A DNA stretch of 55,781 nucleotides, filler included, from an uncultured bacterium (lineage in GTDB: Bacteria; DYJV01): assembly GCA_964543655.1 (NCBI GenBank). It is 6 parts of 5 records of this genome, joined end to end, with 100 filler letters (N's around TTAATTAATTAA, not from the genome) between each part and the next. Parts side by side here need not be neighbours in the genome. Positions count along the whole stretch, not along the records: positions 50,353 to 55,781 come from CAZIZE010000100.1; 5 more parts are not named here. The stretch is one strand, 5' to 3'. Shown piece after piece: positions 1-55,781 of this stretch (positions within the stretch are counted from its first letter, which is position 1; every line of letters begins with the position of its first letter). The position numbers and the translations under genes were made by a program. Below the pieces are notes generated by a model that saw only the letters and a program-made list of their open reading frames with translations, did no database searches and was not told the origin of the DNA.

Positions 1-563
1 TTTCTCAAAATATCAGGTAATTTTTTCACAACTTCAAAAGTAACTGAAACATTGTCATAATTATAATCTTTTTTTAATTTTCTTAAAACTCTGTCAAGAT
101 CATTTATATTGTCATCTTTATTAGGCTCTTCAATTTCTAAATAAAGTTTAAATACAGTGGGCTCAATATCAAAAGAAGGGATTAAGTGCTTAATTTTACT
201 TGAAGAAAGTAAGAAATCTTTTTCTAATTTAAAAACAGAACTATCAACTTGCGATTCTTTTGGAATAACAACTTCTATTGGACCTTTAACCTTAGTAAGA
301 CACGCTAATCTATAACCTTCTGCAATTTCATCTTCAGATAATTTAGGACTTTTACCTCCAATATAATTAGTTCCAATAATCTTAACTTTACATTTACCAC
401 ATGCTCCTATGCCACCACAGGAAGCGTTAATATGGATTCCTGCAGCCATAGCTATTTTTAAAAGATTTTCACCTTCTTTATATACATCTATCTCAACATT
501 ATTTGGCAAAAATTTTATTTTAAACTTACCTGTAGGTTTTTTTAGTTCTTGAAAAGTTGCCAT
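1..563 (-). CDS. ASKHA/RACo-type corrinoid reductive activator with N-terminal 2Fe-2S ferredoxin domain (runs off the window)
   Basis: Not in the ORF track. Manual translation from ATG at 563 gives MATFQELKKPTGKFKIKFLPNN...INASCGGIGACGKCKV...GYRLACLT (2Fe-2S motif), then a RACo-like linker (LYLEIEEPNKDDNINDLDRV). Lies directly downstream of fhs. Confidence 0.85.
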   Translation of the reverse strand, partial: MATFQELKKPTGKFKIKFLPNNVEIDVYKEGENLLKIAMAAGIHINASCGGIGACGKCKVKIIGTNYIGGKSPKLSEDEIAEGYRLACLTKVKGPIEVVIPKESQVDSSVFKLEKDFLLSSSKIKHLIPSFDIEPTVFKLYLEIEEPNKDDNINDLDRVLRKLKKDYNYDNVSVTFEVVKKLPDILR

Positions 564-579
564 TTTAGTCCTTTTTATT

Positions 580-638
580 TTTTGTTAAAAAGCTAACTTT
601 TTAACTTTTTAACAAAATGGGAGGCAAAACGCCTCCCA
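580..638 (-). terminator. Tandem hairpins after fhs (intrinsic terminator-like hairpin plus a second long stem)
   Basis: TGGGAGGC-N5-GCCTCCCA (618-638) is followed on the minus strand by TTTTGTT. A second inverted repeat TTTTGTTAAAAAG...CTTTTTAACAAAA spans 580-617. Confidence 0.7.
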
Positions 639-653
639 AAGAATATAAATAGT

Positions 654-2417
654 TTAGAATAAACCTTTGATTTCTCCTGTTTCAAGGTCAATATCAACAT
701 TATAACCAGCAGGAGTTTTACCAAGACCAGGCATTGTTCTCATTTCACCACAAAGTGGATATAAGAAACCAGCACCTGCTGAAGGTCTAATATCTCTAAT
801 TGGCAATCTATAATTTTTAGGAACACCTTTCCAAGTAGGCTCATGAGAAATTGAAAGGTGTGTTTTAGCCATACAAATAGGAAGTTTATCTAAACCTTGT
901 TTTGTAAATAATTCAATTTTCTTTTCAGCAACTGGTGAATAATCAACGCCATCAGCATTGTAAATCTTTGTAGCAATTGTTTCAATTTTTTCTTTAATTG
1001 AAGCTTCAAGAGGATATAAGAATTTGAAGTTTTTAGTGTCAAAGTTGTCAGCAGCTTCCATAACAGCTTCTGCTGCTTCTGTAGCACCTGCACCACCGTG
1101 CATCCAAACTTCAATTGGGAAACATGCATAAGCACCAGCTTCTTTAGCCATTTTCTGAACAAGATTAACCTGCTCATCTGTGTCATCTTTAAACCTGTTA
1201 ACAGTAACAACAACTGGAACACCAAATAATTTAGCATTTTCAATTTGTTTTGCAAGGTTTGCACAACCTTTTTCAAGAGTTTCAAGAGTTCCTTCATCTT
1301 TGATTAACTTAACAAGCTGTTGTGCATTTAAACCAATAAGTTTTTCATTTGGGAAACCATGCATTGTAAGAGCTCTAACTGTACATGTAAGAACAACACA
1401 GCTTGGAACAATACCAGAATATCTACATTTAATATCCATAAATTTTTCCATACCAAGATCAGCAGCAAAACCACTTTCAGTAACAACATAATCAGCCATT
1501 TTAACAGCAACCTGGTCAGAGATAATAGAACTATTACCATGAGCAATATTTGCAAAAGGACCAGCATGAATAAATGCAGGGTTACCTTCAAGAGATTGAA
1601 TAAGGTTTGGCTTTAATGCATCTTTCATAAGAACAGTCATAGCACCAGCAACACCTATATCTTCAGCAGTAACAGGATCGCCATTTTTATTGTAAGCAAC
1701 AATAATTCTTCCTATTCTTTCTCTCAAGTCTTTAAGATCTGTAGCTAAAGCAAGTATAGCCATAACCTCTGATGCAACTGCTATATCAAAACCTGATTCT
1801 CTTGGAACACCATCAAGTTTTCCACCAAGGCCAATAACTATATTTCTTAAAGCCCTGTCATTAACATCAACTACTCTTCTCCAGGGAATATTAAAAATAT
1901 CAATATCAAGCTCACCTAATCTAATTCTATTATCAAGATATGCAGCACATAAGTTGTGTGCAACAGAAACAGCATGAATATCACCAGTAAAATGTAAGTT
2001 TAACTCATCCATTGGAACAACTTGTGCATAACCACCACCTGCTGCACCACCTTTAATACCAAAAACTGGCCCCATTGATGGCTCTCTTAAACAGAGAAAA
2101 GCAGATTTTCCTTTTGGTTTTCCAACAAGGTTAAGAGCTTCATACATACCAATTGATGTAACTGTTTTACCTTCACCAAGTGGTGTAGGGGTAATTGCAG
2201 TAACATCAATGAGTCTTCCATTTGGCTTATCTTTTAATCTTTTCAGTACAGCAGCATAATCAATTTTAGCTTTATACTTTCCGTATGGTTCAACTTCTTC
2301 TTCTAAAAATCCAGCTTCAAGTGCCAAATCCATAATTTTTTTCATCTTACCTGACTTTAAATGTGCTTGTGCAATTTCAAGATCTGATGGAACTTCTCTT
2401 GGTGGTAATTTAGGCAT
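654..2417 (-). CDS. fhs: Formate--tetrahydrofolate ligase
   Basis: Motifs TAITPTPLGEGKT, GIKGGAAGGGY, HAGPFANIAHG, PICMAKT and MRTMPGL. Start moved to ATG 2417, 6 nt after AGGAGG. Confidence 0.97.
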   Translation of the reverse strand: MPKLPPREVPSDLEIAQAHLKSGKMKKIMDLALEAGFLEEEVEPYGKYKAKIDYAAVLKRLKDKPNGRLIDVTAITPTPLGEGKTVTSIGMYEALNLVGKPKGKSAFLCLREPSMGPVFGIKGGAAGGGYAQVVPMDELNLHFTGDIHAVSVAHNLCAAYLDNRIRLGELDIDIFNIPWRRVVDVNDRALRNIVIGLGGKLDGVPRESGFDIAVASEVMAILALATDLKDLRERIGRIIVAYNKNGDPVTAEDIGVAGAMTVLMKDALKPNLIQSLEGNPAFIHAGPFANIAHGNSSIISDQVAVKMADYVVTESGFAADLGMEKFMDIKCRYSGIVPSCVVLTCTVRALTMHGFPNEKLIGLNAQQLVKLIKDEGTLETLEKGCANLAKQIENAKLFGVPVVVTVNRFKDDTDEQVNLVQKMAKEAGAYACFPIEVWMHGGAGATEAAEAVMEAADNFDTKNFKFLYPLEASIKEKIETIATKIYNADGVDYSPVAEKKIELFTKQGLDKLPICMAKTHLSISHEPTWKGVPKNYRLPIRDIRPSAGAGFLYPLCGEMRTMPGLGKTPAGYNVDIDLETGEIKGLF

Positions 2418-2627
2418 AACCAACCTCCTTTAAAATATTTTTTTAAAAACAATAAAAAGAAAAGTAAAAACCTTCTTAAAATAAGCAAATACAGCAAAAA
2501 ACAGCGTTATATTTGCTTGATTTTCTCCAGAAAAATCAATCATATTAATATTTTATAGAGCATTTTCACTTATTGCAATTATTATCATTTGTCAACAAAA
2601 AAATAAATAAATATTTTCACAAGTATT

Positions 2628-3365
2628 TTAATATTTATTATGATACCCTCTTGGAGTAATAAAATATTTTCCATTAACAATTTTAGAGGATGAATTGCCC
2701 ACTATTACTACTGAAAACATATCTATTTCAAACTTTAAAAAATTTTCAAGATTTGTAAGCACTACAGATTGATTTTCTCTAAGCGCATTTTTAACAATTG
2801 CTACAGGCGTTGTCCTATCTTTGTAATTTAACATTATCTTTTGAGCTTCTTCTATTTGAAAGGTCCTTTTTCTGCTTTTGGGATTGTAAATTGCTATTAC
2901 AAAGTCAGCTTTTGCAGCAAACTCAATTCTTCTCTTAATTATTTCCCATTGAGTCAATAGATCACTTAAACTAACAACAGCAAAATCGTGCATTATTGGT
3001 GCTCCAACAACTGCTGCTGCTGCATTAAAAGCAGATACCCCCGGGATAACCTCAACGTCTAAATTATTAATTAATCCTCTTTTTTCAATTAACTCCAATA
3101 TCAGACCAGCCATACCATAAATACCTGCATCACCTGTGCTAACAACTGCAACTTTTTTACCATTTAAAGCATACTCAATCGCCTTTTCTCCTCTTTCAAC
3201 CTCTCCGGTCATACCTGAAAGGAAAACTTCTTTTTTATCAAGAAATTTTTCCACATATTGCTTATATTTTGTATAACAAACTATTACCTCACACTCCTCT
3301 AAAACTTCTACTGCTCTTAAAGTAAAATACTTCTCACCACCAGGTCCAATTCCAACTATGAAAAT
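2628..3365 (-). CDS. cbiH: Cobalt-precorrin-3B C17-methyltransferase (start uncertain: ATT 3365 or ATG 3437)
   Basis: Motifs IVGIGPG, VSTGDAGIYGMAG, GAPIMHDFAVVSLSD, YNPKS and TPRGY. Confidence 0.92.
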   Translation of the reverse strand: MFIVGIGPGGEKYFTLRAVEVLEECEVIVCYTKYKQYVEKFLDKKEVFLSGMTGEVERGEKAIEYALNGKKVAVVSTGDAGIYGMAGLILELIEKRGLINNLDVEVIPGVSAFNAAAAVVGAPIMHDFAVVSLSDLLTQWEIIKRRIEFAAKADFVIAIYNPKSRKRTFQIEEAQKIMLNYKDRTTPVAIVKNALRENQSVVLTNLENFLKFEIDMFSVVIVGNSSSKIVNGKYFITPRGYHNKY

Positions 3366-4432
3366 AGAAGCTCCTGCACTGCTATTGTCACATTGCCCTG
3401 TTTTATCTTTGGTAGAAGCTTCTTCCTCTTGAAGCATTCTCTCATATCTCTTTTGGCACTCAAAATTGCTGCTGGTTCGCATACTCCCTTAACTCCCACT
3501 GTTTTTTCTACATATCTGCTCTGTTTATATGGATCTTTAACAGAGTTTAATTCCTCTTTTGTAAAAAATCTCAAGTTTATATTATACTTCTCTCTAAACA
3601 TCAACAAACATTTTTCATCACTTTTAATATCTATACTTGCAATTGAATTAATTGACTTAAAAGAGCGCTTTAACATTAATAGATTATGCTTTATAACTGC
3701 ATCAAGCTCTTCAAATGATGTTCCTCTGTTGCAACCAATTCCAATGTATAAATTTTTAGGTCTAACAATTAAAAAATCACTACTGATATCAAGCAAATTG
3801 GTAACAGCTATTTTATGCTCAATTCTTGAACGAATAAGACTGTTCAATGATTTGTAAAACTTTAAACACTTTAAAATATTTTTATCATCATGGTAGAATT
3901 TTTTTAAAACTTCAGCAGGAATATTAATGGCTACTTTTTCATTATTTAAAACTGCTCTGTTTATAACTTTAATTTTGTATGGATTCTCTATACTCCAACC
4001 AAATTTTCTTACCATATCATCAATTGCAAACTTCTTATTAACATCAGTTGCTGTGGTTATTACAGGGATTGCTCCTATTCTTTCTGAAATATAAGATGCA
4101 AGCTCATTCCCTCCACCAAGATGACCAGAAATAAGGCTAATTGCAAATTTACCATTATCATCCATAACAATTAACGCAGGATCAGTTATTTTAGATTTTA
4201 TTAATTTAGCCACTTTTCTAACAACAATACCAGTAGCCATTATAGCTATTATGTTGTTAAAATTTTTAAAACATTCTTCAAAGATACTATCAAGTTTTCT
4301 CTCTTTTGAAATGGAAAATATCTCAGAATTTGGAAAAATCTTTAAAAGAGTTTTAGCTAATCTCTCACCATTTTTAGTAATATGGATAATTGCTGTCTTC
4401 TTTTCATAAATTTCTATTAAATCCCCAAACAT
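3356..4432 (-). CDS. cbiG: Cobalt-precorrin-5A hydrolase
   Basis: Motifs IMATGIVVR, DPALIV, LISGHLGGGN, PVITTATD, GIGCNRG and GVCEPAA. Start placed at ATG 4432. Confidence 0.93.
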   Translation of the reverse strand: MFGDLIEIYEKKTAIIHITKNGERLAKTLLKIFPNSEIFSISKERKLDSIFEECFKNFNNIIAIMATGIVVRKVAKLIKSKITDPALIVMDDNGKFAISLISGHLGGGNELASYISERIGAIPVITTATDVNKKFAIDDMVRKFGWSIENPYKIKVINRAVLNNEKVAINIPAEVLKKFYHDDKNILKCLKFYKSLNSLIRSRIEHKIAVTNLLDISSDFLIVRPKNLYIGIGCNRGTSFEELDAVIKHNLLMLKRSFKSINSIASIDIKSDEKCLLMFREKYNINLRFFTKEELNSVKDPYKQSRYVEKTVGVKGVCEPAAILSAKRDMRECFKRKKLLPKIKQGNVTIAVQELLFS

Positions 4433-4473
4433 AATTACCCATAACAAAATAGTAGGAAATAATAAAGATTTTT

Positions 4474-5484
4474 TTAACAAATACGAGGAACAAGCTCACC
4501 AGCTGGCATATCAACTATTCTAATACTTCCAAGTTCTGTTCTTAAGTTAACTTCACCTTTACCTTCCTTTTCTACAAAACCTATAATTGCTGCATTTTTT
4601 CCATATTTATCCTTTTTCATCTCATTTAAAATTTTATCAGCATCACATTTATCACAAAAAAGTAAAAACTTACCTTCATTAGCAATATATAAAGGATCAA
4701 GACCTAAAATTTCACAAACTGCCTTAACATTGGCTCTAATAGGTATATCCCTTTCATTTATAATAAAATCCTTTCCACTTATTTTTGCAAGCTCAAGTAA
4801 AACCACACCTATACCTCCCCTTGTTGCATCTCTCATACAATGGATATTGTTACTAATATTTTTCAATCTCTCAATTAAGTTATTTAGTGGAGCTGAATCA
4901 GAATTAATATCTGAATCTACATTTAACTCTTCTCTTTTACATAAAATAGCCGCACCATGCTCTGCTATATTACCATTTACAATAATAGCATCTCCTTTCA
5001 TAATTTTATCAGCTCCAATATTACCTTTATAATTGTATATTCCAATACCAGCTGTATTTATAAAAATTTTATCACAGGTACCTTTATGAACAACCTTAGT
5101 ATCACCTGTAACTATTTTTACATTAGCTTCTTCAGCTGCCTTTTTTATTGAAGATAAAATTCTTTCAAATTCTTCAAAAAGTAACCCTTCTTCAATAATG
5201 AAAGAAACGCTTATATATAGTGGCTTTGCTCCTGAGACTGCAAGATCATTAACTGTACCATGAATGGATAAAGAGCCAATATCACCTCCAGGAAAAAAAA
5301 TTGGATTAATAACATATGAGTCAGTTGTAAAGCATATTTTATTACTATTTGTTTCAATAAGTGCACTATCATTTAACTCATTTAACCATTTGTTGTTAAA
5401 GTATTTTAAAATAACATCTTTAATAAGATTATTTGTTAATAATCCACCGCTTCCATGAGAAAGTAAAATTCTATCAAAATTCAT
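4474..5484 (-). CDS. hypE: Hydrogenase maturation carbamoyl dehydratase
   Basis: Motifs HGSGG, FTTDSY, GDTKVV, RDATRGG and ANEG, with the C-terminal PRIC. ATG 5484 follows AAAGGGGGG. Confidence 0.96.
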   Translation of the reverse strand: MNFDRILLSHGSGGLLTNNLIKDVILKYFNNKWLNELNDSALIETNSNKICFTTDSYVINPIFFPGGDIGSLSIHGTVNDLAVSGAKPLYISVSFIIEEGLLFEEFERILSSIKKAAEEANVKIVTGDTKVVHKGTCDKIFINTAGIGIYNYKGNIGADKIMKGDAIIVNGNIAEHGAAILCKREELNVDSDINSDSAPLNNLIERLKNISNNIHCMRDATRGGIGVVLLELAKISGKDFIINERDIPIRANVKAVCEILGLDPLYIANEGKFLLFCDKCDADKILNEMKKDKYGKNAAIIGFVEKEGKGEVNLRTELGSIRIVDMPAGELVPRIC

Positions 5485-5485
5485 G

Positions 5486-7756
5486 TTACCCCCCTTTTTC
5501 ATAAATCATTGATGCAATAACTGCCTGTCCAAGTGCAAGTCCACCATCATTTGTAGGCACCTCTCTATGAAAAAAAACTTCAAAGCCATTTGCAAGAAGT
5601 TTTTCAACAAAAGCTTCAAGTAAAATTCTATTTTGAAAACAACCACCACTTAAAACTACTCTATTAATAAACTCTCTCTGTTTCAACATTTTAACATACT
5701 CAACAAATGCTTCCACAAAGGTATAGTGAAAACTTGCAGCAAGATATTCTGATGAAACTCCATTTAAAAGCTGCTCAACAATATATTTAAAGGTAAGGAA
5801 AAAATCTATCTGTCCATCCTCTATTTTATAAGGTAAAATTTCAAATTCTTTGCAAAAACTAACAGCCTCAAGTTTCATTGCAGCTTCAGCTTCATATCCA
5901 ACATTCCTTATTCCTAGTAGCAATGAGCTAAAAGCATCAAATAATCTTCCTGCACTGGAAGTGTAAATTGAGTTAATTTTTTTTCTATAAATTTTATAAA
6001 ATATTTCTACATCTTTTATATGTTCAGGGATAACATTGAATTCTCTTGCATAGTTTATCCATTTATCACCAAAACATTCAATTAGAAATAAAACAACTAT
6101 CCTCCAAATCTGCTTAACTGCAACTTCCCCACCAATTAGAAGAAAATTCTTTATAAAACCTGCTCTAAAAAAAGAGGTTTCATCTGCAACCAGAACTTCT
6201 CCACCCCAGATAGTTTTATCAGTTCCAAAACCTGTACCATCAAGAGCAATTCCAATTACCTTACCACTTATTCTATTTTCAGCCATACAACTAACAATAT
6301 GCGCATGATGATGCTGAACTGAAATTATCTTTTTTTTATTAAAATTTTCAAAAGCATATCTTGTAGAAAAATAATCCGGATGCATATCAACTGCCACAAT
6401 TTCTGGTTTAACCTCTGTAATCCTTTGCATAAGAGCAATATTTTCTAAAAAAAACTCTCTACTTAAAGGAGTTTCCATATCTCCAATATGTGGGCTTAAA
6501 AAAGCATAACTATCCCTGATTATACATATAGTATTTTTCATGTGTCCACCAAGAGATAGCACTGGTTCATGCTCTTTTATAAGTTTTATTGGCAAAGGAG
6601 CAAAACCTCTTGAGCGTCTAAATATAACCTTGCATCTTTTAACTGCTGCACAAATAGAATCATCACACCTTACAAGAATATCTCTGTTGTGAAGGAGAAA
6701 ATAATCAGCAATATTTTTAAGTCTCTCTAAAGCATCGCTATTATCAATGGAAATTGGCTCATCTGAAATATTACCACTTGTCATAATAATAAATGGTAAT
6801 TCTTCAACTAAAAGTATATGAAGTGGTGTATATGGTAGTATAAGCCCATAATTTGCAAGTGCTGGAGCAATATTTTTAGCAAGAATATTGTTTTCTTTTT
6901 TTTGAAGTAGTACAATTGGACTTTGTGGAGATAAAAGGAGCTTCTCCTCTATTCTGTTAATATGGGATACCATTTTAGCATGCTCTAAATCTTTTACCAT
7001 TACTGCAAATGCCTTAGATTCACGTAATTTTCTACGCCTCAACATTTCAACAGCTTGCTCATTGGTTGCATCAACTGCAAGGTGAAAGCCCCCTATACCT
7101 TTAACTGCAATTATCTTTCCCTGCTTTAAAAGTGTAATGCTATATTTTATTTCATCTTTAGAAACAACTTTCTCACCTTTTCTATTAACTAAAAATAATT
7201 TTGGACCACATTTTTCACATGCTATTGGCTCAGCATGAAAACGTCTATTATCTGGATTTTCATACTCTTCTCTACAGAAACTGCACATTTTAAACTTACT
7301 CATAGATGTGTTTTTTCTATCATATGGAATATCCTTTATAATAGTAAGCCTTGGGCCACAATTTGTACAATTTATAAAAGGGTATCTATATCGCCTATTA
7401 TTTTTATCAAAAAGCTCCTTCACACAATCATTGCAAATTGCTATATCAGGAGATATATGAATTTTTAATTGAGATGTTTTTTCTGAATCTAATATTTTAA
7501 ATTCTGTGTCATTCCTTATTTCTAACTCTCTTTTCTCTACTTTTTCTATTTTTGCAAGTGGTGGAAGCTCTGAATTAACCTTTTCTAAAAATTCTTCTAT
7601 ATTACACTCTATACCTTCAATTTCAACAACAACACAATCTGAAAGATTTTTTACAAATCCAGTAAGATTAAATAATTTGGATAACCTGAATATAAAAGGC
7701 CTAAACCCAACCCCTTGAACAATTCCATAAAATTTTATCTGCAACCTCTTTAACAT
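5486..7756 (-). CDS. hypF: Carbamoyltransferase HypF
   Basis: Acylphosphatase motif GIVQGVGFRPF, Zn-finger CxxC pairs, KGIGGFHL, QHHHAH, and PTNDGGLALGQ. Confidence 0.96.
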   Translation of the reverse strand: MLKRLQIKFYGIVQGVGFRPFIFRLSKLFNLTGFVKNLSDCVVVEIEGIECNIEEFLEKVNSELPPLAKIEKVEKRELEIRNDTEFKILDSEKTSQLKIHISPDIAICNDCVKELFDKNNRRYRYPFINCTNCGPRLTIIKDIPYDRKNTSMSKFKMCSFCREEYENPDNRRFHAEPIACEKCGPKLFLVNRKGEKVVSKDEIKYSITLLKQGKIIAVKGIGGFHLAVDATNEQAVEMLRRRKLRESKAFAVMVKDLEHAKMVSHINRIEEKLLLSPQSPIVLLQKKENNILAKNIAPALANYGLILPYTPLHILLVEELPFIIMTSGNISDEPISIDNSDALERLKNIADYFLLHNRDILVRCDDSICAAVKRCKVIFRRSRGFAPLPIKLIKEHEPVLSLGGHMKNTICIIRDSYAFLSPHIGDMETPLSREFFLENIALMQRITEVKPEIVAVDMHPDYFSTRYAFENFNKKKIISVQHHHAHIVSCMAENRISGKVIGIALDGTGFGTDKTIWGGEVLVADETSFFRAGFIKNFLLIGGEVAVKQIWRIVVLFLIECFGDKWINYAREFNVIPEHIKDVEIFYKIYRKKINSIYTSSAGRLFDAFSSLLLGIRNVGYEAEAAMKLEAVSFCKEFEILPYKIEDGQIDFFLTFKYIVEQLLNGVSSEYLAASFHYTFVEAFVEYVKMLKQREFINRVVLSGGCFQNRILLEAFVEKLLANGFEVFFHREVPTNDGGLALGQAVIASMIYEKGG

Positions 7757-7848
7757 AAATTTTCCATTTTCTATAAATAATTTTACATTTATTAACACAA
7801 AAACTCATTTCTGTAAAAATTATTTCTGATTTTTTTCTATTTTTAAAT

Positions 7849-7970
7849 TATACAAAACCAAATATAAAATCCAACTGCATTTTTTCTACAATTGCTTCTA
7901 TTTACCACAAAAGTTGTCATTTTGAGGGCTTTAGCCCGAAAAATCTTTTGCTTTAAAGTTTGTTTTGTAT
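7849..7970 (-). mobile_element. MITE-like element copy A (about 120 bp)
   Basis: Ends TATACAAAACCA...GTTTGTTTTGTAT. Its reverse complement aligns along its length with 49816-49933 and 43349-43467. Confidence 0.8.
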
Positions 7971-8091
7971 TATACAGAAACAACATTGAATAAAGATATT
8001 TTTGAGCTAACACCCTTAAAATAACAGCTTTTATAGTTAACTTAAACTTTTTTAAAAACTTTATATCACTTTTGAATCTGTTTTTGTATTA
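7971..8091 (+). mobile_element. MITE-like element copy B (diverged, back-to-back with copy A)
   Basis: TATACAGAAACAAC...AAAGATATTTTTGAGCTAACACCCTTAAAATAACAGCTTTT...TGTTTTTGTAT resembles the family's left end, core and right end. Confidence 0.6.
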
Positions 8092-8117
8092 TATAAACTA
8101 AATGTAAGAGGTATAAA

Positions 8118-8504
8118 ATGGAAAATTTAAAAGAAATGGTTGAAGAGGAAATGTTTAGAAAATTTTTAAATATTGAAGTTGTGGAAATTAAAAATGGTTT
8201 TTCAAAAGTTAAATTAGATATTACTCAGCAGATGACAAATATTTATGGTTTTACTCATGGAGGAGTGATATTTTCTCTTGCTGATGAGGCTTTTGAACTT
8301 GCCTGTAACTCAAGAGGGTTTGTTGAATTTGGATTAAATGTAAATATTGCTTATACAAGAGGTTCAAAAGTTGGTGATACCCTTTATGCTGAGGCGAGAT
8401 TTATCTCTGAATCTAAAACAATTTCCACCTATGAAATAAAAATTTTTAATCAACACAATGATATTATTGCCTCATGTCAGGCAATGGCTTATAAACGGAA
8501 GTAG
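8118..8504 (+). CDS. PaaI-family hotdog thioesterase
   Basis: Motif NIYGFTHGGVIFSLADEAF. Confidence 0.9.
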   Translation: MENLKEMVEEEMFRKFLNIEVVEIKNGFSKVKLDITQQMTNIYGFTHGGVIFSLADEAFELACNSRGFVEFGLNVNIAYTRGSKVGDTLYAEARFISESKTISTYEIKIFNQHNDIIASCQAMAYKRK

Positions 8505-8870
8505 TTTCTCTTTTATTTTATTTTTTATTTTTACAAATTCATTATATGGCTTGCCATCTGGATCATTTAGAGGAAAATGAGCTATTTTTTTAGCGTTTGG
8601 AAATATTGGGCAGGTTTCTTTTGCATTATCACATACAGTTAATACCATATCAAAATAATCTTTTACAAAATTATCCACTGATTTTGAATAAAGAGTATCA
8701 CTCCATATTCCCTCTTCTATTAAAACCTTTTTTGCAAAAGGATGAACATTTTTAGCAGGCTTAGCACCTGCACTAAAAGCAGATATGTTCTCTAAATAAT
8801 TATTAACCATTGCTTCTGCTATTATGGAACGGCAACTATTGCCTGTACATAATATAAGAATTTTTTTCAT
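8472..8870 (-). CDS. arsC: Thioredoxin-dependent arsenate reductase (LMW-PTPase fold)
   Basis: CTGNSCRS P-loop, resolving cysteines in TVCDNAKETCP, and a DP motif. Confidence 0.88.
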   Translation of the reverse strand: MKKILILCTGNSCRSIIAEAMVNNYLENISAFSAGAKPAKNVHPFAKKVLIEEGIWSDTLYSKSVDNFVKDYFDMVLTVCDNAKETCPIFPNAKKIAHFPLNDPDGKPYNEFVKIKNKIKEKLLPFISHCLT

Positions 8871-9301
8871 GTTGAATTTTTCTTTTTATTAAATGATATT
8901 GAAGCAATTTCATCAAGAAATTTCTGTTCTTTTAAATTTTCCTCTTTAAGATACTCTTGATATTTTTTCTCTTTTAGATTTTCAAGAACCTTTCTCTCTT
9001 TCTGCGCCTGAAAAAGCCTTAGCTCTATCTGTTTTAATTCCATATTGAGATTATTGATTTTTATTGCTTGATATTTTATAGATTCTTTTAATTTGAAAAT
9101 ATAATTGTCTAATAATTTTAAATCATTTATTGTTAGTTTCAAAGATTTTTCAATTTTAGCTTTATTTAAATTCTCTTTAAATCTTTCCAGCTCTTTTTCA
9201 GCTGCTAATACCTCACCTTTTTTAATTTGAAACTCTTTAATTATCTCTTTCTCTCTTATTTTTCTAAGTTTTAAAACTGATTCTAATTTAAATTTGAACA
9301 T
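8867..9301 (-). CDS. fliJ: Flagellar export protein FliJ
   Basis: N-terminal FKFKLESVLKLR, coiled coil, C-terminal EQKFLDE. Follows fliI. Confidence 0.9.
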   Translation of the reverse strand: MFKFKLESVLKLRKIREKEIIKEFQIKKGEVLAAEKELERFKENLNKAKIEKSLKLTINDLKLLDNYIFKLKESIKYQAIKINNLNMELKQIELRLFQAQKERKVLENLKEKKYQEYLKEENLKEQKFLDEIASISFNKKKNST

Positions 9302-9312
9302 ATCAAATTTAC

Positions 9313-10623
9313 TTATTTAGGAAAAATTTTTCTCATTTCTTCTAAAGTTTCACCATAAGAAAATTTTTCTTCTATCTTTTGCTTTAAAAATGTATTAATT
9401 AAGTCTATTTTATCAATTGCAAAATCTATTTTAGGGTTAGAACCTCTGTTATATGCACCAATATTAATTAAGTCCTCTGCTTCTTTATAGGTAGCATAGG
9501 TGGAAATAAGCTTTCCAGCAAGTTCTTTATGCTCCTCACTAACAACATCATTCATAACCCTGCTTTTGCTATTTAAAATATCTATACATGGGTAATGATT
9601 TAACGCAGCTAACTGCCTGGATAGGATAATATGTCCATCTAAAATAGCCCTTGTAGCATCAGCTATTGGCTCATTCATATCATCACCTTCAACAAGCACT
9701 GTGTAAATAGCAGTAAAACTTCCTTCAGATGCAGAATTCCCTGCTCTTTCAAGGAGTTTTGGAAGTGTAGCAAAAACAGAGGGTGTATAACCTTTGGTTG
9801 TTGGTGGTTCACCAATAGCAAGGCCTATTTCTCTCTGAGCCATTGCAAAACGCGTAATAGAATCCATCATTAATAGCACATCTTTACCCTGCTCTCTAAA
9901 ATATTCAGCAATACTTGTAGCTACAAATGCTCCTCTCATTCTAAGTAGTGGTGAATTATCTGAAGTTACTGCAACAACCACTGACCTTTTCAAACCCTCT
10001 TCTCCAAGATCTTTTTCAATAAATTCTTTAACTTCTCTTCCCCTTTCACCAATTAATCCAATAACATTTACATCAGCTTTAGTATATCTTGCCATCATAC
10101 CAATAAGAGTGCTTTTGCCAACACCAGAACCTGCAAGAATACCTATTCTCTGTCCCTTTCCTATTGTGAGCAGACCATTGATAGATTTAATCCCTACATC
10201 AAGTGGCTCTTTTATCCTTCTCCTTTCAAGAGGATTCAGAGGCTCATGGTATATACTTATAGAATCTGTGGCTGTTATTTCTCCTTTGTTATCTATTGGA
10301 TTGCCAAGAGCATCAATCACTCTCCCGAGCAACCCATTACCCACTCTAATAGTTGTTAATCCTTTCTCAGCATATATTTTACAATTAGGAGTAAGACCTT
10401 TTATATCAGTATATGGCATAAGTAATACTTTATTGCCTCTAAATCCAACTACTTCAGCTCTAACTGATTCATCATTTTCATTTATAATAGAGCAAACTGT
10501 GCCTATTGACACTCCAGGTCCTATCCCCTCAATGATAGTACCGGTTACTTCTGTAACTTTTCCATAAATTTTAATAAAATCTTCATTTTTTAAAATAGAG
10601 TCAATTTTTTTAAAAATTTTCAT
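9313..10623 (-). CDS. fliI: Flagellar export ATPase
   Basis: Motifs GSGVGKST, GLIGERGREV, MDSITRFAMAQREIGL and GEPPTTKGY. Confidence 0.96.
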   Translation of the reverse strand: MKIFKKIDSILKNEDFIKIYGKVTEVTGTIIEGIGPGVSIGTVCSIINENDESVRAEVVGFRGNKVLLMPYTDIKGLTPNCKIYAEKGLTTIRVGNGLLGRVIDALGNPIDNKGEITATDSISIYHEPLNPLERRRIKEPLDVGIKSINGLLTIGKGQRIGILAGSGVGKSTLIGMMARYTKADVNVIGLIGERGREVKEFIEKDLGEEGLKRSVVVAVTSDNSPLLRMRGAFVATSIAEYFREQGKDVLLMMDSITRFAMAQREIGLAIGEPPTTKGYTPSVFATLPKLLERAGNSASEGSFTAIYTVLVEGDDMNEPIADATRAILDGHIILSRQLAALNHYPCIDILNSKSRVMNDVVSEEHKELAGKLISTYATYKEAEDLINIGAYNRGSNPKIDFAIDKIDLINTFLKQKIEEKFSYGETLEEMRKIFPK

Positions 10624-11216
10624 TTTATTTTATAATTGAAGCTTTTTCTATGAATTTTGGAAAGACCAAACTTAGCAATTAATTCTTTATGCCTTTTAGT
10701 TGGATAACCTTTATGCTTTTCAAATTCATACTCAGGAAAGATTTTGGCATAATTTAACATTATTTTATCTCTAATATATTTTGCAATGATTGATGCTGCT
10801 GCAACTGAGATAGATTTTCTGTCTCCTTTGACTATAAGCTGTTCTTTACAATCAAGGCCAGGGGAATGATTACCATCAATTAAAGCAATTTCAGGTTTTA
10901 CTGAAAGTTTTTCAAATGCCATTTTCATAGCCAGCAATGCTGCATTTAAAATATTAATTTTATCAATAATTAAATTATTAACTGCTTTAACCTTTAAATC
11001 AATTGCATTTTTTTTTATTAAAAAAAAAGCTTTCTCCCTTTTTAATGGAGAAAGCTTTTTTGAATCATTAATTAAGTCTGATTTAAAATCATCTGGTAGA
11101 ATAACAGCTGCTGCTACAACAGGACCTGCAAGAGGACCCCGTCCTGCTTCATCTATACCTGCTACAATTTTATACTTCTTTCTAAATTCTTTATCAAACA
11201 GGTATAAATTATTCAT
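10620..11216 (-). CDS. rnhB: Ribonuclease HII
   Basis: Motifs GIDEAGRGPLAGPV, DSKKL, AAASIIAK and HKGYPT. Start moved to ATG 11216, after the rplS stop. Confidence 0.95.
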   Translation of the reverse strand: MNNLYLFDKEFRKKYKIVAGIDEAGRGPLAGPVVAAAVILPDDFKSDLINDSKKLSPLKREKAFFLIKKNAIDLKVKAVNNLIIDKINILNAALLAMKMAFEKLSVKPEIALIDGNHSPGLDCKEQLIVKGDRKSISVAAASIIAKYIRDKIMLNYAKIFPEYEFEKHKGYPTKRHKELIAKFGLSKIHRKSFNYKIK

Positions 11217-11223
11217 TAAAATT

Positions 11224-11565
11224 TTATCTTTTTTCTTTAATTCTTGCAGCTTTACCTTTGAGAGCTCTAATATAGTATAGTTTGGCTCTCCTAACTCTAC
11301 CACGTCTAATTACTTCAATCTTCTCAATAAATGGTGAATGAAGCGGAAATATTCTCTCTACACCAATACCAAATGAAATTTTCCTAACAGTAAAAGTGGA
11401 GCTTAACCCATTGTTTTTTCTTTTAATAACCACACCCTGAAAAACCTGTATCCTCTCTTTATCTCCCTCTCTAACTCTAAGATGAACTTTCACAGTATCT
11501 CCAGCTTTGAACTCTGGAATATCCTCTCTCATCTGCTCCATTTCCAAATAATCAATTGCATTCAT
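11224..11565 (-). CDS. rplS: 50S ribosomal protein L19
   Basis: Motifs [15 protein letters not shown] and RRAKLYY. Confidence 0.98.
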
Positions 11566-11577
11566 TTTATATCCTCC

Positions 11578-12861
11578 TTAAAATCCTATTAATCTATCTA
11601 AAATTATTGAAACTGCACTTCTAACAGATAGATGGTTAAAATCTCCTAATCCATATAATGGCTCAAGCATAAAGTCAACTTTTTCTATAACTTTGTCACT
11701 TAATCCCCAACCTGTTCCAAAAAGTAGCAAAATAGCATTTTCTTCAAGTAATTTTTGTGCTTTTGCTATTGAAATTATTTTTTTTGAAATTTGTGCTGAT
11801 GTTCCAAGCACCAGCAAATTTTTTTCTGTTAGTTTTTTTACAGTTTCTATACACTCTTCTGTTGTTCTTGAAAAATCAACAATATTAAGAGCTGTTGAAC
11901 GGTTTTTATTATACTTAAACCCAAACCCTTCTCTCCAATGGTTAATTATCCTTTTAGCATAATCAACCTGCTCATCTACTGGATTAACAATAAAATATTT
12001 TTTTATTTCATATGTTTTTCCAACCCTTGCAATATCATGAATGTCAAGGTTGGTAATTGCTGTGGCAACTTCTTCTTTATTTTTGTTCAAAACAGGATAA
12101 TGAATTAATCCAATGAATAATTCATACTTTTTCTTTTTATAAACTTCTTTAATAATATTAACATCTTCTAAGCTTAAAGGCTCTTTTCTATTTTTAATTA
12201 AATCTATCCTTCTCTGGAAAGTTGTTTTAACCTGCATAAAATGCCTAAACTTATCTATCTCTTTATGATTGCCTGAAAATAGAACTTCTGGCACTTTTAA
12301 ACCACAAAACTCTCTCGGTTTTGTGTAATGTGGATACTCTAAAAAATTAGATGTATAAGATTCATTAATTGTTGATTCATTTTTACCTATTACTCCTGGT
12401 AAAAGCCTGCAAATAGATTCTATCAAACAACATGCAGCACTTTCACCACCCATTAAGACGAAATCACCAATTGACAATTCATCATCAATAAACCTGGTTA
12501 CTCTTTCATCAACACCTTCATACCTGCCACAAATTAATGTAATATTCTTTTCCTTGCTTAATGCTTTAACTTTTTCTTGAGTTAATTTTTCACCTTTTGC
12601 TGATAGGAGAATTGTTCTACCTCTCTTATCTTTTGTCAATGAACTGAGAGCCTTATATATAGGCTCTACTTTCAACACCATTCCGCATCCACCACCATAC
12701 GGTGTATCATCAACAACTTTATGTTTACTCTCTGAAAAATCCCTAATATTTATAAGATTAAATGAAATTATTCTATTTTCTACAGCTTTTTTTAATAATG
12801 AAATATTAAAAAAATTTTCAAAAATCTCAGGAAAAAGAGATAATATGTTAAAACATGTCAA
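11578..12861 (-). CDS. trmD: tRNA m1G37 methyltransferase TrmD fused to a C-terminal SPOUT RNA methyltransferase domain (DUF2168-like)
   Basis: TrmD motifs VDDTPYGGG, CGRYEGVDER and SIGDFVLMGGE. C-terminal domain motifs LIHYPV, TNLDIHDIAR, FGTGWGL and NHLSVRSA. Confidence 0.93.
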   Translation of the reverse strand: MTCFNILSLFPEIFENFFNISLLKKAVENRIISFNLINIRDFSESKHKVVDDTPYGGGCGMVLKVEPIYKALSSLTKDKRGRTILLSAKGEKLTQEKVKALSKEKNITLICGRYEGVDERVTRFIDDELSIGDFVLMGGESAACCLIESICRLLPGVIGKNESTINESYTSNFLEYPHYTKPREFCGLKVPEVLFSGNHKEIDKFRHFMQVKTTFQRRIDLIKNRKEPLSLEDVNIIKEVYKKKKYELFIGLIHYPVLNKNKEEVATAITNLDIHDIARVGKTYEIKKYFIVNPVDEQVDYAKRIINHWREGFGFKYNKNRSTALNIVDFSRTTEECIETVKKLTEKNLLVLGTSAQISKKIISIAKAQKLLEENAILLLFGTGWGLSDKVIEKVDFMLEPLYGLGDFNHLSVRSAVSIILDRLIGF

Positions 12862-12862
12862 A

Positions 12863-13366
12863 TTAAACTTCCTCTAACTCCTCAATAATCATCTTCTTTT
12901 TCTCTAAATCTATCTCTTTAACAACACTTTCAAGATAAGGGATAAGCTTCTCTTCTTTATCTTTTTTTACAACAAATACATCATTGCTGCCTGTTTCTAT
13001 TATATTTTTTATTACTCCTAAATACTCACCATCAACATTATAAACATTTAGGTCAATTAATTCATACCAGTAATATTCATCGTCCTCTAATTTCTTTAAC
13101 TGACTTTTATGAATAAAAACATCTTTCCCTTTGAGGTATAATTCTACCTCATTAATGGAGTCTATACCTTTTAATTTTAGTAATATTTGATTCTTATGAA
13201 ATTTAAAATTTTCTATAAAATAAGAAAGAAGTTTTCCTCCCCTTTCAAGGAAAACTTCTCTATAATCAAATTCTTCTAAATCACCAGAGTAGTAAAATCT
13301 GGCATAACCTCTTATGCCGTGGTTATTGGTAATTTTGCCAATTTTAATAAAATCTGTTCTATTCAA
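12863..13366 (-). CDS. rimM: 16S rRNA processing protein RimM
   Basis: Motifs [17 protein letters not shown] and ETGSNDV, in the usual operon context. Confidence 0.95.
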
Positions 13367-13592
13367 TTATTTCTAAAACAGCCCTCTTGTTAACTTTGTT
13401 AGAAGCTGCTGCTAAAATTGTCCTTAACGCTCTTGCTGTTTTACCCTGTTTACCAATAACTTTACCAAGATCTTCCTTTGCCACAATCAACTCAATCACA
13501 GAAGTTTTCTCACCTTCAATCTCTGTAACTTTTACCTTTTCTGGATAATCTACCAATGATTTTGCAATGAATTCAATAAGCTCTTTTAACAT
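13359..13592 (-). CDS. khpA: KH-domain RNA-binding protein KhpA
   Basis: Motif [17 protein letters not shown]. Lies between rpsP and rimM. Confidence 0.93.
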
Positions 13593-13867
13593 TATTCTGC
13601 TCCTCCTTCTTCTGATACTTGTTCTTGCAAGATTTTTGTATTTTCAATCAATTTAGCAACTGTGTTTGAAGGTTTTGCTCCAACTCCTAACCAATATTGC
13701 AATCTCTCTTTATTAAATTTAATAATTGATGGATTGGGTAAAGGGTCATAATATCCTAATATTTCTAAAAATTTTCCGTCTCTGGGAGACTCTGAATTTG
13801 CAGCAACAATTCTGTAAAATGGTCTTTTTTTTCTACCAAATCTTTGACATCTAATCCTAACTGCCAT
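13592..13867 (-). CDS. rpsP: 30S ribosomal protein S16
   Basis: MAVRIR...PFYRIV...RDGK...LGYYDP. Confidence 0.98.
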
Positions 13868-13930
13868 TTATACTACTCTCCTTTAAATTTTATTTGTGTT
13901 CGCTTGCATTATAGAATTTTTTATAAAAAA

Positions 13931-14242
13931 TCAAGCATTTTTTTCATTTTCATCAACATTTTTTACTTTTATAAATGGAGACACTATTTTTTTCTCTTCA
14001 TTATCATATTCATCAATCCTTTTTATATGCTGATATGGTATTAAAATTCTTTTTGTATTTTCAAACTCTTTTTTTAAAGCATCCTCCTCTGGTGTTATTA
14101 CAACTTTTGATGGATCAGTTAAAATAAAATCAGAAACTTCAAGGAATCCAAAAAATTCACTATCCCTAACAACCTGTGCTTTTATATCATATTCCTTTTT
14201 TCCAGTTGTAAACTGGATTCTAAACAACTTCTTTTCCTCCAC
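13931..14242 (-). CDS. DUF1820-like conserved protein
   Basis: Pattern FGFLEV...PEEDALKKEF..TKRILIP...IKRIDE. Confidence 0.7.
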   Translation of the reverse strand: MEEKKLFRIQFTTGKKEYDIKAQVVRDSEFFGFLEVSDFILTDPSKVVITPEEDALKKEFENTKRILIPYQHIKRIDEYDNEEKKIVSPFIKVKNVDENEKNA

Positions 14243-14978
14243 TGCTTTTCTCCATTTTCTTTTTTATAATATACTCTAAATTTCTTACCTGTCTAATTAC
14301 CCCATACAATAGATTTAGTTCATTTCTCTCAACAAAAGTTCTACCAAATAATTTCCTAATGGCTTTCATTTTAAACTCAGGATTTTCTTTATCTAAAAAA
14401 TCTATATCAATAAGTAAATTTTGAAAATTTTTATAAAAAGTCTCCATTTCTTCTACTGAAACAACTTCACCAATGTGTGGTTTAGTAACAAATTTAATTT
14501 CTTTAAAAAGTTCATAACAGAATAAAAGTACAGATTGAGATAAATTCAAGCATGGATACTCATCAGATGATGGTATCTCTGCAAGCATTGAGCAAAGGTC
14601 AATCTCTTGATTGAGCAATCCAATCCTTTCTCTTCCAAACACAATGCCTATTTTATTTTTATCTGAATGAGCCTTTAATATAGCTGCAATATCTGGCACA
14701 CTGTAAACAGGCTTTCTATACTTTCCTTTTTTCGCTGTTGTTGCCACTGTAATATTTAAATCTTTTATTGCGTCATAAAATGAGTGGAAAATTTCTGCTT
14801 TTTCAAGTATATCAGTAGCATTAACAGAAAGTTTTATTGCTTCTTCATTTAAATAATCACATGGGTTAACAAGCCTGAGATTTGAAAATCCCATATTTTT
14901 CATGGCTCTTGCAACAGAGCCAATATTTCCACTAAACACTGGCTCTACAAGTATAATAAAAAAGTTATCCATTTTCAC
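14220..14978 (-). CDS. trmJ: TrmJ-family SPOUT tRNA methyltransferase
   Basis: Motifs ILVEP...GNIGSVARAMKNMG, VFGRE..GL and LNLSQSV. Confidence 0.88.
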   Translation of the reverse strand: MKMDNFFIILVEPVFSGNIGSVARAMKNMGFSNLRLVNPCDYLNEEAIKLSVNATDILEKAEIFHSFYDAIKDLNITVATTAKKGKYRKPVYSVPDIAAILKAHSDKNKIGIVFGRERIGLLNQEIDLCSMLAEIPSSDEYPCLNLSQSVLLFCYELFKEIKFVTKPHIGEVVSVEEMETFYKNFQNLLIDIDFLDKENPEFKMKAIRKLFGRTFVERNELNLLYGVIRQVRNLEYIIKKKMEKSSGGKEVV

Positions 14979-15855
14979 TTTTATAAATCAAATAATTAAC
15001 TATTGCCAGCACTAATACTGTTCCAACAAGGAAAATCTGCTTCTCAACTTTTGGATGTTCAAATGTAGCGATTAAAATTTTCCTTACAAATGCAACAAGC
15101 ACCACACTTATAAAAACTGAAATATTGATTTTCTTTGTTTTTAAGTTTTTAATTTCAACTTCAATTAATTCAAGCATCATCCATAAAATAAGCATTGTTC
15201 CAAGGGTGGTAATTATTCCCTCTTCAATTTTCCCATCAAGAATTAGCGCAAAATCTTTTACAAAAAAAACAAGAATCGCCCCTGACATTAGCACAAGCAT
15301 AACAACTATTACTACATTGAGAAAATGAGCAAAGTTTTCAGCAAAGAGAAGCAACTTGTTTTCAATTCTTATTTTTAAAAACCTGTTTTCAAGGTCTCTT
15401 TCCCTTGTATTAGAATTGATAATATCAAGATTGAAATCTAAAAGCTTATTAGCTATATTAATTATCTTTACTCTATCTTCAACATTTTCATAATAATTTC
15501 TAATAATATCAGTTAATGTATGTCTAATTAAACCAATCCCTGCATTTATATAATGTGGATTAACATTGTGGTTAGCATGGGTAATACCAATGTTTCTAAT
15601 AAATGTGGCATATTCTTTGTCAAAAGGAGGAGTAAATAATCTAAAAATCCATTTTTTAAAATTTTTTATAAACTTCTCTTCATTTTCTTTATTATTAAAG
15701 TAAGTTTTCAAACTTTCTTCTGAGCTATAAAAAAGCAGTACTGGACTTAAAAATAACTCAAAATTATCCTCTACAATTTTTGGTAATTCTTTTATTAATT
15801 CAATCTCTTCTTCATCAAGACTATAATATTTTTTATAAATTTCAAATGCTCGCAT
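14965..15855 (-). CDS. Sensor-globin (protoglobin-like) domain fused to a PsiE-like four-helix membrane domain
   Basis: Globin-like N-terminus with IGITHANHNVNPHYI (proximal His region). C-terminus has 4 hydrophobic segments and the VAFVRKILI motif typical of PsiE. Confidence 0.75.
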   Translation of the reverse strand: MRAFEIYKKYYSLDEEEIELIKELPKIVEDNFELFLSPVLLFYSSEESLKTYFNNKENEEKFIKNFKKWIFRLFTPPFDKEYATFIRNIGITHANHNVNPHYINAGIGLIRHTLTDIIRNYYENVEDRVKIINIANKLLDFNLDIINSNTRERDLENRFLKIRIENKLLLFAENFAHFLNVVIVVMLVLMSGAILVFFVKDFALILDGKIEEGIITTLGTMLILWMMLELIEVEIKNLKTKKINISVFISVVLVAFVRKILIATFEHPKVEKQIFLVGTVLVLAIVNYLIYKSENG

Positions 15856-15858
15856 ATT

Positions 15859-16038
15859 TTAACCTGTAAGCTTTATAGCATTATTTCCACAGTTCCTAAT
15901 ACATTCACCACATTCAATACAATTTTCCGGAAATTCAACAATTGCAATGTTATCTTTTACCCCAAAAACTTCATAAGGGCATATATCAACGCAAACCTGG
16001 CAATTGATACACTTATCTTTAATTATCTCTGGATACAT
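15859..16038 (-). CDS. 2[4Fe-4S] ferredoxin
   Basis: Motifs CINCQVCVDICP and CIECGECIRNC. ATG 16038 follows AGAGG. Confidence 0.92.
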   Translation of the reverse strand: MYPEIIKDKCINCQVCVDICPYEVFGVKDNIAIVEFPENCIECGECIRNCGNNAIKLTG

Positions 16039-16045
16039 TAAACCT

Positions 16046-16582
16046 CTATAAATTAAATTTTTCAAGAACAAAAAAGAGAATTAATACAAAAATTACAAAT
16101 GGTATTATTATATACCATGGATTTAGAATATTTAAAAGAGCTGGAAAAGTCATCTTTCCCATGTATCCAATCTTTAAAAATGATACTCTCAATGAATTAT
16201 AAACCTCACCATAAATTAGAGCCCCTAAAAAAATTCCTATTAATCCCCAGAATGAATCTAATCTGCCTTCACCTAAGGCAGCAGCTGATTGACCCGGTCA
16301 GCCACCAAGCAGAGCAAAACCAACACCAAATATAGTGCCACCAACTGCAATTGCTGCAATTCTAACAGGAGAAATATACCTCAGAATATTTGGTATCATA
16401 CCTGCCTCAATCATAATATATAGACCAACCATTGCTACTACAATAGCACTCATCATAAATTTGATTACTGTAAAATCTTTAAATCTCAACACATTAACAA
16501 TGGTTTCAAACTTGGTAATTTGAATCCTTTGAAGCAAAAATCCAAAGACTATCCCTATTAAAATAGGAGTTAAATAATGCAT
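16046..16582 (-). CDS. YeeE/YedE (DUF395) sulfur-compound transporter family protein, probable selenoprotein (UGA at 16298-16300, residue 95 of 178)
   Basis: The frame stays open for 83 codons past TGA: FALLGG-U-PGQSAAALGEGRLDSFWGLIGIFLGALIY...EKFNL*. TGA occupies the Cys position of the family GxCPG motif, and a SECIS-like hairpin follows. Confidence 0.88.
16263..16281 (-). promoter_or_regulatory. Candidate bacterial SECIS element (yeeE)
   Basis: CTGCCTT-AGGTG-AAGGCAG stem-loop. The loop begins 23 nt after UGA, with G at loop position 2. Confidence 0.75.
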
Positions 16583-16592
16583 AACCTCCTCC

Positions 16593-17114
16593 TTAATAAT
16601 CTTTATTACCAAAAAGTAAAAATGCAGTAATAATACCACCTAAAAAGAAAAAACAAATTGCAAGCCAGCCACTTACACTTAAAAAAGCACCACCGCTGAT
16701 ACCTTGACCACTTGTGCAGCCGCCTGCCATTCGAGCTCCAAAACCTACAAAAATACCACCAACAATTGCTGCAACAATTCTTAATAATTTATTATCACCA
16801 AATCTTTTGCTCCACATTTTTGGAATTAACCTAAATTTTATATCATTTGAAAGACGGGCAGAAATATACCCACCTATAAACATTCCCAATACAGCTAATG
16901 TTGTCCAATCAATATACGGCTTATAGTAATGGTAATATTTTAATGTTACAAAGTGAGATGGAAAAAATTTTTTTTCAAAGATTCCTGCAAGCCTTGTAAA
17001 AGCAGAGGAAGCACCAAGAGCATGATGCGAAACATACACAGCAACAAGCTCAAGTATTCCGAGCAATGCACCTCCAACATAAGGAGACCAACGTTTTTTT
17101 GTAAGAAAACTCAT
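16593..17114 (-). CDS. YeeE/YedE (DUF395) family membrane protein
   Basis: Motifs WSPYVGGALLG, LGASS and FGARMAGGCTSG. Confidence 0.9.
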   Translation of the reverse strand: MSFLTKKRWSPYVGGALLGILELVAVYVSHHALGASSAFTRLAGIFEKKFFPSHFVTLKYYHYYKPYIDWTTLAVLGMFIGGYISARLSNDIKFRLIPKMWSKRFGDNKLLRIVAAIVGGIFVGFGARMAGGCTSGQGISGGAFLSVSGWLAICFFFLGGIITAFLLFGNKDY

Positions 17115-17131
17115 TACTACCTCCTTTTAAA

Positions 17132-17231
17132 NNNNNNNNNNNNNNNNNNNNNNNNNNNNNNNNNNNNNNNNNNNNTTAATTAATTAANNNNNNNNNNNNN
17201 NNNNNNNNNNNNNNNNNNNNNNNNNNNNNNN
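17132..17231. other. Artificial contig linker
   Basis: N44-TTAATTAATTAA-N44, giving stops in all six frames. Confidence 0.98.
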
Positions 17232-20200
17232 GCAGGTTATAACTATGTAGTAGCAGTAGGATCGCTTGATAGAAAAACAGGAAAAAGAGCGATTTATTCA
17301 AACTATGGAGAATGGATTGATGAATGGGTAGAAGATGGTATTTGGACTTTTGATGGGAAAAAGTATAGTAGAGAGTATGGGACTTCTGAGGCAAGTGCGG
17401 TTGTGAGTGGAACGATGCAAGGATCAAAAATTTATAAAGGCTATAGAAGTAACTGTGTAAAACATTTGAAATATACATTAGTTGATTATCATATTAGTAG
17501 TAATGATATTGAAACAGTTAATACACTAACAGTAAACGAAAAAGATTTTTTTGATATATATTCAAACATTTCTTTATATAGTAAAATGAATAAAATGATT
17601 ACTGCAACGATTTTCAATGATTTAAATTTCCAGTCTTTATTCAATCTTGATAATGAATATAATATAGGATTGGACAAAAAGGAAATTAAAATAATGTTGC
17701 TAAGCTTGTTTGATGAATACCTATCACAAACAAATAATATTTATAATTTTAATGATTTTAGGCAAGCAGTTAATACATATTATGGTAATGCAATTATTAA
17801 AAATACTTATAGCTTTCTTTTAAAAGAAACTACAGAATTAAAGTTAGCAAAAACTAATGAAAAACGAAAAAAAATTCTTATGAAAATGATAAAAAAATCA
17901 GAACAGTTGAATAAATGGATTGCTAAAAAAAATGACCCAAAACTAAAATATTATATTTTAAAAATTCAAGAGTATTTGAATAATCGTATTTCAACATTAA
18001 AAAAAGACCAAGAGAAATTAATTGAAAAAGCCATTTTAATGTCTAAAAAAATTAATAAATATAATAAATATTTAGATAATGTAGATAAATTTTTTTTTGG
18101 GTTAGATTCTTTTTTGAAAATAATGGATTTTTCATTTTCTGTAATAGAACAATCAAGCCAACAATCGCAAATAGATGATTTATATAAAAATTTCATTGCT
18201 ATGAAGGGTGTAGAATTTATCGAAATTATGAAAAGTTTAAAATCCGACTTATATGTTGGAAATAAAATGTCAAAAGGTGCACAAGATTTTTTAAATTATA
18301 TTAATAATATACCAAGTTCCATAGAAGGAATAAAGGAAAATTTTATACCTCCAAAACTTTCATATGATAAAGTAGTTGTTCAAGGTGGATCATATTTCTT
18401 AGAAGCACTATTGGATTTTAAAATATTAAAAGATTCTCCAAAAATATTAAAAAATTCATTAAGTTTATCAATGATTATCTTAACGCACACTATAGAACAA
18501 TTACACTCAGGTATTTCAAATCAAGTAGATTTTTTTGGAGCAAAAAAGAATTATTTAAATTGGAAATCATTAATTTATAATTTAAAATATAAAAGCTTTT
18601 ATATTTCGGAAGATAATTATTTATTTAATTCTGATAGAATAAAGCAACAAATTGCAATTAGTTTACTTGAAAAAATCTTTTTTAAATCATCTATTGAATT
18701 TTTAATTAAACATGCAAAAAATGATGCTACATTTGAAGGACAAACTTTTAATGAGCTGATATCTTTTAAAAACAATAAGTTAGAAATAAATAGTATAGGT
18801 CTAAAAAAAGCAGCTTTTGATGCAATAAATGTGGTTGCAAATAGCATATCAATAATTTGGACTGATTTTGGGAAAAATACATTGTTAAGTGATATTCAAT
18901 TTATGGGAGGGAAAGGGAAGTTAATTGATTTTAGGTGGTATTTTTGGAATATATTAAATAGCAAACAATATAGGGAACATAATGCATTAAGTCGAAAAAA
19001 AGTGATAAGTGATTTTGTTAGCAAAGCTAATATAATTTTCCGAGGAATAAATTCCTATCAATACTATCTAATAAATTTATTGAAATATGATTTTGCATTA
19101 GATGAAATTTATAATGACAACAATAAAAACGACATTTTAACCAAATGGCAAAAGATCAAAAATACTGCTGAAATGATTGCTGAAAGAGATAAGCTTTCAA
19201 AGAATGAAGATATAAAAGTTAAATTGATGTTAAATTTAGATCATAATTATTATTATGGTTATTCTCTTTTTGATTATAGAGATATAAAAAAATTGGGAGA
19301 ACCGATAAATAGAAAAGATTTCTTTATAATGATGTTAAAAGCAATAAAATACAATCCTTATCAAGATAAAGAGTTTATGGATAAGTTTTTTGATGCTATT
19401 TTGAAAAATAAAAAAGATTTTTTCTTTAATGACCTTGATGATGAACAAAATGGTAAAAAATTAACATTAAATGAAAAGATATGGCTTACATATGGTAAAT
19501 ACAAATCCATAATAAATGGAGACAATAATAGAGTTTTGCCTTTTAATACTGTAAATAGAGCAACAGCAATGGCTATAGTCGGAAGAATTTATAAACAATT
19601 TATTGGCAAAAAAAACTATACAGAAATTGCTTCTAATAAAGTTAAAGAGTTGAATATCATTGACTATTATAAAGTAAATAAAAATTATTCTTATTTTAAA
19701 GATGATATTGATGTGTGTTTAGCTGAGGGAATTATCGTGGGTGCAGGGTTAAATGATGGTTCAAGAACTCTTATGTTAGATAATAAGCTTACATATAATG
19801 GAGCAATTACAATTGCATTGAGAGTAGATAATGGTATAAATAAAGAAAAAGCAAAAAGATTTTTAAATAGTATTGGAAAGTTTCTGGATAACTATTTTCC
19901 AACTTTTAAAGAACAAGAGAGTATACAAAATATATTTCAAAAATATACAAATTCTTTACCTACTATAAAAGGTGGTCAAATTAATAAAATTAAAATTAAA
20001 ACAGTATTAAAAAAAGAAGTATTAAATAAATTTCAATTTAAATGGTTAATGGCAGGTGCACAAATAGATAAAGTCGAAAATAGAATTAATGAAAATGGAT
20101 TCATAGAATTTTATATTTATGTAAAACCTGAATGGAACAAAGAACCTTATATACTGCCTTTAGAGGTTGTAGTAACAAATATGAATGGAGATAGTTTGAG

Positions 20201-20576
20201 TAAATCTTTTTATTATCAGGTTGTAAATGAAGAAACAAATTCAAATAATTTAACAACTTCAACAATCCAATTCATCCCTCAATACCTACAAAACAACCAA
20301 TTCAAAATCAATTGGCAAATAGAAAATGCAAAATCAGTAATATTTGATTATTCTTTTGATAAAACAAATTGGAAAAGATTTGATTTTATAAATTTAATAA
20401 CTTCAAGCAAAACTGAAAGTAGCAAGATTATAGAAGAAGCAAAAAATTATGAAAAGATATATTTTAGAGCAAATGTATTAGACAAAAATGGTAATCATAC
20501 TTATAAAACAAAAGAGTTATATTATATGCCTAAAAAAGAGTATGTTGAAAAAGCAACTGAAATTCCTGCAAAAACA
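17232..20576 (+). CDS. Fragment of a very large protein: C-terminal part of an S8 subtilase domain, helical region, SLH-like repeats and a beta-rich C-terminal region (both ends truncated)
   Basis: Frame is open from the contig edge: AGYNYVVAVGSLDRKTGKRAIYSNYG...YGTSEASAVVSG (S8 catalytic-Ser motif at 17385). SLH-like segments at about 19290-19830 (PINRKDF, IINGD...VNRATAMAIV, GIIVG...LTYNGAITIALR). Confidence 0.65.
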
Positions 20577-20676
20577 NNNNNNNNNNNNNNNNNNNNNNNN
20601 NNNNNNNNNNNNNNNNNNNNTTAATTAATTAANNNNNNNNNNNNNNNNNNNNNNNNNNNNNNNNNNNNNNNNNNNN
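20577..20676. other. Artificial contig linker
   Basis: N-TTAATTAATTAA-N. Confidence 0.98.
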
Positions 20677-20685
20677 CAAATTATT

Positions 20686-21960
20686 TTATTTCATTAATGA
20701 TGGCAGAAACATAGTAATTGGAGACCAGAATGAGATTATTAAAAGGTCAAAGATTAAAGCCACAAGAAAAGGTAAAATTGCTCTACTAACTTCAATTATA
20801 GAATTCCTTGAAATTCCACATGATACAATCAGACAAATTCCAAGTGGTGGGGTAAGCATTCCAATAGCAAGGTTAGTAACCACAATAACACCCATTTGAA
20901 TAGGGTCTATTCCAAGTTTTGGTACTATTGGCATTATTATTGGCACAAGTAAAATCAATGAAACAGTTGTTTCAACAAAAGTGCCAGCTATTAATAGTAT
21001 GAAATTTATGAGAAGCAGTATTAAGATAGGATTGTTTGTCAAGCCTAAAATTTTACTACCAATAAGCTGAGGGATATTTTCCATAGTGATTATCCAGCCA
21101 AAAATAGAAGCAGTTGAAATTATAAATAAAATAATTGATGCAAGCACAGCAGAATCAATAAGTAATTTGGGCATATCTTTAAAAGTGAGCTCTTTATAAA
21201 TAAATTTTCCCACAACAAATCCATAAATTACTGCAACAGCAGCAGCTTCAGTAGCAGTAAAAACTCCACCTAAAATACCTCCAAGAATAATAATTGGAGC
21301 ACCAAGTGACCAGAAAGCTTCTTTAAATGTTTTAAAAACATTTTTTAAAGAAAATGATACTGCACTACCGTAACCATATTTGGTTGAAATGAAAATAGCA
21401 ACAAGTATTAATGAAAATCCCATTAAAATTCCAGGGAAAATACCAGCAGCAAATAGCTTGGATATAGAGGTGCCAGTAATAAAGCCATATATTATCATTG
21501 GAATACTTGGAGGAATAATAACTCCAATTGAACCGCCAGATGCCTGAATAGCTGCTGAAAAACTATCTTTATAGCCTCTTTGAATCATAGCAGGAATAAG
21601 CAGTGCTCCAACCGCAGCAGTATCAGCAGCAGCAGAGCCTGAAATACCGGCAAAAAACATACTTGCAACAACTGCAACTGCTGCAAGACCTCCAGGTAAC
21701 CAACCAACAAGAGCTTCAGCAAAGTTCACTATTCTTTTGGAAATACCACCTACATCCATTAAAGCACCTGCAAGCATAAAGAGAGGCACTGCCATTAGAG
21801 GAAAAGAATCTACAGCATTAACCATTCTTTGCGTTACCATTATCAGAGGAAAATCTGTAAAAAATAGCAGAGTGAAAATAGAGGATATTGCAATAGCAAG
21901 AAAAATTGGAGCATTTATTAAAAATAGAACTATTAAGAAAATTATTAAAAATACACTCAT
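20686..21960 (-). CDS. dctM: TRAP transporter large permease
   Basis: Motifs AVPLFMLAG, GISGSAAAD, IIPPSIP, FTATEAAA and LTPPLG. Confidence 0.95.
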   Translation of the reverse strand: MSVFLIIFLIVLFLINAPIFLAIAISSIFTLLFFTDFPLIMVTQRMVNAVDSFPLMAVPLFMLAGALMDVGGISKRIVNFAEALVGWLPGGLAAVAVVASMFFAGISGSAAADTAAVGALLIPAMIQRGYKDSFSAAIQASGGSIGVIIPPSIPMIIYGFITGTSISKLFAAGIFPGILMGFSLILVAIFISTKYGYGSAVSFSLKNVFKTFKEAFWSLGAPIIILGGILGGVFTATEAAAVAVIYGFVVGKFIYKELTFKDMPKLLIDSAVLASIILFIISTASIFGWIITMENIPQLIGSKILGLTNNPILILLLINFILLIAGTFVETTVSLILLVPIIMPIVPKLGIDPIQMGVIVVTNLAIGMLTPPLGICLIVSCGISRNSIIEVSRAILPFLVALIFDLLIISFWSPITMFLPSLMK

Positions 21961-22431
21961 TTATTTACTCTTTTTAAAAAATTCAATAAAATTTGCAAAA
22001 AAATGTAAAAGCATTAAAAAACCACCTACACAAATTGATGCATAAGGAATTGTCATTGGCATTAAAAGAGCCGCAGATTTTTGGAATCTTGCAAAATATG
22101 CAAATTTGTAGCCAAAGTAGCATATTATTGCGGCAAAAAAGATTCCAAGTATAATTATTATGAAATCAAGAATTTTCCTAAAAATTCCAGAGGTTCTATT
22201 GTATAAAAAGTCAATACCAATATGTGCAAATCGCTTTACCCCAACAGAAGCACCTAAAAAAGTTATCCAGATTAACAGGTATCTTCCAACCTCTTCTGAC
22301 CAGTATAGTGAATGGTTAAATACATACCTGCATATAACCTGGCCAAAAATTATAACAGAGATAGCAGCCATTAAAATCATTACCACTATCTCTGTTATTT
22401 TATTGAGTAAATTGCTAAATTTTTGAATCAT
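21961..22431 (-). CDS. dctQ: TRAP transporter small permease
   Basis: Motif QVICRY...WSEEVGRYLLIWITFLG..., then HIGID. Confidence 0.93.
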   Translation of the reverse strand: MIQKFSNLLNKITEIVVMILMAAISVIIFGQVICRYVFNHSLYWSEEVGRYLLIWITFLGASVGVKRFAHIGIDFLYNRTSGIFRKILDFIIIILGIFFAAIICYFGYKFAYFARFQKSAALLMPMTIPYASICVGGFLMLLHFFANFIEFFKKSK

Positions 22432-22435
22432 ACTA

Positions 22436-23404
22436 CTACTTTACAGCATTAAGAAGTCTATCTACAAGCTTTGCACCAATTGTTTTTTTAGCATCATCAT
22501 ACATTGGAGCTATTTTTTTTCTAAAACTATTAATATCTGGATGCTCATCAACAATCATTCCCATTTTAATTAAATGTTTTAAAAATTTTGCATTGTTATC
22601 TCTATTCCATTTTCTTTCATAATTTGATGCAATTGCTGCTGCTTTTAAGAACAATTGCTGGTCTTTTTTGGAAAGAGAATTAAATTTGTTAAGATTCATA
22701 ATAAATACAAGTGGTGAATATACGTGTCTTGTTAAAGATAGATATTTTTGTACTTCGTAAAGTTTATATTTGTCAATAACCCAGAGTGGATTTTCTTGGC
22801 CATCAATGGTACCTTGCTGAAGAGCTGTGTTAATAGGCCATCCCATTGGTGTAGGATTAGCACCTAACATTCTCCATAATTTAACGTGCATTGGAGCAGC
22901 CATTGTTCTAATTTTTAATCCTTTAACATCTGCAACAGTATGAACAGGTCTTACGTTGTTTGTAAGGTTTCTAAAGCCATTTTCAAGAAAATGTAGCCCT
23001 TTGAAACCCTGTTTTTCAAGAGACTTTAACACTTCCTGACCAATTGGACCATCCAAAATTTCATCTGCCTGTTTATAATCTTTGAAAATAAAAGGTAGAT
23101 CAAAGAGCTGAATTTTTTTGTTAAAATTACCAATTGGTCCTGATGTAATTACACCGAGATCAACAGTACCAAGCTGAATTTGTTGTAAAATTGAGCTTTC
23201 ATTACCTAATGATGCACTGTGGTAAATTTTGAATTTAAATCTACCATTTGATTCTTTCTCAACAATTTCTTTAAATTTTTTACAGGCAATATAGTGACCA
23301 GATTGAGGTGTTGTAACAATACCGATTTTCATTTTAACAGCACCTGATAGAGAAAGAGTCATTGCAAAAATAATTGCAACTACAAATAAAAGTAACCTTT
23401 TCAT
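22436..23404 (-). CDS. dctP: TRAP transporter substrate-binding protein
   Basis: Signal peptide, then NGFRNL, GLKIRT and LQQGTIDGQEN. Confidence 0.95.
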   Translation of the reverse strand: MKRLLLFVVAIIFAMTLSLSGAVKMKIGIVTTPQSGHYIACKKFKEIVEKESNGRFKFKIYHSASLGNESSILQQIQLGTVDLGVITSGPIGNFNKKIQLFDLPFIFKDYKQADEILDGPIGQEVLKSLEKQGFKGLHFLENGFRNLTNNVRPVHTVADVKGLKIRTMAAPMHVKLWRMLGANPTPMGWPINTALQQGTIDGQENPLWVIDKYKLYEVQKYLSLTRHVYSPLVFIMNLNKFNSLSKKDQQLFLKAAAIASNYERKWNRDNNAKFLKHLIKMGMIVDEHPDINSFRKKIAPMYDDAKKTIGAKLVDRLLNAVK

Positions 23405-23492
23405 TGTAACCCTCCTTTAAATTTTGGTAACACTAAAAATTATTTTTACTACAGTTTTTTAATGTTGTCAAACACTTTTTTAATATTAGTAA

Positions 23493-23819
23493 TCATAATG
23501 AACTTTTGTTATTTTTATAATATTTAAAAATAATATAAAAAGTTAAGGCTCCTGCACTATTGGATAGAATATCTCCAACAGAAAAGCTCCGCCATGGGAT
23601 AAAATATTGTATTATTTCTATTAAAATGCCGTAAATAATAGCAGAAACAACAAAATGTTTACATTTTATAAGGTAAAATGAAAAAGCAGATAATATATAT
23701 AAAAAGAAATGTACAACTTTATCAGATTCTTCTGGTAGATTTGATGTATTTACCTTTATAACTGATAGAATGAAAATAGTTATTAAAAATAAGTAGCCTA
23801 AATATTTAGAATTATTCAT
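23493..23819 (-). CDS. VanZ-family membrane protein
   Basis: Motifs DKVVHFFLY and EIIQYFIPWRSFSVGDILSN. Confidence 0.85.
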   Translation of the reverse strand: MNNSKYLGYLFLITIFILSVIKVNTSNLPEESDKVVHFFLYILSAFSFYLIKCKHFVVSAIIYGILIEIIQYFIPWRSFSVGDILSNSAGALTFYIIFKYYKNNKSSL

Positions 23820-25044
23820 AGTAAAAATTGCTATCAAAAATAGCTACTGTAACTTTGTCACCTTTTTTTACAAATGGCTCGCCTTCGTCAATAATAATAA
23901 AGCAGTTGCCTTTTTTCATTGATGATAAAATACCTGAACCTTGCGCACCTGTAGTTGTAACAAAGAATTTATTATCTTTTAAATGGAGAATACCTCTTAT
24001 AAATTCACATCTAACATCTTTTCTTTTTATATTATCTTGAAGGATGGCTTTGAATCTTCTAAGAAAGAGCTCTTTTTTCCCTGACATTTTTCTAATTGCA
24101 GGTAAGATAAAGTTGTAAAAGCTTGACATTGTAGAAACTGGATTGCCCGGGATACCAAAAAATAGAGTTTTGCCCTTTTTAGCAAAAAATAGAGGCTTGC
24201 CAGGTTTTACTCTAACTCTCCAAAAAATAGGCTCAAAGCCAAGTTCAATAATAATATCTTTGACAAAATCGTATTCTCCCATTGACACTCCACCTGTTGA
24301 AAGTATAATATCAGAGTTGAGAGAATTTTTTATTTTTTCTTTTAAAATTTCTGGATTATCATCAATAATTTCTGAAAAGCAGGCATTAAGCCCCTGCTGA
24401 CTTAGCATTGCTCTCAAAGTAAAGCCGTTGGAGTTTCGTATTTTACCTTTAGATAGTTCTTCATCAATATCAACAATTTCATCACCAGTTACAAGGACTG
24501 ATACAACAGGTTGCTTAAAAACTTTTATATAACTCCTGCCAAATGAAGATAAAATCCCAAAAACAGCAGGAGTAATAGTGGTACCATTTTTTATAACTTT
24601 TTCACCTTTTTTTATATCCTCTCCTGCTTTTCTTAGATCATTGTTCTCTTTTATATGCTCAAAAATATAGACAAAATTATTCTCCTCTTTTGTAATTTCT
24701 TTCCTTGCAATACAATTTGCACCTTCTGGCACTTTAGCGCCTGTCATTATTTTAACAGCTTCTCCCTTGCCAACTGATTTGTTAAAAAGAGAGCCTGCTG
24801 AAACTGTACCTAAAATTTTTAGTTTAACAGGATTATTTTCACTGGCACCAACTGTATCTTCACTTCGTAGAGCAAAACCATCCATAGCAGAATTATCATA
24901 TGGTGGGATATTGTATGAAGCAATAATATCTTCAGCTATTGTCCTATTTAATGCATCTGATAGAAATATTTTTTCAGTTGTAAGTGTCTCGCTATTTTGA
25001 AGTATAAGCTTAATTGCTTCTTTAACTGATATGTCTTTAAGCAT
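23812..25044 (-). CDS. moeA: Molybdopterin molybdotransferase
   Basis: Motifs SAMDGFA, IMTGA, TGDEI, TGGVSMGEYD, KPGKP and PGNPVS. Confidence 0.95.
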   Translation of the reverse strand: MLKDISVKEAIKLILQNSETLTTEKIFLSDALNRTIAEDIIASYNIPPYDNSAMDGFALRSEDTVGASENNPVKLKILGTVSAGSLFNKSVGKGEAVKIMTGAKVPEGANCIARKEITKEENNFVYIFEHIKENNDLRKAGEDIKKGEKVIKNGTTITPAVFGILSSFGRSYIKVFKQPVVSVLVTGDEIVDIDEELSKGKIRNSNGFTLRAMLSQQGLNACFSEIIDDNPEILKEKIKNSLNSDIILSTGGVSMGEYDFVKDIIIELGFEPIFWRVRVKPGKPLFFAKKGKTLFFGIPGNPVSTMSSFYNFILPAIRKMSGKKELFLRRFKAILQDNIKRKDVRCEFIRGILHLKDNKFFVTTTGAQGSGILSSMKKGNCFIIIDEGEPFVKKGDKVTVAIFDSNFYYE

Positions 25045-26421
25045 CTATTTCCCCTCAATTATTATTTTACCTCTTTTATTATTTCCGCCCATAACAAAAA
25101 CTTTCTGAGTTGAAACAAAGTATATAATCTCTTTTCCTGTTACTATGCTGTTGCCATCTTTGAGAACAGGATTGCCATACATGGTTATTTTATTTTCTGG
25201 GACATAGTATACAATTCTATCTGCCCGTCCCTCTTTAGTAAGGTAGTAAAGTTCAACTCCATCTATAGCCTCTACTTTGTAAATGTTTTTGTTTTTCTTA
25301 TTTAAATAAGCAATTAATTTATCACACTTTATAACCAGGTCTTCTCTTGTAACAACTACGCCACCCTGAAAAACAACCTTCTGGCCATTGTCAAGGTAAT
25401 CCACTTCATTTGCAGAAACATTAACAGGTATTTTATTCTCTTCTCCCTCTTCACGAGATATATCTTCACTCTTTTTATACTCTTTCTTTATTGTCTCTGA
25501 GGTTTTTAAAGTTACAAGGGTTCTCTTTTTTTCTGATAATAGTTTCAAATCGTATGCAAAGCTTGAAGAAGGTGGGTATGCAAACTCTTTTCTCCCAGGT
25601 GAATAATATTTGTCATTAACATCTTCTTCATCCATAAAGTAATATTCTTTTATTCGTGCCCATAAATTGAATCTATCTTTTACAGGATGTTTTATTAATT
25701 TTTTTGCTCTATAAGTATACCTGCTTGCAGGGTAAATCTTTACTAATTGCTTTAATATGTTAATACCTTTATCTTTTTTTCCAATATCAATGTAAGATTT
25801 TCCAAGATAATACATTACTTTGTCATCAATAAAGCCGGGGTAAAGTCTTAAAATTTTTTCAAATCTTGCAATTGAAGCTTTGTATCTCTCCTGCTTAAAA
25901 TAGAAATATCCAATATAAAAGTTATTTTTTGCAATTTTTCTTTTACATTCATGAATTCTATGCAGGGCAACTGTAACAAACCTGCTTCTTGGAAATCTTT
26001 TAATTAAATATGAGAAATATTTCAATGCTTCATGGAGTTTTGATTGATCCCTGTCAATAGTGGAAATCTGTTTATATTGAATCATTCCAAGCTGATAATA
26101 AGCATATGGGACTAATTTATTTTTTGGATGAAGTTTTATAAATTCAAGGTAAGCATTTTCTGCTTCTATATATTTTTCTGCTTTGTATAAGCTATCGCAA
26201 TATTTAATTTCTACTTCAAGAATTCTTTTGTCAAAAGGGAACCTATTTTTAAATTCAAGGAATTTTTCAGAGGCTTTTTCATATTTTCCCCTGTTATAAA
26301 GAGAAATAGCTTCATTATACAAAGGATCTGGCTCAACAACTTGAGGGATGTTTTTTTTGGAGCAGCTAATGAAGATAGTAATAAAAAGTAAAAAAAATAG
26401 AATGAATTTATATTTTTTCAA
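25045..26421 (-). CDS. bamD: BamD (TPR lipoprotein) fused to a C-terminal LptA/OstA-like beta-jellyroll domain
   Basis: Lipobox FISC, then BamD-type TPRs (FKNRFP, FIKLHP, IDRDQ, IGYFYFKQERYKASIARF). Residues about 330-458 follow the LptA pattern PVNVSANE...VVFQGGVVVT...IKCDKL...GNPVLKDG...TGKEI. Confidence 0.85.
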   Translation of the reverse strand: MKKYKFILFFLLFITIFISCSKKNIPQVVEPDPLYNEAISLYNRGKYEKASEKFLEFKNRFPFDKRILEVEIKYCDSLYKAEKYIEAENAYLEFIKLHPKNKLVPYAYYQLGMIQYKQISTIDRDQSKLHEALKYFSYLIKRFPRSRFVTVALHRIHECKRKIAKNNFYIGYFYFKQERYKASIARFEKILRLYPGFIDDKVMYYLGKSYIDIGKKDKGINILKQLVKIYPASRYTYRAKKLIKHPVKDRFNLWARIKEYYFMDEEDVNDKYYSPGRKEFAYPPSSSFAYDLKLLSEKKRTLVTLKTSETIKKEYKKSEDISREEGEENKIPVNVSANEVDYLDNGQKVVFQGGVVVTREDLVIKCDKLIAYLNKKNKNIYKVEAIDGVELYYLTKEGRADRIVYYVPENKITMYGNPVLKDGNSIVTGKEIIYFVSTQKVFVMGGNNKRGKIIIEGK

Positions 26422-26438
26422 TCAAAATCTCCTTGATG

Positions 26439-26957
26439 TTATAAAATTTCTTTGAAAATTATCTCTTTAAGCTCTTTCCTTTTTCTTTTTCTCTTTTTGT
26501 TGGTTTCTTTTGGATAACCAAGAGCAACCACTCCAAGTAGCTCAAGATTCTCAGGAGTTTGGAGTATATCTTCTACCTCTTTTCTTGCTTTTATAATTTC
26601 ACCAAGCCAAACTGCACCAAGACCTAATGTTTCAACAGCAATTAAAATATTTTCAACAGCAGCTCCCACACCCATAATATCTTTCTCCCTATGATATATA
26701 GATGATTTATCAAGGAAAAAGGGGATTAAAACAGGGGCTTCAAGAAAAATTCTTCTGTAATGTGAAAGATTGGCTATTTTCTCTTTTATCTCGTGATTTT
26801 TAATAATTATAAATTTCCAAGGTTGATTATTTAAACCAGAAGGTGCCCACCTTGCAGCTTCTAAAATTTTATAAATTAGCTCCATTTCAACATCTTTCTC
26901 CTGAAAGTGTCTTGTGCTCTTCCTTTTTAATAATATTTCATAGCAATTGTTTGTCAT
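26439..26957 (-). CDS. Nitroreductase family protein
   Basis: Motifs RKSTRHF, AARWAPSGLNNQPW and LGLGAVW. Confidence 0.92.
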   Translation of the reverse strand: MTNNCYEILLKRKSTRHFQEKDVEMELIYKILEAARWAPSGLNNQPWKFIIIKNHEIKEKIANLSHYRRIFLEAPVLIPFFLDKSSIYHREKDIMGVGAAVENILIAVETLGLGAVWLGEIIKARKEVEDILQTPENLELLGVVALGYPKETNKKRKRKRKELKEIIFKEIL

Positions 26958-26969
26958 AACAAGCTCCTT

Positions 26970-27191
26970 CTATAAATAAAAGTAGGCTTCTACTAAATTT
27001 TGTTCTAAATTCTTTTTAAATTCTTCAAGATTTTTTTCATTTATTGATACAGATACAAACCTATAACCTGGCTTAACAAATGGGTTTAATGCATTTATAG
27101 CTTCAACATAAACAGCTTTTCTATGTTCTGGTTTTGATCTGATTATATAATGTAAAATACTTTTATTTTTTATTTCAGAAAAATTTATCAT
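26970..27191 (-). CDS. Hypothetical protein
   Basis: 73-aa ORF overlapping the upstream stop by 4 nt, within a co-oriented run. Confidence 0.6.
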   Translation of the reverse strand: MINFSEIKNKSILHYIIRSKPEHRKAVYVEAINALNPFVKPGYRFVSVSINEKNLEEFKKNLEQNLVEAYFYL

Positions 27192-28183
27192 TTTTCTACC
27201 TCTATTCTATTTCCAGATTGCTTTGCTCTGTATAGAAGTTTATCGGCAATTTCTATATTTTTATCTTTGCTCAACCATGTTTTTATACTGCTGAGTCCAC
27301 CACTAATTGTAATTTTAATTTCTTTGTCATTATAGATAAATTTACCATTGGCTATTGTTTTTCGAATTCTTTCAGAAATGTAATAAGCAGTTTCTTTATT
27401 TAAATTTTTAAATAAAACTATAAACTCATCACCATAAATTCTTGCAACAATGTCTTCATCTCTTAAATTTTTCTTTAAAATCTCTGAAACTTTTTTTAAT
27501 ATTAGGTCTCCAGCAATATGACCAAAGGTATCATTTACTTTTTTAAAATTATCAATGTCAATAAAGAGAATATTTAACTTTTGTTCAAGCTTACTGAGTC
27601 TATCATAAACTTCATCAAACCCTCTTTTATTTAAAAGTCCTGTTAATTCATCAATGTAAACTTTCTCTTTTAATTCTTCAATCTGTTTGTCTTTTAATAA
27701 CTGGTTTTTTATTTCATCTTCAAGACGACCATTAATCTGATCAATTTTACTGTTGAGTTTGTTAATAAAACCAATAAATTTTTCAAAAAAGTTTTGAATT
27801 TCACCTTTCAGCTCTTCTCTATTACTATTTTCATCAAAACAATTTACCTTTTCTAAAATCTGTTTTGAATGCTTATCTATTTTACCAATTTCACTACTAA
27901 TTGTTTTTATATGCTCTCTAATATCGAGAAGAACTTTTTTAATATGTTCTGAAGACTCTTTATTGCAAAGAATAATTTTTAATTCTATTTTTGCAAAAAA
28001 ATCCTCTATTAATTTGTTAAATTCCTCTAAATTATCTTCTTGAAAATTCTCAAGAAATGATTTTATCTCATTGTAATCTGGGAAAGGTGTAATAAAATAT
28101 TTTTTGGTTAATTTATTAATTAGTAGGAAAGTATTTTTTAACACATTTTGAATATGGCTGCAATCTTTCATTTTTAACTCCAT
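27188..28183 (-). CDS. GGDEF-domain protein with coiled-coil N-terminus (active-site variant YGDEF)
   Basis: Motifs DELTGLLNKR, DIDNFKKVNDTFGH, RDED (RxxD I-site) and RIYGDEF. Confidence 0.92.
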   Translation of the reverse strand: MELKMKDCSHIQNVLKNTFLLINKLTKKYFITPFPDYNEIKSFLENFQEDNLEEFNKLIEDFFAKIELKIILCNKESSEHIKKVLLDIREHIKTISSEIGKIDKHSKQILEKVNCFDENSNREELKGEIQNFFEKFIGFINKLNSKIDQINGRLEDEIKNQLLKDKQIEELKEKVYIDELTGLLNKRGFDEVYDRLSKLEQKLNILFIDIDNFKKVNDTFGHIAGDLILKKVSEILKKNLRDEDIVARIYGDEFIVLFKNLNKETAYYISERIRKTIANGKFIYNDKEIKITISGGLSSIKTWLSKDKNIEIADKLLYRAKQSGNRIEVEK

Positions 28184-28192
28184 ATTAATAAC

Positions 28193-28816
28193 TTAAACAA
28201 AAAGCATTCTTTTGCTTAACATTTGTGATAGCACAACTATATCTTCCAATGATAGCATATCTTTTATGCTTGAATCAAATAAAAAATCAAGTGTTGATGA
28301 AAATTCTTCATCTCCTTCCCAGAAAATAACAGTAATATCTATTTTAGGGAATGCCTTTATTTTAAATGCAAAATCTCCCATTTCAATTTTTGATGCTTTT
28401 AATTTTTCTATTAAAATTTTTAAATCATTTGAGGTTTTATATTTTTCCAATAATGGAAGAATAGCTTTTTTTTGAAAAACAGGATAATAATTAAAAGCAC
28501 CAGGAATATGTTTGTAACTAACAAGTTCACCAGTGGGTTTTAGATAAGGATTGGCTTTTTCTATATAGTGTAAAATCATAATTTTAGTTGCAAGTGAAAC
28601 TATATTGGAGTTTTTTGCTGAGAAATTAAAATCTGGATAGGTTATTTCATACTGGTCATTAAATAATTTTATACTAAAATCAATTATTCCATTTTTATTG
28701 CTAATAATATTACAACCTGAAAATTTTATTTTATCAATAATGTCTGGGAAAGTTAATTTTCTCAAATTTTCCACAGCAATATTGTATGCAACTTCATAGC
28801 TTTTCTGCTTTTTCAT
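28193..28816 (-). CDS. DUF3786-family protein
   Basis: Motifs ILHY and AFPKIDITVIFWEGDEEF...LFD...LSLED. Confidence 0.8.
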   Translation of the reverse strand: MKKQKSYEVAYNIAVENLRKLTFPDIIDKIKFSGCNIISNKNGIIDFSIKLFNDQYEITYPDFNFSAKNSNIVSLATKIMILHYIEKANPYLKPTGELVSYKHIPGAFNYYPVFQKKAILPLLEKYKTSNDLKILIEKLKASKIEMGDFAFKIKAFPKIDITVIFWEGDEEFSSTLDFLFDSSIKDMLSLEDIVVLSQMLSKRMLFV

Positions 28817-28901
28817 AATAGGTTCTCTCCCTAATTATTTATAAAATATTAATTTTAAAAACTAATTGAATAAATTAACAATTTATGATAATTAAATTAA
28901 C

Positions 28902-30617
28902 ATGAAAAGTCAATGGATTATTTATGAAGAGGATAAAAAACTACAAGACAGTATTGCGCGGGAATTTAAGATTAGCAGTATAACATCTCAGATTTTAATA
29001 AATAGAGGTTTAACAGATTCAGATGTTATTAAAAGATTTTTTAATATATCTTTACAATCATTAAGTTTCCCTTTATTGCTTAAAAATCTTGAGCAAGCTT
29101 GTGATAGGATAATATATGCACTTAAAAGAAAACAGAAAATTGTTATTTATGGGGACTATGATGTTGATGGTATTACCTCTGTTTCACTTTTATATAATTT
29201 TTTTAAAGCAATTGGTGCTGAAAACATTTCATTTTACATCCCTTCGAGACTGACAGAAGGATATGGTTTAAACATTGAAGCTATTAAAAGGTTTAAACAG
29301 GAAAATATTAAATTAATTATTACAGTTGATTGTGGTGTTAGCAATATTGCAGAGATTGAGTTTGCAAATTCATTGGGAATAGATGTAATAGTTACTGATC
29401 ACCATGAAGTGCCAGATGAAGTCCCGTCTGCTTTTGCAATAGTTGATCCTAAGCAAAAAGATTGTAATTTCCCATTTAAAGACCTTGCTGGTGTTGGAAT
29501 AGCATTTTACCTTTTAATAGGTCTTAGAATGAAATTGAGAGATTCCAATTTCTGGAAAAATAGAGAAGAGTTAAATTTGAAAAATTTTCTTGATTTAGTT
29601 GCTCTTGGAACAATTGCTGATATTTGTCCCTTGAAATTTGATAATAGAATATTGGTAAAATTTGGTCTTTCAGAGCTTGAGCGCTCCAGAAGAATGGGAG
29701 TAAAAGCGTTAAAACAGATTTGTGGAATTAGAGAGGGTCAGTTAAATTATTGGAGTGTTGGTTTCAGACTTGCACCAAGGATTAATGCAATAGGTCGTTT
29801 AGATAATGCCTCTCTTGGAGTCAATCTATTAACCACTGATAACTATTCCAATGCATTAAAAATAGCATCTTTACTTGAGCAGAATAATTTTGAAAGGCAG
29901 AAAATAGAGGAAAAGATATTAAAAGAAGCACTTAAAATAATAGAAAAAAGTAAAAACCTTAAAGATAAACATAGTATTGTTCTATATTCTGATAACTGGC
30001 ATGAAGGTGTTATTGGAATTGTGTCTTCACGACTCGTGGAGAAGTATTACAAACCAACTATTCTCATTAGTTTCAATGGTAATGAAGGCAAAGGTTCTGC
30101 AAGAAGTATAAAAGATTTTGATATTTATGAAGCGTTAAGCTTATGCTCAGAATTTTTGGAGAATTTTGGTGGCCATAAGTATGCTGCTGGTATTACTTTA
30201 AAAAAAGATAAATTACACGACTTTATAGAGGCTTTTGAAGATACTGTAAAGAAACTCACTCGAAAGGAAGATTTTTATAAAAAGGTTTACATTGATAAAA
30301 AGGTAAATTTTGATGAAATAGGTGATTCTCTTATTAGAGAATTTCAGATGTTAGAGCCTTTTGGGCCATCTAATATTGAACCTACACTTTTAACAGAGGA
30401 TGTTCTTGTAACATCTGTTAGAATTTTTGGGATTAATCATGTTAAGTTGACATTAGAGCAGGGTAGTAGCTCTTTTGAAGCACTTGCTTTTAATAGAATA
30501 AAAGATAATATTACCATAGGAGATTCTTTAAATGTGTCTTATTATCCTTATTCATATAAGGAAAATGGCAAAATGGATATAAAATTGAAAATTAAAGATA
30601 TAGAGAAATTATCATGA
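28902..30617 (+). CDS. recJ: ssDNA-specific exonuclease RecJ
   Basis: Motifs GDYDVDG, TVDCG, TDHH, PRINA, GSARS and GGH. Confidence 0.97.
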   Translation: MKSQWIIYEEDKKLQDSIAREFKISSITSQILINRGLTDSDVIKRFFNISLQSLSFPLLLKNLEQACDRIIYALKRKQKIVIYGDYDVDGITSVSLLYNFFKAIGAENISFYIPSRLTEGYGLNIEAIKRFKQENIKLIITVDCGVSNIAEIEFANSLGIDVIVTDHHEVPDEVPSAFAIVDPKQKDCNFPFKDLAGVGIAFYLLIGLRMKLRDSNFWKNREELNLKNFLDLVALGTIADICPLKFDNRILVKFGLSELERSRRMGVKALKQICGIREGQLNYWSVGFRLAPRINAIGRLDNASLGVNLLTTDNYSNALKIASLLEQNNFERQKIEEKILKEALKIIEKSKNLKDKHSIVLYSDNWHEGVIGIVSSRLVEKYYKPTILISFNGNEGKGSARSIKDFDIYEALSLCSEFLENFGGHKYAAGITLKKDKLHDFIEAFEDTVKKLTRKEDFYKKVYIDKKVNFDEIGDSLIREFQMLEPFGPSNIEPTLLTEDVLVTSVRIFGINHVKLTLEQGSSSFEALAFNRIKDNITIGDSLNVSYYPYSYKENGKMDIKLKIKDIEKLS

Positions 30618-32377
30618 CTCGCAAAATAAAATTATTACCAGAAAAAATTGTAAACAAAATAGCAGCAGGTGAAGTAGTTGAAAGACCTGCATCAGTGGTT
30701 AAAGAGCTTGTGGAAAATTCTATTGATGCAAATGCTGATAAAATTAAAATAGAAATTAAAAATGCTGGTAAAAAATTAATTAAAATTTCAGATAATGGAG
30801 TGGGATTAACTCGAGATGACCTTCTCCTTGCATTTGAAAGGCATGCTACAAGTAAAATTTCTGATATAGATGATCTCTATTGCATTAAAACTCTTGGTTT
30901 TCGTGGAGAAGCTCTACCAAGTATAGCATCTGTTAGCAAGGTAAGAGCCAAGACTAAAACTTCTTCTTGCAATGTTGGTTTTGAAATTTTTTTAGAAGGT
31001 GGAATAATTAAAAATGTTTCAGAGGTAGCAATTAACCCAGGATTTACAATAGAGGTGCGTGATATTTTTTTTAATGTACCTGCAAGGCTCAAATTTTTAA
31101 AAAAAACAGCCACTGAAAATGCTTATATTGAAAATGTTGTAAAAAGGTTTCTGTTATCTAATCCAGAAAAAGAGTTTACTTTTATTTCAAATAGTCGTAA
31201 TAAATTTTATCAAAAATGCAAAAGTATTCTTGAAAGAATAGAGCAGATTTACTCTGAAGAAATCTCATCTAATCTCATACCATTTACAGTTGAGGAAGAA
31301 GATTTTTACATTTCAGGATACCTATCTCCACCTGATATAACATCATCATATTCAAATGATATAAATATATTTTTAAATGGAAGATTTATCAGAGACAAAG
31401 TTATATATTTTGCAATAAAGGAAGCATACAAAGGTAAAATTTTTGAAAAGCGTTATCCATACATATTTTTGTTCATTAATATTGAGCCATCAAAGGTGGA
31501 TGTTAATGTGCATCCTGCAAAATTAGAAGTAAAATTTCATGATGAGAAGAAATTATTCAATATTATCAGGAACAATATAGAGACAGTTATTTCTCACTCC
31601 TCAAATTTTTTTATTCAAAGAAAAGAAGAAGAAAAGCCTTTTCAGTCATTTGATAAATTTAAAAATTTTATTAAATCTTCAATAGAAAAATACCGAGCAA
31701 AAGAGAATATAGATTTTCACATTCATAATGAAATGGAAGAGGAAGTAAATCTTGGGAAGTTTTTCTCTGATGATAATTATAGTTCAAATGCTCCTTTTTA
31801 TTCAAATCTTGATTACTTAGGGTATTTTCTTGACACTTTTTTGCTTTTTAAAAAAGGAGAGTCCCTCTACATTATAGACCAGCATGCTGCACATGAAAGG
31901 GTACAGCTTGAAAAGCTGAAAAATAATTTATCATCAGGTGATAAGAGCATTAAAAAGTTACTTATTCCAGAGATTTTAGAAATATTGGATAGAGAAAAAA
32001 AGATTTTATTAAAACATATTGAGCATATAAATAAGCTTGGGATTTTAATTGAAGAATTTGATGATAAAACACTTGTTTTAAAAGGAGTGCCAGTTATTCT
32101 TGAGCACATTGAACCTAAAGAGCTTATAGAGATTATAGTTAAAGAGTTAGAAACTAAAAATAGTTCCACTACAATAGATGAGATTAATGAAAGAGTGCTC
32201 TCATCAATAGCTTGTAAATCTGCTTTAAAAGCTGGCACAAAATTAGATGAAAAAAATATTTTCTTTTTATTAAAAGAGCTTGATGCAGTTCCCAATAATA
32301 GAACTTGCCCTCATGGTAGACCTATTTTAATTGAAATTAGCAAAAATGAAATATTCAAAAGATTTAAAAGAACATAA
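30614..32377 (+). CDS. mutL: DNA mismatch repair protein MutL (with endonuclease motif)
   Basis: Motifs IAAGEVVERP, GFRGEAL, DQHAAHER and CPHGRP. Confidence 0.97.
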   Translation: MTRKIKLLPEKIVNKIAAGEVVERPASVVKELVENSIDANADKIKIEIKNAGKKLIKISDNGVGLTRDDLLLAFERHATSKISDIDDLYCIKTLGFRGEALPSIASVSKVRAKTKTSSCNVGFEIFLEGGIIKNVSEVAINPGFTIEVRDIFFNVPARLKFLKKTATENAYIENVVKRFLLSNPEKEFTFISNSRNKFYQKCKSILERIEQIYSEEISSNLIPFTVEEEDFYISGYLSPPDITSSYSNDINIFLNGRFIRDKVIYFAIKEAYKGKIFEKRYPYIFLFINIEPSKVDVNVHPAKLEVKFHDEKKLFNIIRNNIETVISHSSNFFIQRKEEEKPFQSFDKFKNFIKSSIEKYRAKENIDFHIHNEMEEEVNLGKFFSDDNYSSNAPFYSNLDYLGYFLDTFLLFKKGESLYIIDQHAAHERVQLEKLKNNLSSGDKSIKKLLIPEILEILDREKKILLKHIEHINKLGILIEEFDDKTLVLKGVPVILEHIEPKELIEIIVKELETKNSSTTIDEINERVLSSIACKSALKAGTKLDEKNIFFLLKELDAVPNNRTCPHGRPILIEISKNEIFKRFKRT

Positions 32378-32833
32378 ATGAAGCAATCAATTTCAGAAAA
32401 AGTTCATATTTTAATAGCCACAGGATTTTACTCAGGTTATTCAAAGTTTATGCCTGGAACTATTGGAACATTGGCATCTGTTCCTTTTGCTCTTTTTATT
32501 AATTACTACTTCTCTCATGTTTTTATTCTTTTTTTTATTATAGCAGGGAGTATTTATTCATTTTTTATTTGCTATGATGTTGAAAGAATTTTTAATAAAA
32601 AAGACCCTTCTGAAATAGTAATAGATGAATGGCTTGGTTTCTTTATATCTGTGTTTATGCTTCCAATTAATTTTAAAAACTATCTAATAGCTTTTATTCT
32701 CTTCAGAATATTTGATATTGGAAAACCATTTCCTGTTAAAAGATTGGAGCAATTACCAAATGGTATAGGTGTGGTTGCAGATGATTTAATGGCAGGAATA
32801 TATACTTTTATTATTCTGAAGCTGTTCTTGTAG
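32378..32833 (+). CDS. pgpA: Phosphatidylglycerophosphatase A
   Basis: Motifs PGTIGT, DPSEIVIDE, FRIFDIGKP and DDLMAG. Confidence 0.94.
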   Translation: MKQSISEKVHILIATGFYSGYSKFMPGTIGTLASVPFALFINYYFSHVFILFFIIAGSIYSFFICYDVERIFNKKDPSEIVIDEWLGFFISVFMLPINFKNYLIAFILFRIFDIGKPFPVKRLEQLPNGIGVVADDLMAGIYTFIILKLFL

Positions 32834-33431
32834 AGAAGATTTTAGAATATTCAAATAGAGATAGATAACTCTGAAAATTTTTGATTCGGTAGTTGGTTTC
32901 AACAATTACACCCCATACAATATCCTGCATAAAGATATTTGCAAGTTTTCTATCAAATAAAATTTTTAATGAACAAGGAAAATCCTCATCTCCTTCCCAA
33001 AAAATATAAGCAATAAAAAAATCTTTTAATGGCTCAAGCAGGTATGAAGAATCACCCATTTGAAGCTTTTTTCCATTGAATATTTCCATTATTTTATTAA
33101 AAGTTTCTACATTTTTTACTCTGCTTAAAACTAATTCCTCTTTTAATGAATGAACTCCTCTAAAAAAGAACCCCCAATCTTTTCTAAATTCAACAGCTAC
33201 TAATTCATCAATGGCAATATTTTCTAATTTTTCTCTTTGCTTTTGATAATTAATGAGTATTGGATAAAAAGTTGTAGGGATATTTGAATGAAAATTTAGT
33301 GGTTCTATCTTTTTTTCCCCTGGATTAACAAGGTATTTCTCTTTTAAAAATTGAATTTCAAATGGAGAATTTAACCCATCCCATAGAGAATCATCAAGAG
33401 GAAAACCCTGGTTTAAATAAAAAATACTCAT
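32811..33431 (-). CDS. DUF3786-family protein (second copy)
   Basis: Motifs GFFFRGVH and FWEGDEDFP...ILFD. Confidence 0.7.
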   Translation of the reverse strand: MSIFYLNQGFPLDDSLWDGLNSPFEIQFLKEKYLVNPGEKKIEPLNFHSNIPTTFYPILINYQKQREKLENIAIDELVAVEFRKDWGFFFRGVHSLKEELVLSRVKNVETFNKIMEIFNGKKLQMGDSSYLLEPLKDFFIAYIFWEGDEDFPCSLKILFDRKLANIFMQDIVWGVIVETNYRIKNFQSYLSLFEYSKIFSTRTASE

Positions 33432-33835
33432 TTTAACACCATTAAATCAACAGAAGCATTTGCAACAATTTTTTTATTTTCTTTAAAAAAAACATCAACA
33501 TTAACAGTAATTCTCCGTGTGCCACAATATATAATTTTAGCAATTGCTCTTAATTTATCACCTAAATTAGCTGGTCTGAAAAATTTTATATTAAACCCTG
33601 ATGTTGTCAGCTTCATCCCTGAAGGTAATAGTTTGCCAGGGAAAAAAGCAATGGTATCAACTACTCCAGCAACAACACCACCATGTAACCCACCTATATA
33701 ATTTGCATGCTTTTTTAATACAACAAAATCACAAATTGCAGATTCTTCTGCAACATCTATTAAATTTATTTTTAATGTTTTAACAAATTCTATGTTATCA
33801 AAAATCTCTTTTGCTTTAAAAAAGTAGTTATTCAT
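33428..33835 (-). CDS. PaaI-family thioesterase
   Basis: Motif NYIGGLHGGVVAGVVD. Start moved to ATG 33835. Confidence 0.88.
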   Translation of the reverse strand: MNNYFFKAKEIFDNIEFVKTLKINLIDVAEESAICDFVVLKKHANYIGGLHGGVVAGVVDTIAFFPGKLLPSGMKLTTSGFNIKFFRPANLGDKLRAIAKIIYCGTRRITVNVDVFFKENKKIVANASVDLMVLK

Positions 33836-34106
33836 TTGCTGCTTTTGCTCCGCAACTATTTGTGCAAGATGAGCAGCTATTAGGGGTAGCAGTACTATTT
33901 TTATCATTTTTAGAACTACTGTTTTTCTTAGCATAGTCTGTTACATACCATCCTGAGCCTTTTAAATGAAAGGCAGATGGTGAAATTAGTTTTCTCATAA
34001 CAGCAGAGCATTTGGGACAAGTAATTTCAGGAGTTTCACTTATTTTATGCATTTTTTCAATAATAGTACCACACTCTGTACATTCATATTCATATATTGG
34101 CATCAT
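33828..34106 (-). CDS. FmdB-family zinc-ribbon protein
   Basis: MPIYEYECTECG...CPKC...LKGSGWYVTDY. Confidence 0.92.
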   Translation of the reverse strand: MMPIYEYECTECGTIIEKMHKISETPEITCPKCSAVMRKLISPSAFHLKGSGWYVTDYAKKNSSSKNDKNSTATPNSCSSCTNSCGAKAANE

Positions 34107-34393
34107 ACTCCTCCTAATATTTTTTCAAATTTGTTTTTTTCAATATCTTTAAAAAAAATTGCTTTATCTTTAGATTTTTCTCCACTAATAATTTCTATTT
34201 TTGATTTACTTAAATTTAGTAACTTTGAAAAAAATTTTTTAATCTCTTTATTTGCAGCACCATCAACTGGTGGAGAAGAAATTTTTATCTTTAATCTGCC
34301 ACTATATTCACCAATGATTTCAGACTTTTTTGCATTTGGCACTATATGCACATAGAGTATTATTCCACTCTCTTTTTCTTTGAGCCATTCCAT
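34103..34393 (-). CDS. DUF167 (YggU-like) protein
   Basis: Motifs VPNAKKSEI, SPPVDGAAN and GEKSK. Confidence 0.9.
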   Translation of the reverse strand: MEWLKEKESGIILYVHIVPNAKKSEIIGEYSGRLKIKISSPPVDGAANKEIKKFFSKLLNLSKSKIEIISGEKSKDKAIFFKDIEKNKFEKILGGV

Positions 34394-34562
34394 GCTACTG
34401 GTAAAATATATATTTTTTTATAATTGTCAAGAAATTTATTTTTGTTGTTGCTTTTTAAATTTTTTTAATATATTTAAAAAATCAATAATTTTAGACAGGT
34501 AATAAAAGTTCAAGGCTGAAAATTCATAATTAAAAATAAGAAAAATTATTTTAAGTGGAAAA

Positions 34563-36620
34563 TTGCATAATAAATTGCCCTTAATTAAACACTTCACAAA
34601 TATTTTAGATTTCAGGAAAAAAAGCTTCCATATACCAGAGCATACTTTTATGGTTATTGTTGCTGTTTTTATTGGTATATTAGGAGGCTTTGGTGCTGTA
34701 TTCTTCAGATATGCAATTAAATTTTTTCAAAAACTTTTTTTTGGTTCATTTCATTACAATCTCGATTATGTACTTTCACTTCCTTGGTATGTAAAACTAT
34801 TTGCTCCTGCACTTGGTGGATTAATTGTTGGGCCTATTGTTTATTTTTTTGCAAGAGAAGCTAAAGGTCATGGTGTACCTGAGGTAATGGAATCAATTGC
34901 TTTAAAAGGTGGTACTATTAGACCAAGGGTTATGATTGCAAAAGTAATAGCATCAGCTGTTTGCATTGGCTCTGGTGGTTCAGTTGGTAGGGAAGGGCCA
35001 ATTGTCCAGATTGGGTCAGCTCTTGGCTCCACAATTGGACAATTTCTAAAAGTTACTGGTTCTCATTTGAGGACATTTGTAGCATGTGGCGCTGCTGCTG
35101 GTATTGCCGGAACTTTTAATGCGCCAATTGCAGGTGCGCTTTTTTCTATGGAAGTTATTCTTGGTGATTTTGGAATATCCCAATTTTCTCCAATTGTTGT
35201 TTCATCTGTTGCTTCTACTGTTGTTTCAAGGCATTTTCTTGGAAATTTTCCTGCTTTTGTGGTGCCAAAGTATGAGCTTTTATCAGTATATGAAATGATT
35301 CCATACACTATTCTTGGGTTTCTTGCTGCTTTTATTGCCCTCCTATTTATTAATGTTTTGTATAAATTTGAAGATTTTTTTGAAAAATTAAAATTCCCAG
35401 AAATGTTTCAGCCTGTTATAGGAGGACTAATTATTGGTTTTATAGGGCTTTATTTGCCACATATTTTTGGTGTTGGTTATGATACAATTACCCTTGCATT
35501 AACTGGTAAATTAACCTGGTATTTTTTGCTACTATTAATATTTATGAAGCTTTTAGCTACTTCTATTACAATAGGCTCTGGTGGTTCAGGTGGTGTTTTT
35601 GCCCCATCGCTTTTTATTGGTGCAAATTTAGGTGGTTTTGTTGGGACTATTTTTCATGACCTCTTTCCAAATGTAATTGCTTCCCCTGGGGCGTATGCAC
35701 TTGTTGGAATGGGTGCGGTTGCTGCTGGTGCAATGCATGCTCCAATTACATCTATTGTTATAATTTTTGAATTAACCAACAATTATACTATTATATTACC
35801 GTTAATGATCTCTTGCATAATTAGTGTTTTAATTACAAGCAGATTGCAGAAAGATTCAATCTATACTTTAAAGCTTTCAAGAAGAGGAGTTGATCTTTTA
35901 AAAGGCCAGGAATTAAATATTTTAAAATCATTAAAAGTTTCTCAAGTATTAAGTAAAAAATTTGTTAAAATTTATGCTAATACAACATTGAAAAATCTTG
36001 TTGAATTAATAGTTTCCACTCCAAATCATAATTTTTTTGTTGTGGATAATGATGATAAAATTATTGGTGTAATTTCCATTGATGAACTTAGAAATGTGTT
36101 AAATGATCTTGAAAACCTTGAACCACTATTAGTTGCATATGATATAATGACACCATTAAACAGATTTTTTTATGAAGAAGATACCCTTGATATAGTTATG
36201 AAAGCCTTTGAACAGTTAAATATTGATGAGATACCTGTGGTAAATAAAGAGAGCAGAATAATAGGCACAGTGTCTAAAAATGACGTTATTAATGCATATA
36301 ATCAGGAAGTGTTTAAAAGAGATACTCTTAATCAGTTTTCATCCTATATAAATTCTCTTGACAAATTTAAAGAAATTCAATTAATGCCAGGACAATTTTT
36401 AGCTGAACTTGAAGCTCCTTCCAAATTTATTGGGCACAGTATAAGAGAATTAAATGTAGCAAACAGGTATAATGTTGAAATTGTTTTAATTAAAAGAAAG
36501 GCTGGGGAAAATTATTCAATAATTGTTCCAAATGCAAATTTTATTTTTGAAAAGGAGGATGTTATTATTGTTATTGGAAGCAAGAAAGATATTGATAAAT
36601 TAAAAGGTTATCTACTTTAA
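34563..36620 (+). CDS. ClC chloride channel/antiporter with CBS pair and C-terminal TrkA_C (RCK_C) domain
   Basis: Motifs GHGVPE, GREGP, FNAP and GGVFAP, then CBS repeats and FIGHSIRELNV...FEKEDVIIVIG. Confidence 0.93.
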   Translation: MHNKLPLIKHFTNILDFRKKSFHIPEHTFMVIVAVFIGILGGFGAVFFRYAIKFFQKLFFGSFHYNLDYVLSLPWYVKLFAPALGGLIVGPIVYFFAREAKGHGVPEVMESIALKGGTIRPRVMIAKVIASAVCIGSGGSVGREGPIVQIGSALGSTIGQFLKVTGSHLRTFVACGAAAGIAGTFNAPIAGALFSMEVILGDFGISQFSPIVVSSVASTVVSRHFLGNFPAFVVPKYELLSVYEMIPYTILGFLAAFIALLFINVLYKFEDFFEKLKFPEMFQPVIGGLIIGFIGLYLPHIFGVGYDTITLALTGKLTWYFLLLLIFMKLLATSITIGSGGSGGVFAPSLFIGANLGGFVGTIFHDLFPNVIASPGAYALVGMGAVAAGAMHAPITSIVIIFELTNNYTIILPLMISCIISVLITSRLQKDSIYTLKLSRRGVDLLKGQELNILKSLKVSQVLSKKFVKIYANTTLKNLVELIVSTPNHNFFVVDNDDKIIGVISIDELRNVLNDLENLEPLLVAYDIMTPLNRFFYEEDTLDIVMKAFEQLNIDEIPVVNKESRIIGTVSKNDVINAYNQEVFKRDTLNQFSSYINSLDKFKEIQLMPGQFLAELEAPSKFIGHSIRELNVANRYNVEIVLIKRKAGENYSIIVPNANFIFEKEDVIIVIGSKKDIDKLKGYLL

Positions 36621-36669
36621 AATAAAATAGAACCTTGAAAAAAATGAAATGTTAAGTTATAAATGTGTT

Positions 36670-37194
36670 ATGAAATATAGAAATATTTTAAAATTTTTTA
36701 TTTTTTTTATTATTCTTTTATCTTTTTTTACCTGTTCAAGAAAGGAAAAGTTTAAAGAAACCAATAAAAAGCGGACAGAGGTCAGAACAGAAAGAGCAAA
36801 GTATATAAAAATATACAATGTAAATTATACTGTAAAAAAAGGACAGAAATATTATTGGCTTACAGTAACTTTTTATGCAAATAACTCTTCAGATAAAACT
36901 ATCTACTGGTTTAAAGTATTGGTAAATGTTTTTAGCAAAGGACGGCTAACTCATTCCATTGTGTACACACCAAACTACTATAAAGGTAAAAACACAAATA
37001 TTAAATATTACCATACTCTTGCACCAGATCAAACAGGTCAATTTAAGATTATATTAGGTAGCAGCTATAAAATTAAGGAAAAGCCAGATTATGTTAAAGT
37101 TGTGACATTTGATGCAGGTGATAATCTTGATATTTTCAAAAATATAAGAGTAAATCCAGATAAATATTTTATTCCATATACTCCTGGAGATTAA
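36670..37194 (+). CDS. Hypothetical exported protein or lipoprotein
   Basis: Hydrophobic N-terminus ending FFTC, followed by a beta-rich body. Confidence 0.65.
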   Translation: MKYRNILKFFIFFIILLSFFTCSRKEKFKETNKKRTEVRTERAKYIKIYNVNYTVKKGQKYYWLTVTFYANNSSDKTIYWFKVLVNVFSKGRLTHSIVYTPNYYKGKNTNIKYYHTLAPDQTGQFKIILGSSYKIKEKPDYVKVVTFDAGDNLDIFKNIRVNPDKYFIPYTPGD

Positions 37195-37196
37195 AG

Positions 37197-38450
37197 TTGC
37201 TTTTTGAAAAACCACTTTATGAAATTCTTAGACCTACCAATTTTAAAGATTTTGCTGGGCATGAAAAAATTATATTAAACTTGCAAAAACCATTAAATCT
37301 TATTTTATGGGGACCTCCTGGAGTAGGCAAAACCACCCTTGCATATATACTCGCCACAAAATGGGGAAAGCCTTTTTATCAATTATCAGCAGTTTTAAGT
37401 GGAAAAAAGGATGTTAAAGAGATTATAGAAAAAATTGAGAACAGTGGTAAACAATCGATTATTTTTATTGATGAAATCCATGCTTTTAACAAATCTCAGC
37501 AAAATATTTTTCTGAAACATATAGAATCAGGTTTAATTATACTCATTGGTGCAACCACAGAAAATCCATCTTTTGAAATTATTTCTCCACTTCTTTCAAG
37601 AACAAAGTTAATAGTATTAGAAAAATTAACCTTTGAAAACCTTGGTAAAATATTTGATAATGCATTAACTTTTTTAAAAGAGAGGGGTTTTTCAATAGAG
37701 TTTTACAAAGAGTTTAAAGAGCATATAATAATGTTTAGTAATGGTGATGCAAGGGTTTTATTAAACACTTTTGAGCAGGTATTGAGCCTATTTGATTCAA
37801 AAACAATTTACATTAATAAAGATGATTTTTTTAAAAGCACAGGAAAGAGGACAATTGTTTATGACAAAAAATATGAAGAGCATTATAATTTATTGTCAGC
37901 TTTTCATAAAAGTTTAAGGGGTAGTGATGCTGATGCTGCTCTTTACTGGGCATTTAGAATGCTTGATGCAGGAGAGGAGCCACGGAGTATTTTTAGAAGA
38001 CTTATAGCATGTGCAAGTGAGGATATTGGTAATGCAGATCCACAGGCACTAATTATTGCAGTTAATAGCTGGCAGGCTTTTGAATTTCTTGGAAGGCCAG
38101 AAGGAGACCTTCCCCTATCACAGGCTATTATCTATATTGCCACGGCTCCAAAAAGTAACAGTGTGTATAAAGCATTAAATAGTGTTAAAACAGAAATTAA
38201 ACGTAGTGGATATGAGCCAGTGCCAATGCACTTGAGAAATGCTGTAAATTCATTTATGAAAAAGCTATATTATGGCAAAGATTATAAATACCCTCACGAT
38301 TATCCATATGCAATTGTGGATCAAACCTACCTACCAGAAACTATTCAAAATAAAAATTTCTATTCACCAAAAGAAGTTGGTTTTGAAAGAGAGATAAAAA
38401 AAAGAATAGAATGGATAAAAAAGAGAAAGAAAACAGGTAGTAACAGATAA
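37197..38450 (+). CDS. rarA: Replication-associated recombination protein A (MgsA/RarA)
   Basis: Motifs GPPGVGKTT, DEIH, ATTENP, HKSLRGSD, SEDIGNADP and PMHLRNA. Confidence 0.95.
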   Translation: MLFEKPLYEILRPTNFKDFAGHEKIILNLQKPLNLILWGPPGVGKTTLAYILATKWGKPFYQLSAVLSGKKDVKEIIEKIENSGKQSIIFIDEIHAFNKSQQNIFLKHIESGLIILIGATTENPSFEIISPLLSRTKLIVLEKLTFENLGKIFDNALTFLKERGFSIEFYKEFKEHIIMFSNGDARVLLNTFEQVLSLFDSKTIYINKDDFFKSTGKRTIVYDKKYEEHYNLLSAFHKSLRGSDADAALYWAFRMLDAGEEPRSIFRRLIACASEDIGNADPQALIIAVNSWQAFEFLGRPEGDLPLSQAIIYIATAPKSNSVYKALNSVKTEIKRSGYEPVPMHLRNAVNSFMKKLYYGKDYKYPHDYPYAIVDQTYLPETIQNKNFYSPKEVGFEREIKKRIEWIKKRKKTGSNR

Positions 38451-38509
38451 AATAGAGTTTTTCAAATTTGTCCTTTCATAAAAAATCTTAAAATCATCAA
38501 TAAAAAGAT

Positions 38510-38536
38510 TAAAGTTTTTTTTAAAACAGCCGAATA
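38510..38536 (+). promoter_or_regulatory. Sigma-28 (FliA) promoter of flagellin
   Basis: TAAA-N15-GCCGAATA, 47 nt upstream of the flagellin ATG. Confidence 0.85.
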
Positions 38537-38546
38537 GAAAAATAAA

Positions 38547-38578
38547 GCAAGGAAGCCAAAAAAATTAAACAAGGAGGA
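38547..38578 (+). promoter_or_regulatory. Candidate CsrA-binding sites in the flagellin leader
   Basis: GCAAGGAAGC and AAGGAGGA (the latter overlapping the SD). Confidence 0.55.
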
Positions 38579-38583
38579 TTAAA

Positions 38584-38907
38584 ATGGCTTTGGTAATTAA
38601 TCACAACTTAATGGCAATGAATGCCGCAAGGAATTTACAATTTTCTTACAATGCACTGGCAAAATCCACTCAGAGATTATCTTCTGGGTTAAGGATTAAC
38701 AGTGCAGCAGATGATGCTGCTGGATTGGCGATTAGAGAGCTTATGAGGTCTGATATAGCAGTATTGAATCAGGGAATTAGAAATGCTCAGGATGCTATTA
38801 GTATGATTCAAACTGCTGATGGTGCTCTCTCTGTTATTGATGAAAAGCTTATTAGAATGAAAGAGCTTGCTGAACAGGCTGCAACTGGTACCTATACTTC
38901 CACACAG
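38584..38907 (+). CDS. fliC: Flagellin (N-terminal part, truncated at contig end)
   Basis: Motifs RLSSGLRINSAADDAAGLAI and NAQDAISMIQTADGAL. Confidence 0.96.
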
Positions 38908-39007
38908 NNNNNNNNNNNNNNNNNNNNNNNNNNNNNNNNNNNNNNNNNNNNTTAATTAATTAANNNNNNNNNNNNNNNNNNNNNNNNNNNNNNNNNNNNN
39001 NNNNNNN
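38908..39007. other. Artificial contig linker
   Basis: N-TTAATTAATTAA-N. Confidence 0.98.
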
Positions 39008-39279
39008 TAATCCAATACTTCTGGCATCTTATACATACTTAGAAGTATAACCTTACAGTTGTATTTTTCAGCTATGGTGATACCTGCTTTAATTCCATCA
39101 ATATCTGGAAGGGATATATCCATTATAACTATGTCTGGTTTTACTACTTCTGCAAATTTAATAGCTTCCTTTCCAGATCCTGTTTCAAAAACAACATCAA
39201 ACTCCTTAGTATTTTTTAATTTATCAATAATTGCCTGTCTGAACATTGTGTGATCATCAACAACCATTATTTTAATCAT
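39008..39279 (-). CDS. Response regulator receiver domain (NarL-like, truncated)
   Basis: Motifs VVDDH, PDIVIMDISLP and ILLSM. Overlaps the kinase stop. Confidence 0.9.
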
Positions 39280-40951
39280 TTGGCACCTCTATTATAAATT
39301 CTGTTCCTTTGTTTTTTTTGCTGTTAACAGTTAATCTGCCGTTCATCAATTTAACTCTTTCTTCAATAATTGACAATCCTGAACCTGAATAAGCTGAATT
39401 TTTTATGCTATAATTAAAACCCTTACCATTATCTGAAATTTTCATTACATACCAGAATTCTGTTTCATATAAAAATATATTAACCTCACTTGCTTTTGAA
39501 TGTTTTAAAATATTATTCAAACACTCCTGAAATATTCTGAATAAATTCTCCTCAACTATGCTTTTAGGTCTTTTTTTAAGGTTAACATATAAATTAATCT
39601 TTATTCCAGTAGCCTTATTTATCTTTTCAGAAAAGTATTTCAATGTAGGACCTATTCCAAGTCTATCAAGGATATATGGTCTAAGCCCCACAGAGATATT
39701 TCTTATATTTTCTATGCAATTCTCAAGGTCATTAATAGAATTTTCAATTTTTGATGATTTAATATCTTCATTTATATTTTGCAGGTTAAACTTAATGCTC
39801 AATAGAGATTGTCCAAGGCTGTCATGAAGCTCAGAAGCTATCTTTCTCCTCTCCTGTTCCTGAGTAATAAGTATTTTTGATGCAAGATTTTCCTTTTCAT
39901 TTAAAGCTTTTAAAAATTTCAAAATTGTTAAATACATTAAAGTTGATACAAAAAAGATTATTCCATAATCATGGGGATACAGTGGTAAAAAAATGTATTC
40001 ATTAAAAATATTATAAATTGCAGTTGTATTACCAAAAATTAAAAGTATAAAAAATGATAAAAAACCAACTGCAAAAGAGATAACATATGGCAGTTTTTTT
40101 CTATAAATACTGAAAATTAATATGATGTATGTTGCAAAATAAATGAAAAGCATTATAACATACACATTCATAAATTCTTTGCAATTTTTTAAGTTTAAAA
40201 AAAATAACACACATAAAAAATAGCTAACCGAGATAAAGGTATATAATTTTAACAACCTGAATGATATCTTATAAAAGTCTATGAGAAAAATTAAACATAA
40301 CCATGGCAGCAATGAGAAAATTCCAAAACTTATTTTTTGGATAAAAGGAGTTTTTAATCCAGATGAATAAAAAAATGTGCTTTCAATTATTACAACGGAT
40401 AAATAGGCAAAAATTATCAATAGAAATAGTAAAAAACTTTTTTCACCGGTTTTAAAGTAAATAAGAAGATTTATCAAAAATGTTATAATTAAAAATGTTA
40501 TGATTATCCATTCGCCTATTTTATGTATTTCAATAGATTTTTCCATTTTGAATTTTAATTTCCAGTAATTATCTATTTCAAAAGGTCTGCCAGTTGAAAA
40601 TGTTTTGTAAAAAATATTCAAATATTTAATCTCAATTACGTTACTTCTATTAAATTTGAGATATTCTTTTGGAATTCTGTATAAACTCAATAATTGAGGT
40701 TTTACAACAAAATGATTAGCAATTACTCCATCTTTTCCTATTAGTTTTCCATTAAAATACACTTCATTAGCATCATTGGAAGTATTAATTAAAATTCCAA
40801 CATTATTTTCTCTTTTTAATTTTTCAGCAGGGATGAAATTTATAAATATTTTTTTTATTTGATAAGATTTCGGAAAACTAAAAGTAGGTATGCTAAAAAT
40901 AAAAAAAATGACTATTAGTTTATTCACCTTTTGATTTCTCCGGAAAATCAA
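39272..40951 (-). CDS. Sensor histidine kinase (HisKA_3) with an extracytoplasmic beta-domain and about 7 TM helices
   Basis: Motifs QEQERRKIASELHDSLGQ, FQECLNNILKHS, DNGKGF and GSGL. Confidence 0.92.
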   Translation of the reverse strand: MIFRRNQKVNKLIVIFFIFSIPTFSFPKSYQIKKIFINFIPAEKLKRENNVGILINTSNDANEVYFNGKLIGKDGVIANHFVVKPQLLSLYRIPKEYLKFNRSNVIEIKYLNIFYKTFSTGRPFEIDNYWKLKFKMEKSIEIHKIGEWIIITFLIITFLINLLIYFKTGEKSFLLFLLIIFAYLSVVIIESTFFYSSGLKTPFIQKISFGIFSLLPWLCLIFLIDFYKISFRLLKLYTFISVSYFLCVLFFLNLKNCKEFMNVYVIMLFIYFATYIILIFSIYRKKLPYVISFAVGFLSFFILLIFGNTTAIYNIFNEYIFLPLYPHDYGIIFFVSTLMYLTILKFLKALNEKENLASKILITQEQERRKIASELHDSLGQSLLSIKFNLQNINEDIKSSKIENSINDLENCIENIRNISVGLRPYILDRLGIGPTLKYFSEKINKATGIKINLYVNLKKRPKSIVEENLFRIFQECLNNILKHSKASEVNIFLYETEFWYVMKISDNGKGFNYSIKNSAYSGSGLSIIEERVKLMNGRLTVNSKKNKGTEFIIEVPND

Positions 40952-41062
40952 TCAAGGTAAAATATATATACTTATATTACTATATTACACATCGAAAATC
41001 AATAATTATTAAATTTCAATATTTTAAGGTTTTTTCAATAGACTATTACCCCAAGTCCTGCT

Positions 41063-41122
41063 TATACAAAATCAACTTGAATTAAAAGATTTTTCGGAAA
41101 AGAATCCTCAAAATGGCTTTTT
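41063..41122 (+). mobile_element. MITE-like element copy C (left half only)
   Basis: TATACAAAATCAAC...AAAAGATTTTTCGGAAAAGAATCCTCAAAATGGC. Confidence 0.65.
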
Positions 41123-41446
41123 GGATTAATCTAAGAAAATTTTAGCAACAGAAGAATTCATATTTTTTAATATTAATTAAGATTTTAGCATAGCATTAAA
41201 TTCTGTTCACAGGTTTTCAGGTAGCTATAAATACCAAAAGAACACGTTATAACATTAATAGGAATATTGTAAAACATTGTTTTGGATGATGGTGAGTTTT
41301 GATTGGTTAGAGGTTTTTTTTAGGAGAGATTCAAATTTAAACCAGTTATTTCTTGCCTCTATTTAGTGAAAACAAGGTATAACAATTTTTATACAGAGGT
41401 AATTTAAAAAAATAGAATATTTTTTGAAAAAAAGTTATAAATTTAC

Positions 41447-41506
41447 TTGACTTTTTTTGAAAACCAAAGTAAAGGTAAAAAAGTGGTAGAAAGTGGCAAA
41501 AAGTGT
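41447..41506 (+). promoter_or_regulatory. mraZ promoter region with MraZ-binding direct repeats
   Basis: TTGACT at 41447, then AAGTGG/AAGTGG/AAGTGT at 10-nt periodicity (41481, 41491, 41501). Confidence 0.8.
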
Positions 41507-41519
41507 CTAAAGAGGGTAG

Positions 41520-41960
41520 ATGTTTACAGGACATTTCTTAAACACATTAGATGGTAAAGGAAGAGTCAGTGTCCCTTCACAGTTCAGGCAAGTACTGTCA
41601 AGTAAAAATTTTAACTCCATTATTCTTACAAATTATTTTGATGGATGCTTGTATGCTTTTACTCCAGCAAGTTGGAATGATATTTTAGAAAAAATTTCCA
41701 GCCTGCCACAAAGTCAAAAAGAGGTAAAAGCATACCAGAGATTTGTTGTATCTTCTGCTGTTGAGTGTAATCTTGATAAATTTGGTAGAATTTTAATTCC
41801 ACAAAATCATAGAGAATTTGCTCAGATTAACAAGGATGTTTTATTTGCAGGGGTTGGTTCCAGATTTGAAATATGGAGCAAAGAATTATGGGATAAAGAG
41901 CTTGCAAAAGCTAAAGAAGTGCTTCAAAATAGTGAAGTGCTTGCAGAGTTGGGGTTGTAA
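41520..41960 (+). CDS. mraZ: Division/cell-wall cluster regulator MraZ
   Basis: Two DxxGR motifs (LDGKGRV, LDKFGRI) and FEIWS. Confidence 0.96.
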   Translation: MFTGHFLNTLDGKGRVSVPSQFRQVLSSKNFNSIILTNYFDGCLYAFTPASWNDILEKISSLPQSQKEVKAYQRFVVSSAVECNLDKFGRILIPQNHREFAQINKDVLFAGVGSRFEIWSKELWDKELAKAKEVLQNSEVLAELGL

Positions 41961-42885
41961 TTGGAGCACAAGCCTGTTCTTTTAAAAGAAGTTTTAAATT
42001 TTTTTGATTATTTACAAGATACTTCAGGTGTTGTTGCGGATTTTACAATTGGTGGTGGTGGGCATTCTTATGCTATTTTAAGATGCTTTCCAAAAATAAA
42101 AGTAGTGGGTTTTGATAAAGACGATTTTGCTATTAATATTGCAAATGAAAAATTGAAGCAATTTAAAAATAGGGTGGAACTTTTTAATATGGATTTTGCT
42201 AATTTCAATAAAGTAATTGATTTTAAACTTAATGGAGCTATTGTTGACCTTGGAATTAGTAGTTTTCATATTGATGATTTGGAGAGAGGTTTTTCATTTG
42301 AAAGTGATTCAATGTTAGACATGAGAATGGATAGAAATAACAAACTTACAGCTTATAAGATTATTAATGAATATGGAGAAAAGGAGTTAAGTGATATTTT
42401 TTATAAATTTGGAGAGATTAGGAATAATAAAAAAGTTGTTTCTGCAATTATTAAATACAGGAAAAGTAAAAAAATATTCTCATGTAAAGAACTATCGGAA
42501 ATTATTGCAAATAATTATTTTACAAGAAATAGAAAAGTTCACCCTGCAACTAAATTCTTTCAAGCTCTCAGAATTTACATAAATAGAGAGCTTGATTCAT
42601 TATCAGAATTTTTGTCAAAAATTTTTGATTACCTAAAAATTGGTGCGAGGTTGCAGATAATTTCTTTTCATTCTCTTGAAGATAGGATTGTTAAAAAAAA
42701 AATTTAAATATGAAGCATTAAGCTGTGTTTGCCCTCAGGACCTTATGTTTTGCAATTGCAACAAAGTTGCAAGAATAAAAATTTTAACAAAAAAACCTGT
42801 TATTCCTGGCAAAGACGAAATTTTAGAAAATCGTAGAAGCAGAAGTGCAAAACTAAGAGTTGCAGAGGTAATTAATGAGGTTTAA
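41961..42885 (+). CDS. rsmH: 16S rRNA m4C1402 methyltransferase RsmH, split by a frameshift (one extra A) in an A10 run at 42693-42702
   Basis: Motifs HKPVLL, DLGISS, LDMRMD, FQALRI and SFHSLEDRIVK. Removing one A joins it to the C-terminal N..SRSAKLR. Confidence 0.9.
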
Positions 42886-42912
42886 ATATTACATAGATGT
42901 TGCAATTTTATT
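42875..42912 (+). CDS. Start of the next dcw gene (possibly ftsL), truncated
   Basis: ATG overlapping the end of rsmH, MRFKYYIDVAIL. Call rests on position only. Confidence 0.35.
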
Positions 42913-43012
42913 NNNNNNNNNNNNNNNNNNNNNNNNNNNNNNNNNNNNNNNNNNNNTTAATTAATTAANNNNNNNNNNNNNNNNNNNNNNNNNNNNNNNN
43001 NNNNNNNNNNNN
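42913..43012. other. Artificial contig linker
   Basis: N-TTAATTAATTAA-N. Confidence 0.98.
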
Positions 43013-43106
43013 TTGCATGTAAAAAAGTCCATGGCATAACATAATTATTCTTCAGCAGGTCTTTATAAAAAGGTTGATGCATATGCCATAAAAAAGAGAT
43101 ATACAT
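43013..43106 (-). CDS. Glycoside hydrolase family 57 protein, N-terminus (truncated)
   Basis: Not in the ORF track. [16 protein letters not shown]...VMPWTFLHA contains the GH57 HxHQP motif, and AGGTGG lies upstream. Confidence 0.85.
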
Positions 43107-43348
43107 TTAACCACCTATTTTAATATATTTCAATGTAAAATCTAAACTTTTTCAAAATGGATAAGTTGCTAAAATATTGAAAATAAATACCTATATAATT
43201 TGTTTTTAAAAATAAATCAATCAATTTTTTGAAATTATTTCAAACTGTTATTATTGAAAAGAGATTTTTGACTAAACCACTTAAAATAGCAGATTTTTAA
43301 TGAGAAACCCTATAGTTTTTTATTTCAAGAACAGCTCCATCTCTTTCT

Positions 43349-43467
43349 CATATAAAGCCAACATAGAATAGGATTTTTTGGACCAAAGCTCCCAAGATGT
43401 TTGCTTTTATGGTAAATAAAACATTCGTAAAAAAATGGTTGTTGGATTTTACATTTGGTTTTGTATA
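43349..43467 (+). mobile_element. MITE-like element copy D
   Basis: CATATAAAGCCAAC...GCTTTTATGGTAAATA...GTTGGATTTTACATTTGGTTTTGTATA. Confidence 0.75.
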
Positions 43468-43577
43468 AAAGGCGAAAAATAGTTGGTCTGGCGGTTTTTC
43501 ACCTTTGTTTTCTTTTATAAAAGAGTAGGGATTTTTATAACTATTAAAGATTGTTGATAAAAATTTTTTTTAAATTT

Positions 43578-43593
43578 TGGCTTAAGAATTGCA
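43578..43593 (+). promoter_or_regulatory. Sigma-54 promoter of the ABC transporter operon
   Basis: TGGCTTAAGAATTGCA (GG-N10-GC), 44 nt upstream of the ATG. Confidence 0.7.
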
Positions 43594-43637
43594 GAATTAT
43601 ATCTGTCCCAAAAAATTTGTAATAGGAGGTTTAGGAA

Positions 43638-44837
43638 ATGAAAAAGAAACTCTTTTTGTTAATGTGTGGTGTATTTTTAATTTTCTCTTTTCCATTAATT
43701 GGAGCAGCGCAAAACGTAATTAAAATAGGTTGCGCAATATCTTTTACTGGTAAAAAAAGTAGAACTGGTAAACTCTATGTTGATTCATACAACATGGCAG
43801 TTGAGCAGATCAACAAAAATGGCGGAGTTAAGGTAAATGGCAAATCTTACAAGTTGAAAATCATTTATTATGATGACAAAAGTGAAGCTACAGAAAGTTC
43901 AAAATTAGTTGAAAAACTCATTACTGAAAAAAAAGTTAATTTCCTTCTTGGCCCATACAGTAGTGGTATCACTATCCCTGACAGTATTGTTGCACAGAGA
44001 TATAGAACACCAATGATAGAAGCTGGTGGCGCATCTGGTAAAATATTTGCAAGACATAATAAATACATTTTTGGTTTACTTCCATCAGCGGGAGAATATT
44101 TTAAATCAACTCTTGAATATTTGGGTACTGTTTCTCCAAAGCCAAGTAAAATTGCTATAATTTATGCAGATGACAAATTTGATAAAAGTGTTGCATCAGG
44201 CACATTAAAATTAAGCAAAAAAGCCGGTTTTTCAGTTGTTCTTTATGAAAAATATGCAGAAGGCCAGACAGATTTCAGTACACTTCTTACAAAAATCAAA
44301 AGCAAAAATCCAGATGTTGTGCTTGTTGCAGGCCATACAGAAGAAGGTTTAAACTTTGTTCAACAGGCAAAAGAATTAAATGTATCTCCTAAAATGATAA
44401 GTTTAACAGTTGGACCATCTGAAGCTGATTTTAGAAAAGCTCTTGGAAAAGACGCAAATTATTTATATGGTGTTGCTTCATGGTCTCATCAGATGAATTT
44501 CCCAGGTTATCTTATGAAAAATACAGCTGAATTTGTTAAAGCTTTTGAAGCAAAGTATAACTATGTACCTGATTATCACAATGCAGCAGGTTTTGCAGCA
44601 CTTGCAGTATTAAAAAATGCAATTGAAAAAGCTGGTACCCTTAATAAAGAAAAAGTTAGAGAGCAAATTGCAAAAACAAACCTTGATACAATTTATGGCC
44701 ATATAGTTTTTAATCCAAATGGACAGATAAGAGGTACAAGTGTTGTATTGCAAATTTTGGATGGTAAAGTTTACGAAGTTTATCCACATCAACATAAAAA
44801 ACCTGTTTACCCAATGCCTTCATGGAAAAATAGGTAA
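43638..44837 (+). CDS. LivJ/LivK-family ABC substrate-binding protein
   Basis: Signal peptide, then IKIGCAISFTG, AVEQINKNGG and FLLGPYSSG. Confidence 0.92.
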   Translation: MKKKLFLLMCGVFLIFSFPLIGAAQNVIKIGCAISFTGKKSRTGKLYVDSYNMAVEQINKNGGVKVNGKSYKLKIIYYDDKSEATESSKLVEKLITEKKVNFLLGPYSSGITIPDSIVAQRYRTPMIEAGGASGKIFARHNKYIFGLLPSAGEYFKSTLEYLGTVSPKPSKIAIIYADDKFDKSVASGTLKLSKKAGFSVVLYEKYAEGQTDFSTLLTKIKSKNPDVVLVAGHTEEGLNFVQQAKELNVSPKMISLTVGPSEADFRKALGKDANYLYGVASWSHQMNFPGYLMKNTAEFVKAFEAKYNYVPDYHNAAGFAALAVLKNAIEKAGTLNKEKVREQIAKTNLDTIYGHIVFNPNGQIRGTSVVLQILDGKVYEVYPHQHKKPVYPMPSWKNR

Positions 44838-44842
44838 AATTT

Positions 44843-44872
44843 ATAAAGTAGCAGGGTATCCTGCTACTTTAT
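44843..44872 (+). terminator. Stem-loop after the binding-protein gene (partial terminator or mRNA stabiliser)
   Basis: ATAAAGTAGCAGG-GTAT-CCTGCTACTTTAT. Confidence 0.75.
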
Positions 44873-44915
44873 TACTCTCAATTTAATTTTAGAGAAAAAT
44901 AGAAGAGAGGATAAA

Positions 44916-45773
44916 ATGTTTCTACAAATTCTTATAAATGGTATTCTTAAAGGTGGTCTATATGCTTTAATGGCTCTTGGAATGTCTCTTATTTGGGGGG
45001 TAATGGATATTATTAATATTGCACATGGTGCTTTTATTATGTTAGGTGCTTATACAACTTACTGGATGTTCACTCTATTAGGAATAGACCCTTTTGTTAG
45101 TTTGATTATATCTATGGGTATAATGTTTTTGTTAGGCTACATTATACAGAAAAATATCATTAATTTAGTTATTAAAGCTGAGATTTTCATTACTTTAATC
45201 TTAACCTTTGGTATAGAGATATTTATCAATAATGCTGCTATGATAGCATGGACATCAGATGTTAGAAAAGTAAAAGTAGCATATGCAGCAGCAAATTTTC
45301 AATTTTTAGGTGCAACAATTCCTTATGTTAGACTTGCAGCATTTTTTCTCGCAATTATTATTAGTATAATTCTTTTTATTGTTTTAAATAAAACCCGTCT
45401 TGGCAGGGCAATAAGAGCCACTTCTCAAGATATTGATGCAGCAAGACTTGCAGGAGTTAAAGTATCTAAAATTTACGCAATAACTTTTGGAATGGGTACT
45501 GCTCTTGCAGCAGCAGCAGGAACTCTATGGGCAATACTATTTCCAATTAGCCCATCAATGGGGGGACATCTTACACTAAAATCATTTGTTGTTACAATTG
45601 TTGGTGGATTAGGCACAATGATGGGACCAATTGTAGGAGGACTTGCTCTTGGGGTTATTGAATCAATTGGGACAGACTGGTTTGGGACCACTTATGAAAG
45701 TCTCATTAGTTTCACAATACTTGTATTAGTTCTAATTTTTATGCCAAAAGGTATATTAGGAGGTAAAAATTAA
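44916..45773 (+). CDS. livH: Liv-type ABC permease
   Basis: Motifs GVMDIINIAHG, TRLGRAIRATSQD and VGGLG. Confidence 0.92.
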   Translation: MFLQILINGILKGGLYALMALGMSLIWGVMDIINIAHGAFIMLGAYTTYWMFTLLGIDPFVSLIISMGIMFLLGYIIQKNIINLVIKAEIFITLILTFGIEIFINNAAMIAWTSDVRKVKVAYAAANFQFLGATIPYVRLAAFFLAIIISIILFIVLNKTRLGRAIRATSQDIDAARLAGVKVSKIYAITFGMGTALAAAAGTLWAILFPISPSMGGHLTLKSFVVTIVGGLGTMMGPIVGGLALGVIESIGTDWFGTTYESLISFTILVLVLIFMPKGILGGKN

Positions 45774-45776
45774 ACT

Positions 45777-46736
45777 ATGAAAAAAAATATAATTATATTG
45801 GGGATTTTATTTTTAATATCACTGTTTTTACCTTTTACTATGAATAATTTTATCTTAAGATTTGCTACAGATATTTTGATTTTCTCAATAATGGCAAGTG
45901 CGTGGAATATTATTGGTGGATACACAGGGTATGCTTCTTTTGGTAATGTTGTTTTTTTTGGAATTGGTGCCTATATAACAGCTCTATTAATGAATCTGTT
46001 AAATATGAATTTCTTTCTTGCTCTTCTGTTAAGTGGTATTGGTGGTAGTATTTTCGGTTTTTTAATAGGTCTTCCTATACTTAGATTAACTGGACACTAC
46101 TTTGCAATAGCAACACTTGGAGTTGCTGAGGCAATTAAAGCTCTTGTGCAAAATTTGGATATTACAGAAGGTAATTCAGGTATGTATTTACCAATGATTA
46201 ATTTAAGCGTTGATGCAAGCTATAAATTTTTCTATTTTATTGCGCTATTTGTTTTGATAATATTGCTTATAGTTACTTTTTTAATATTAAAGAGCAAATT
46301 AGGATATGGCTTTATTGCAATTAGGGAAGATGAAGATGCAGCGAATTCTCTTGGTATTAACACTACTCTGTTTAAATGCACTTCATTTGCTATTTCTGGT
46401 TTTTTCACAAGTCTTGCTGGTAGCATCTATGCATATCAGCAGGGATTCATTAAGCCGGAGCCTGTTTTCAACGTTTTAATTACTGTTAAAATGATTGTTA
46501 TGGCAGTATTTGGAGGTATTGGAAGTTTATTTGGCCCATTAATTGGTGCTGCGTCTATTGAGATAATTTCAGAATTTTTATCAAACTATTTTCTTGTTGC
46601 ACATACCCTTTTCTTTGGAACAATAGTAATTGTTGCAATTTTATTTTTTCCAAAAGGTATTGCAGATATATTTAGCTTCAGGAAAAAGATTGGAATTGCT
46701 TACTTTTTAGAAAATATTAGACAACACAGAATTTAA
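45777..46736 (+). CDS. livM: Liv-type ABC permease
   Basis: Motifs GYTGYASFG, LRLTGHYFAIATL and AIREDEDAA. Confidence 0.92.
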   Translation: MKKNIIILGILFLISLFLPFTMNNFILRFATDILIFSIMASAWNIIGGYTGYASFGNVVFFGIGAYITALLMNLLNMNFFLALLLSGIGGSIFGFLIGLPILRLTGHYFAIATLGVAEAIKALVQNLDITEGNSGMYLPMINLSVDASYKFFYFIALFVLIILLIVTFLILKSKLGYGFIAIREDEDAANSLGINTTLFKCTSFAISGFFTSLAGSIYAYQQGFIKPEPVFNVLITVKMIVMAVFGGIGSLFGPLIGAASIEIISEFLSNYFLVAHTLFFGTIVIVAILFFPKGIADIFSFRKKIGIAYFLENIRQHRI

Positions 46737-46754
46737 CCGTGGAGGTTACAAATA

Positions 46755-47513
46755 ATGAGTCAATTAGGTGAAGTAATTTTAAAAGGTGAAAAATTAACCA
46801 AGGAATTTGGTGGACTCAGGGCTAATAGTGAAGTTGATTTTGAACTTCACAAAGGTGAAATTTTAGGGTTAATAGGACCAAATGGAGCAGGAAAAACAAC
46901 TCTTGTTAATATGATAAGTGGCAATATCTCAATTACAAGAGGTGATGTATTTTATAAAGGAAAATCTATAAAAGGCCTTAAACCTTTTCAAATTGGTAGA
47001 ATGGGAATTGCAAGAACATATCAGATAGTTAAGCCATTTCCTGGAATGACTGTTCTTGAAAATGTTTCAGTGGGAGCTATGTTTGGGGCTAAGGGGAAAG
47101 AGAGAAACACCAAAGAATCCCTTGAAGTAGCAGAAGATGTTATTGAATTTGTTGGATTATCAAAGTATAAAAATGAAAAAGCTGATGTTTTAAATGTAGC
47201 ATCACGAAAAAGACTTGAAATAGCAAAAGCACTTGCAATGGGACCTGAAATTATATTTTTTGATGAAGTTATGGCAGGTCTCAATCCTGGGGAAATTGAC
47301 AGTGCTATTGAATTAATTTTAAAAATCAGAGATAATGGAATTACCCTACTTGTTATTGAACATGTTATGAAGGTTATCAAAGCAATTTGCGACAATATAT
47401 TTGTTTTACACCATGGAGAAAAAATTGCTGATGGAACTCCTGAAGAGGTACTTAATAACCCTACTGTTATTAAAGCATATCTTGGTAAACGATATAAAGA
47501 ATTAACAGCTTAA
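46755..47513 (+). CDS. livG: Liv-type ABC ATPase
   Basis: Motifs GPNGAGKTT, IEHVM and VIKAYLG. Confidence 0.92.
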   Translation: MSQLGEVILKGEKLTKEFGGLRANSEVDFELHKGEILGLIGPNGAGKTTLVNMISGNISITRGDVFYKGKSIKGLKPFQIGRMGIARTYQIVKPFPGMTVLENVSVGAMFGAKGKERNTKESLEVAEDVIEFVGLSKYKNEKADVLNVASRKRLEIAKALAMGPEIIFFDEVMAGLNPGEIDSAIELILKIRDNGITLLVIEHVMKVIKAICDNIFVLHHGEKIADGTPEEVLNNPTVIKAYLGKRYKELTA

Positions 47514-47525
47514 TGGAGGTTTTAA

Positions 47526-48233
47526 ATGCTTATTGAAGTAAAAAATCTTGATGTTAGTTATGGTGATGTACAAGTGTTATGGGATATTAATATACAAATT
47601 GAAAGAGGAATGGTTGTTTCACTTGTTGGCTCAAATGGTGCTGGAAAAACAACTTTTTTAAGGGCACTTTCAGGGCTTTTAAAATATAAAAATGGTGATA
47701 TTCTCTATGATGGTAAATCATTGAAAAATTTATCATCAGATGAAATTGTTGAACTTGGAATTATTCATGTACCTGAAGGTAGAAGATTGTTCCCGGATAT
47801 GACAGTTGAAGAAAATCTTTTAATGGGAGCATATTATAGAGGCAGTGATCCAGAAATAAAAAAAGATTTGGAATATATATATTCACTTTTTCCAAGACTA
47901 AAAGAGAGGAGAGTTCAAAGGGCTGGAAGTTTATCAGGTGGTGAGCAGCAGATGGTGGCAATAGGTAGAGGTCTTATGGGTAAGCCCACTGTTTTGCTTA
48001 TAGATGAAATGTCTCTTGGGCTGGCACCTTTAATTGTTGATGATTTAATTGATATTGTTTTGAAAATTAAAGAAGAGGGTACAACTGTTTTTTTAGTTGA
48101 GCAAGATGTTCAACTTGCACTTGAAAATTCTGACTATGGATATGTTCTTGATACAGGCAGGATTGCAATGGAAGGTAAATCCAAAGATTTATTAGCCAAT
48201 CCTGATATTAAGAAAGTTTATCTTGGATTATAA
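47526..48233 (+). CDS. livF: Liv-type ABC ATPase
   Basis: Motifs VPEGRRLF, LSGGEQQM and SLGLAP. Confidence 0.93.
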   Translation: MLIEVKNLDVSYGDVQVLWDINIQIERGMVVSLVGSNGAGKTTFLRALSGLLKYKNGDILYDGKSLKNLSSDEIVELGIIHVPEGRRLFPDMTVEENLLMGAYYRGSDPEIKKDLEYIYSLFPRLKERRVQRAGSLSGGEQQMVAIGRGLMGKPTVLLIDEMSLGLAPLIVDDLIDIVLKIKEEGTTVFLVEQDVQLALENSDYGYVLDTGRIAMEGKSKDLLANPDIKKVYLGL

Positions 48234-48304
48234 TTTTACTCTTGACAAATAATTAATCATATAGTAACAGAAAATATATAAAAAATTCTAAGAAAGAATT
48301 TTTT

Positions 48305-48350
48305 AAGCCACGAAGGTTATATGTTAATATAGTCTTCGTGGTTTTTTTTT
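48305..48350 (+). terminator. Strong intrinsic terminator between a TTGACA box and the DUF4198-cbiM genes
   Basis: AAGCCACGAAGGTTATAT-GTTA-ATATAGTCTTCGTGGTTT, with a T9 run at 48342-48350. Confidence 0.8.
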
Positions 48351-48397
48351 GCCCCGAAGACAAAAAATTAAATAAAATCAAAATAATGGAGGGAAGT

Positions 48398-49147
48398 ATG
48401 AAAAAATTTTTATTAGCTCTTATTATATTTACTTTTTCAATTGTAACATCAGCTTTTGCACACTTTCAAATGATTATACCATCGACAAATATTGTTACTC
48501 ACAAAACTGGGAATAAAATTAAATTGCATCTTGTTTTTACTCATCCATTTGAGGGCCACATGATGAATATGGAAAAGCCGGAACAATTTGGAGTTATGAT
48601 AGGTGGGAAAAAGAAAAGCCTTTTAAATACTTTAAAATTAAAAATGGTAAAAAATTTTAAAACATGGGAAACAACTTATAAATTTAGAAGACCTGGTGAT
48701 TACATTTTTTATGTGGCACCAAAGCCTTATTGGGAGCCAGCTGAGGATAAATACATTATTCATTATACCAAAGTTATTGTAGATGCTTATGGCCTTGAAC
48801 AAGGTTGGGATGATTTAGTAGGATTACCAGCGGAGATAAAGCCTCTTGTTAGACCTTATGGACTATGGACAGGTAACATATTTAGAGGTGTTGTTCTTTA
48901 CAAAGGTAAACCAGTTCCTTATGCTGATATTGAAGTTGAATATTACAACAAAGATGGTAAATTTAAAGCACCATCTGAGCCATATATTACACAGGTTATT
49001 AAAGCTGATAAAAATGGAGAGTTCTCTTATGCTATGCCCAAGCAAGGATGGTGGGGTTTTGCAGCATTAATGGAAGGTGACAAAATTAATGGTAAAGATG
49101 TAGAAATAGGTGGATTAATTTGGATTAAAGTAGAGGATATGAGATAA
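48398..49147 (+). CDS. DUF4198 (COG5266-like) periplasmic Ni/Co uptake protein
   Basis: Signal peptide ending AFA-HF, then [21 protein letters not shown] and GWWGFAAL. Confidence 0.85.
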
Positions 49148-49758
49148 TGCATATATCAGAAGGCGTTTTATCAGCACCAGTTTTAATTTCAGGTGGAGTT
49201 TTATCAGCAGCAGGAGTTTACTTTGGATTAAAAAAACTTGATAATGAAAGAATACCACTTGTTGCATTGATTTCTGCTGCTTTTTTTGTAGCATCTCTAA
49301 TACATGTGCCTCTTGGGCCAACAAGTGTGCATCTTATTTTAAATGGACTTGCAGGGATTCTGCTTGGATGGGCAGCATTCCCTGCCATATTAATAGGGTT
49401 GTTTTTGCAAGCTATTCTCTTTCAGTTTGGTGGGTTAACAACACTTGGTGTAAATACATTTAACATGGCTTTTCCATCAATTATTGTTTACTATATGTTT
49501 ATGTTTTTTAAAAATAGTAATAATAAAACAGTTGTTATGATAGGAGAGTATCTTGCAGGTTTTCTATCAGTATTTTTTTCAGCTATTCTTGTAGGTGCTT
49601 CACTTTATTTTACAGGTCAATCTTTTTTGAAAGTTGCTGAATTGACAGTAATGGCACATATTCCAGTAATGATAATTGAAGGGTTTATAACTTTGATTGT
49701 TGTGGAGTTTTTAAGAAAAGTTAAACCTGAAATGTTAGAAATGGAAAAATTAAAATAA
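49147..49758 (+). CDS. cbiM: ECF Co/Ni transporter S component CbiM/NikM
   Basis: N-terminal MHISEG, then SVHLILNGL and GGLTTLGVN. Confidence 0.92.
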   Translation: MHISEGVLSAPVLISGGVLSAAGVYFGLKKLDNERIPLVALISAAFFVASLIHVPLGPTSVHLILNGLAGILLGWAAFPAILIGLFLQAILFQFGGLTTLGVNTFNMAFPSIIVYYMFMFFKNSNNKTVVMIGEYLAGFLSVFFSAILVGASLYFTGQSFLKVAELTVMAHIPVMIIEGFITLIVVEFLRKVKPEMLEMEKLK

Positions 49759-49788
49759 TTCATCAACAGCCAATTGGCTGTTGATGAA
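49759..49788. repeat. Perfect 30-bp palindrome immediately after the cbiM stop
   Basis: TTCATCAACAGCCAA|TTGGCTGTTGATGAA. Confidence 0.9.
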
Positions 49789-49815
49789 AAACTATTTTAC
49801 TTTACATTTTCCATC

Positions 49816-49933
49816 TATACAAAACCAACCTAAAAGATTTTTCGGTTTAAACCACTCAAAATGACTGCTTTTATGCTAAACAGGAGCAAATCATAAAAAA
49901 ATTGCTGTTGGATTTTGTATTTGGTTTTATATA
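49816..49933 (+). mobile_element. MITE-like element copy E (118 bp, best-preserved TIRs)
   Basis: TATACAAAACCAA...TTGGTTTTATATA, with internal AAAAGATTTTTCGGTTTAAACCACTCAAAATGAC. Confidence 0.8.
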
Positions 49934-50181
49934 ATTTTTCTGAGGAAGTTTAACGAGTGAAAAGTTTATGATTTGGTAAAATTAAGAAAATTTTAATATA
50001 ACACTAAAGATGCTATGCAAAGGTTTTAATTTATAGAAAATTATCTTAATTTTTAAAATTTTATATTGAAAAAAACAATATATATGTTAATCTGTGATAA
50101 ACCATAAAAAAAGGTGAAAAGAATCTACATTGAAAAATAGCTAAAGATGTGATAATTTTTTTAAAAAACTTTGGAGGTATT

Positions 50182-50252
50182 ATGAGGATTTGTTGCAAAG
50201 AGTATTCTATGGAGATGGAGTTATTTGCTTTAAAAAAGAAGCTTGCTGAGAA
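50182..50252 (+). CDS. Small hypothetical protein (truncated)
   Basis: GGAGGT SD, then MRICCKEYSMEMELFALKKKLAE. Confidence 0.55.
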
Positions 50253-50352
50253 NNNNNNNNNNNNNNNNNNNNNNNNNNNNNNNNNNNNNNNNNNNNTTAA
50301 TTAATTAANNNNNNNNNNNNNNNNNNNNNNNNNNNNNNNNNNNNNNNNNNNN
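50253..50352. other. Artificial contig linker
   Basis: N-TTAATTAATTAA-N. Confidence 0.98.
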
Positions 50353-50392
50353 TTTAATTGATTTATTTTGAAATTTCCTTTATTACCTCTTT

Positions 50393-51751
50393 ATGAATGC
50401 TTTTCTAATTGCTGGAACTAATAGCGGCGTAGGTAAAACAACTATCACTCTTGCATTAATATCATACTTCTCCAATCAGGGACTTTCTGTTCAACCTTAT
50501 AAAGTTGGACCTGATTTCATTGATCCAGGTTATCATAAATTATTTAGTGGTAATATCTCCATTAATCTTGACAGTTTTATGCTATCCAAATCTTACAATA
50601 TTTCAAATTTTAATCAATATTCATATAATAAAGATATTGCTATTGTTGAAGGTGTTATGGGACTTTTTGATGGTTTTAGTGGAAAAAATGAGAGGGGAAG
50701 CTCAGCTCAAATTGCAAAATGGCTGAATCTGCCTGTTATTTTAATTGTTAATTCTCAGAGTATAGCAAGAAGTGTTGCTGCAATTGTTTATGGGTTTGAG
50801 AATTTTGACAAAGATTTAAAAATTGCTGGTATAATTTTTAACAATGTTAGTAGTGAAAATCATTTTTCTTATTTAAAAGAAAGTGTTGAAAAGTATTGTA
50901 AATCAAAAGTGTTAGGATTTTTCAAAAAAGGAGATTTACCTTCTATACCTTCAAGACATCTTGGTCTTTTAACTGTTGAAGATAATGCTGAGTTTATTAA
51001 TTACAAAAAATCTCTTTCAGAAATTGTTGAAAAAAGGATCAATATTAAAAAATTACTTGGTATAACAAAATATACAGTTTCAAAGCCTCATTTAAGTAAT
51101 AAAATTAATAAAAAACTAAAAGTTGCTGTTGCTAAAGATAAAGCTTTCTCATTTTATTATGAAGATAATTTAAAATTAATTGAAAAGTATGGAGGTGAAA
51201 TAACTTTTTTTTCTCCTTTAAAAGATAAAAAATTACCAGATAATATTGAAGCTATATATTTAGGTGGTGGTTATCCTGAAATTTATGCTGAAACTCTCAG
51301 TAAAAATAGAGTATTAATAGAGCAGATAAAAAATTTTTCTGAGAATAGAGGCTTTATATATGCTGAATGTGGTGGTTTTATATATCTTACAGAAGGTGTT
51401 ATTGATTTTAATGGAAAATTTTTCCCATTAGTTGGTATTTTTAAAGACAGGGCGATTATGCAGAAAAGATTAAGGTCATTAGGATATGCAGAGGTGACTT
51501 TTACTGAAAAAACTTTTTTTGGAGAATTTGGCACAAAAATAAAGGGCCATGAATTTCATTATTCATATTTAGAGAATGGAGGAGAAGCTTTAAAAAAAAT
51601 CTATAATGTGAAAATGAGAAAATTTCCAGAAGGCAAAGCTGAAGGTTTTTTATATAAAAACACTCTTGGCAGCTACATTCACCTGCATTTTGGGAGTAAT
51701 AAAAAAGTAGTAAAAAATTTTATAGAAACAATAGCGAATAAAGGAGGATAA
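50393..51751 (+). CDS. cbiA: Cobyrinate a,c-diamide synthase
   Basis: Motifs SGVGKTT, KVGPDFIDP, EGVMGLFDG, SRHLGL, AECGG and GHEFHYS. Confidence 0.95.
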   Translation: MNAFLIAGTNSGVGKTTITLALISYFSNQGLSVQPYKVGPDFIDPGYHKLFSGNISINLDSFMLSKSYNISNFNQYSYNKDIAIVEGVMGLFDGFSGKNERGSSAQIAKWLNLPVILIVNSQSIARSVAAIVYGFENFDKDLKIAGIIFNNVSSENHFSYLKESVEKYCKSKVLGFFKKGDLPSIPSRHLGLLTVEDNAEFINYKKSLSEIVEKRINIKKLLGITKYTVSKPHLSNKINKKLKVAVAKDKAFSFYYEDNLKLIEKYGGEITFFSPLKDKKLPDNIEAIYLGGGYPEIYAETLSKNRVLIEQIKNFSENRGFIYAECGGFIYLTEGVIDFNGKFFPLVGIFKDRAIMQKRLRSLGYAEVTFTEKTFFGEFGTKIKGHEFHYSYLENGGEALKKIYNVKMRKFPEGKAEGFLYKNTLGSYIHLHFGSNKKVVKNFIETIANKGG

Positions 51752-51752
51752 A

Positions 51753-53096
51753 ATGAACAGATATGCAGAAGAAGTTCTATCATATTTAAAGAAAAAATAT
51801 TTCTGGGAAAAAGAATTCTTACAGGCTGTTGAAGAGGTTTTTAATTCAATAAGTTTGCTTCTTGATAGGGACCCAAAATATAAAAAGGAAAAAATTCTTG
51901 AAAGGCTTGTTGAGCCAGAGAGGGTTATTATGTTCAGAGTACCCTGGAGAGACGATAGAGGAGAGATTCATGTTAACACAGGATATAGAGTAGAATTTAA
52001 TAGTACACTTGGTCCATATAAAGGTGGGTTAAGATTTCATCCATCTGTTAATTTAAGTATTTTAAAATTTCTTGGCTTTGACCAAATTTTTAAAAATAGC
52101 CTTACTGGATTAATGATGGGTGGTGGAAAAGGTGGAAGTGATTTTGACTATAAAGGTAAATCAGACTCAGAAATGATGAACTTCTGCCAAAGCTTTATGA
52201 CAGAGCTTTCAAAGCATATAGGAGCCCATACAGATGTTCCAGCTGGAGATATTGGTGTTGGTGCAAGGGAAATTGGTTATCTTTTTGGACAATATAAAAG
52301 ATTGAGAAATAGTTTTGAAGGAGTTTTAACTGGTAAAGGGATAAATTGGGGTGGTAGCTATTTAAGACCAGAAGCAACAGGGTTTGGTGTGGTATACTTT
52401 ACAAATGAAGTTTTAAAAATTAGAGATGATTCTTTTGATAAAAAAAGAGTTCTTATATCTGGTGCTGGAAACGTTGCTCTGCATGCTGCTTTAAAGGTTA
52501 TTGAGCTTGGCGGAAAAGTTTTATCTCTTTCAGATTCAGATGGCTCTATAATTGATGAAGATGGAATAGATATGGAAAAATGGGAATATATTTATGAGTT
52601 AAAAGTTTACAGAAGAGGTAGAATTAAAGAGTACGCAGAAAAATTTGGAAAAAAATATTTTCAAGGCGCACGTCCATGGGGGTTAACCAAAGCTGATATT
52701 GCACTTCCATGTGCAACTGAAAATGAAATTAATCTTGACAATGCTAAAGCACTTGTTGAAAATGGTTGCTTCTGTGTTATTGAAGGTGCTAATATGCCAA
52801 CCACTCTTGATGCTGTTAAATATTTTCAGGAAAATAATATAATATTTGCACCTGGAATTGCAGCAAATGCTGGTGGAGTAGGTGTTTCAGGACTGGAAAT
52901 GGCTCAAAACAGTATGATGCTACAATGGAGTAAAGAGGAAGTTGATGAAAGATTAAAAAGAATGATGGCTCACATCCATTCTCAATGCCTTCAGGTAGCA
53001 GAAGAAATGGGGACACCAGCAAATTATGTAAATGGTGCAAATATTGCCGGTTTCAAAAAAGTGGCAGATGCAATGATTGAGCAAGGATTAGTTTAA
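51753..53096 (+). CDS. gdhA: NADP-specific glutamate dehydrogenase
   Basis: Motifs GPYKGGLRFH, GGGKGGSDF, PAGDIGVG, RPEATG and EGANMP. Confidence 0.96.
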   Translation: MNRYAEEVLSYLKKKYFWEKEFLQAVEEVFNSISLLLDRDPKYKKEKILERLVEPERVIMFRVPWRDDRGEIHVNTGYRVEFNSTLGPYKGGLRFHPSVNLSILKFLGFDQIFKNSLTGLMMGGGKGGSDFDYKGKSDSEMMNFCQSFMTELSKHIGAHTDVPAGDIGVGAREIGYLFGQYKRLRNSFEGVLTGKGINWGGSYLRPEATGFGVVYFTNEVLKIRDDSFDKKRVLISGAGNVALHAALKVIELGGKVLSLSDSDGSIIDEDGIDMEKWEYIYELKVYRRGRIKEYAEKFGKKYFQGARPWGLTKADIALPCATENEINLDNAKALVENGCFCVIEGANMPTTLDAVKYFQENNIIFAPGIAANAGGVGVSGLEMAQNSMMLQWSKEEVDERLKRMMAHIHSQCLQVAEEMGTPANYVNGANIAGFKKVADAMIEQGLV

Positions 53097-53121
53097 TTTT
53101 ATATTAAAGGAGGCGATTAAC

Positions 53122-54282
53122 TTGAAGAGGATTTACCTTGATTATAATGCCACCACTCCTGTGCATATAGAAGTTTTTAAAGCAATGAAACCTTATCTTA
53201 CTGAGAAATGGGGCAATCCATCAAGTGCCCATTGGGCAGGTGAATCCATTAAAGAAGATATTGACAATGCAAGAAAAAGTATAGCAACCTCTCTTAATTG
53301 CAACAGCAATGAAATATTTTTTACATCCTGTGGTACTGAAAGTAACAATTGGGTGATTAAATCAGTAGTGCTAAATTCAAATAAAAAGAATAAACATATT
53401 ATAACAACCAAAGTTGAGCACCCTGCTGTACTTGAAACTTGTAAGTTTTTAGAAAAGATAGGTATTAAAATAACATACCTAAATGTTAATGAACATGGGA
53501 ATTTAAATATAGAAGAATTTGAAAATGCAATTAATGAAGATACTATTTTAATTTCAATTATGATGGCCAACAATGAAACTGGCGTTACCTTTCCTATTGA
53601 AAAACTTGCTGAAATTGCTGCTAAATACAATATCCCTTTTCATACTGATGCTGTTCAAGCTTATGGAAAAGAAATAATTGATTTAAAAAATCTAAAAGTT
53701 GACTTTCTTTCAATTTCAGGACACAAAGTTTATTCACCAAAAGGAATAGGTATTTTATTTATTAGAGAAAATAATATAATAGAACCATTAATACATGGTG
53801 GGGGACAGGAAAAGGGTTTGAGAAGTGGCACTGAAAATGTTCCATACATTATAGGTTTGGGGAAATCTGCTGAAATTATTATGGAAAATTTTAAAAATAA
53901 AAAATCGAAATTAATAAAAAAGATTAGAGATAGGTTTGAAAAATTTCTATTTAATAATTTGGAAAATATTTCCATTAATGGTGATATTAACCATAGACTT
54001 CCAAATACTACAAATATCTGTTTTAAAAACATTGAAACCTCTGCTCTTATTAAAGCATTATCAATAGAAGGTATTGCTGTTTCAGCAGGTTCTGCATGTG
54101 CATCACATAAAGAATCTTTTTCCCATGTTCTTAAAGCAATGGGTAAAACTAAAATGGAGGCTTTAAGCTCCATTAGAGTTAGCCTTGGAGATTATTCAGA
54201 AGAAAGTGAAGTTCTTTATGCAGCAGAGCGGATTGTTCACTGGGTTAAAAGGTTACGTCAATTTTCTCCTGAAAAAAGTTAA
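53122..54282 (+). CDS. Group I cysteine desulfurase (IscS/NifS family)
   Basis: Motifs YLDYNATTP, HTDAVQ, SGHK, GGGQEKGLRSGTEN and SAGSAC. Confidence 0.93.
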   Translation: MKRIYLDYNATTPVHIEVFKAMKPYLTEKWGNPSSAHWAGESIKEDIDNARKSIATSLNCNSNEIFFTSCGTESNNWVIKSVVLNSNKKNKHIITTKVEHPAVLETCKFLEKIGIKITYLNVNEHGNLNIEEFENAINEDTILISIMMANNETGVTFPIEKLAEIAAKYNIPFHTDAVQAYGKEIIDLKNLKVDFLSISGHKVYSPKGIGILFIRENNIIEPLIHGGGQEKGLRSGTENVPYIIGLGKSAEIIMENFKNKKSKLIKKIRDRFEKFLFNNLENISINGDINHRLPNTTNICFKNIETSALIKALSIEGIAVSAGSACASHKESFSHVLKAMGKTKMEALSSIRVSLGDYSEESEVLYAAERIVHWVKRLRQFSPEKS

Positions 54283-54325
54283 GATTAAACTTTACATAAA
54301 TTTTTTTTTAATATATATTGTGTAT

Positions 54326-55303
54326 ATGGATGTTGCTGACTTATTTTCTCCAATAATAGAAGATTTACAAGAAGTTGAAAAAGCGATTTTTAAACATCTT
54401 GATAGTGAAATAAAACTTATTCCTACTATATGTGAACATATTTTAGGTAGTGGTGGCAAGAGGCTAAGACCAGCACTATTGCTTTTATCAGCAAAGCTTT
54501 TTGATTATAGAGGAGAGGAGCGTATCCCTCTTTCTGTAGCAGTTGAATATATTCACACAGCTACTCTTCTCCATGATGATGTTGTTGACAATTCTGTTCT
54601 TAGGCGGGGTAAAAAATCTGCCAATTCTATTTGGGGAAATGAAGCAAGTGTTTTAGTAGGTGACTTTTTATTTGCCAAAGCTTTTATACTAATGGTGGGA
54701 TGTAACAATTTAGACATTCTTGGGCTATTATCCAATGCTACAGGTGATTTAGCACAAGGAGAAATTTTTGAACTTGTGAAAACAGGTGATATTAATACAT
54801 CCATTAATGATTACTTTAAAATTATTGAAAAAAAGACAGCTGTGTTATTTTCAGCAGCATGTGAAATAGGTGCTATTTTAGCAAACCAAAGTATTAATAC
54901 AAGAAAGGCATTAAATAATTTTGGCAAAAATATAGGAATAGCTTTTCAATTAGTTGATGATGCCCTTGATTATATTTCCACAGACAATGTTCTCGGGAAA
55001 AAAATCGGTACAGATTTAGAAGAAGGTAAAGTTACCTATCCATTAATCACTGCTTTGAAAAATTCTTCATGCAAAGAAGAGTATGAAAGAGCAAAAGATA
55101 TATTTTTTAAAGATGATCACACAAAAGAAGAGATAGATTATTTAAAAAGCTTTGTTATAAAAAATAAAGGCATAGAATCAACCATTGAAAGTGCCAATGA
55201 ATATATTAATAAAGCAAAAGAGAATCTTACTGATTTTAAAAATAGTGAAGTAAAAGATTCTCTGTTAAAATTAGCAGATTTTATAGTAAAAAGGAGATTT
55301 TAA
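54326..55303 (+). CDS. ispB: Polyprenyl diphosphate synthase (IspB/HepT-like)
   Basis: Motifs GGKRLRP, LLHDDVVD..RRG and FQLVDDALD. Start moved to ATG 54326. Confidence 0.9.
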   Translation: MDVADLFSPIIEDLQEVEKAIFKHLDSEIKLIPTICEHILGSGGKRLRPALLLLSAKLFDYRGEERIPLSVAVEYIHTATLLHDDVVDNSVLRRGKKSANSIWGNEASVLVGDFLFAKAFILMVGCNNLDILGLLSNATGDLAQGEIFELVKTGDINTSINDYFKIIEKKTAVLFSAACEIGAILANQSINTRKALNNFGKNIGIAFQLVDDALDYISTDNVLGKKIGTDLEEGKVTYPLITALKNSSCKEEYERAKDIFFKDDHTKEEIDYLKSFVIKNKGIESTIESANEYINKAKENLTDFKNSEVKDSLLKLADFIVKRRF

Positions 55304-55304
55304 A

Positions 55305-55472
55305 ATTAACAAAAGTACTATTATTTATATTATTGCAGGAATAATTTTTGGATTAATTTATGGTTTTATTTTAAGAAAGATGAAAAGCGGGTGAGCATGT
55401 GCACAGTTTCCCGTTTGGCTAATGGGATTAATAGGTGGAGTTTTAGGTTTTTTACTATCAAATAAGCCTTAA
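55305..55472 (+). CDS. Unannotated 55-aa two-TM membrane protein, probable selenoprotein (U30-x-C32), ATT start
   Basis: AGGAG-N8-ATT, giving MNKSTIIYIIAGIIFGLIYGFILRKMKSG-U-ACAQFPVWLMGLIGGVLGFLLSNKP*. TGA at 55392-55394, hairpin at 55409-55427. Confidence 0.7.
55409..55427 (+). promoter_or_regulatory. Candidate bacterial SECIS element
   Basis: TCCCGTT-TGGCT-AATGGGA. The loop begins 21 nt after UGA, with G at loop position 2. Confidence 0.6.
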
Positions 55473-55550
55473 TTTCAGCTCCTGTTTTACTTTTGTTCCC
55501 TGCTTTATGAATGGTATAAGAAAATTTATTAATTTTAAAAGGAGGAATTA

Positions 55551-55781
55551 ATGAGTGAAAAAGTTATACATGTAACAGATGATTCTTTTAAGGATGTTGT
55601 TTTAAATGCTGATAAACCTTCTCTTGTGGATTTTTGGGCATCTTGGTGTGGACCATGCCTTGCTCTTGCACCAGTAATAGATGATATTGCAGAAGAATAC
55701 TCAGATAAAATTAATATTTGCAAATTAAATGTTGATGAAAATCAGAAAACAGCTATGGAATATGGAATTAAAGGTATTCCT
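55551..55781 (+). CDS. trxA: Thioredoxin (runs off the window)
   Basis: Not in the ORF track. AGGAGG SD, then MSEKVIHVTDDSF...VDFWASWCGPC...KLNVDEN. Confidence 0.96.
   Translation, partial: MSEKVIHVTDDSFKDVVLNADKPSLVDFWASWCGPCLALAPVIDDIAEEYSDKINICKLNVDENQKTAMEYGIKGIP

Follow-up and report, generated by a model that had tools for sequence, protein, structure and literature searches.

A single gene in an uncultured bacterium encodes an outer-membrane-anchored BamD that carries, on a partly disordered leash of 83 residues, an extra and complete LptA-type beta-jellyroll. The gene lies at positions 25045..26421, on the minus strand, of the window (the whole stretch of DNA that was analysed, 55,781 nucleotides with filler included). 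BamD, a subunit of the BAM complex, and LptA, the periplasmic LPS bridge, are normally separate proteins that belong to different machines, and BAM assembles LptD. Gram-negative cells have to coordinate protein insertion by BAM with lipopolysaccharide insertion by Lpt in an outer membrane that lacks an energy source and allows almost no lateral diffusion. A conserved fusion of a core BAM subunit with an Lpt building block is classic "Rosetta stone" evidence for physical proximity of two machines; it hints that BAM and Lpt work side by side in these uncultured bacteria and points to two surfaces, the C-terminus of BamD and the LptA-type edges, with which LptD or LptA would make contact. What is new is the conserved combination of two well-known modules linking two envelope machines; the proteins themselves are already in public databases, where they are automatically named "BamD" or "LptA".

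One gene encodes both domains

The ORF listing of the window gave a single frame of 458 codons for 25045..26421 (-), starting with TTG, and we found no stop codon or frameshift inside it. The preceding gene, of the nitroreductase family, ends 17 nt 5' of this start. By our own HMMs, BamD extends to residue 245 and the jellyroll begins at residue 329, with an 83-aa linker between them. The features of the gene, in the direction of transcription, are:

26429..26434, minus strand: Shine-Dalgarno sequence AAGGAG, 7 nt 5' of the TTG (read from the sequence)
26362..26421, minus strand: signal peptide and lipobox ...IFIS-C20 (aa 1-20), predicted lipoprotein anchor (translation, conservation of C20, helix at aa 2-19 in the model)
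25687..26331, minus strand: BamD TPR domain (aa 31-245) (PF13525, TIGR03302, Foldseek, R186)
25438..25686, minus strand: 83-residue linker (aa 246-328) (own HMM boundaries, composition, invariant columns, pLDDT)
25048..25437, minus strand: LptA-type beta-jellyroll (aa 329-458), ending at the C-terminus (PF03968, TIGR03002, profile, Foldseek)
25045..25047, minus strand: stop codon, directly abutted by the start of moeA (25044)

This anatomy bears out that given in an earlier note on the same DNA, which had described one uninterrupted 458-aa ORF with a lipobox, TPRs to about aa 245, a linker of about 85 aa and a jellyroll at 25045-25431. The frame is indeed single and unbroken, and the boundaries from our HMMs agree with those in the note. 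The lipobox was likewise borne out: we called the protein a lipoprotein from reading the sequence, and all of the 22 aligned homologues share its cysteine, C20.

Both end domains match solved relatives

The BamD half matched PF13525 (YfiO, Pfam) with 121 bits over aa 31-210 (cut-off 25) and TIGR03302 (NCBIfam) with 187 bits against a cut-off of 81.4. The jellyroll matched PF03968 (LptD_N) with 69.8 bits over aa 334-440, spanning model positions 1-113 of 113, and the LptA equivalog TIGR03002 with 74.6 bits against a cut-off of 71.7 over aa 329-456 (model positions 6-140 of 142), such that all four families were found above their curated cut-offs. An AlphaFold2 model built from a 22-sequence alignment had a mean pLDDT of 77.3 and a pTM of 0.50. 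In this model, an N-terminal helix (aa 2-19) is followed by a confident helical repeat domain at aa 31-244 (pLDDT mostly 80-94), and aa 334-454 form a beta-sandwich with block pLDDT values of mostly 79-89.

Foldseek comparison of the model against the PDB returned BamD chains at each of the first 24 ranks shown, with TMt up to 0.89, including 3qky (E 4.9e-14) and 5d0o_D (TMt 0.87), and the predicted five-TPR fold superposes on solved BamD. A profile alignment to 5d0o_D placed R197 of E. coli BamD, which we take to be the arginine that contacts POTRA5 of BamA, opposite R186, which is invariant in the family. BamA itself is encoded in the same genome (TIGR03303, 636 bits, 758-aa frame). We looked for a second BamD in this genome, and the only other notable match to PF13525 was YbgF/CpoB (TIGR02795, 124 bits); that candidate was rejected, and the fusion protein is the only BamD predicted for the genome. 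In five of five further fusion genomes, the sole single stretch above the TIGR03302 cut-off likewise sits in the fusion frame. The protein thus has in common with BamD (YfiO; E. coli 5d0o chain D, Rhodothermus marinus 3qky), the essential TPR lipoprotein of BAM, the predicted lipoprotein anchor, the five-TPR fold, the TIGR03302 match, the equivalent of R197 and a BamA in the genome, but it exceeds E. coli BamD (245 aa) by 213 C-terminal residues, which comprise the conserved linker and the complete LptA-type jellyroll.

The earlier note had expected the C-terminus to fold as OstA/LptA, and it does so in the model: Foldseek aligned the jellyroll to E. coli LptA (2r1a_C) with a TMt of 0.85 and an rmsd of 2.6 Å over 138 columns, and to Pseudomonas aeruginosa LptH (4uu4) with a TMt of 0.79. 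A profile of linker plus jellyroll, run against all solved chains, found LptA and LptH only (nine of nine hits). The motif of the N-terminal strand, with an invariant P332, aligns to 'QPIHIESD' of E. coli LptA, and both edge regions of the jellyroll look LptA-like. Of 69 complete fusions, 62 have only 0-13 residues after the jellyroll, which leaves its C-terminal edge free; the other seven have an extra tail of about 245-350 residues there.

The domain therefore has the beta-jellyroll fold, the strand motif with its conserved proline and the above-cut-off TIGR03002 score in common with LptA (YhbN; E. coli 2r19/2r1a) and LptH, which are soluble periplasmic bridge units. Unlike LptA, the fused copy is not free in the periplasm, lies outside the lptC-lptA-lptB operon and is covalently leashed to an outer-membrane lipoprotein. 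It is only 26% identical (over 133 aa) to the separate 167-aa operon LptA of its own genome and falls in a different clade. The domain is LptA-type rather than a functional LptA orthologue, because it forms the C-terminus of a lipoprotein encoded on contig C98 and the operon LptA is a separate protein encoded on contig C58. The N-terminal jellyroll of LptD also matches PF03968 and is likewise positioned at the inner face of the outer membrane; however, the LptD jellyroll is fused to its own barrel, whereas here the jellyroll is joined to BamD through a flexible linker, and Foldseek ranks LptA and LptH above LptD (9kn3_A, rank 50).

The linker is rich in K, E, S and Y; in the model its pLDDT drops under 50 from aa 266 to 307, and short helices form at 253-262 and 308-323. 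Two motifs, D267..D270.Y272 and Y282.P284, are invariant columns in the 22-sequence alignment. We measured the anatomy of the family on the 69 complete fusions. Linker length ranged from 45 to 320 residues (median 126), and the linkers were of low complexity and K/E- or P/A-rich, while both end domains were conserved. The clade of the window is unusual in that its linkers are held to 82-85 residues with conserved motifs; both motifs recur only in this clade and a sister subfamily (23 of the 69). In their variable length and low complexity, the linkers are more in keeping with a tether serving to raise local concentration than with a rigid part or one that sets a fixed geometry.

The fusion is a family found in uncultured lineages

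A word-indexed protein search returned 34 proteins, 25 of which have both PF13525 and PF03968 (448-542 aa, 100% to 25% identity). Scanning species-representative genomes gave 26 loci, with 22 two-domain frames, 20 of them complete and two running off their contigs. The loci are titled "uncultured bacterium", Deltaproteobacteria, Thermodesulfobacteriota, Proteobacteria or Pseudomonadota bacterium, or Candidatus Tharpella, and one two-domain locus is titled Candidatus Methylomirabilis sp. In the phylum of the window, a small phylum from vents with six species genomes, all six have the fusion, one of them in a gene cut by two contig ends.

A second phylum (that of locus L015, with MAGs titled Thermodesulfobacteriota or Deltaproteobacteria) was searched in 401 evenly drawn genomes with the linker plus jellyroll profile. 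Full-profile matches in frames of 487-592 aa were found in 13 genomes; the BamD part was confirmed in eight of eight by fetched frames and in two by TIGR03302, and the coordinates of the remaining three are those of known two-domain loci (L020, L024, L027). Among the 150 matches listed were 49 further long frames, 36 of which have BamD and the jellyroll in one frame and 13 of which have the jellyroll behind a non-BamD N-terminus. The fusion is thus present in at least 49 of the 401 genomes, or at least about one in eight, a lower bound since there were 257 further matches besides the 150 listed. Some lineages of this second phylum have short forms of 416-460 aa. Finally, a profile search of 1.84 billion cluster representatives gave 18 BamD-bearing proteins among the best 150. 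Eleven of these were run against NCBIfam: all 11 matched TIGR03302 with 180-226 bits (cut-off 81.4), and all matched TIGR03002 with 57.6-83.1 bits, five above the cut-off of 71.7 and six below it. That the fusion is universal in the vent phylum and present in at least about one in eight sampled genomes of the second indicates that selection has kept it.

The window comes from a metagenome-assembled genome, which is the only point in favour of an artefact in which adjacent bamD and lptA-paralogue genes were joined by misassembly, a sequencing frameshift or a lost stop codon; we found no supporting sign of one. A single contig from run X1, probably the source sample, covers 24800-26700 with no indel. 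Contigs from an independent 2025 study (X2) cover 24 of the 30 bins of the stretch with no indel and match it exactly across the linker, with 0 differences over 25450-25639, the place at which the earlier note had proposed to check coverage; a third run, X3, was left out of this comparison as it covers only six of the 30 bins. Moreover, both domains share an uninterrupted frame throughout the vent phylum, apart from the one gene split between contig ends, the complete loci of the genome scan come from independent assemblies, and 44 further two-domain frames were fetched from other genomes (36 of 49, and eight of eight). These unchanged contigs and the many independent assemblies exclude misassembly, frameshift and lost stop, leaving the chance of an artefact close to nil. 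Together, these data uphold the claim of the earlier note that the fusion is real, and relatives do encode it as one gene rather than two, but it is not peculiar to this genome and instead belongs to a sizeable family in uncultured lineages.

All named carriers that we found are MAGs, with no cultured carrier among them, which is probably why the fusion has gone undescribed. The earlier note knew of no description of this architecture, and we found none either in full-text searches covering freely accessible papers and the main text of bioRxiv preprints; a keyword check of a 2026 BAM review likewise brought up no mention of it.

Whether the fused jellyrolls share one origin was addressed with trees. 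A FastTree tree of 205 jellyroll domains was unresolved, with 13 label changes needed for the fused domains. In a quick IQ-TREE tree of 65 rows the fused domains fell into about five groups on an unresolved backbone, and the resident LptAs of the carriers grouped separately from the fused jellyrolls, in well-supported clades of their own, which argues that the fused domain is not a recent copy of the lptA of its neighbour. An AU test, for which the fragment-like rows rep_P0160 and rep_P0046 were left out of the comparison set, did not reject a single clade of all 29 fused rows (p 0.355). A single ancient fusion event is therefore possible on these sequences, being neither shown nor excluded by the test.

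The carriers also encode a separate Lpt route

The genome is a 2.26-Mb MAG of 102 contigs and 94% completeness. Only positions 20677-38907 of the window lie on the contig that carries the fusion, and the rest consists of other contigs of the MAG or N, so that apparent long-range synteny across the window is not real. The stand-alone lptA that the earlier note had proposed to look for is present: a canonical kdsC-lptC-lptA-lptB-rpoN row on another contig encodes the LptA of 167 aa. The genome also encodes LptE and an LptD of 705 aa with a normal-looking N-terminal jellyroll, completing a full separate set of LptB, C, A, D and E in addition to BamA. Given this complete set and its stand-alone LptA, the jellyroll borne by BamD is supernumerary. 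The same holds more widely, as a stand-alone LptA (171-193 aa) was found in five of five other fusion genomes tested and LptD in four of the five.

Downstream of the fusion, moeA (molybdopterin molybdenumtransferase; 23812-25044, minus strand) begins immediately after the fusion stop codon and is also the downstream neighbour in four loci of close relatives (L009-L012), and the two genes are therefore probably co-transcribed; no functional link between them is apparent. The fusion is flanked by moeA and the nitroreductase-family gene in the phylum of the window and, in the second clade, by radical-SAM, IF-2B-family and gatC genes. Comparison of the neighbourhoods found no lpt or bam genes adjoining the fusion in either clade.

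Further upstream on the same strand, 26970-28816 encodes a DUF3786 protein (207 aa), a GGDEF diguanylate cyclase (331 aa) whose N-terminal half is coiled-coil-like, and a 73-aa ORF without a family.

Related architectures

Several other architectures surfaced in these searches. Long forms of about 800-1135 aa (P0117, P0174, P0201-P0222; loci L055, L059, L062, L069, L075) have extra C-terminal domains after the jellyroll, which precomputed families assign to PF24125 and, in some, to PF14534 and PF13474.

In a second class of leashed jellyroll, a signal peptide precedes an N-terminal domain of about 140-170 aa without a Pfam match, from which an acidic or proline-rich linker leads to a C-terminal LptA-type jellyroll. 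Its members are P0041, P0047, P0048, P0057, P0067, P0095, P0102, P0161 and P0168 together with the 13 of 49 long frames (from L036-L084) that lack BamD, and a language-model look-up points to CsgG/LpoB-like clusters for the N-terminal domain (score 0.95). With this second class, the leashing of LptA-type domains to modules of the periplasm or outer membrane seems to extend beyond the BamD fusion.

Possible roles of the tethered jellyroll

The earlier note had offered three possible roles for the jellyroll: an aid to LptD assembly, an OM-anchored unit of the bridge, or a lipid-tail chaperone. Lpt jellyrolls (LptC-LptA-LptD) pair edge-to-edge, and since the fused domain appears to have LptA-like edges, with a free edge at the C-terminus, docking on LptD or LptA would be the most economical way to account for it. 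Our best reading, which we regard as plausible while falling a little short of probable, is that the tethered jellyroll holds the LptDE translocon or the end of the bridge near BAM. Its edges would pair with those of the periplasmic LptD jellyroll, of LptA where the bridge reaches the outer membrane, or of both, and the leash would thereby hold the translocon or bridge end no further from BAM than its own length. Newly made LPS would in that case arrive at the sites of beta-barrel insertion, and LptD would remain close to BAM, the machine that assembles it.

There are points of contact with what has been reported for E. coli. According to one preprint, LptD/E stays partly associated with BAM through BamB and BamD (10.1101/2025.01.03.631273), and a further paper describes BamA and LptD as both forming clusters and proposes LPS-only patches where LptDE clusters lie away from BamA clusters (PMC11912417). 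The non-covalent association of BAM with LptDE in E. coli (BamB, BamD and the small lipoprotein LptM) would resemble the fusion in linking OMP assembly to the LPS translocon; however, the E. coli link is transient, non-covalent and concerned with LptD maturation, whereas here an Lpt-type domain lies inside the BamD polypeptide itself.

Some of our own data weigh against this reading. Because a stand-alone LptA is present in every fusion genome examined, the bridge does not need the extra jellyroll to be complete; jellyrolls are leashed behind a CsgG/LpoB-like module too, so the tether need not be specific to BAM; and the gene neighbourhoods, having no lpt or bam genes, lend the BAM-Lpt reading no support. 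The PNAS paper on clustering also reports that OMPs and LPS differ in their insertion dynamics in E. coli (PMC11912417), so coupling is not a general rule. A bolder version, which we consider doubtful, is that BAM and Lpt form one physical supercomplex in which the BamD jellyroll is a working, outer-membrane-proximal station of the bridge docked on LptD, with LPS and protein entering a joint proteolipid patch. If this were true, each bridge would end beside a BAM complex and LPS would be deposited jointly with beta-barrel proteins, a hard-wired answer to a coordination problem for which E. coli has loose clustering, if any solution at all.

The main rival is that the jellyroll acts as an aid to LptD assembly, transiently covering the N-terminal jellyroll of newly made LptD for as long as its barrel is being folded by BamA and BamD, shielding the sticky beta-edges and hydrophobic groove and then letting go, without becoming a lasting part of the LPS route. 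This overlaps our best reading and differs from it in timing. The preprint on BAM and LptD/E describes LptD as a BAM substrate, with BamD taking part in substrate recognition, and LptD intermediates as stalling on BAM in E. coli bepA or lptD4213 mutants (10.1101/2025.01.03.631273). The LptA-like look of both edges would suit such a cap, and the stand-alone LptA that is always kept is what one would expect if the fused copy had another job. However, linkers of up to 320 residues far exceed the reach needed for a substrate on the same BAM, and a dedicated chaperone domain on each BamD is costly for a single low-abundance client. Weighing these points, we think an assembly aid unlikely, though it deserves to be taken seriously.

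Two further alternatives give the jellyroll a different partner or a different sign. Its groove could hold hydrophobic cargo other than LPS at BAM, such as the acyl chains of lipoproteins or phospholipids or an unfolded beta-strand of an OMP client. A 2025 proposal that LptA can carry the lipoprotein LptM to LptDE (PMC12065857) suggests that Lpt jellyrolls may accept acylated proteins, but the fused domain exceeds the trusted cut-off of TIGR03002, its profile finds only LptA and LptH among solved chains, the genomes encode a complete LPS route and we saw no sign here of any alternative ligand, all of which make this improbable. The jellyroll could instead be a brake or cap that, anchored in the outer membrane, competes with LptD for the ends of LptA chains and so limits the number of productive bridges. 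The one thing that speaks for such a brake is that binding to LptA is conceivable for an LptA-like edge. The gene has no regulatory context, tying a brake to BamD has no obvious logic, and a constructive role sits better with the conservation of the fusion in two phyla despite great differences in the linkers; we judge this the more far-fetched of the two, with very little chance of being right.

Other jellyroll arrangements

LptC-LptA fusions and multi-jellyroll proteins likewise combine an Lpt jellyroll with other modules in one polypeptide; those, however, stay inside the Lpt pathway, whereas the BamD-LptA fusion joins two different envelope machines. Two such proteins were among our matches: P0040 and P0045 have LptC (TIGR04409) followed by two or three LptA-type stretches, and are thus LptC-LptA(n) fusions in single polypeptides. 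In the genome of a relative, a stretch that matches the profile in its jellyroll part with 65 bits (G002:C206:1392-2063) has two TGA and four TAA codons inside it and may be the lptA of that genome read through into its flanks or a broken copy.

Follow-up and report, generated by a model that had tools for sequence, protein, structure and literature searches.

A small gene between ispB and trxA

The window analysed here is a stretch of 55,781 nt from an uncultured bacterium, and its last part carries an ispB-like gene followed by the thioredoxin gene trxA (Table 1). The apparent gap between them is occupied by a predicted gene for a small protein with a single in-frame TGA, whose translation reads INKSTIIYIIAGIIFGLIYGFILRKMKSG-U-ACAQFPVWLMGLIGGVLGFLLSNKP-stop and whose layout is a helix, a loop K-S-G-U-A-C and a second helix. 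An earlier note on this DNA had described two Gly-rich hydrophobic helices joined by a KSG-TGA-AC loop in the gap, and an AGGAG followed 8 nt on by an ATT, with no ATG, GTG or TTG before the first helix; all of these features are present in the sequence as described. The ribosome-binding site for the small gene falls within the final codons of ispB, AGG AGA TTT TAA (stop at 55301-55303).

Table 1. Features of the ispB-trxA region, in window coordinates.
Feature	Position	Strand	Basis or remark
Polyprenyl diphosphate synthase gene (ispB-like)	54326..55303	+	Pfam PF00348, E 2.4e-73
Shine-Dalgarno-like AGGAG	55292..55296	+	Sequence; 8 nt 5' of ATT
Predicted non-AUG start ATT	55305..55307	+	1 base past ispB TAA
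Small gene, predicted selenoprotein, 55 codons plus TAA (55470-55472)	55305..55472	+	Comparison of 8 sequences
Helix 1, residues 3-26, glycine zipper G12-x3-G16-x3-G20, invariant Y19	55311..55382	+	AlphaFold2, alignment A3
TGA, predicted Sec codon, residue 30	55392..55394	+	Same column in 8/8 sequences
TGT, Cys of U-x-C motif, residue 32	55398..55400	+	Cys at +2 in 6/8 sequences
Candidate SECIS hairpin, 7-bp stem 55409-55415 with 55421-55427, loop UGGCU 55416-55420	55409..55427	+	bSECIS rules, RNAalifold, covariation
Helix 2, residues 37-52, Gly-rich; invariant G41, G44, G48, F49, L50	55413..55460	+	AlphaFold2, alignment
trxA thioredoxin gene (WCGPC)	55551..55781	+	Pfam PF00085, E 1.9e-25; truncated at contig/window end

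The order ispB, small gene, trxA was found at all eight loci compared, with ispB upstream of the small gene in 5/5 relatives and the trxA start 2-78 nt past the stop of the small gene at each of the eight. The gene upstream of ispB differs among loci and encodes either a class-V aminotransferase of the cysteine-desulfurase type or TauE.

Conservation across the lineage

A homologue with exactly one in-frame TGA was observed in 6/6 genomes examined of the phylum, namely that of the organism itself, one of the same genus, two of the same family and two of the same order. In parallel, a scan of metagenome contigs gave five real matches, two of which were new distinct sequences, and the comparison set thus consists of eight distinct sequences, six from genomes and two from metagenome contigs. 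The proposal of the earlier note that homologues should be conserved on both sides of the UGA is borne out, since in the eight sequences both halves are conserved and the TGA is kept beside trxA.

In all 28 pairs the synonymous proportion (pS) exceeded the nonsynonymous one (pN), and this held for the 24 codons before the TGA as well as for the 21 codons after it. Past the UGA, pN was 0.02-0.31 against a pS of 0.42-0.89, and the differences at codon positions 1, 2 and 3 numbered 160, 59 and 323, the third position being dominant. Moreover, the eight-sequence alignment contains 14 invariant residues that are distributed across both halves of the protein. Contigs from two separate public sequencing runs (X1 and X2) also have the TGA; within the gene they differ only by a synonymous C>T at position 55419, which falls in the hairpin loop. 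The agreement of the two runs shows that the TGA is not an assembly error.

The gene family was seen only in one small uncultured lineage. In a search of 41 genomes, matches outside the phylum had E values of at least 0.002 and were without the TGA. Among 1.84 billion representative proteins a profile search gave no close Cys form, and its sole match, a repeat protein of 1483 residues in which 13 stretches aligned weakly, was judged spurious. A word-based search among proteins of comparable length returned no candidate. Three other candidates were set aside: L047, from a scan of genome contigs that also returned five relatives, is a high-GC ABC permease with only a 13-residue stretch in common, and L053 and L054, from the metagenome-contig scan, are unrelated.

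Hairpin and Sec machinery

The hairpin that follows the UGA falls within the P-V-W-L-M-G codons. The published bSECIS rules specify a loop of 3-9 nt with a stem of 4-16 bp, a G within the first two bases of the loop, a distance of 16-37 nt from the UGA and a minimum free energy <= -7.5 (PMC13188914, Fig. 2 legend). The present hairpin falls within all four limits: it has a 5-nt loop on a 7-bp stem, G at both loop positions 2 and 3, a distance of 21 nt and fold energies of -8.8 to -19.1 kcal/mol in the six sequences folded. The 7-bp stem and the G-containing loop UGGCU starting 21 nt after the UGA had already been pointed out in the earlier note. Genes with an in-ORF SECIS of the fdhF type, as modelled in PMC13188914, share this arrangement of UGA, 21-nt distance, G-G at loop positions 2-3 and 7-bp stem.

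RNAalifold recovered the hairpin unaided. In the alignment 85.7% of the stem cells are paired, versus 27-54% after shifting the partner by 1-3 columns, and compensatory changes with both sides altered were observed in four of the seven stem pairs. For instance, the third base of the Pro codon covaries with its partner (C-G in three sequences, G-C in three, U-A in one, unpaired in one). This covariation comes from eight related sequences of one small lineage, and for related sequences shuffles overstate significance. In L006 the best pairing is in a register off by one base. The single-sequence fold of the 91-nt stretch is unremarkable (z = -1.05; 30/200 shuffles fold equally well), and an Rfam scan of 54800-55781 at E <= 10 gave chance matches only and no SECIS family.

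Elsewhere in the window (about 16067-16501, minus strand) lies a YeeE-type gene with an in-frame TGA. The similar geometry claimed for it earlier is present, with a 7-bp stem and a loop AGGUG 23 nt after the TGA; this stem was identified by eye in the sequence, and the RNAfold minimum-energy fold is a different structure.

As for the Sec machinery on which the earlier claim depends, selA (E 3.4e-152), selB (390.7 bits, cut-off 242) and tRNA-Sec (contig C11) were found in the genome, while no selD was above cut-off in its assembly (102 contigs, 94% completeness). On the other hand, selD was present in 5/5 relatives, where it carries its own TGA together with hairpins of similar geometry. TGA closes 132 of 1020 long frames of the genome and is therefore an ordinary stop here; a reassigned code in which TGA reads as Trp or Gly was rejected on this stop-codon usage, and the Trp of the small protein is encoded by TGG.

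Predicted start codon and possible translational coupling

In the window no ATG, GTG or TTG is found from the in-frame stop at 55287-55289 to helix 1, and five of the eight sequences, that of the window included, lack a canonical start in the corresponding interval. These five form the family of the window, and each has TTT-TAA at the end of ispB. The aligned start codon is ATT in four sequences, ATA in two, ATC in one and ATG in one, and in all eight it lies 7-8 nt downstream of a GGAG or AAGG at constant spacing. AUU, AUC and AUA are weak initiators. Initiation at the ATT is supported by the comparison, not proven: the aligned ATN codons and their constant spacing from GGAG favour the start proposed in the earlier note, and five of the eight sequences would also permit a +1 slip. 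In the proposed scheme, ribosomes would initiate at AUU (AUC, AUA or AUG in relatives), 7-8 nt past the GGAG in the final ispB codons. The position of this GGAG inside the end of ispB, with a start one base past the ispB stop, suggests termination-reinitiation coupling.

Predicted structure and relation to DUF6132

In the AlphaFold2 model built on alignment A3 (pLDDT 70.8), residues 27-36 form the loop between the two helices. The modelled product would be a helical hairpin, and under the positive-inside rule its basic loop, R/K-K-x-K-S-G-U-x-C, would face the cytoplasm. With 2-3 basic residues in the loop versus 1-3 in both tails, the cytoplasmic loop is favoured only modestly. In L007 and L049 the partner Cys lies at -1, not +2 (two of the eight aligned sequences).

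Searches of Pfam and NCBIfam with the single protein and with all eight members gave nothing near any cut-off; weak matches to FeoB_associated, XapX, SA1362, LPXTG anchor and holins were regarded as hydrophobic noise. The FeoB-associated Cys-rich membrane family was weakly matched by five of the eight members, at best with E 0.037 and 14.7 bits against a cut-off of 27.

The earlier note had also remarked on a layout like that of DUF6132 (PF19628). This two-helix family of unassigned function has the loop G-x-C-x-S-G-x-C-P-x-T-x-N-P and occurs as a stand-alone protein or fused to thioredoxin. The likeness holds at the level of distant homology and fails at the Pfam cut-off: the gathering threshold (23.2 bits) was not reached, only two of eight members matched at E <= 10 (best E 0.18), and a six-frame search with PF19628 found no match in the six phylum genomes. 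In profile comparison, hhalign gave a probability of 94.4% (7 members) or 95.6% (20 members) over 49 columns, with scores of 38.4 and 41.4, reversed alignments scoring 21. With X at the Sec position the alignment was unchanged and the scores were 32.7 and 36.0. None of the column shuffles (30 plus 249 valid) reached the observed scores; their maxima were 16.9 (30 shuffles), 18.3 (200) and 33.6 (49 valid), the last being a single outlier which indicates that Gly-rich hydrophobic profiles may align by chance.

Both proteins have about 55 residues, a helix-loop-helix layout, a G-x3-G-x3-G zipper in helix 1 and a Gly-rich helix 2. G12, G16 and G20 of the small protein align with DUF6132 Gly columns, and one loop Pro aligns too. 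In the hhalign alignment Sec falls on the invariant second Cys of DUF6132, which provides a Cys counterpart at the level of distant homology only. DUF6132 has in addition its own Sec forms, since two of 21 above-cut-off matches in 401 genomes have a TGA in place of the second Cys codon (C-x4-U), and like the small protein it has thioredoxin links. On the contrary, both Cys are invariant in the DUF6132 loop C-x4-C-P, whereas the small protein keeps the second position alone, as Sec, with Lys or Tyr in place of the first Cys and Ala or Gly in place of the Pro after the second. It lacks the C-P and T-x-N-P motifs, has a strongly basic loop and carries its partner Cys either two residues after Sec (+2, U-x-C) or directly before it (-1, C-U). 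The predicted non-AUG start and the constant synteny with ispB and trxA also set it apart. We infer that the small protein is a divergent, uncatalogued branch of DUF6132 with Sec at the invariant Cys. A literature search for DUF6132 returned just one unrelated plant transporter paper and none with a selenoprotein, and neither the name nor PF19628 was found in supplements of BSepDB and deep-Sep.

Link to thioredoxin

Cooperation with TrxA, as suggested in the earlier note, stays an interpretation, one that is strengthened by the position of trxA directly 3' of the small gene in 8/8 loci and by the fusions of DUF6132. Of the 45 longer DUF6132 proteins, 36 have a PF00085 domain and three a rhodanese domain, the thioredoxin-fused clusters being mostly similar metagenome proteins that are not mutually independent. 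Among seven stand-alone DUF6132 genes sampled, two adjoin thioredoxin-family genes and one a rhodanese gene. In the fusions the thioredoxin domain is attached at the end of helix 2, which would lie opposite the loop if both helices span the membrane and is then a poor fit with a simple picture of thioredoxin touching the loop.

Alternative explanations

The UGA could be a true stop, or be read in a non-Sec manner through a reassigned code or near-cognate readthrough, with the downstream conservation reflecting an RNA element before trxA. The unexceptional single-sequence fold energy, the lack of an Rfam family match and the selD not found in the organism's own assembly would be compatible with it. 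Nevertheless, the low pN past the UGA in 28/28 pairs and the dominance of third-position changes are those of a translated sequence, no conserved start codon is found 3' of the UGA, this genome uses TGA as an ordinary stop and the Trp of the protein is TGG, and selA, selB and tRNA-Sec are present, with a TGA-bearing selD in 5/5 relatives; such a reading appears extremely improbable. The gene could also be reached by a +1 frameshift on U-UUU before the UAA, a Phe-tRNA slip aided by GGAG as in prfB, which, where a canonical start is lacking (five sequences), would produce a membrane-anchored, Sec-bearing IspB. In all five, TTT-TAA is preceded by GGAG, the slipped frame leads directly into K-I-N-K, and a membrane anchor would be plausible for an enzyme that makes lipid tails. 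The slippery codon is not kept in all members, however: TTT-TAA ends ispB in six of eight sequences, while L006 and L049 end it in TAT-TAA and are unable to slip, and one of these two has ATG exactly at the aligned start position. The aligned codon is always ATN, as for a start and unlike an internal codon. Moreover, 0-1 nt separate GGAG from the slip codon, against 3 nt between the Shine-Dalgarno-like element and the slip codon of the prfB frameshift site, and the 7-8 nt between GGAG and ATN are usual for initiation. A fused IspB is consequently considered very unlikely.

A different possibility accepts the selenoprotein and questions its role: the Sec/Cys loop could bind or transfer a soft metal or chalcogen (Cu, Hg, selenide, persulfide sulfur), the linkage to trxA being operon housekeeping. 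Catalogued membrane selenoproteins do include transporters and metal handlers, such as MerT-like, YeeE/YedE and the SO_0444 U-x-C efflux proteins (PMC13188914, Table 1). The rhodanese fusions (3/45) and the rhodanese gene beside one of seven DUF6132 loci point the same way, as do the desulfurase-type aminotransferase or TauE upstream of ispB and the weak FeoB-associated matches in 5/8 members. But thioredoxin fusions far exceed those with rhodanese, the upstream neighbour is variable whereas ispB and trxA are constant in 8/8 loci, and the FeoB-associated matches are well below the model cut-off, which leaves a metal or chalcogen carrier conceivable but on the whole unlikely.

Proposed function

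The preferred reading is that a conserved gene in the ispB-trxA gap encodes a membrane protein of 55 residues with two helices, that its in-frame UGA very probably specifies Sec and that the Sec/Cys loop is likely a membrane redox site recycled by TrxA. On the sequence data we give this reading a probability of about 0.8. The hidden membrane selenoprotein announced in the earlier note is thus upheld, on the grounds of TGA conservation, purifying selection on both sides of it, a covarying SECIS and the Sec machinery.

In the proposed mechanism, the hairpin contained in the P-V-W-x-x-G codons would recruit SelB together with Sec-tRNA, and Sec would be inserted at residue 30. Sec30 and the nearby Cys (+2, or -1 in two sequences) may then form a selenenylsulfide, which TrxA would reduce. 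In this way reducing power could be passed to an oxidant located in the membrane, such as a lipid or quinone species, or to a partner on the far side of the membrane. A bolder version, which we consider quite unlikely, is a minimal electron relay in which a probably oligomeric glycine-zipper hairpin, with Sec/Cys at or inside the membrane, conducts electrons from cytoplasmic thioredoxin either to oxidants (quinones or lipids) or to the other side of the membrane, and is made only via obligate AUU/AUC/AUA reinitiation coupled to IspB termination. Such a relay would make the small protein a miniature functional analogue of CcdA/DsbD and, if true, place it among the smallest selenoenzymes known.

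Comparison with known selenoproteins

SELENOK and SELENOS are short membrane-anchored eukaryotic proteins with a single Sec that are tied to thiol-redox systems. They have one helix, Sec near the C-terminus and a SECIS in the 3'-UTR. Their likeness to the small protein lies in size, membrane location and the single Sec, and no homology is implied. Among bacterial selenoproteins, the present family, very small with its 55 residues, is outside the 119 families and subfamilies of the 2026 inventory (PMC13188914, Table 1). YeeE/YedE (PF04143), the MerT-like proteins (PF02411) and the SO_0444 Cu/Zn efflux family likewise reside in the membrane and carry Sec within or close to a membrane segment, and the last shares with the small protein the bare U-x-C spacing (PMC13188914, Table 1). 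All three are nonetheless large multi-pass transporters, and no sequence similarity to the small protein was found.

The combination of a non-AUG start and an in-frame UGA causes gene callers to miss the gene, so that the genome seems to have an empty gap before its main thioredoxin gene. If correctly read, the locus adds a membrane micro-protein to the inventory of bacterial selenoproteins. The occurrence of ATT, ATC, ATA and ATG at one aligned position would also be a clean natural example of predicted non-AUG initiation tied to an upstream stop. Finally, Sec on an invariant Cys, a partner Cys that shifts (C-x4-U, U-x-C, C-U) and recurrent thioredoxin fusions would make DUF6132 a testable thioredoxin-linked membrane redox module.

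Locus and reading frame

Contig C100 of the assembly forms the last piece of the window and carries three consecutive genes, with a short gap between ispB and trxA (table). Under table 11, this gap is a frame interrupted by a TGA, and when the TGA is read through it encodes INKSTIIYIIAGIIFGLIYGFILRKMKSG-U-ACAQFPVWLMGLIGGVLGFLLSNKP. From the in-frame stop upstream through to the first helix, no ATG, GTG or TTG is present in the window sequence. The AGGAG, the ATT and the missing canonical start are as the earlier note had described them, and its statements on the sequence, including the TGA, are thus all correct. Because the window is made of several contigs joined by paired N runs (17132-17231, 20577-20676, 38908-39007, 42913-43012 and 50253-50352), gene order across these joints is not real; the small gene lies wholly within the last piece. 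In addition, a thioredoxin fragment that matches the profile from position 28 to 103, in an open frame of 79 residues, was found on another contig of the same genome (G000:C7:24381-24608, minus strand). This fragment could be the 3' end lacking from the truncated trxA, or a second trx gene.

Features of the small-gene locus and of the YeeE-type gene used for comparison (window positions)
Feature	Position	Strand	Remarks
YeeE/YedE-type half-size gene	about 16067-16501 (G000:C94)	-	PF04143; one in-frame TGA: …LLGG-U-PGQSAAALGEG…
Last window piece	50353-55781		contig C100
Class-V aminotransferase (cysteine desulfurase / selenocysteine lyase type)	53122-54282	+	directly upstream of ispB
Polyprenyl synthase (ispB)	54326-55303	+	PF00348, E 2.4e-73
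In-frame stop	55287-89		upstream of small gene
AGGAG	55292-96		ahead of small gene
ispB stop	55301-03
ATT	55305-07		candidate start of small gene
In-frame TGA	55392-94		U30
Hairpin stem	55409-15 with 55421-27		candidate SECIS
Hairpin loop	55416-20
TAA	55470-72		small-gene stop
Thioredoxin (trxA)	55551-55781	+	PF00085, E 1.9e-25; truncated at contig end

Conservation and coding status

When 41 genomes were searched in six frames, the small gene turned up, besides the window's genome, in five relatives, of which one shares its genus, two its family and two its order. Every homologue has exactly one in-frame TGA, and the gene was present in 6/6 genomes examined of the phylum. Scanning species genomes added no relative to these five, and gave one permease match that was rejected as spurious. 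In a metagenome scan, five real loci were recovered, two of them new sequences, and two further matches were rejected as spurious. The resulting set comprises eight distinct sequences with 47-70% identity to the window's protein, in which 14 residues are invariant (G12, G16, Y19, G20, S28, U30, P36, W38, G41, I43, G44, G48, F49 and L50) and spread over both halves, before and after the TGA. In all eight loci, the small gene directly follows the end of the polyprenyl synthase gene, and the thioredoxin gene begins 2-78 nt past its stop. The gene upstream of ispB is variable (aminotransferase, amidohydrolase or TauE), the class-V aminotransferase being also found in two relatives and not in the other three. 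At two loci of relatives, L004 and L051, trxA starts with TTG 2 nt past the small-gene stop and its GGAGG lies within the last codons of the small gene (…S-G-G-stop), a coupling as tight as that of the ispB/small-gene junction.

Nei-Gojobori counts anchored on the TGA were made over 28 pairs. pS exceeded pN in 28/28 pairs in the 24 codons before it and likewise, in 28/28 pairs, in the 21 codons that follow, with pN of 0.02-0.31 and pS of 0.42-0.89; downstream differences at codon positions 1, 2 and 3 numbered 160, 59 and 323. No conserved start codon was found past the TGA in the alignment of the eight sequences. Taken with the substitution counts, this makes the two halves one coding unit. 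In two public runs that belong to different studies, the contigs covering the site keep the TGA, and their sole difference within the gene is a synonymous C>T change in a Leu codon at 55419, in the hairpin loop. Reassignment of TGA was considered and rejected: in this genome of 29.7% GC, 132 of 1020 long stop-to-stop frames end in TGA, which is therefore an ordinary stop. The invariant Trp of the small gene is encoded by TGG.

The earlier note had made its proposal dependent on selenocysteine machinery in the genome, and of this machinery selA (E 3.4e-152), selB (390.7 bits for a cut-off of 242) and a tRNA-Sec with anticodon TCA on contig C11 were found. No selD match over the cut-off was found in the 94%-complete, 102-contig assembly, although 5/5 relatives carry a selD gene that itself contains a single TGA; selD is therefore counted as present for the lineage, and that of the window's genome probably lies in an assembly gap. 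There is good support for the small gene and for reading its TGA as selenocysteine (probability about 0.9).

Candidate SECIS hairpin

The 63 nt around the TGA were aligned and then folded by RNAalifold, which gave a hairpin pairing columns 24-30 with 36-42, the stem at window 55409-15 and 55421-27. In this register 85.7% of cells pair, versus 27-54% once the 3' partners are displaced by 1-3 columns; both sides change in 4/7 stem pairs, and the covariation score was reached by 3/500 shuffles. The clearest covarying pair joins the free third base of a Pro codon to the third base of the codon preceding an invariant Gly, and it is C-G in three sequences, G-C in three, U-A in one and unpaired in one. 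The bSECIS model, as quoted in a 2026 review (PMC13188914, Fig. 2 legend), describes a loop of 3-9 nt with a G in its first two bases, a stem of 4-16 bp, a UGA-to-loop distance of 16-37 nt and a minimum free energy of -7.5 kcal/mol or lower. The small-gene hairpin has a U-G-G-N-U loop, a 6-7 bp stem, a spacing of 21 nt and energies of -8.8 to -19.1 kcal/mol in the six sequences folded. Two results count against a SECIS, namely that the single-sequence 91-nt fold is not unusual (z -1.05) and that one relative (L006) pairs best one base out of register.

Similar hairpins follow the UGA of selD in the five relatives, with a 7-bp stem and a small loop containing G-U, and that of the YeeE-type gene, with a 7-bp stem and an AGGUG loop 23 nt from the UGA. 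The likeness to the latter that the earlier note had pointed out was thus recovered, on a stem read by eye from the sequence, the RNAfold minimum-energy fold being a different structure. YeeE/YedE is a catalogued selenoprotein family, and a second half-size YeeE-type gene without TGA adjoins the TGA-bearing one.

Start codon

Conservation of the first helix at the protein level means that it must be translated. The aligned first codon is ATT in four sequences, ATA in two, ATC in one and ATG in one; in all eight, a single base separates it from the ispB stop TAA, and GGAG or AAGG lies 7-8 nt ahead of it. In the five sequences of the window's family, an in-frame stop is found five codons upstream with no canonical start between. 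The simplest reading of a translated first helix lacking a canonical start is initiation at AUN, which we consider probable and which would probably occur as reinitiation after IspB termination. Alternatively, the Phe-tRNA could slip +1 on TTT-TAA at the end of ispB to give an IspB-hairpin fusion, and it is in the same five sequences without canonical start that ispB ends in TTT-TAA. However, ispB ends in TAT-TAA at two loci of relatives (L006 and L049), of which L006 has ATG at the aligned start position, and such a fusion is considered unlikely.

Relation to DUF6132

Pfam and NCBIfam gave nothing near the cut-off for the single protein or any of the eight members, and a profile run against 1.84 billion representative proteins brought up no close Cys form, its sole match, a repeat protein, being rejected as spurious. 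Two of the eight members match DUF6132 (PF19628), at E 0.18 at best, and because of these weak matches real DUF6132 genes were gathered from other genomes for comparison. Their proteins are of the same size, with a first helix bearing G-x3-G-x3-G, a loop G-x-C-x-S-G-x-C-P-x-T-x-N-P and a Gly-rich second helix. By hhalign, the eight-sequence profile matched 7 DUF6132 members at 94.4% (score 38.4) and 20 members at 95.6% (41.4), over 49 columns in both comparisons; with X at the Sec column the alignment was the same, at 89.7% and 93.7% (32.7 and 36.0). Reversed alignments gave 26-28% (score 21), and column shuffles reached maxima of 16.9 (30 shuffles) and 18.3 (200 shuffles); a set of 49 valid shuffles contained a single outlier of 33.6, the next best being 18.7. 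The Gly zipper and one loop Pro match, and Sec aligns with the second, invariant Cys; at the first DUF6132 Cys, the small-gene family has Lys.

Sec forms at the same second-Cys position were also found in canonical DUF6132, in 2/21 over-cut-off matches from 401 genomes, with loops reading C-S-G-G-V-U-A and C-A-G-G-A-U-P and a hairpin after each. These loci, L071 (G327:C196) and L072 (G260:C5), have the arrangement C-x4-U, and L072 runs on into a thioredoxin-like domain where CxxC was not seen. From these profile comparisons, the small gene is probably a distant relative of DUF6132. It is not filed as a member, since it falls below the Pfam threshold and is without the C-x4-C-P motif; the DUF6132-like layout noticed earlier thus holds as a distant relationship only.

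Structure and possible function

An AlphaFold2 model built from the eight-row alignment (pLDDT 70.8) comprises a helix (3-26), a ten-residue loop (27-36) containing U30 and C32, and a second helix (37-52). Acidic residues are absent from all eight sequences. Lys/Arg number 2-3 in the loop versus 1-3 in both tails combined, by which a cytoplasmic loop is modestly favoured. Relative to the fixed Sec, the partner Cys stands at +2 in six sequences, at -1 in two and at -5 in canonical Sec-DUF6132; we infer that such mobility would fit a selenenylsulfide pair, not a rigid metal site.

Among longer proteins matching the DUF6132 profile, 36/45 have a thioredoxin domain after the hairpin (three of these also a peroxiredoxin domain), a further 3/45 have rhodanese and 2/45 methyltransferase, these clusters being mostly similar metagenome proteins and not independent. 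The three proteins combining hairpin, thioredoxin and AhpC/TSA peroxiredoxin (P0035, P0037 and P0044; about 360 residues) resemble a complete chain for peroxide reduction tethered to the membrane. Of seven stand-alone DUF6132 genes sampled, two adjoin thioredoxin-family genes, one adjoins a rhodanese gene and two are near pyridine-nucleotide disulfide oxidoreductases. In 8/8 small-gene loci, trxA is the next gene downstream. The best reading of these three observations is that the small protein would be a Sec/Cys redox site in the membrane that TrxA recycles, a reasoned proposal to which we give roughly even odds. In the DUF6132 fusions, however, the thioredoxin is attached to the end of helix 2, which would put it across the membrane from the loop if both helices are membrane-spanning. 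That position would call for a re-entrant hairpin, for electrons crossing the membrane, or for a hairpin that serves mainly as an anchor.

Significance

In Table 1 of PMC13188914, 119 families and subfamilies of prokaryotic selenoproteins are given with their domain accessions; PF19628 is absent from that table, and no two-helix micro-protein is among its 119 entries. A full-text literature search for 'DUF6132' returned one unrelated paper only, although subscription journals could still cover it, and no paper was found for 'selenoprotein' and 'DUF6132' together. Neither 'DUF6132' nor 'PF19628' occurs in the BSepDB and deep-Sep supplementary files searched; other supplements may differ. The small gene is not a new principle; it is of interest for selenoprotein catalogues, for the annotation of small proteins and for non-AUG initiation.
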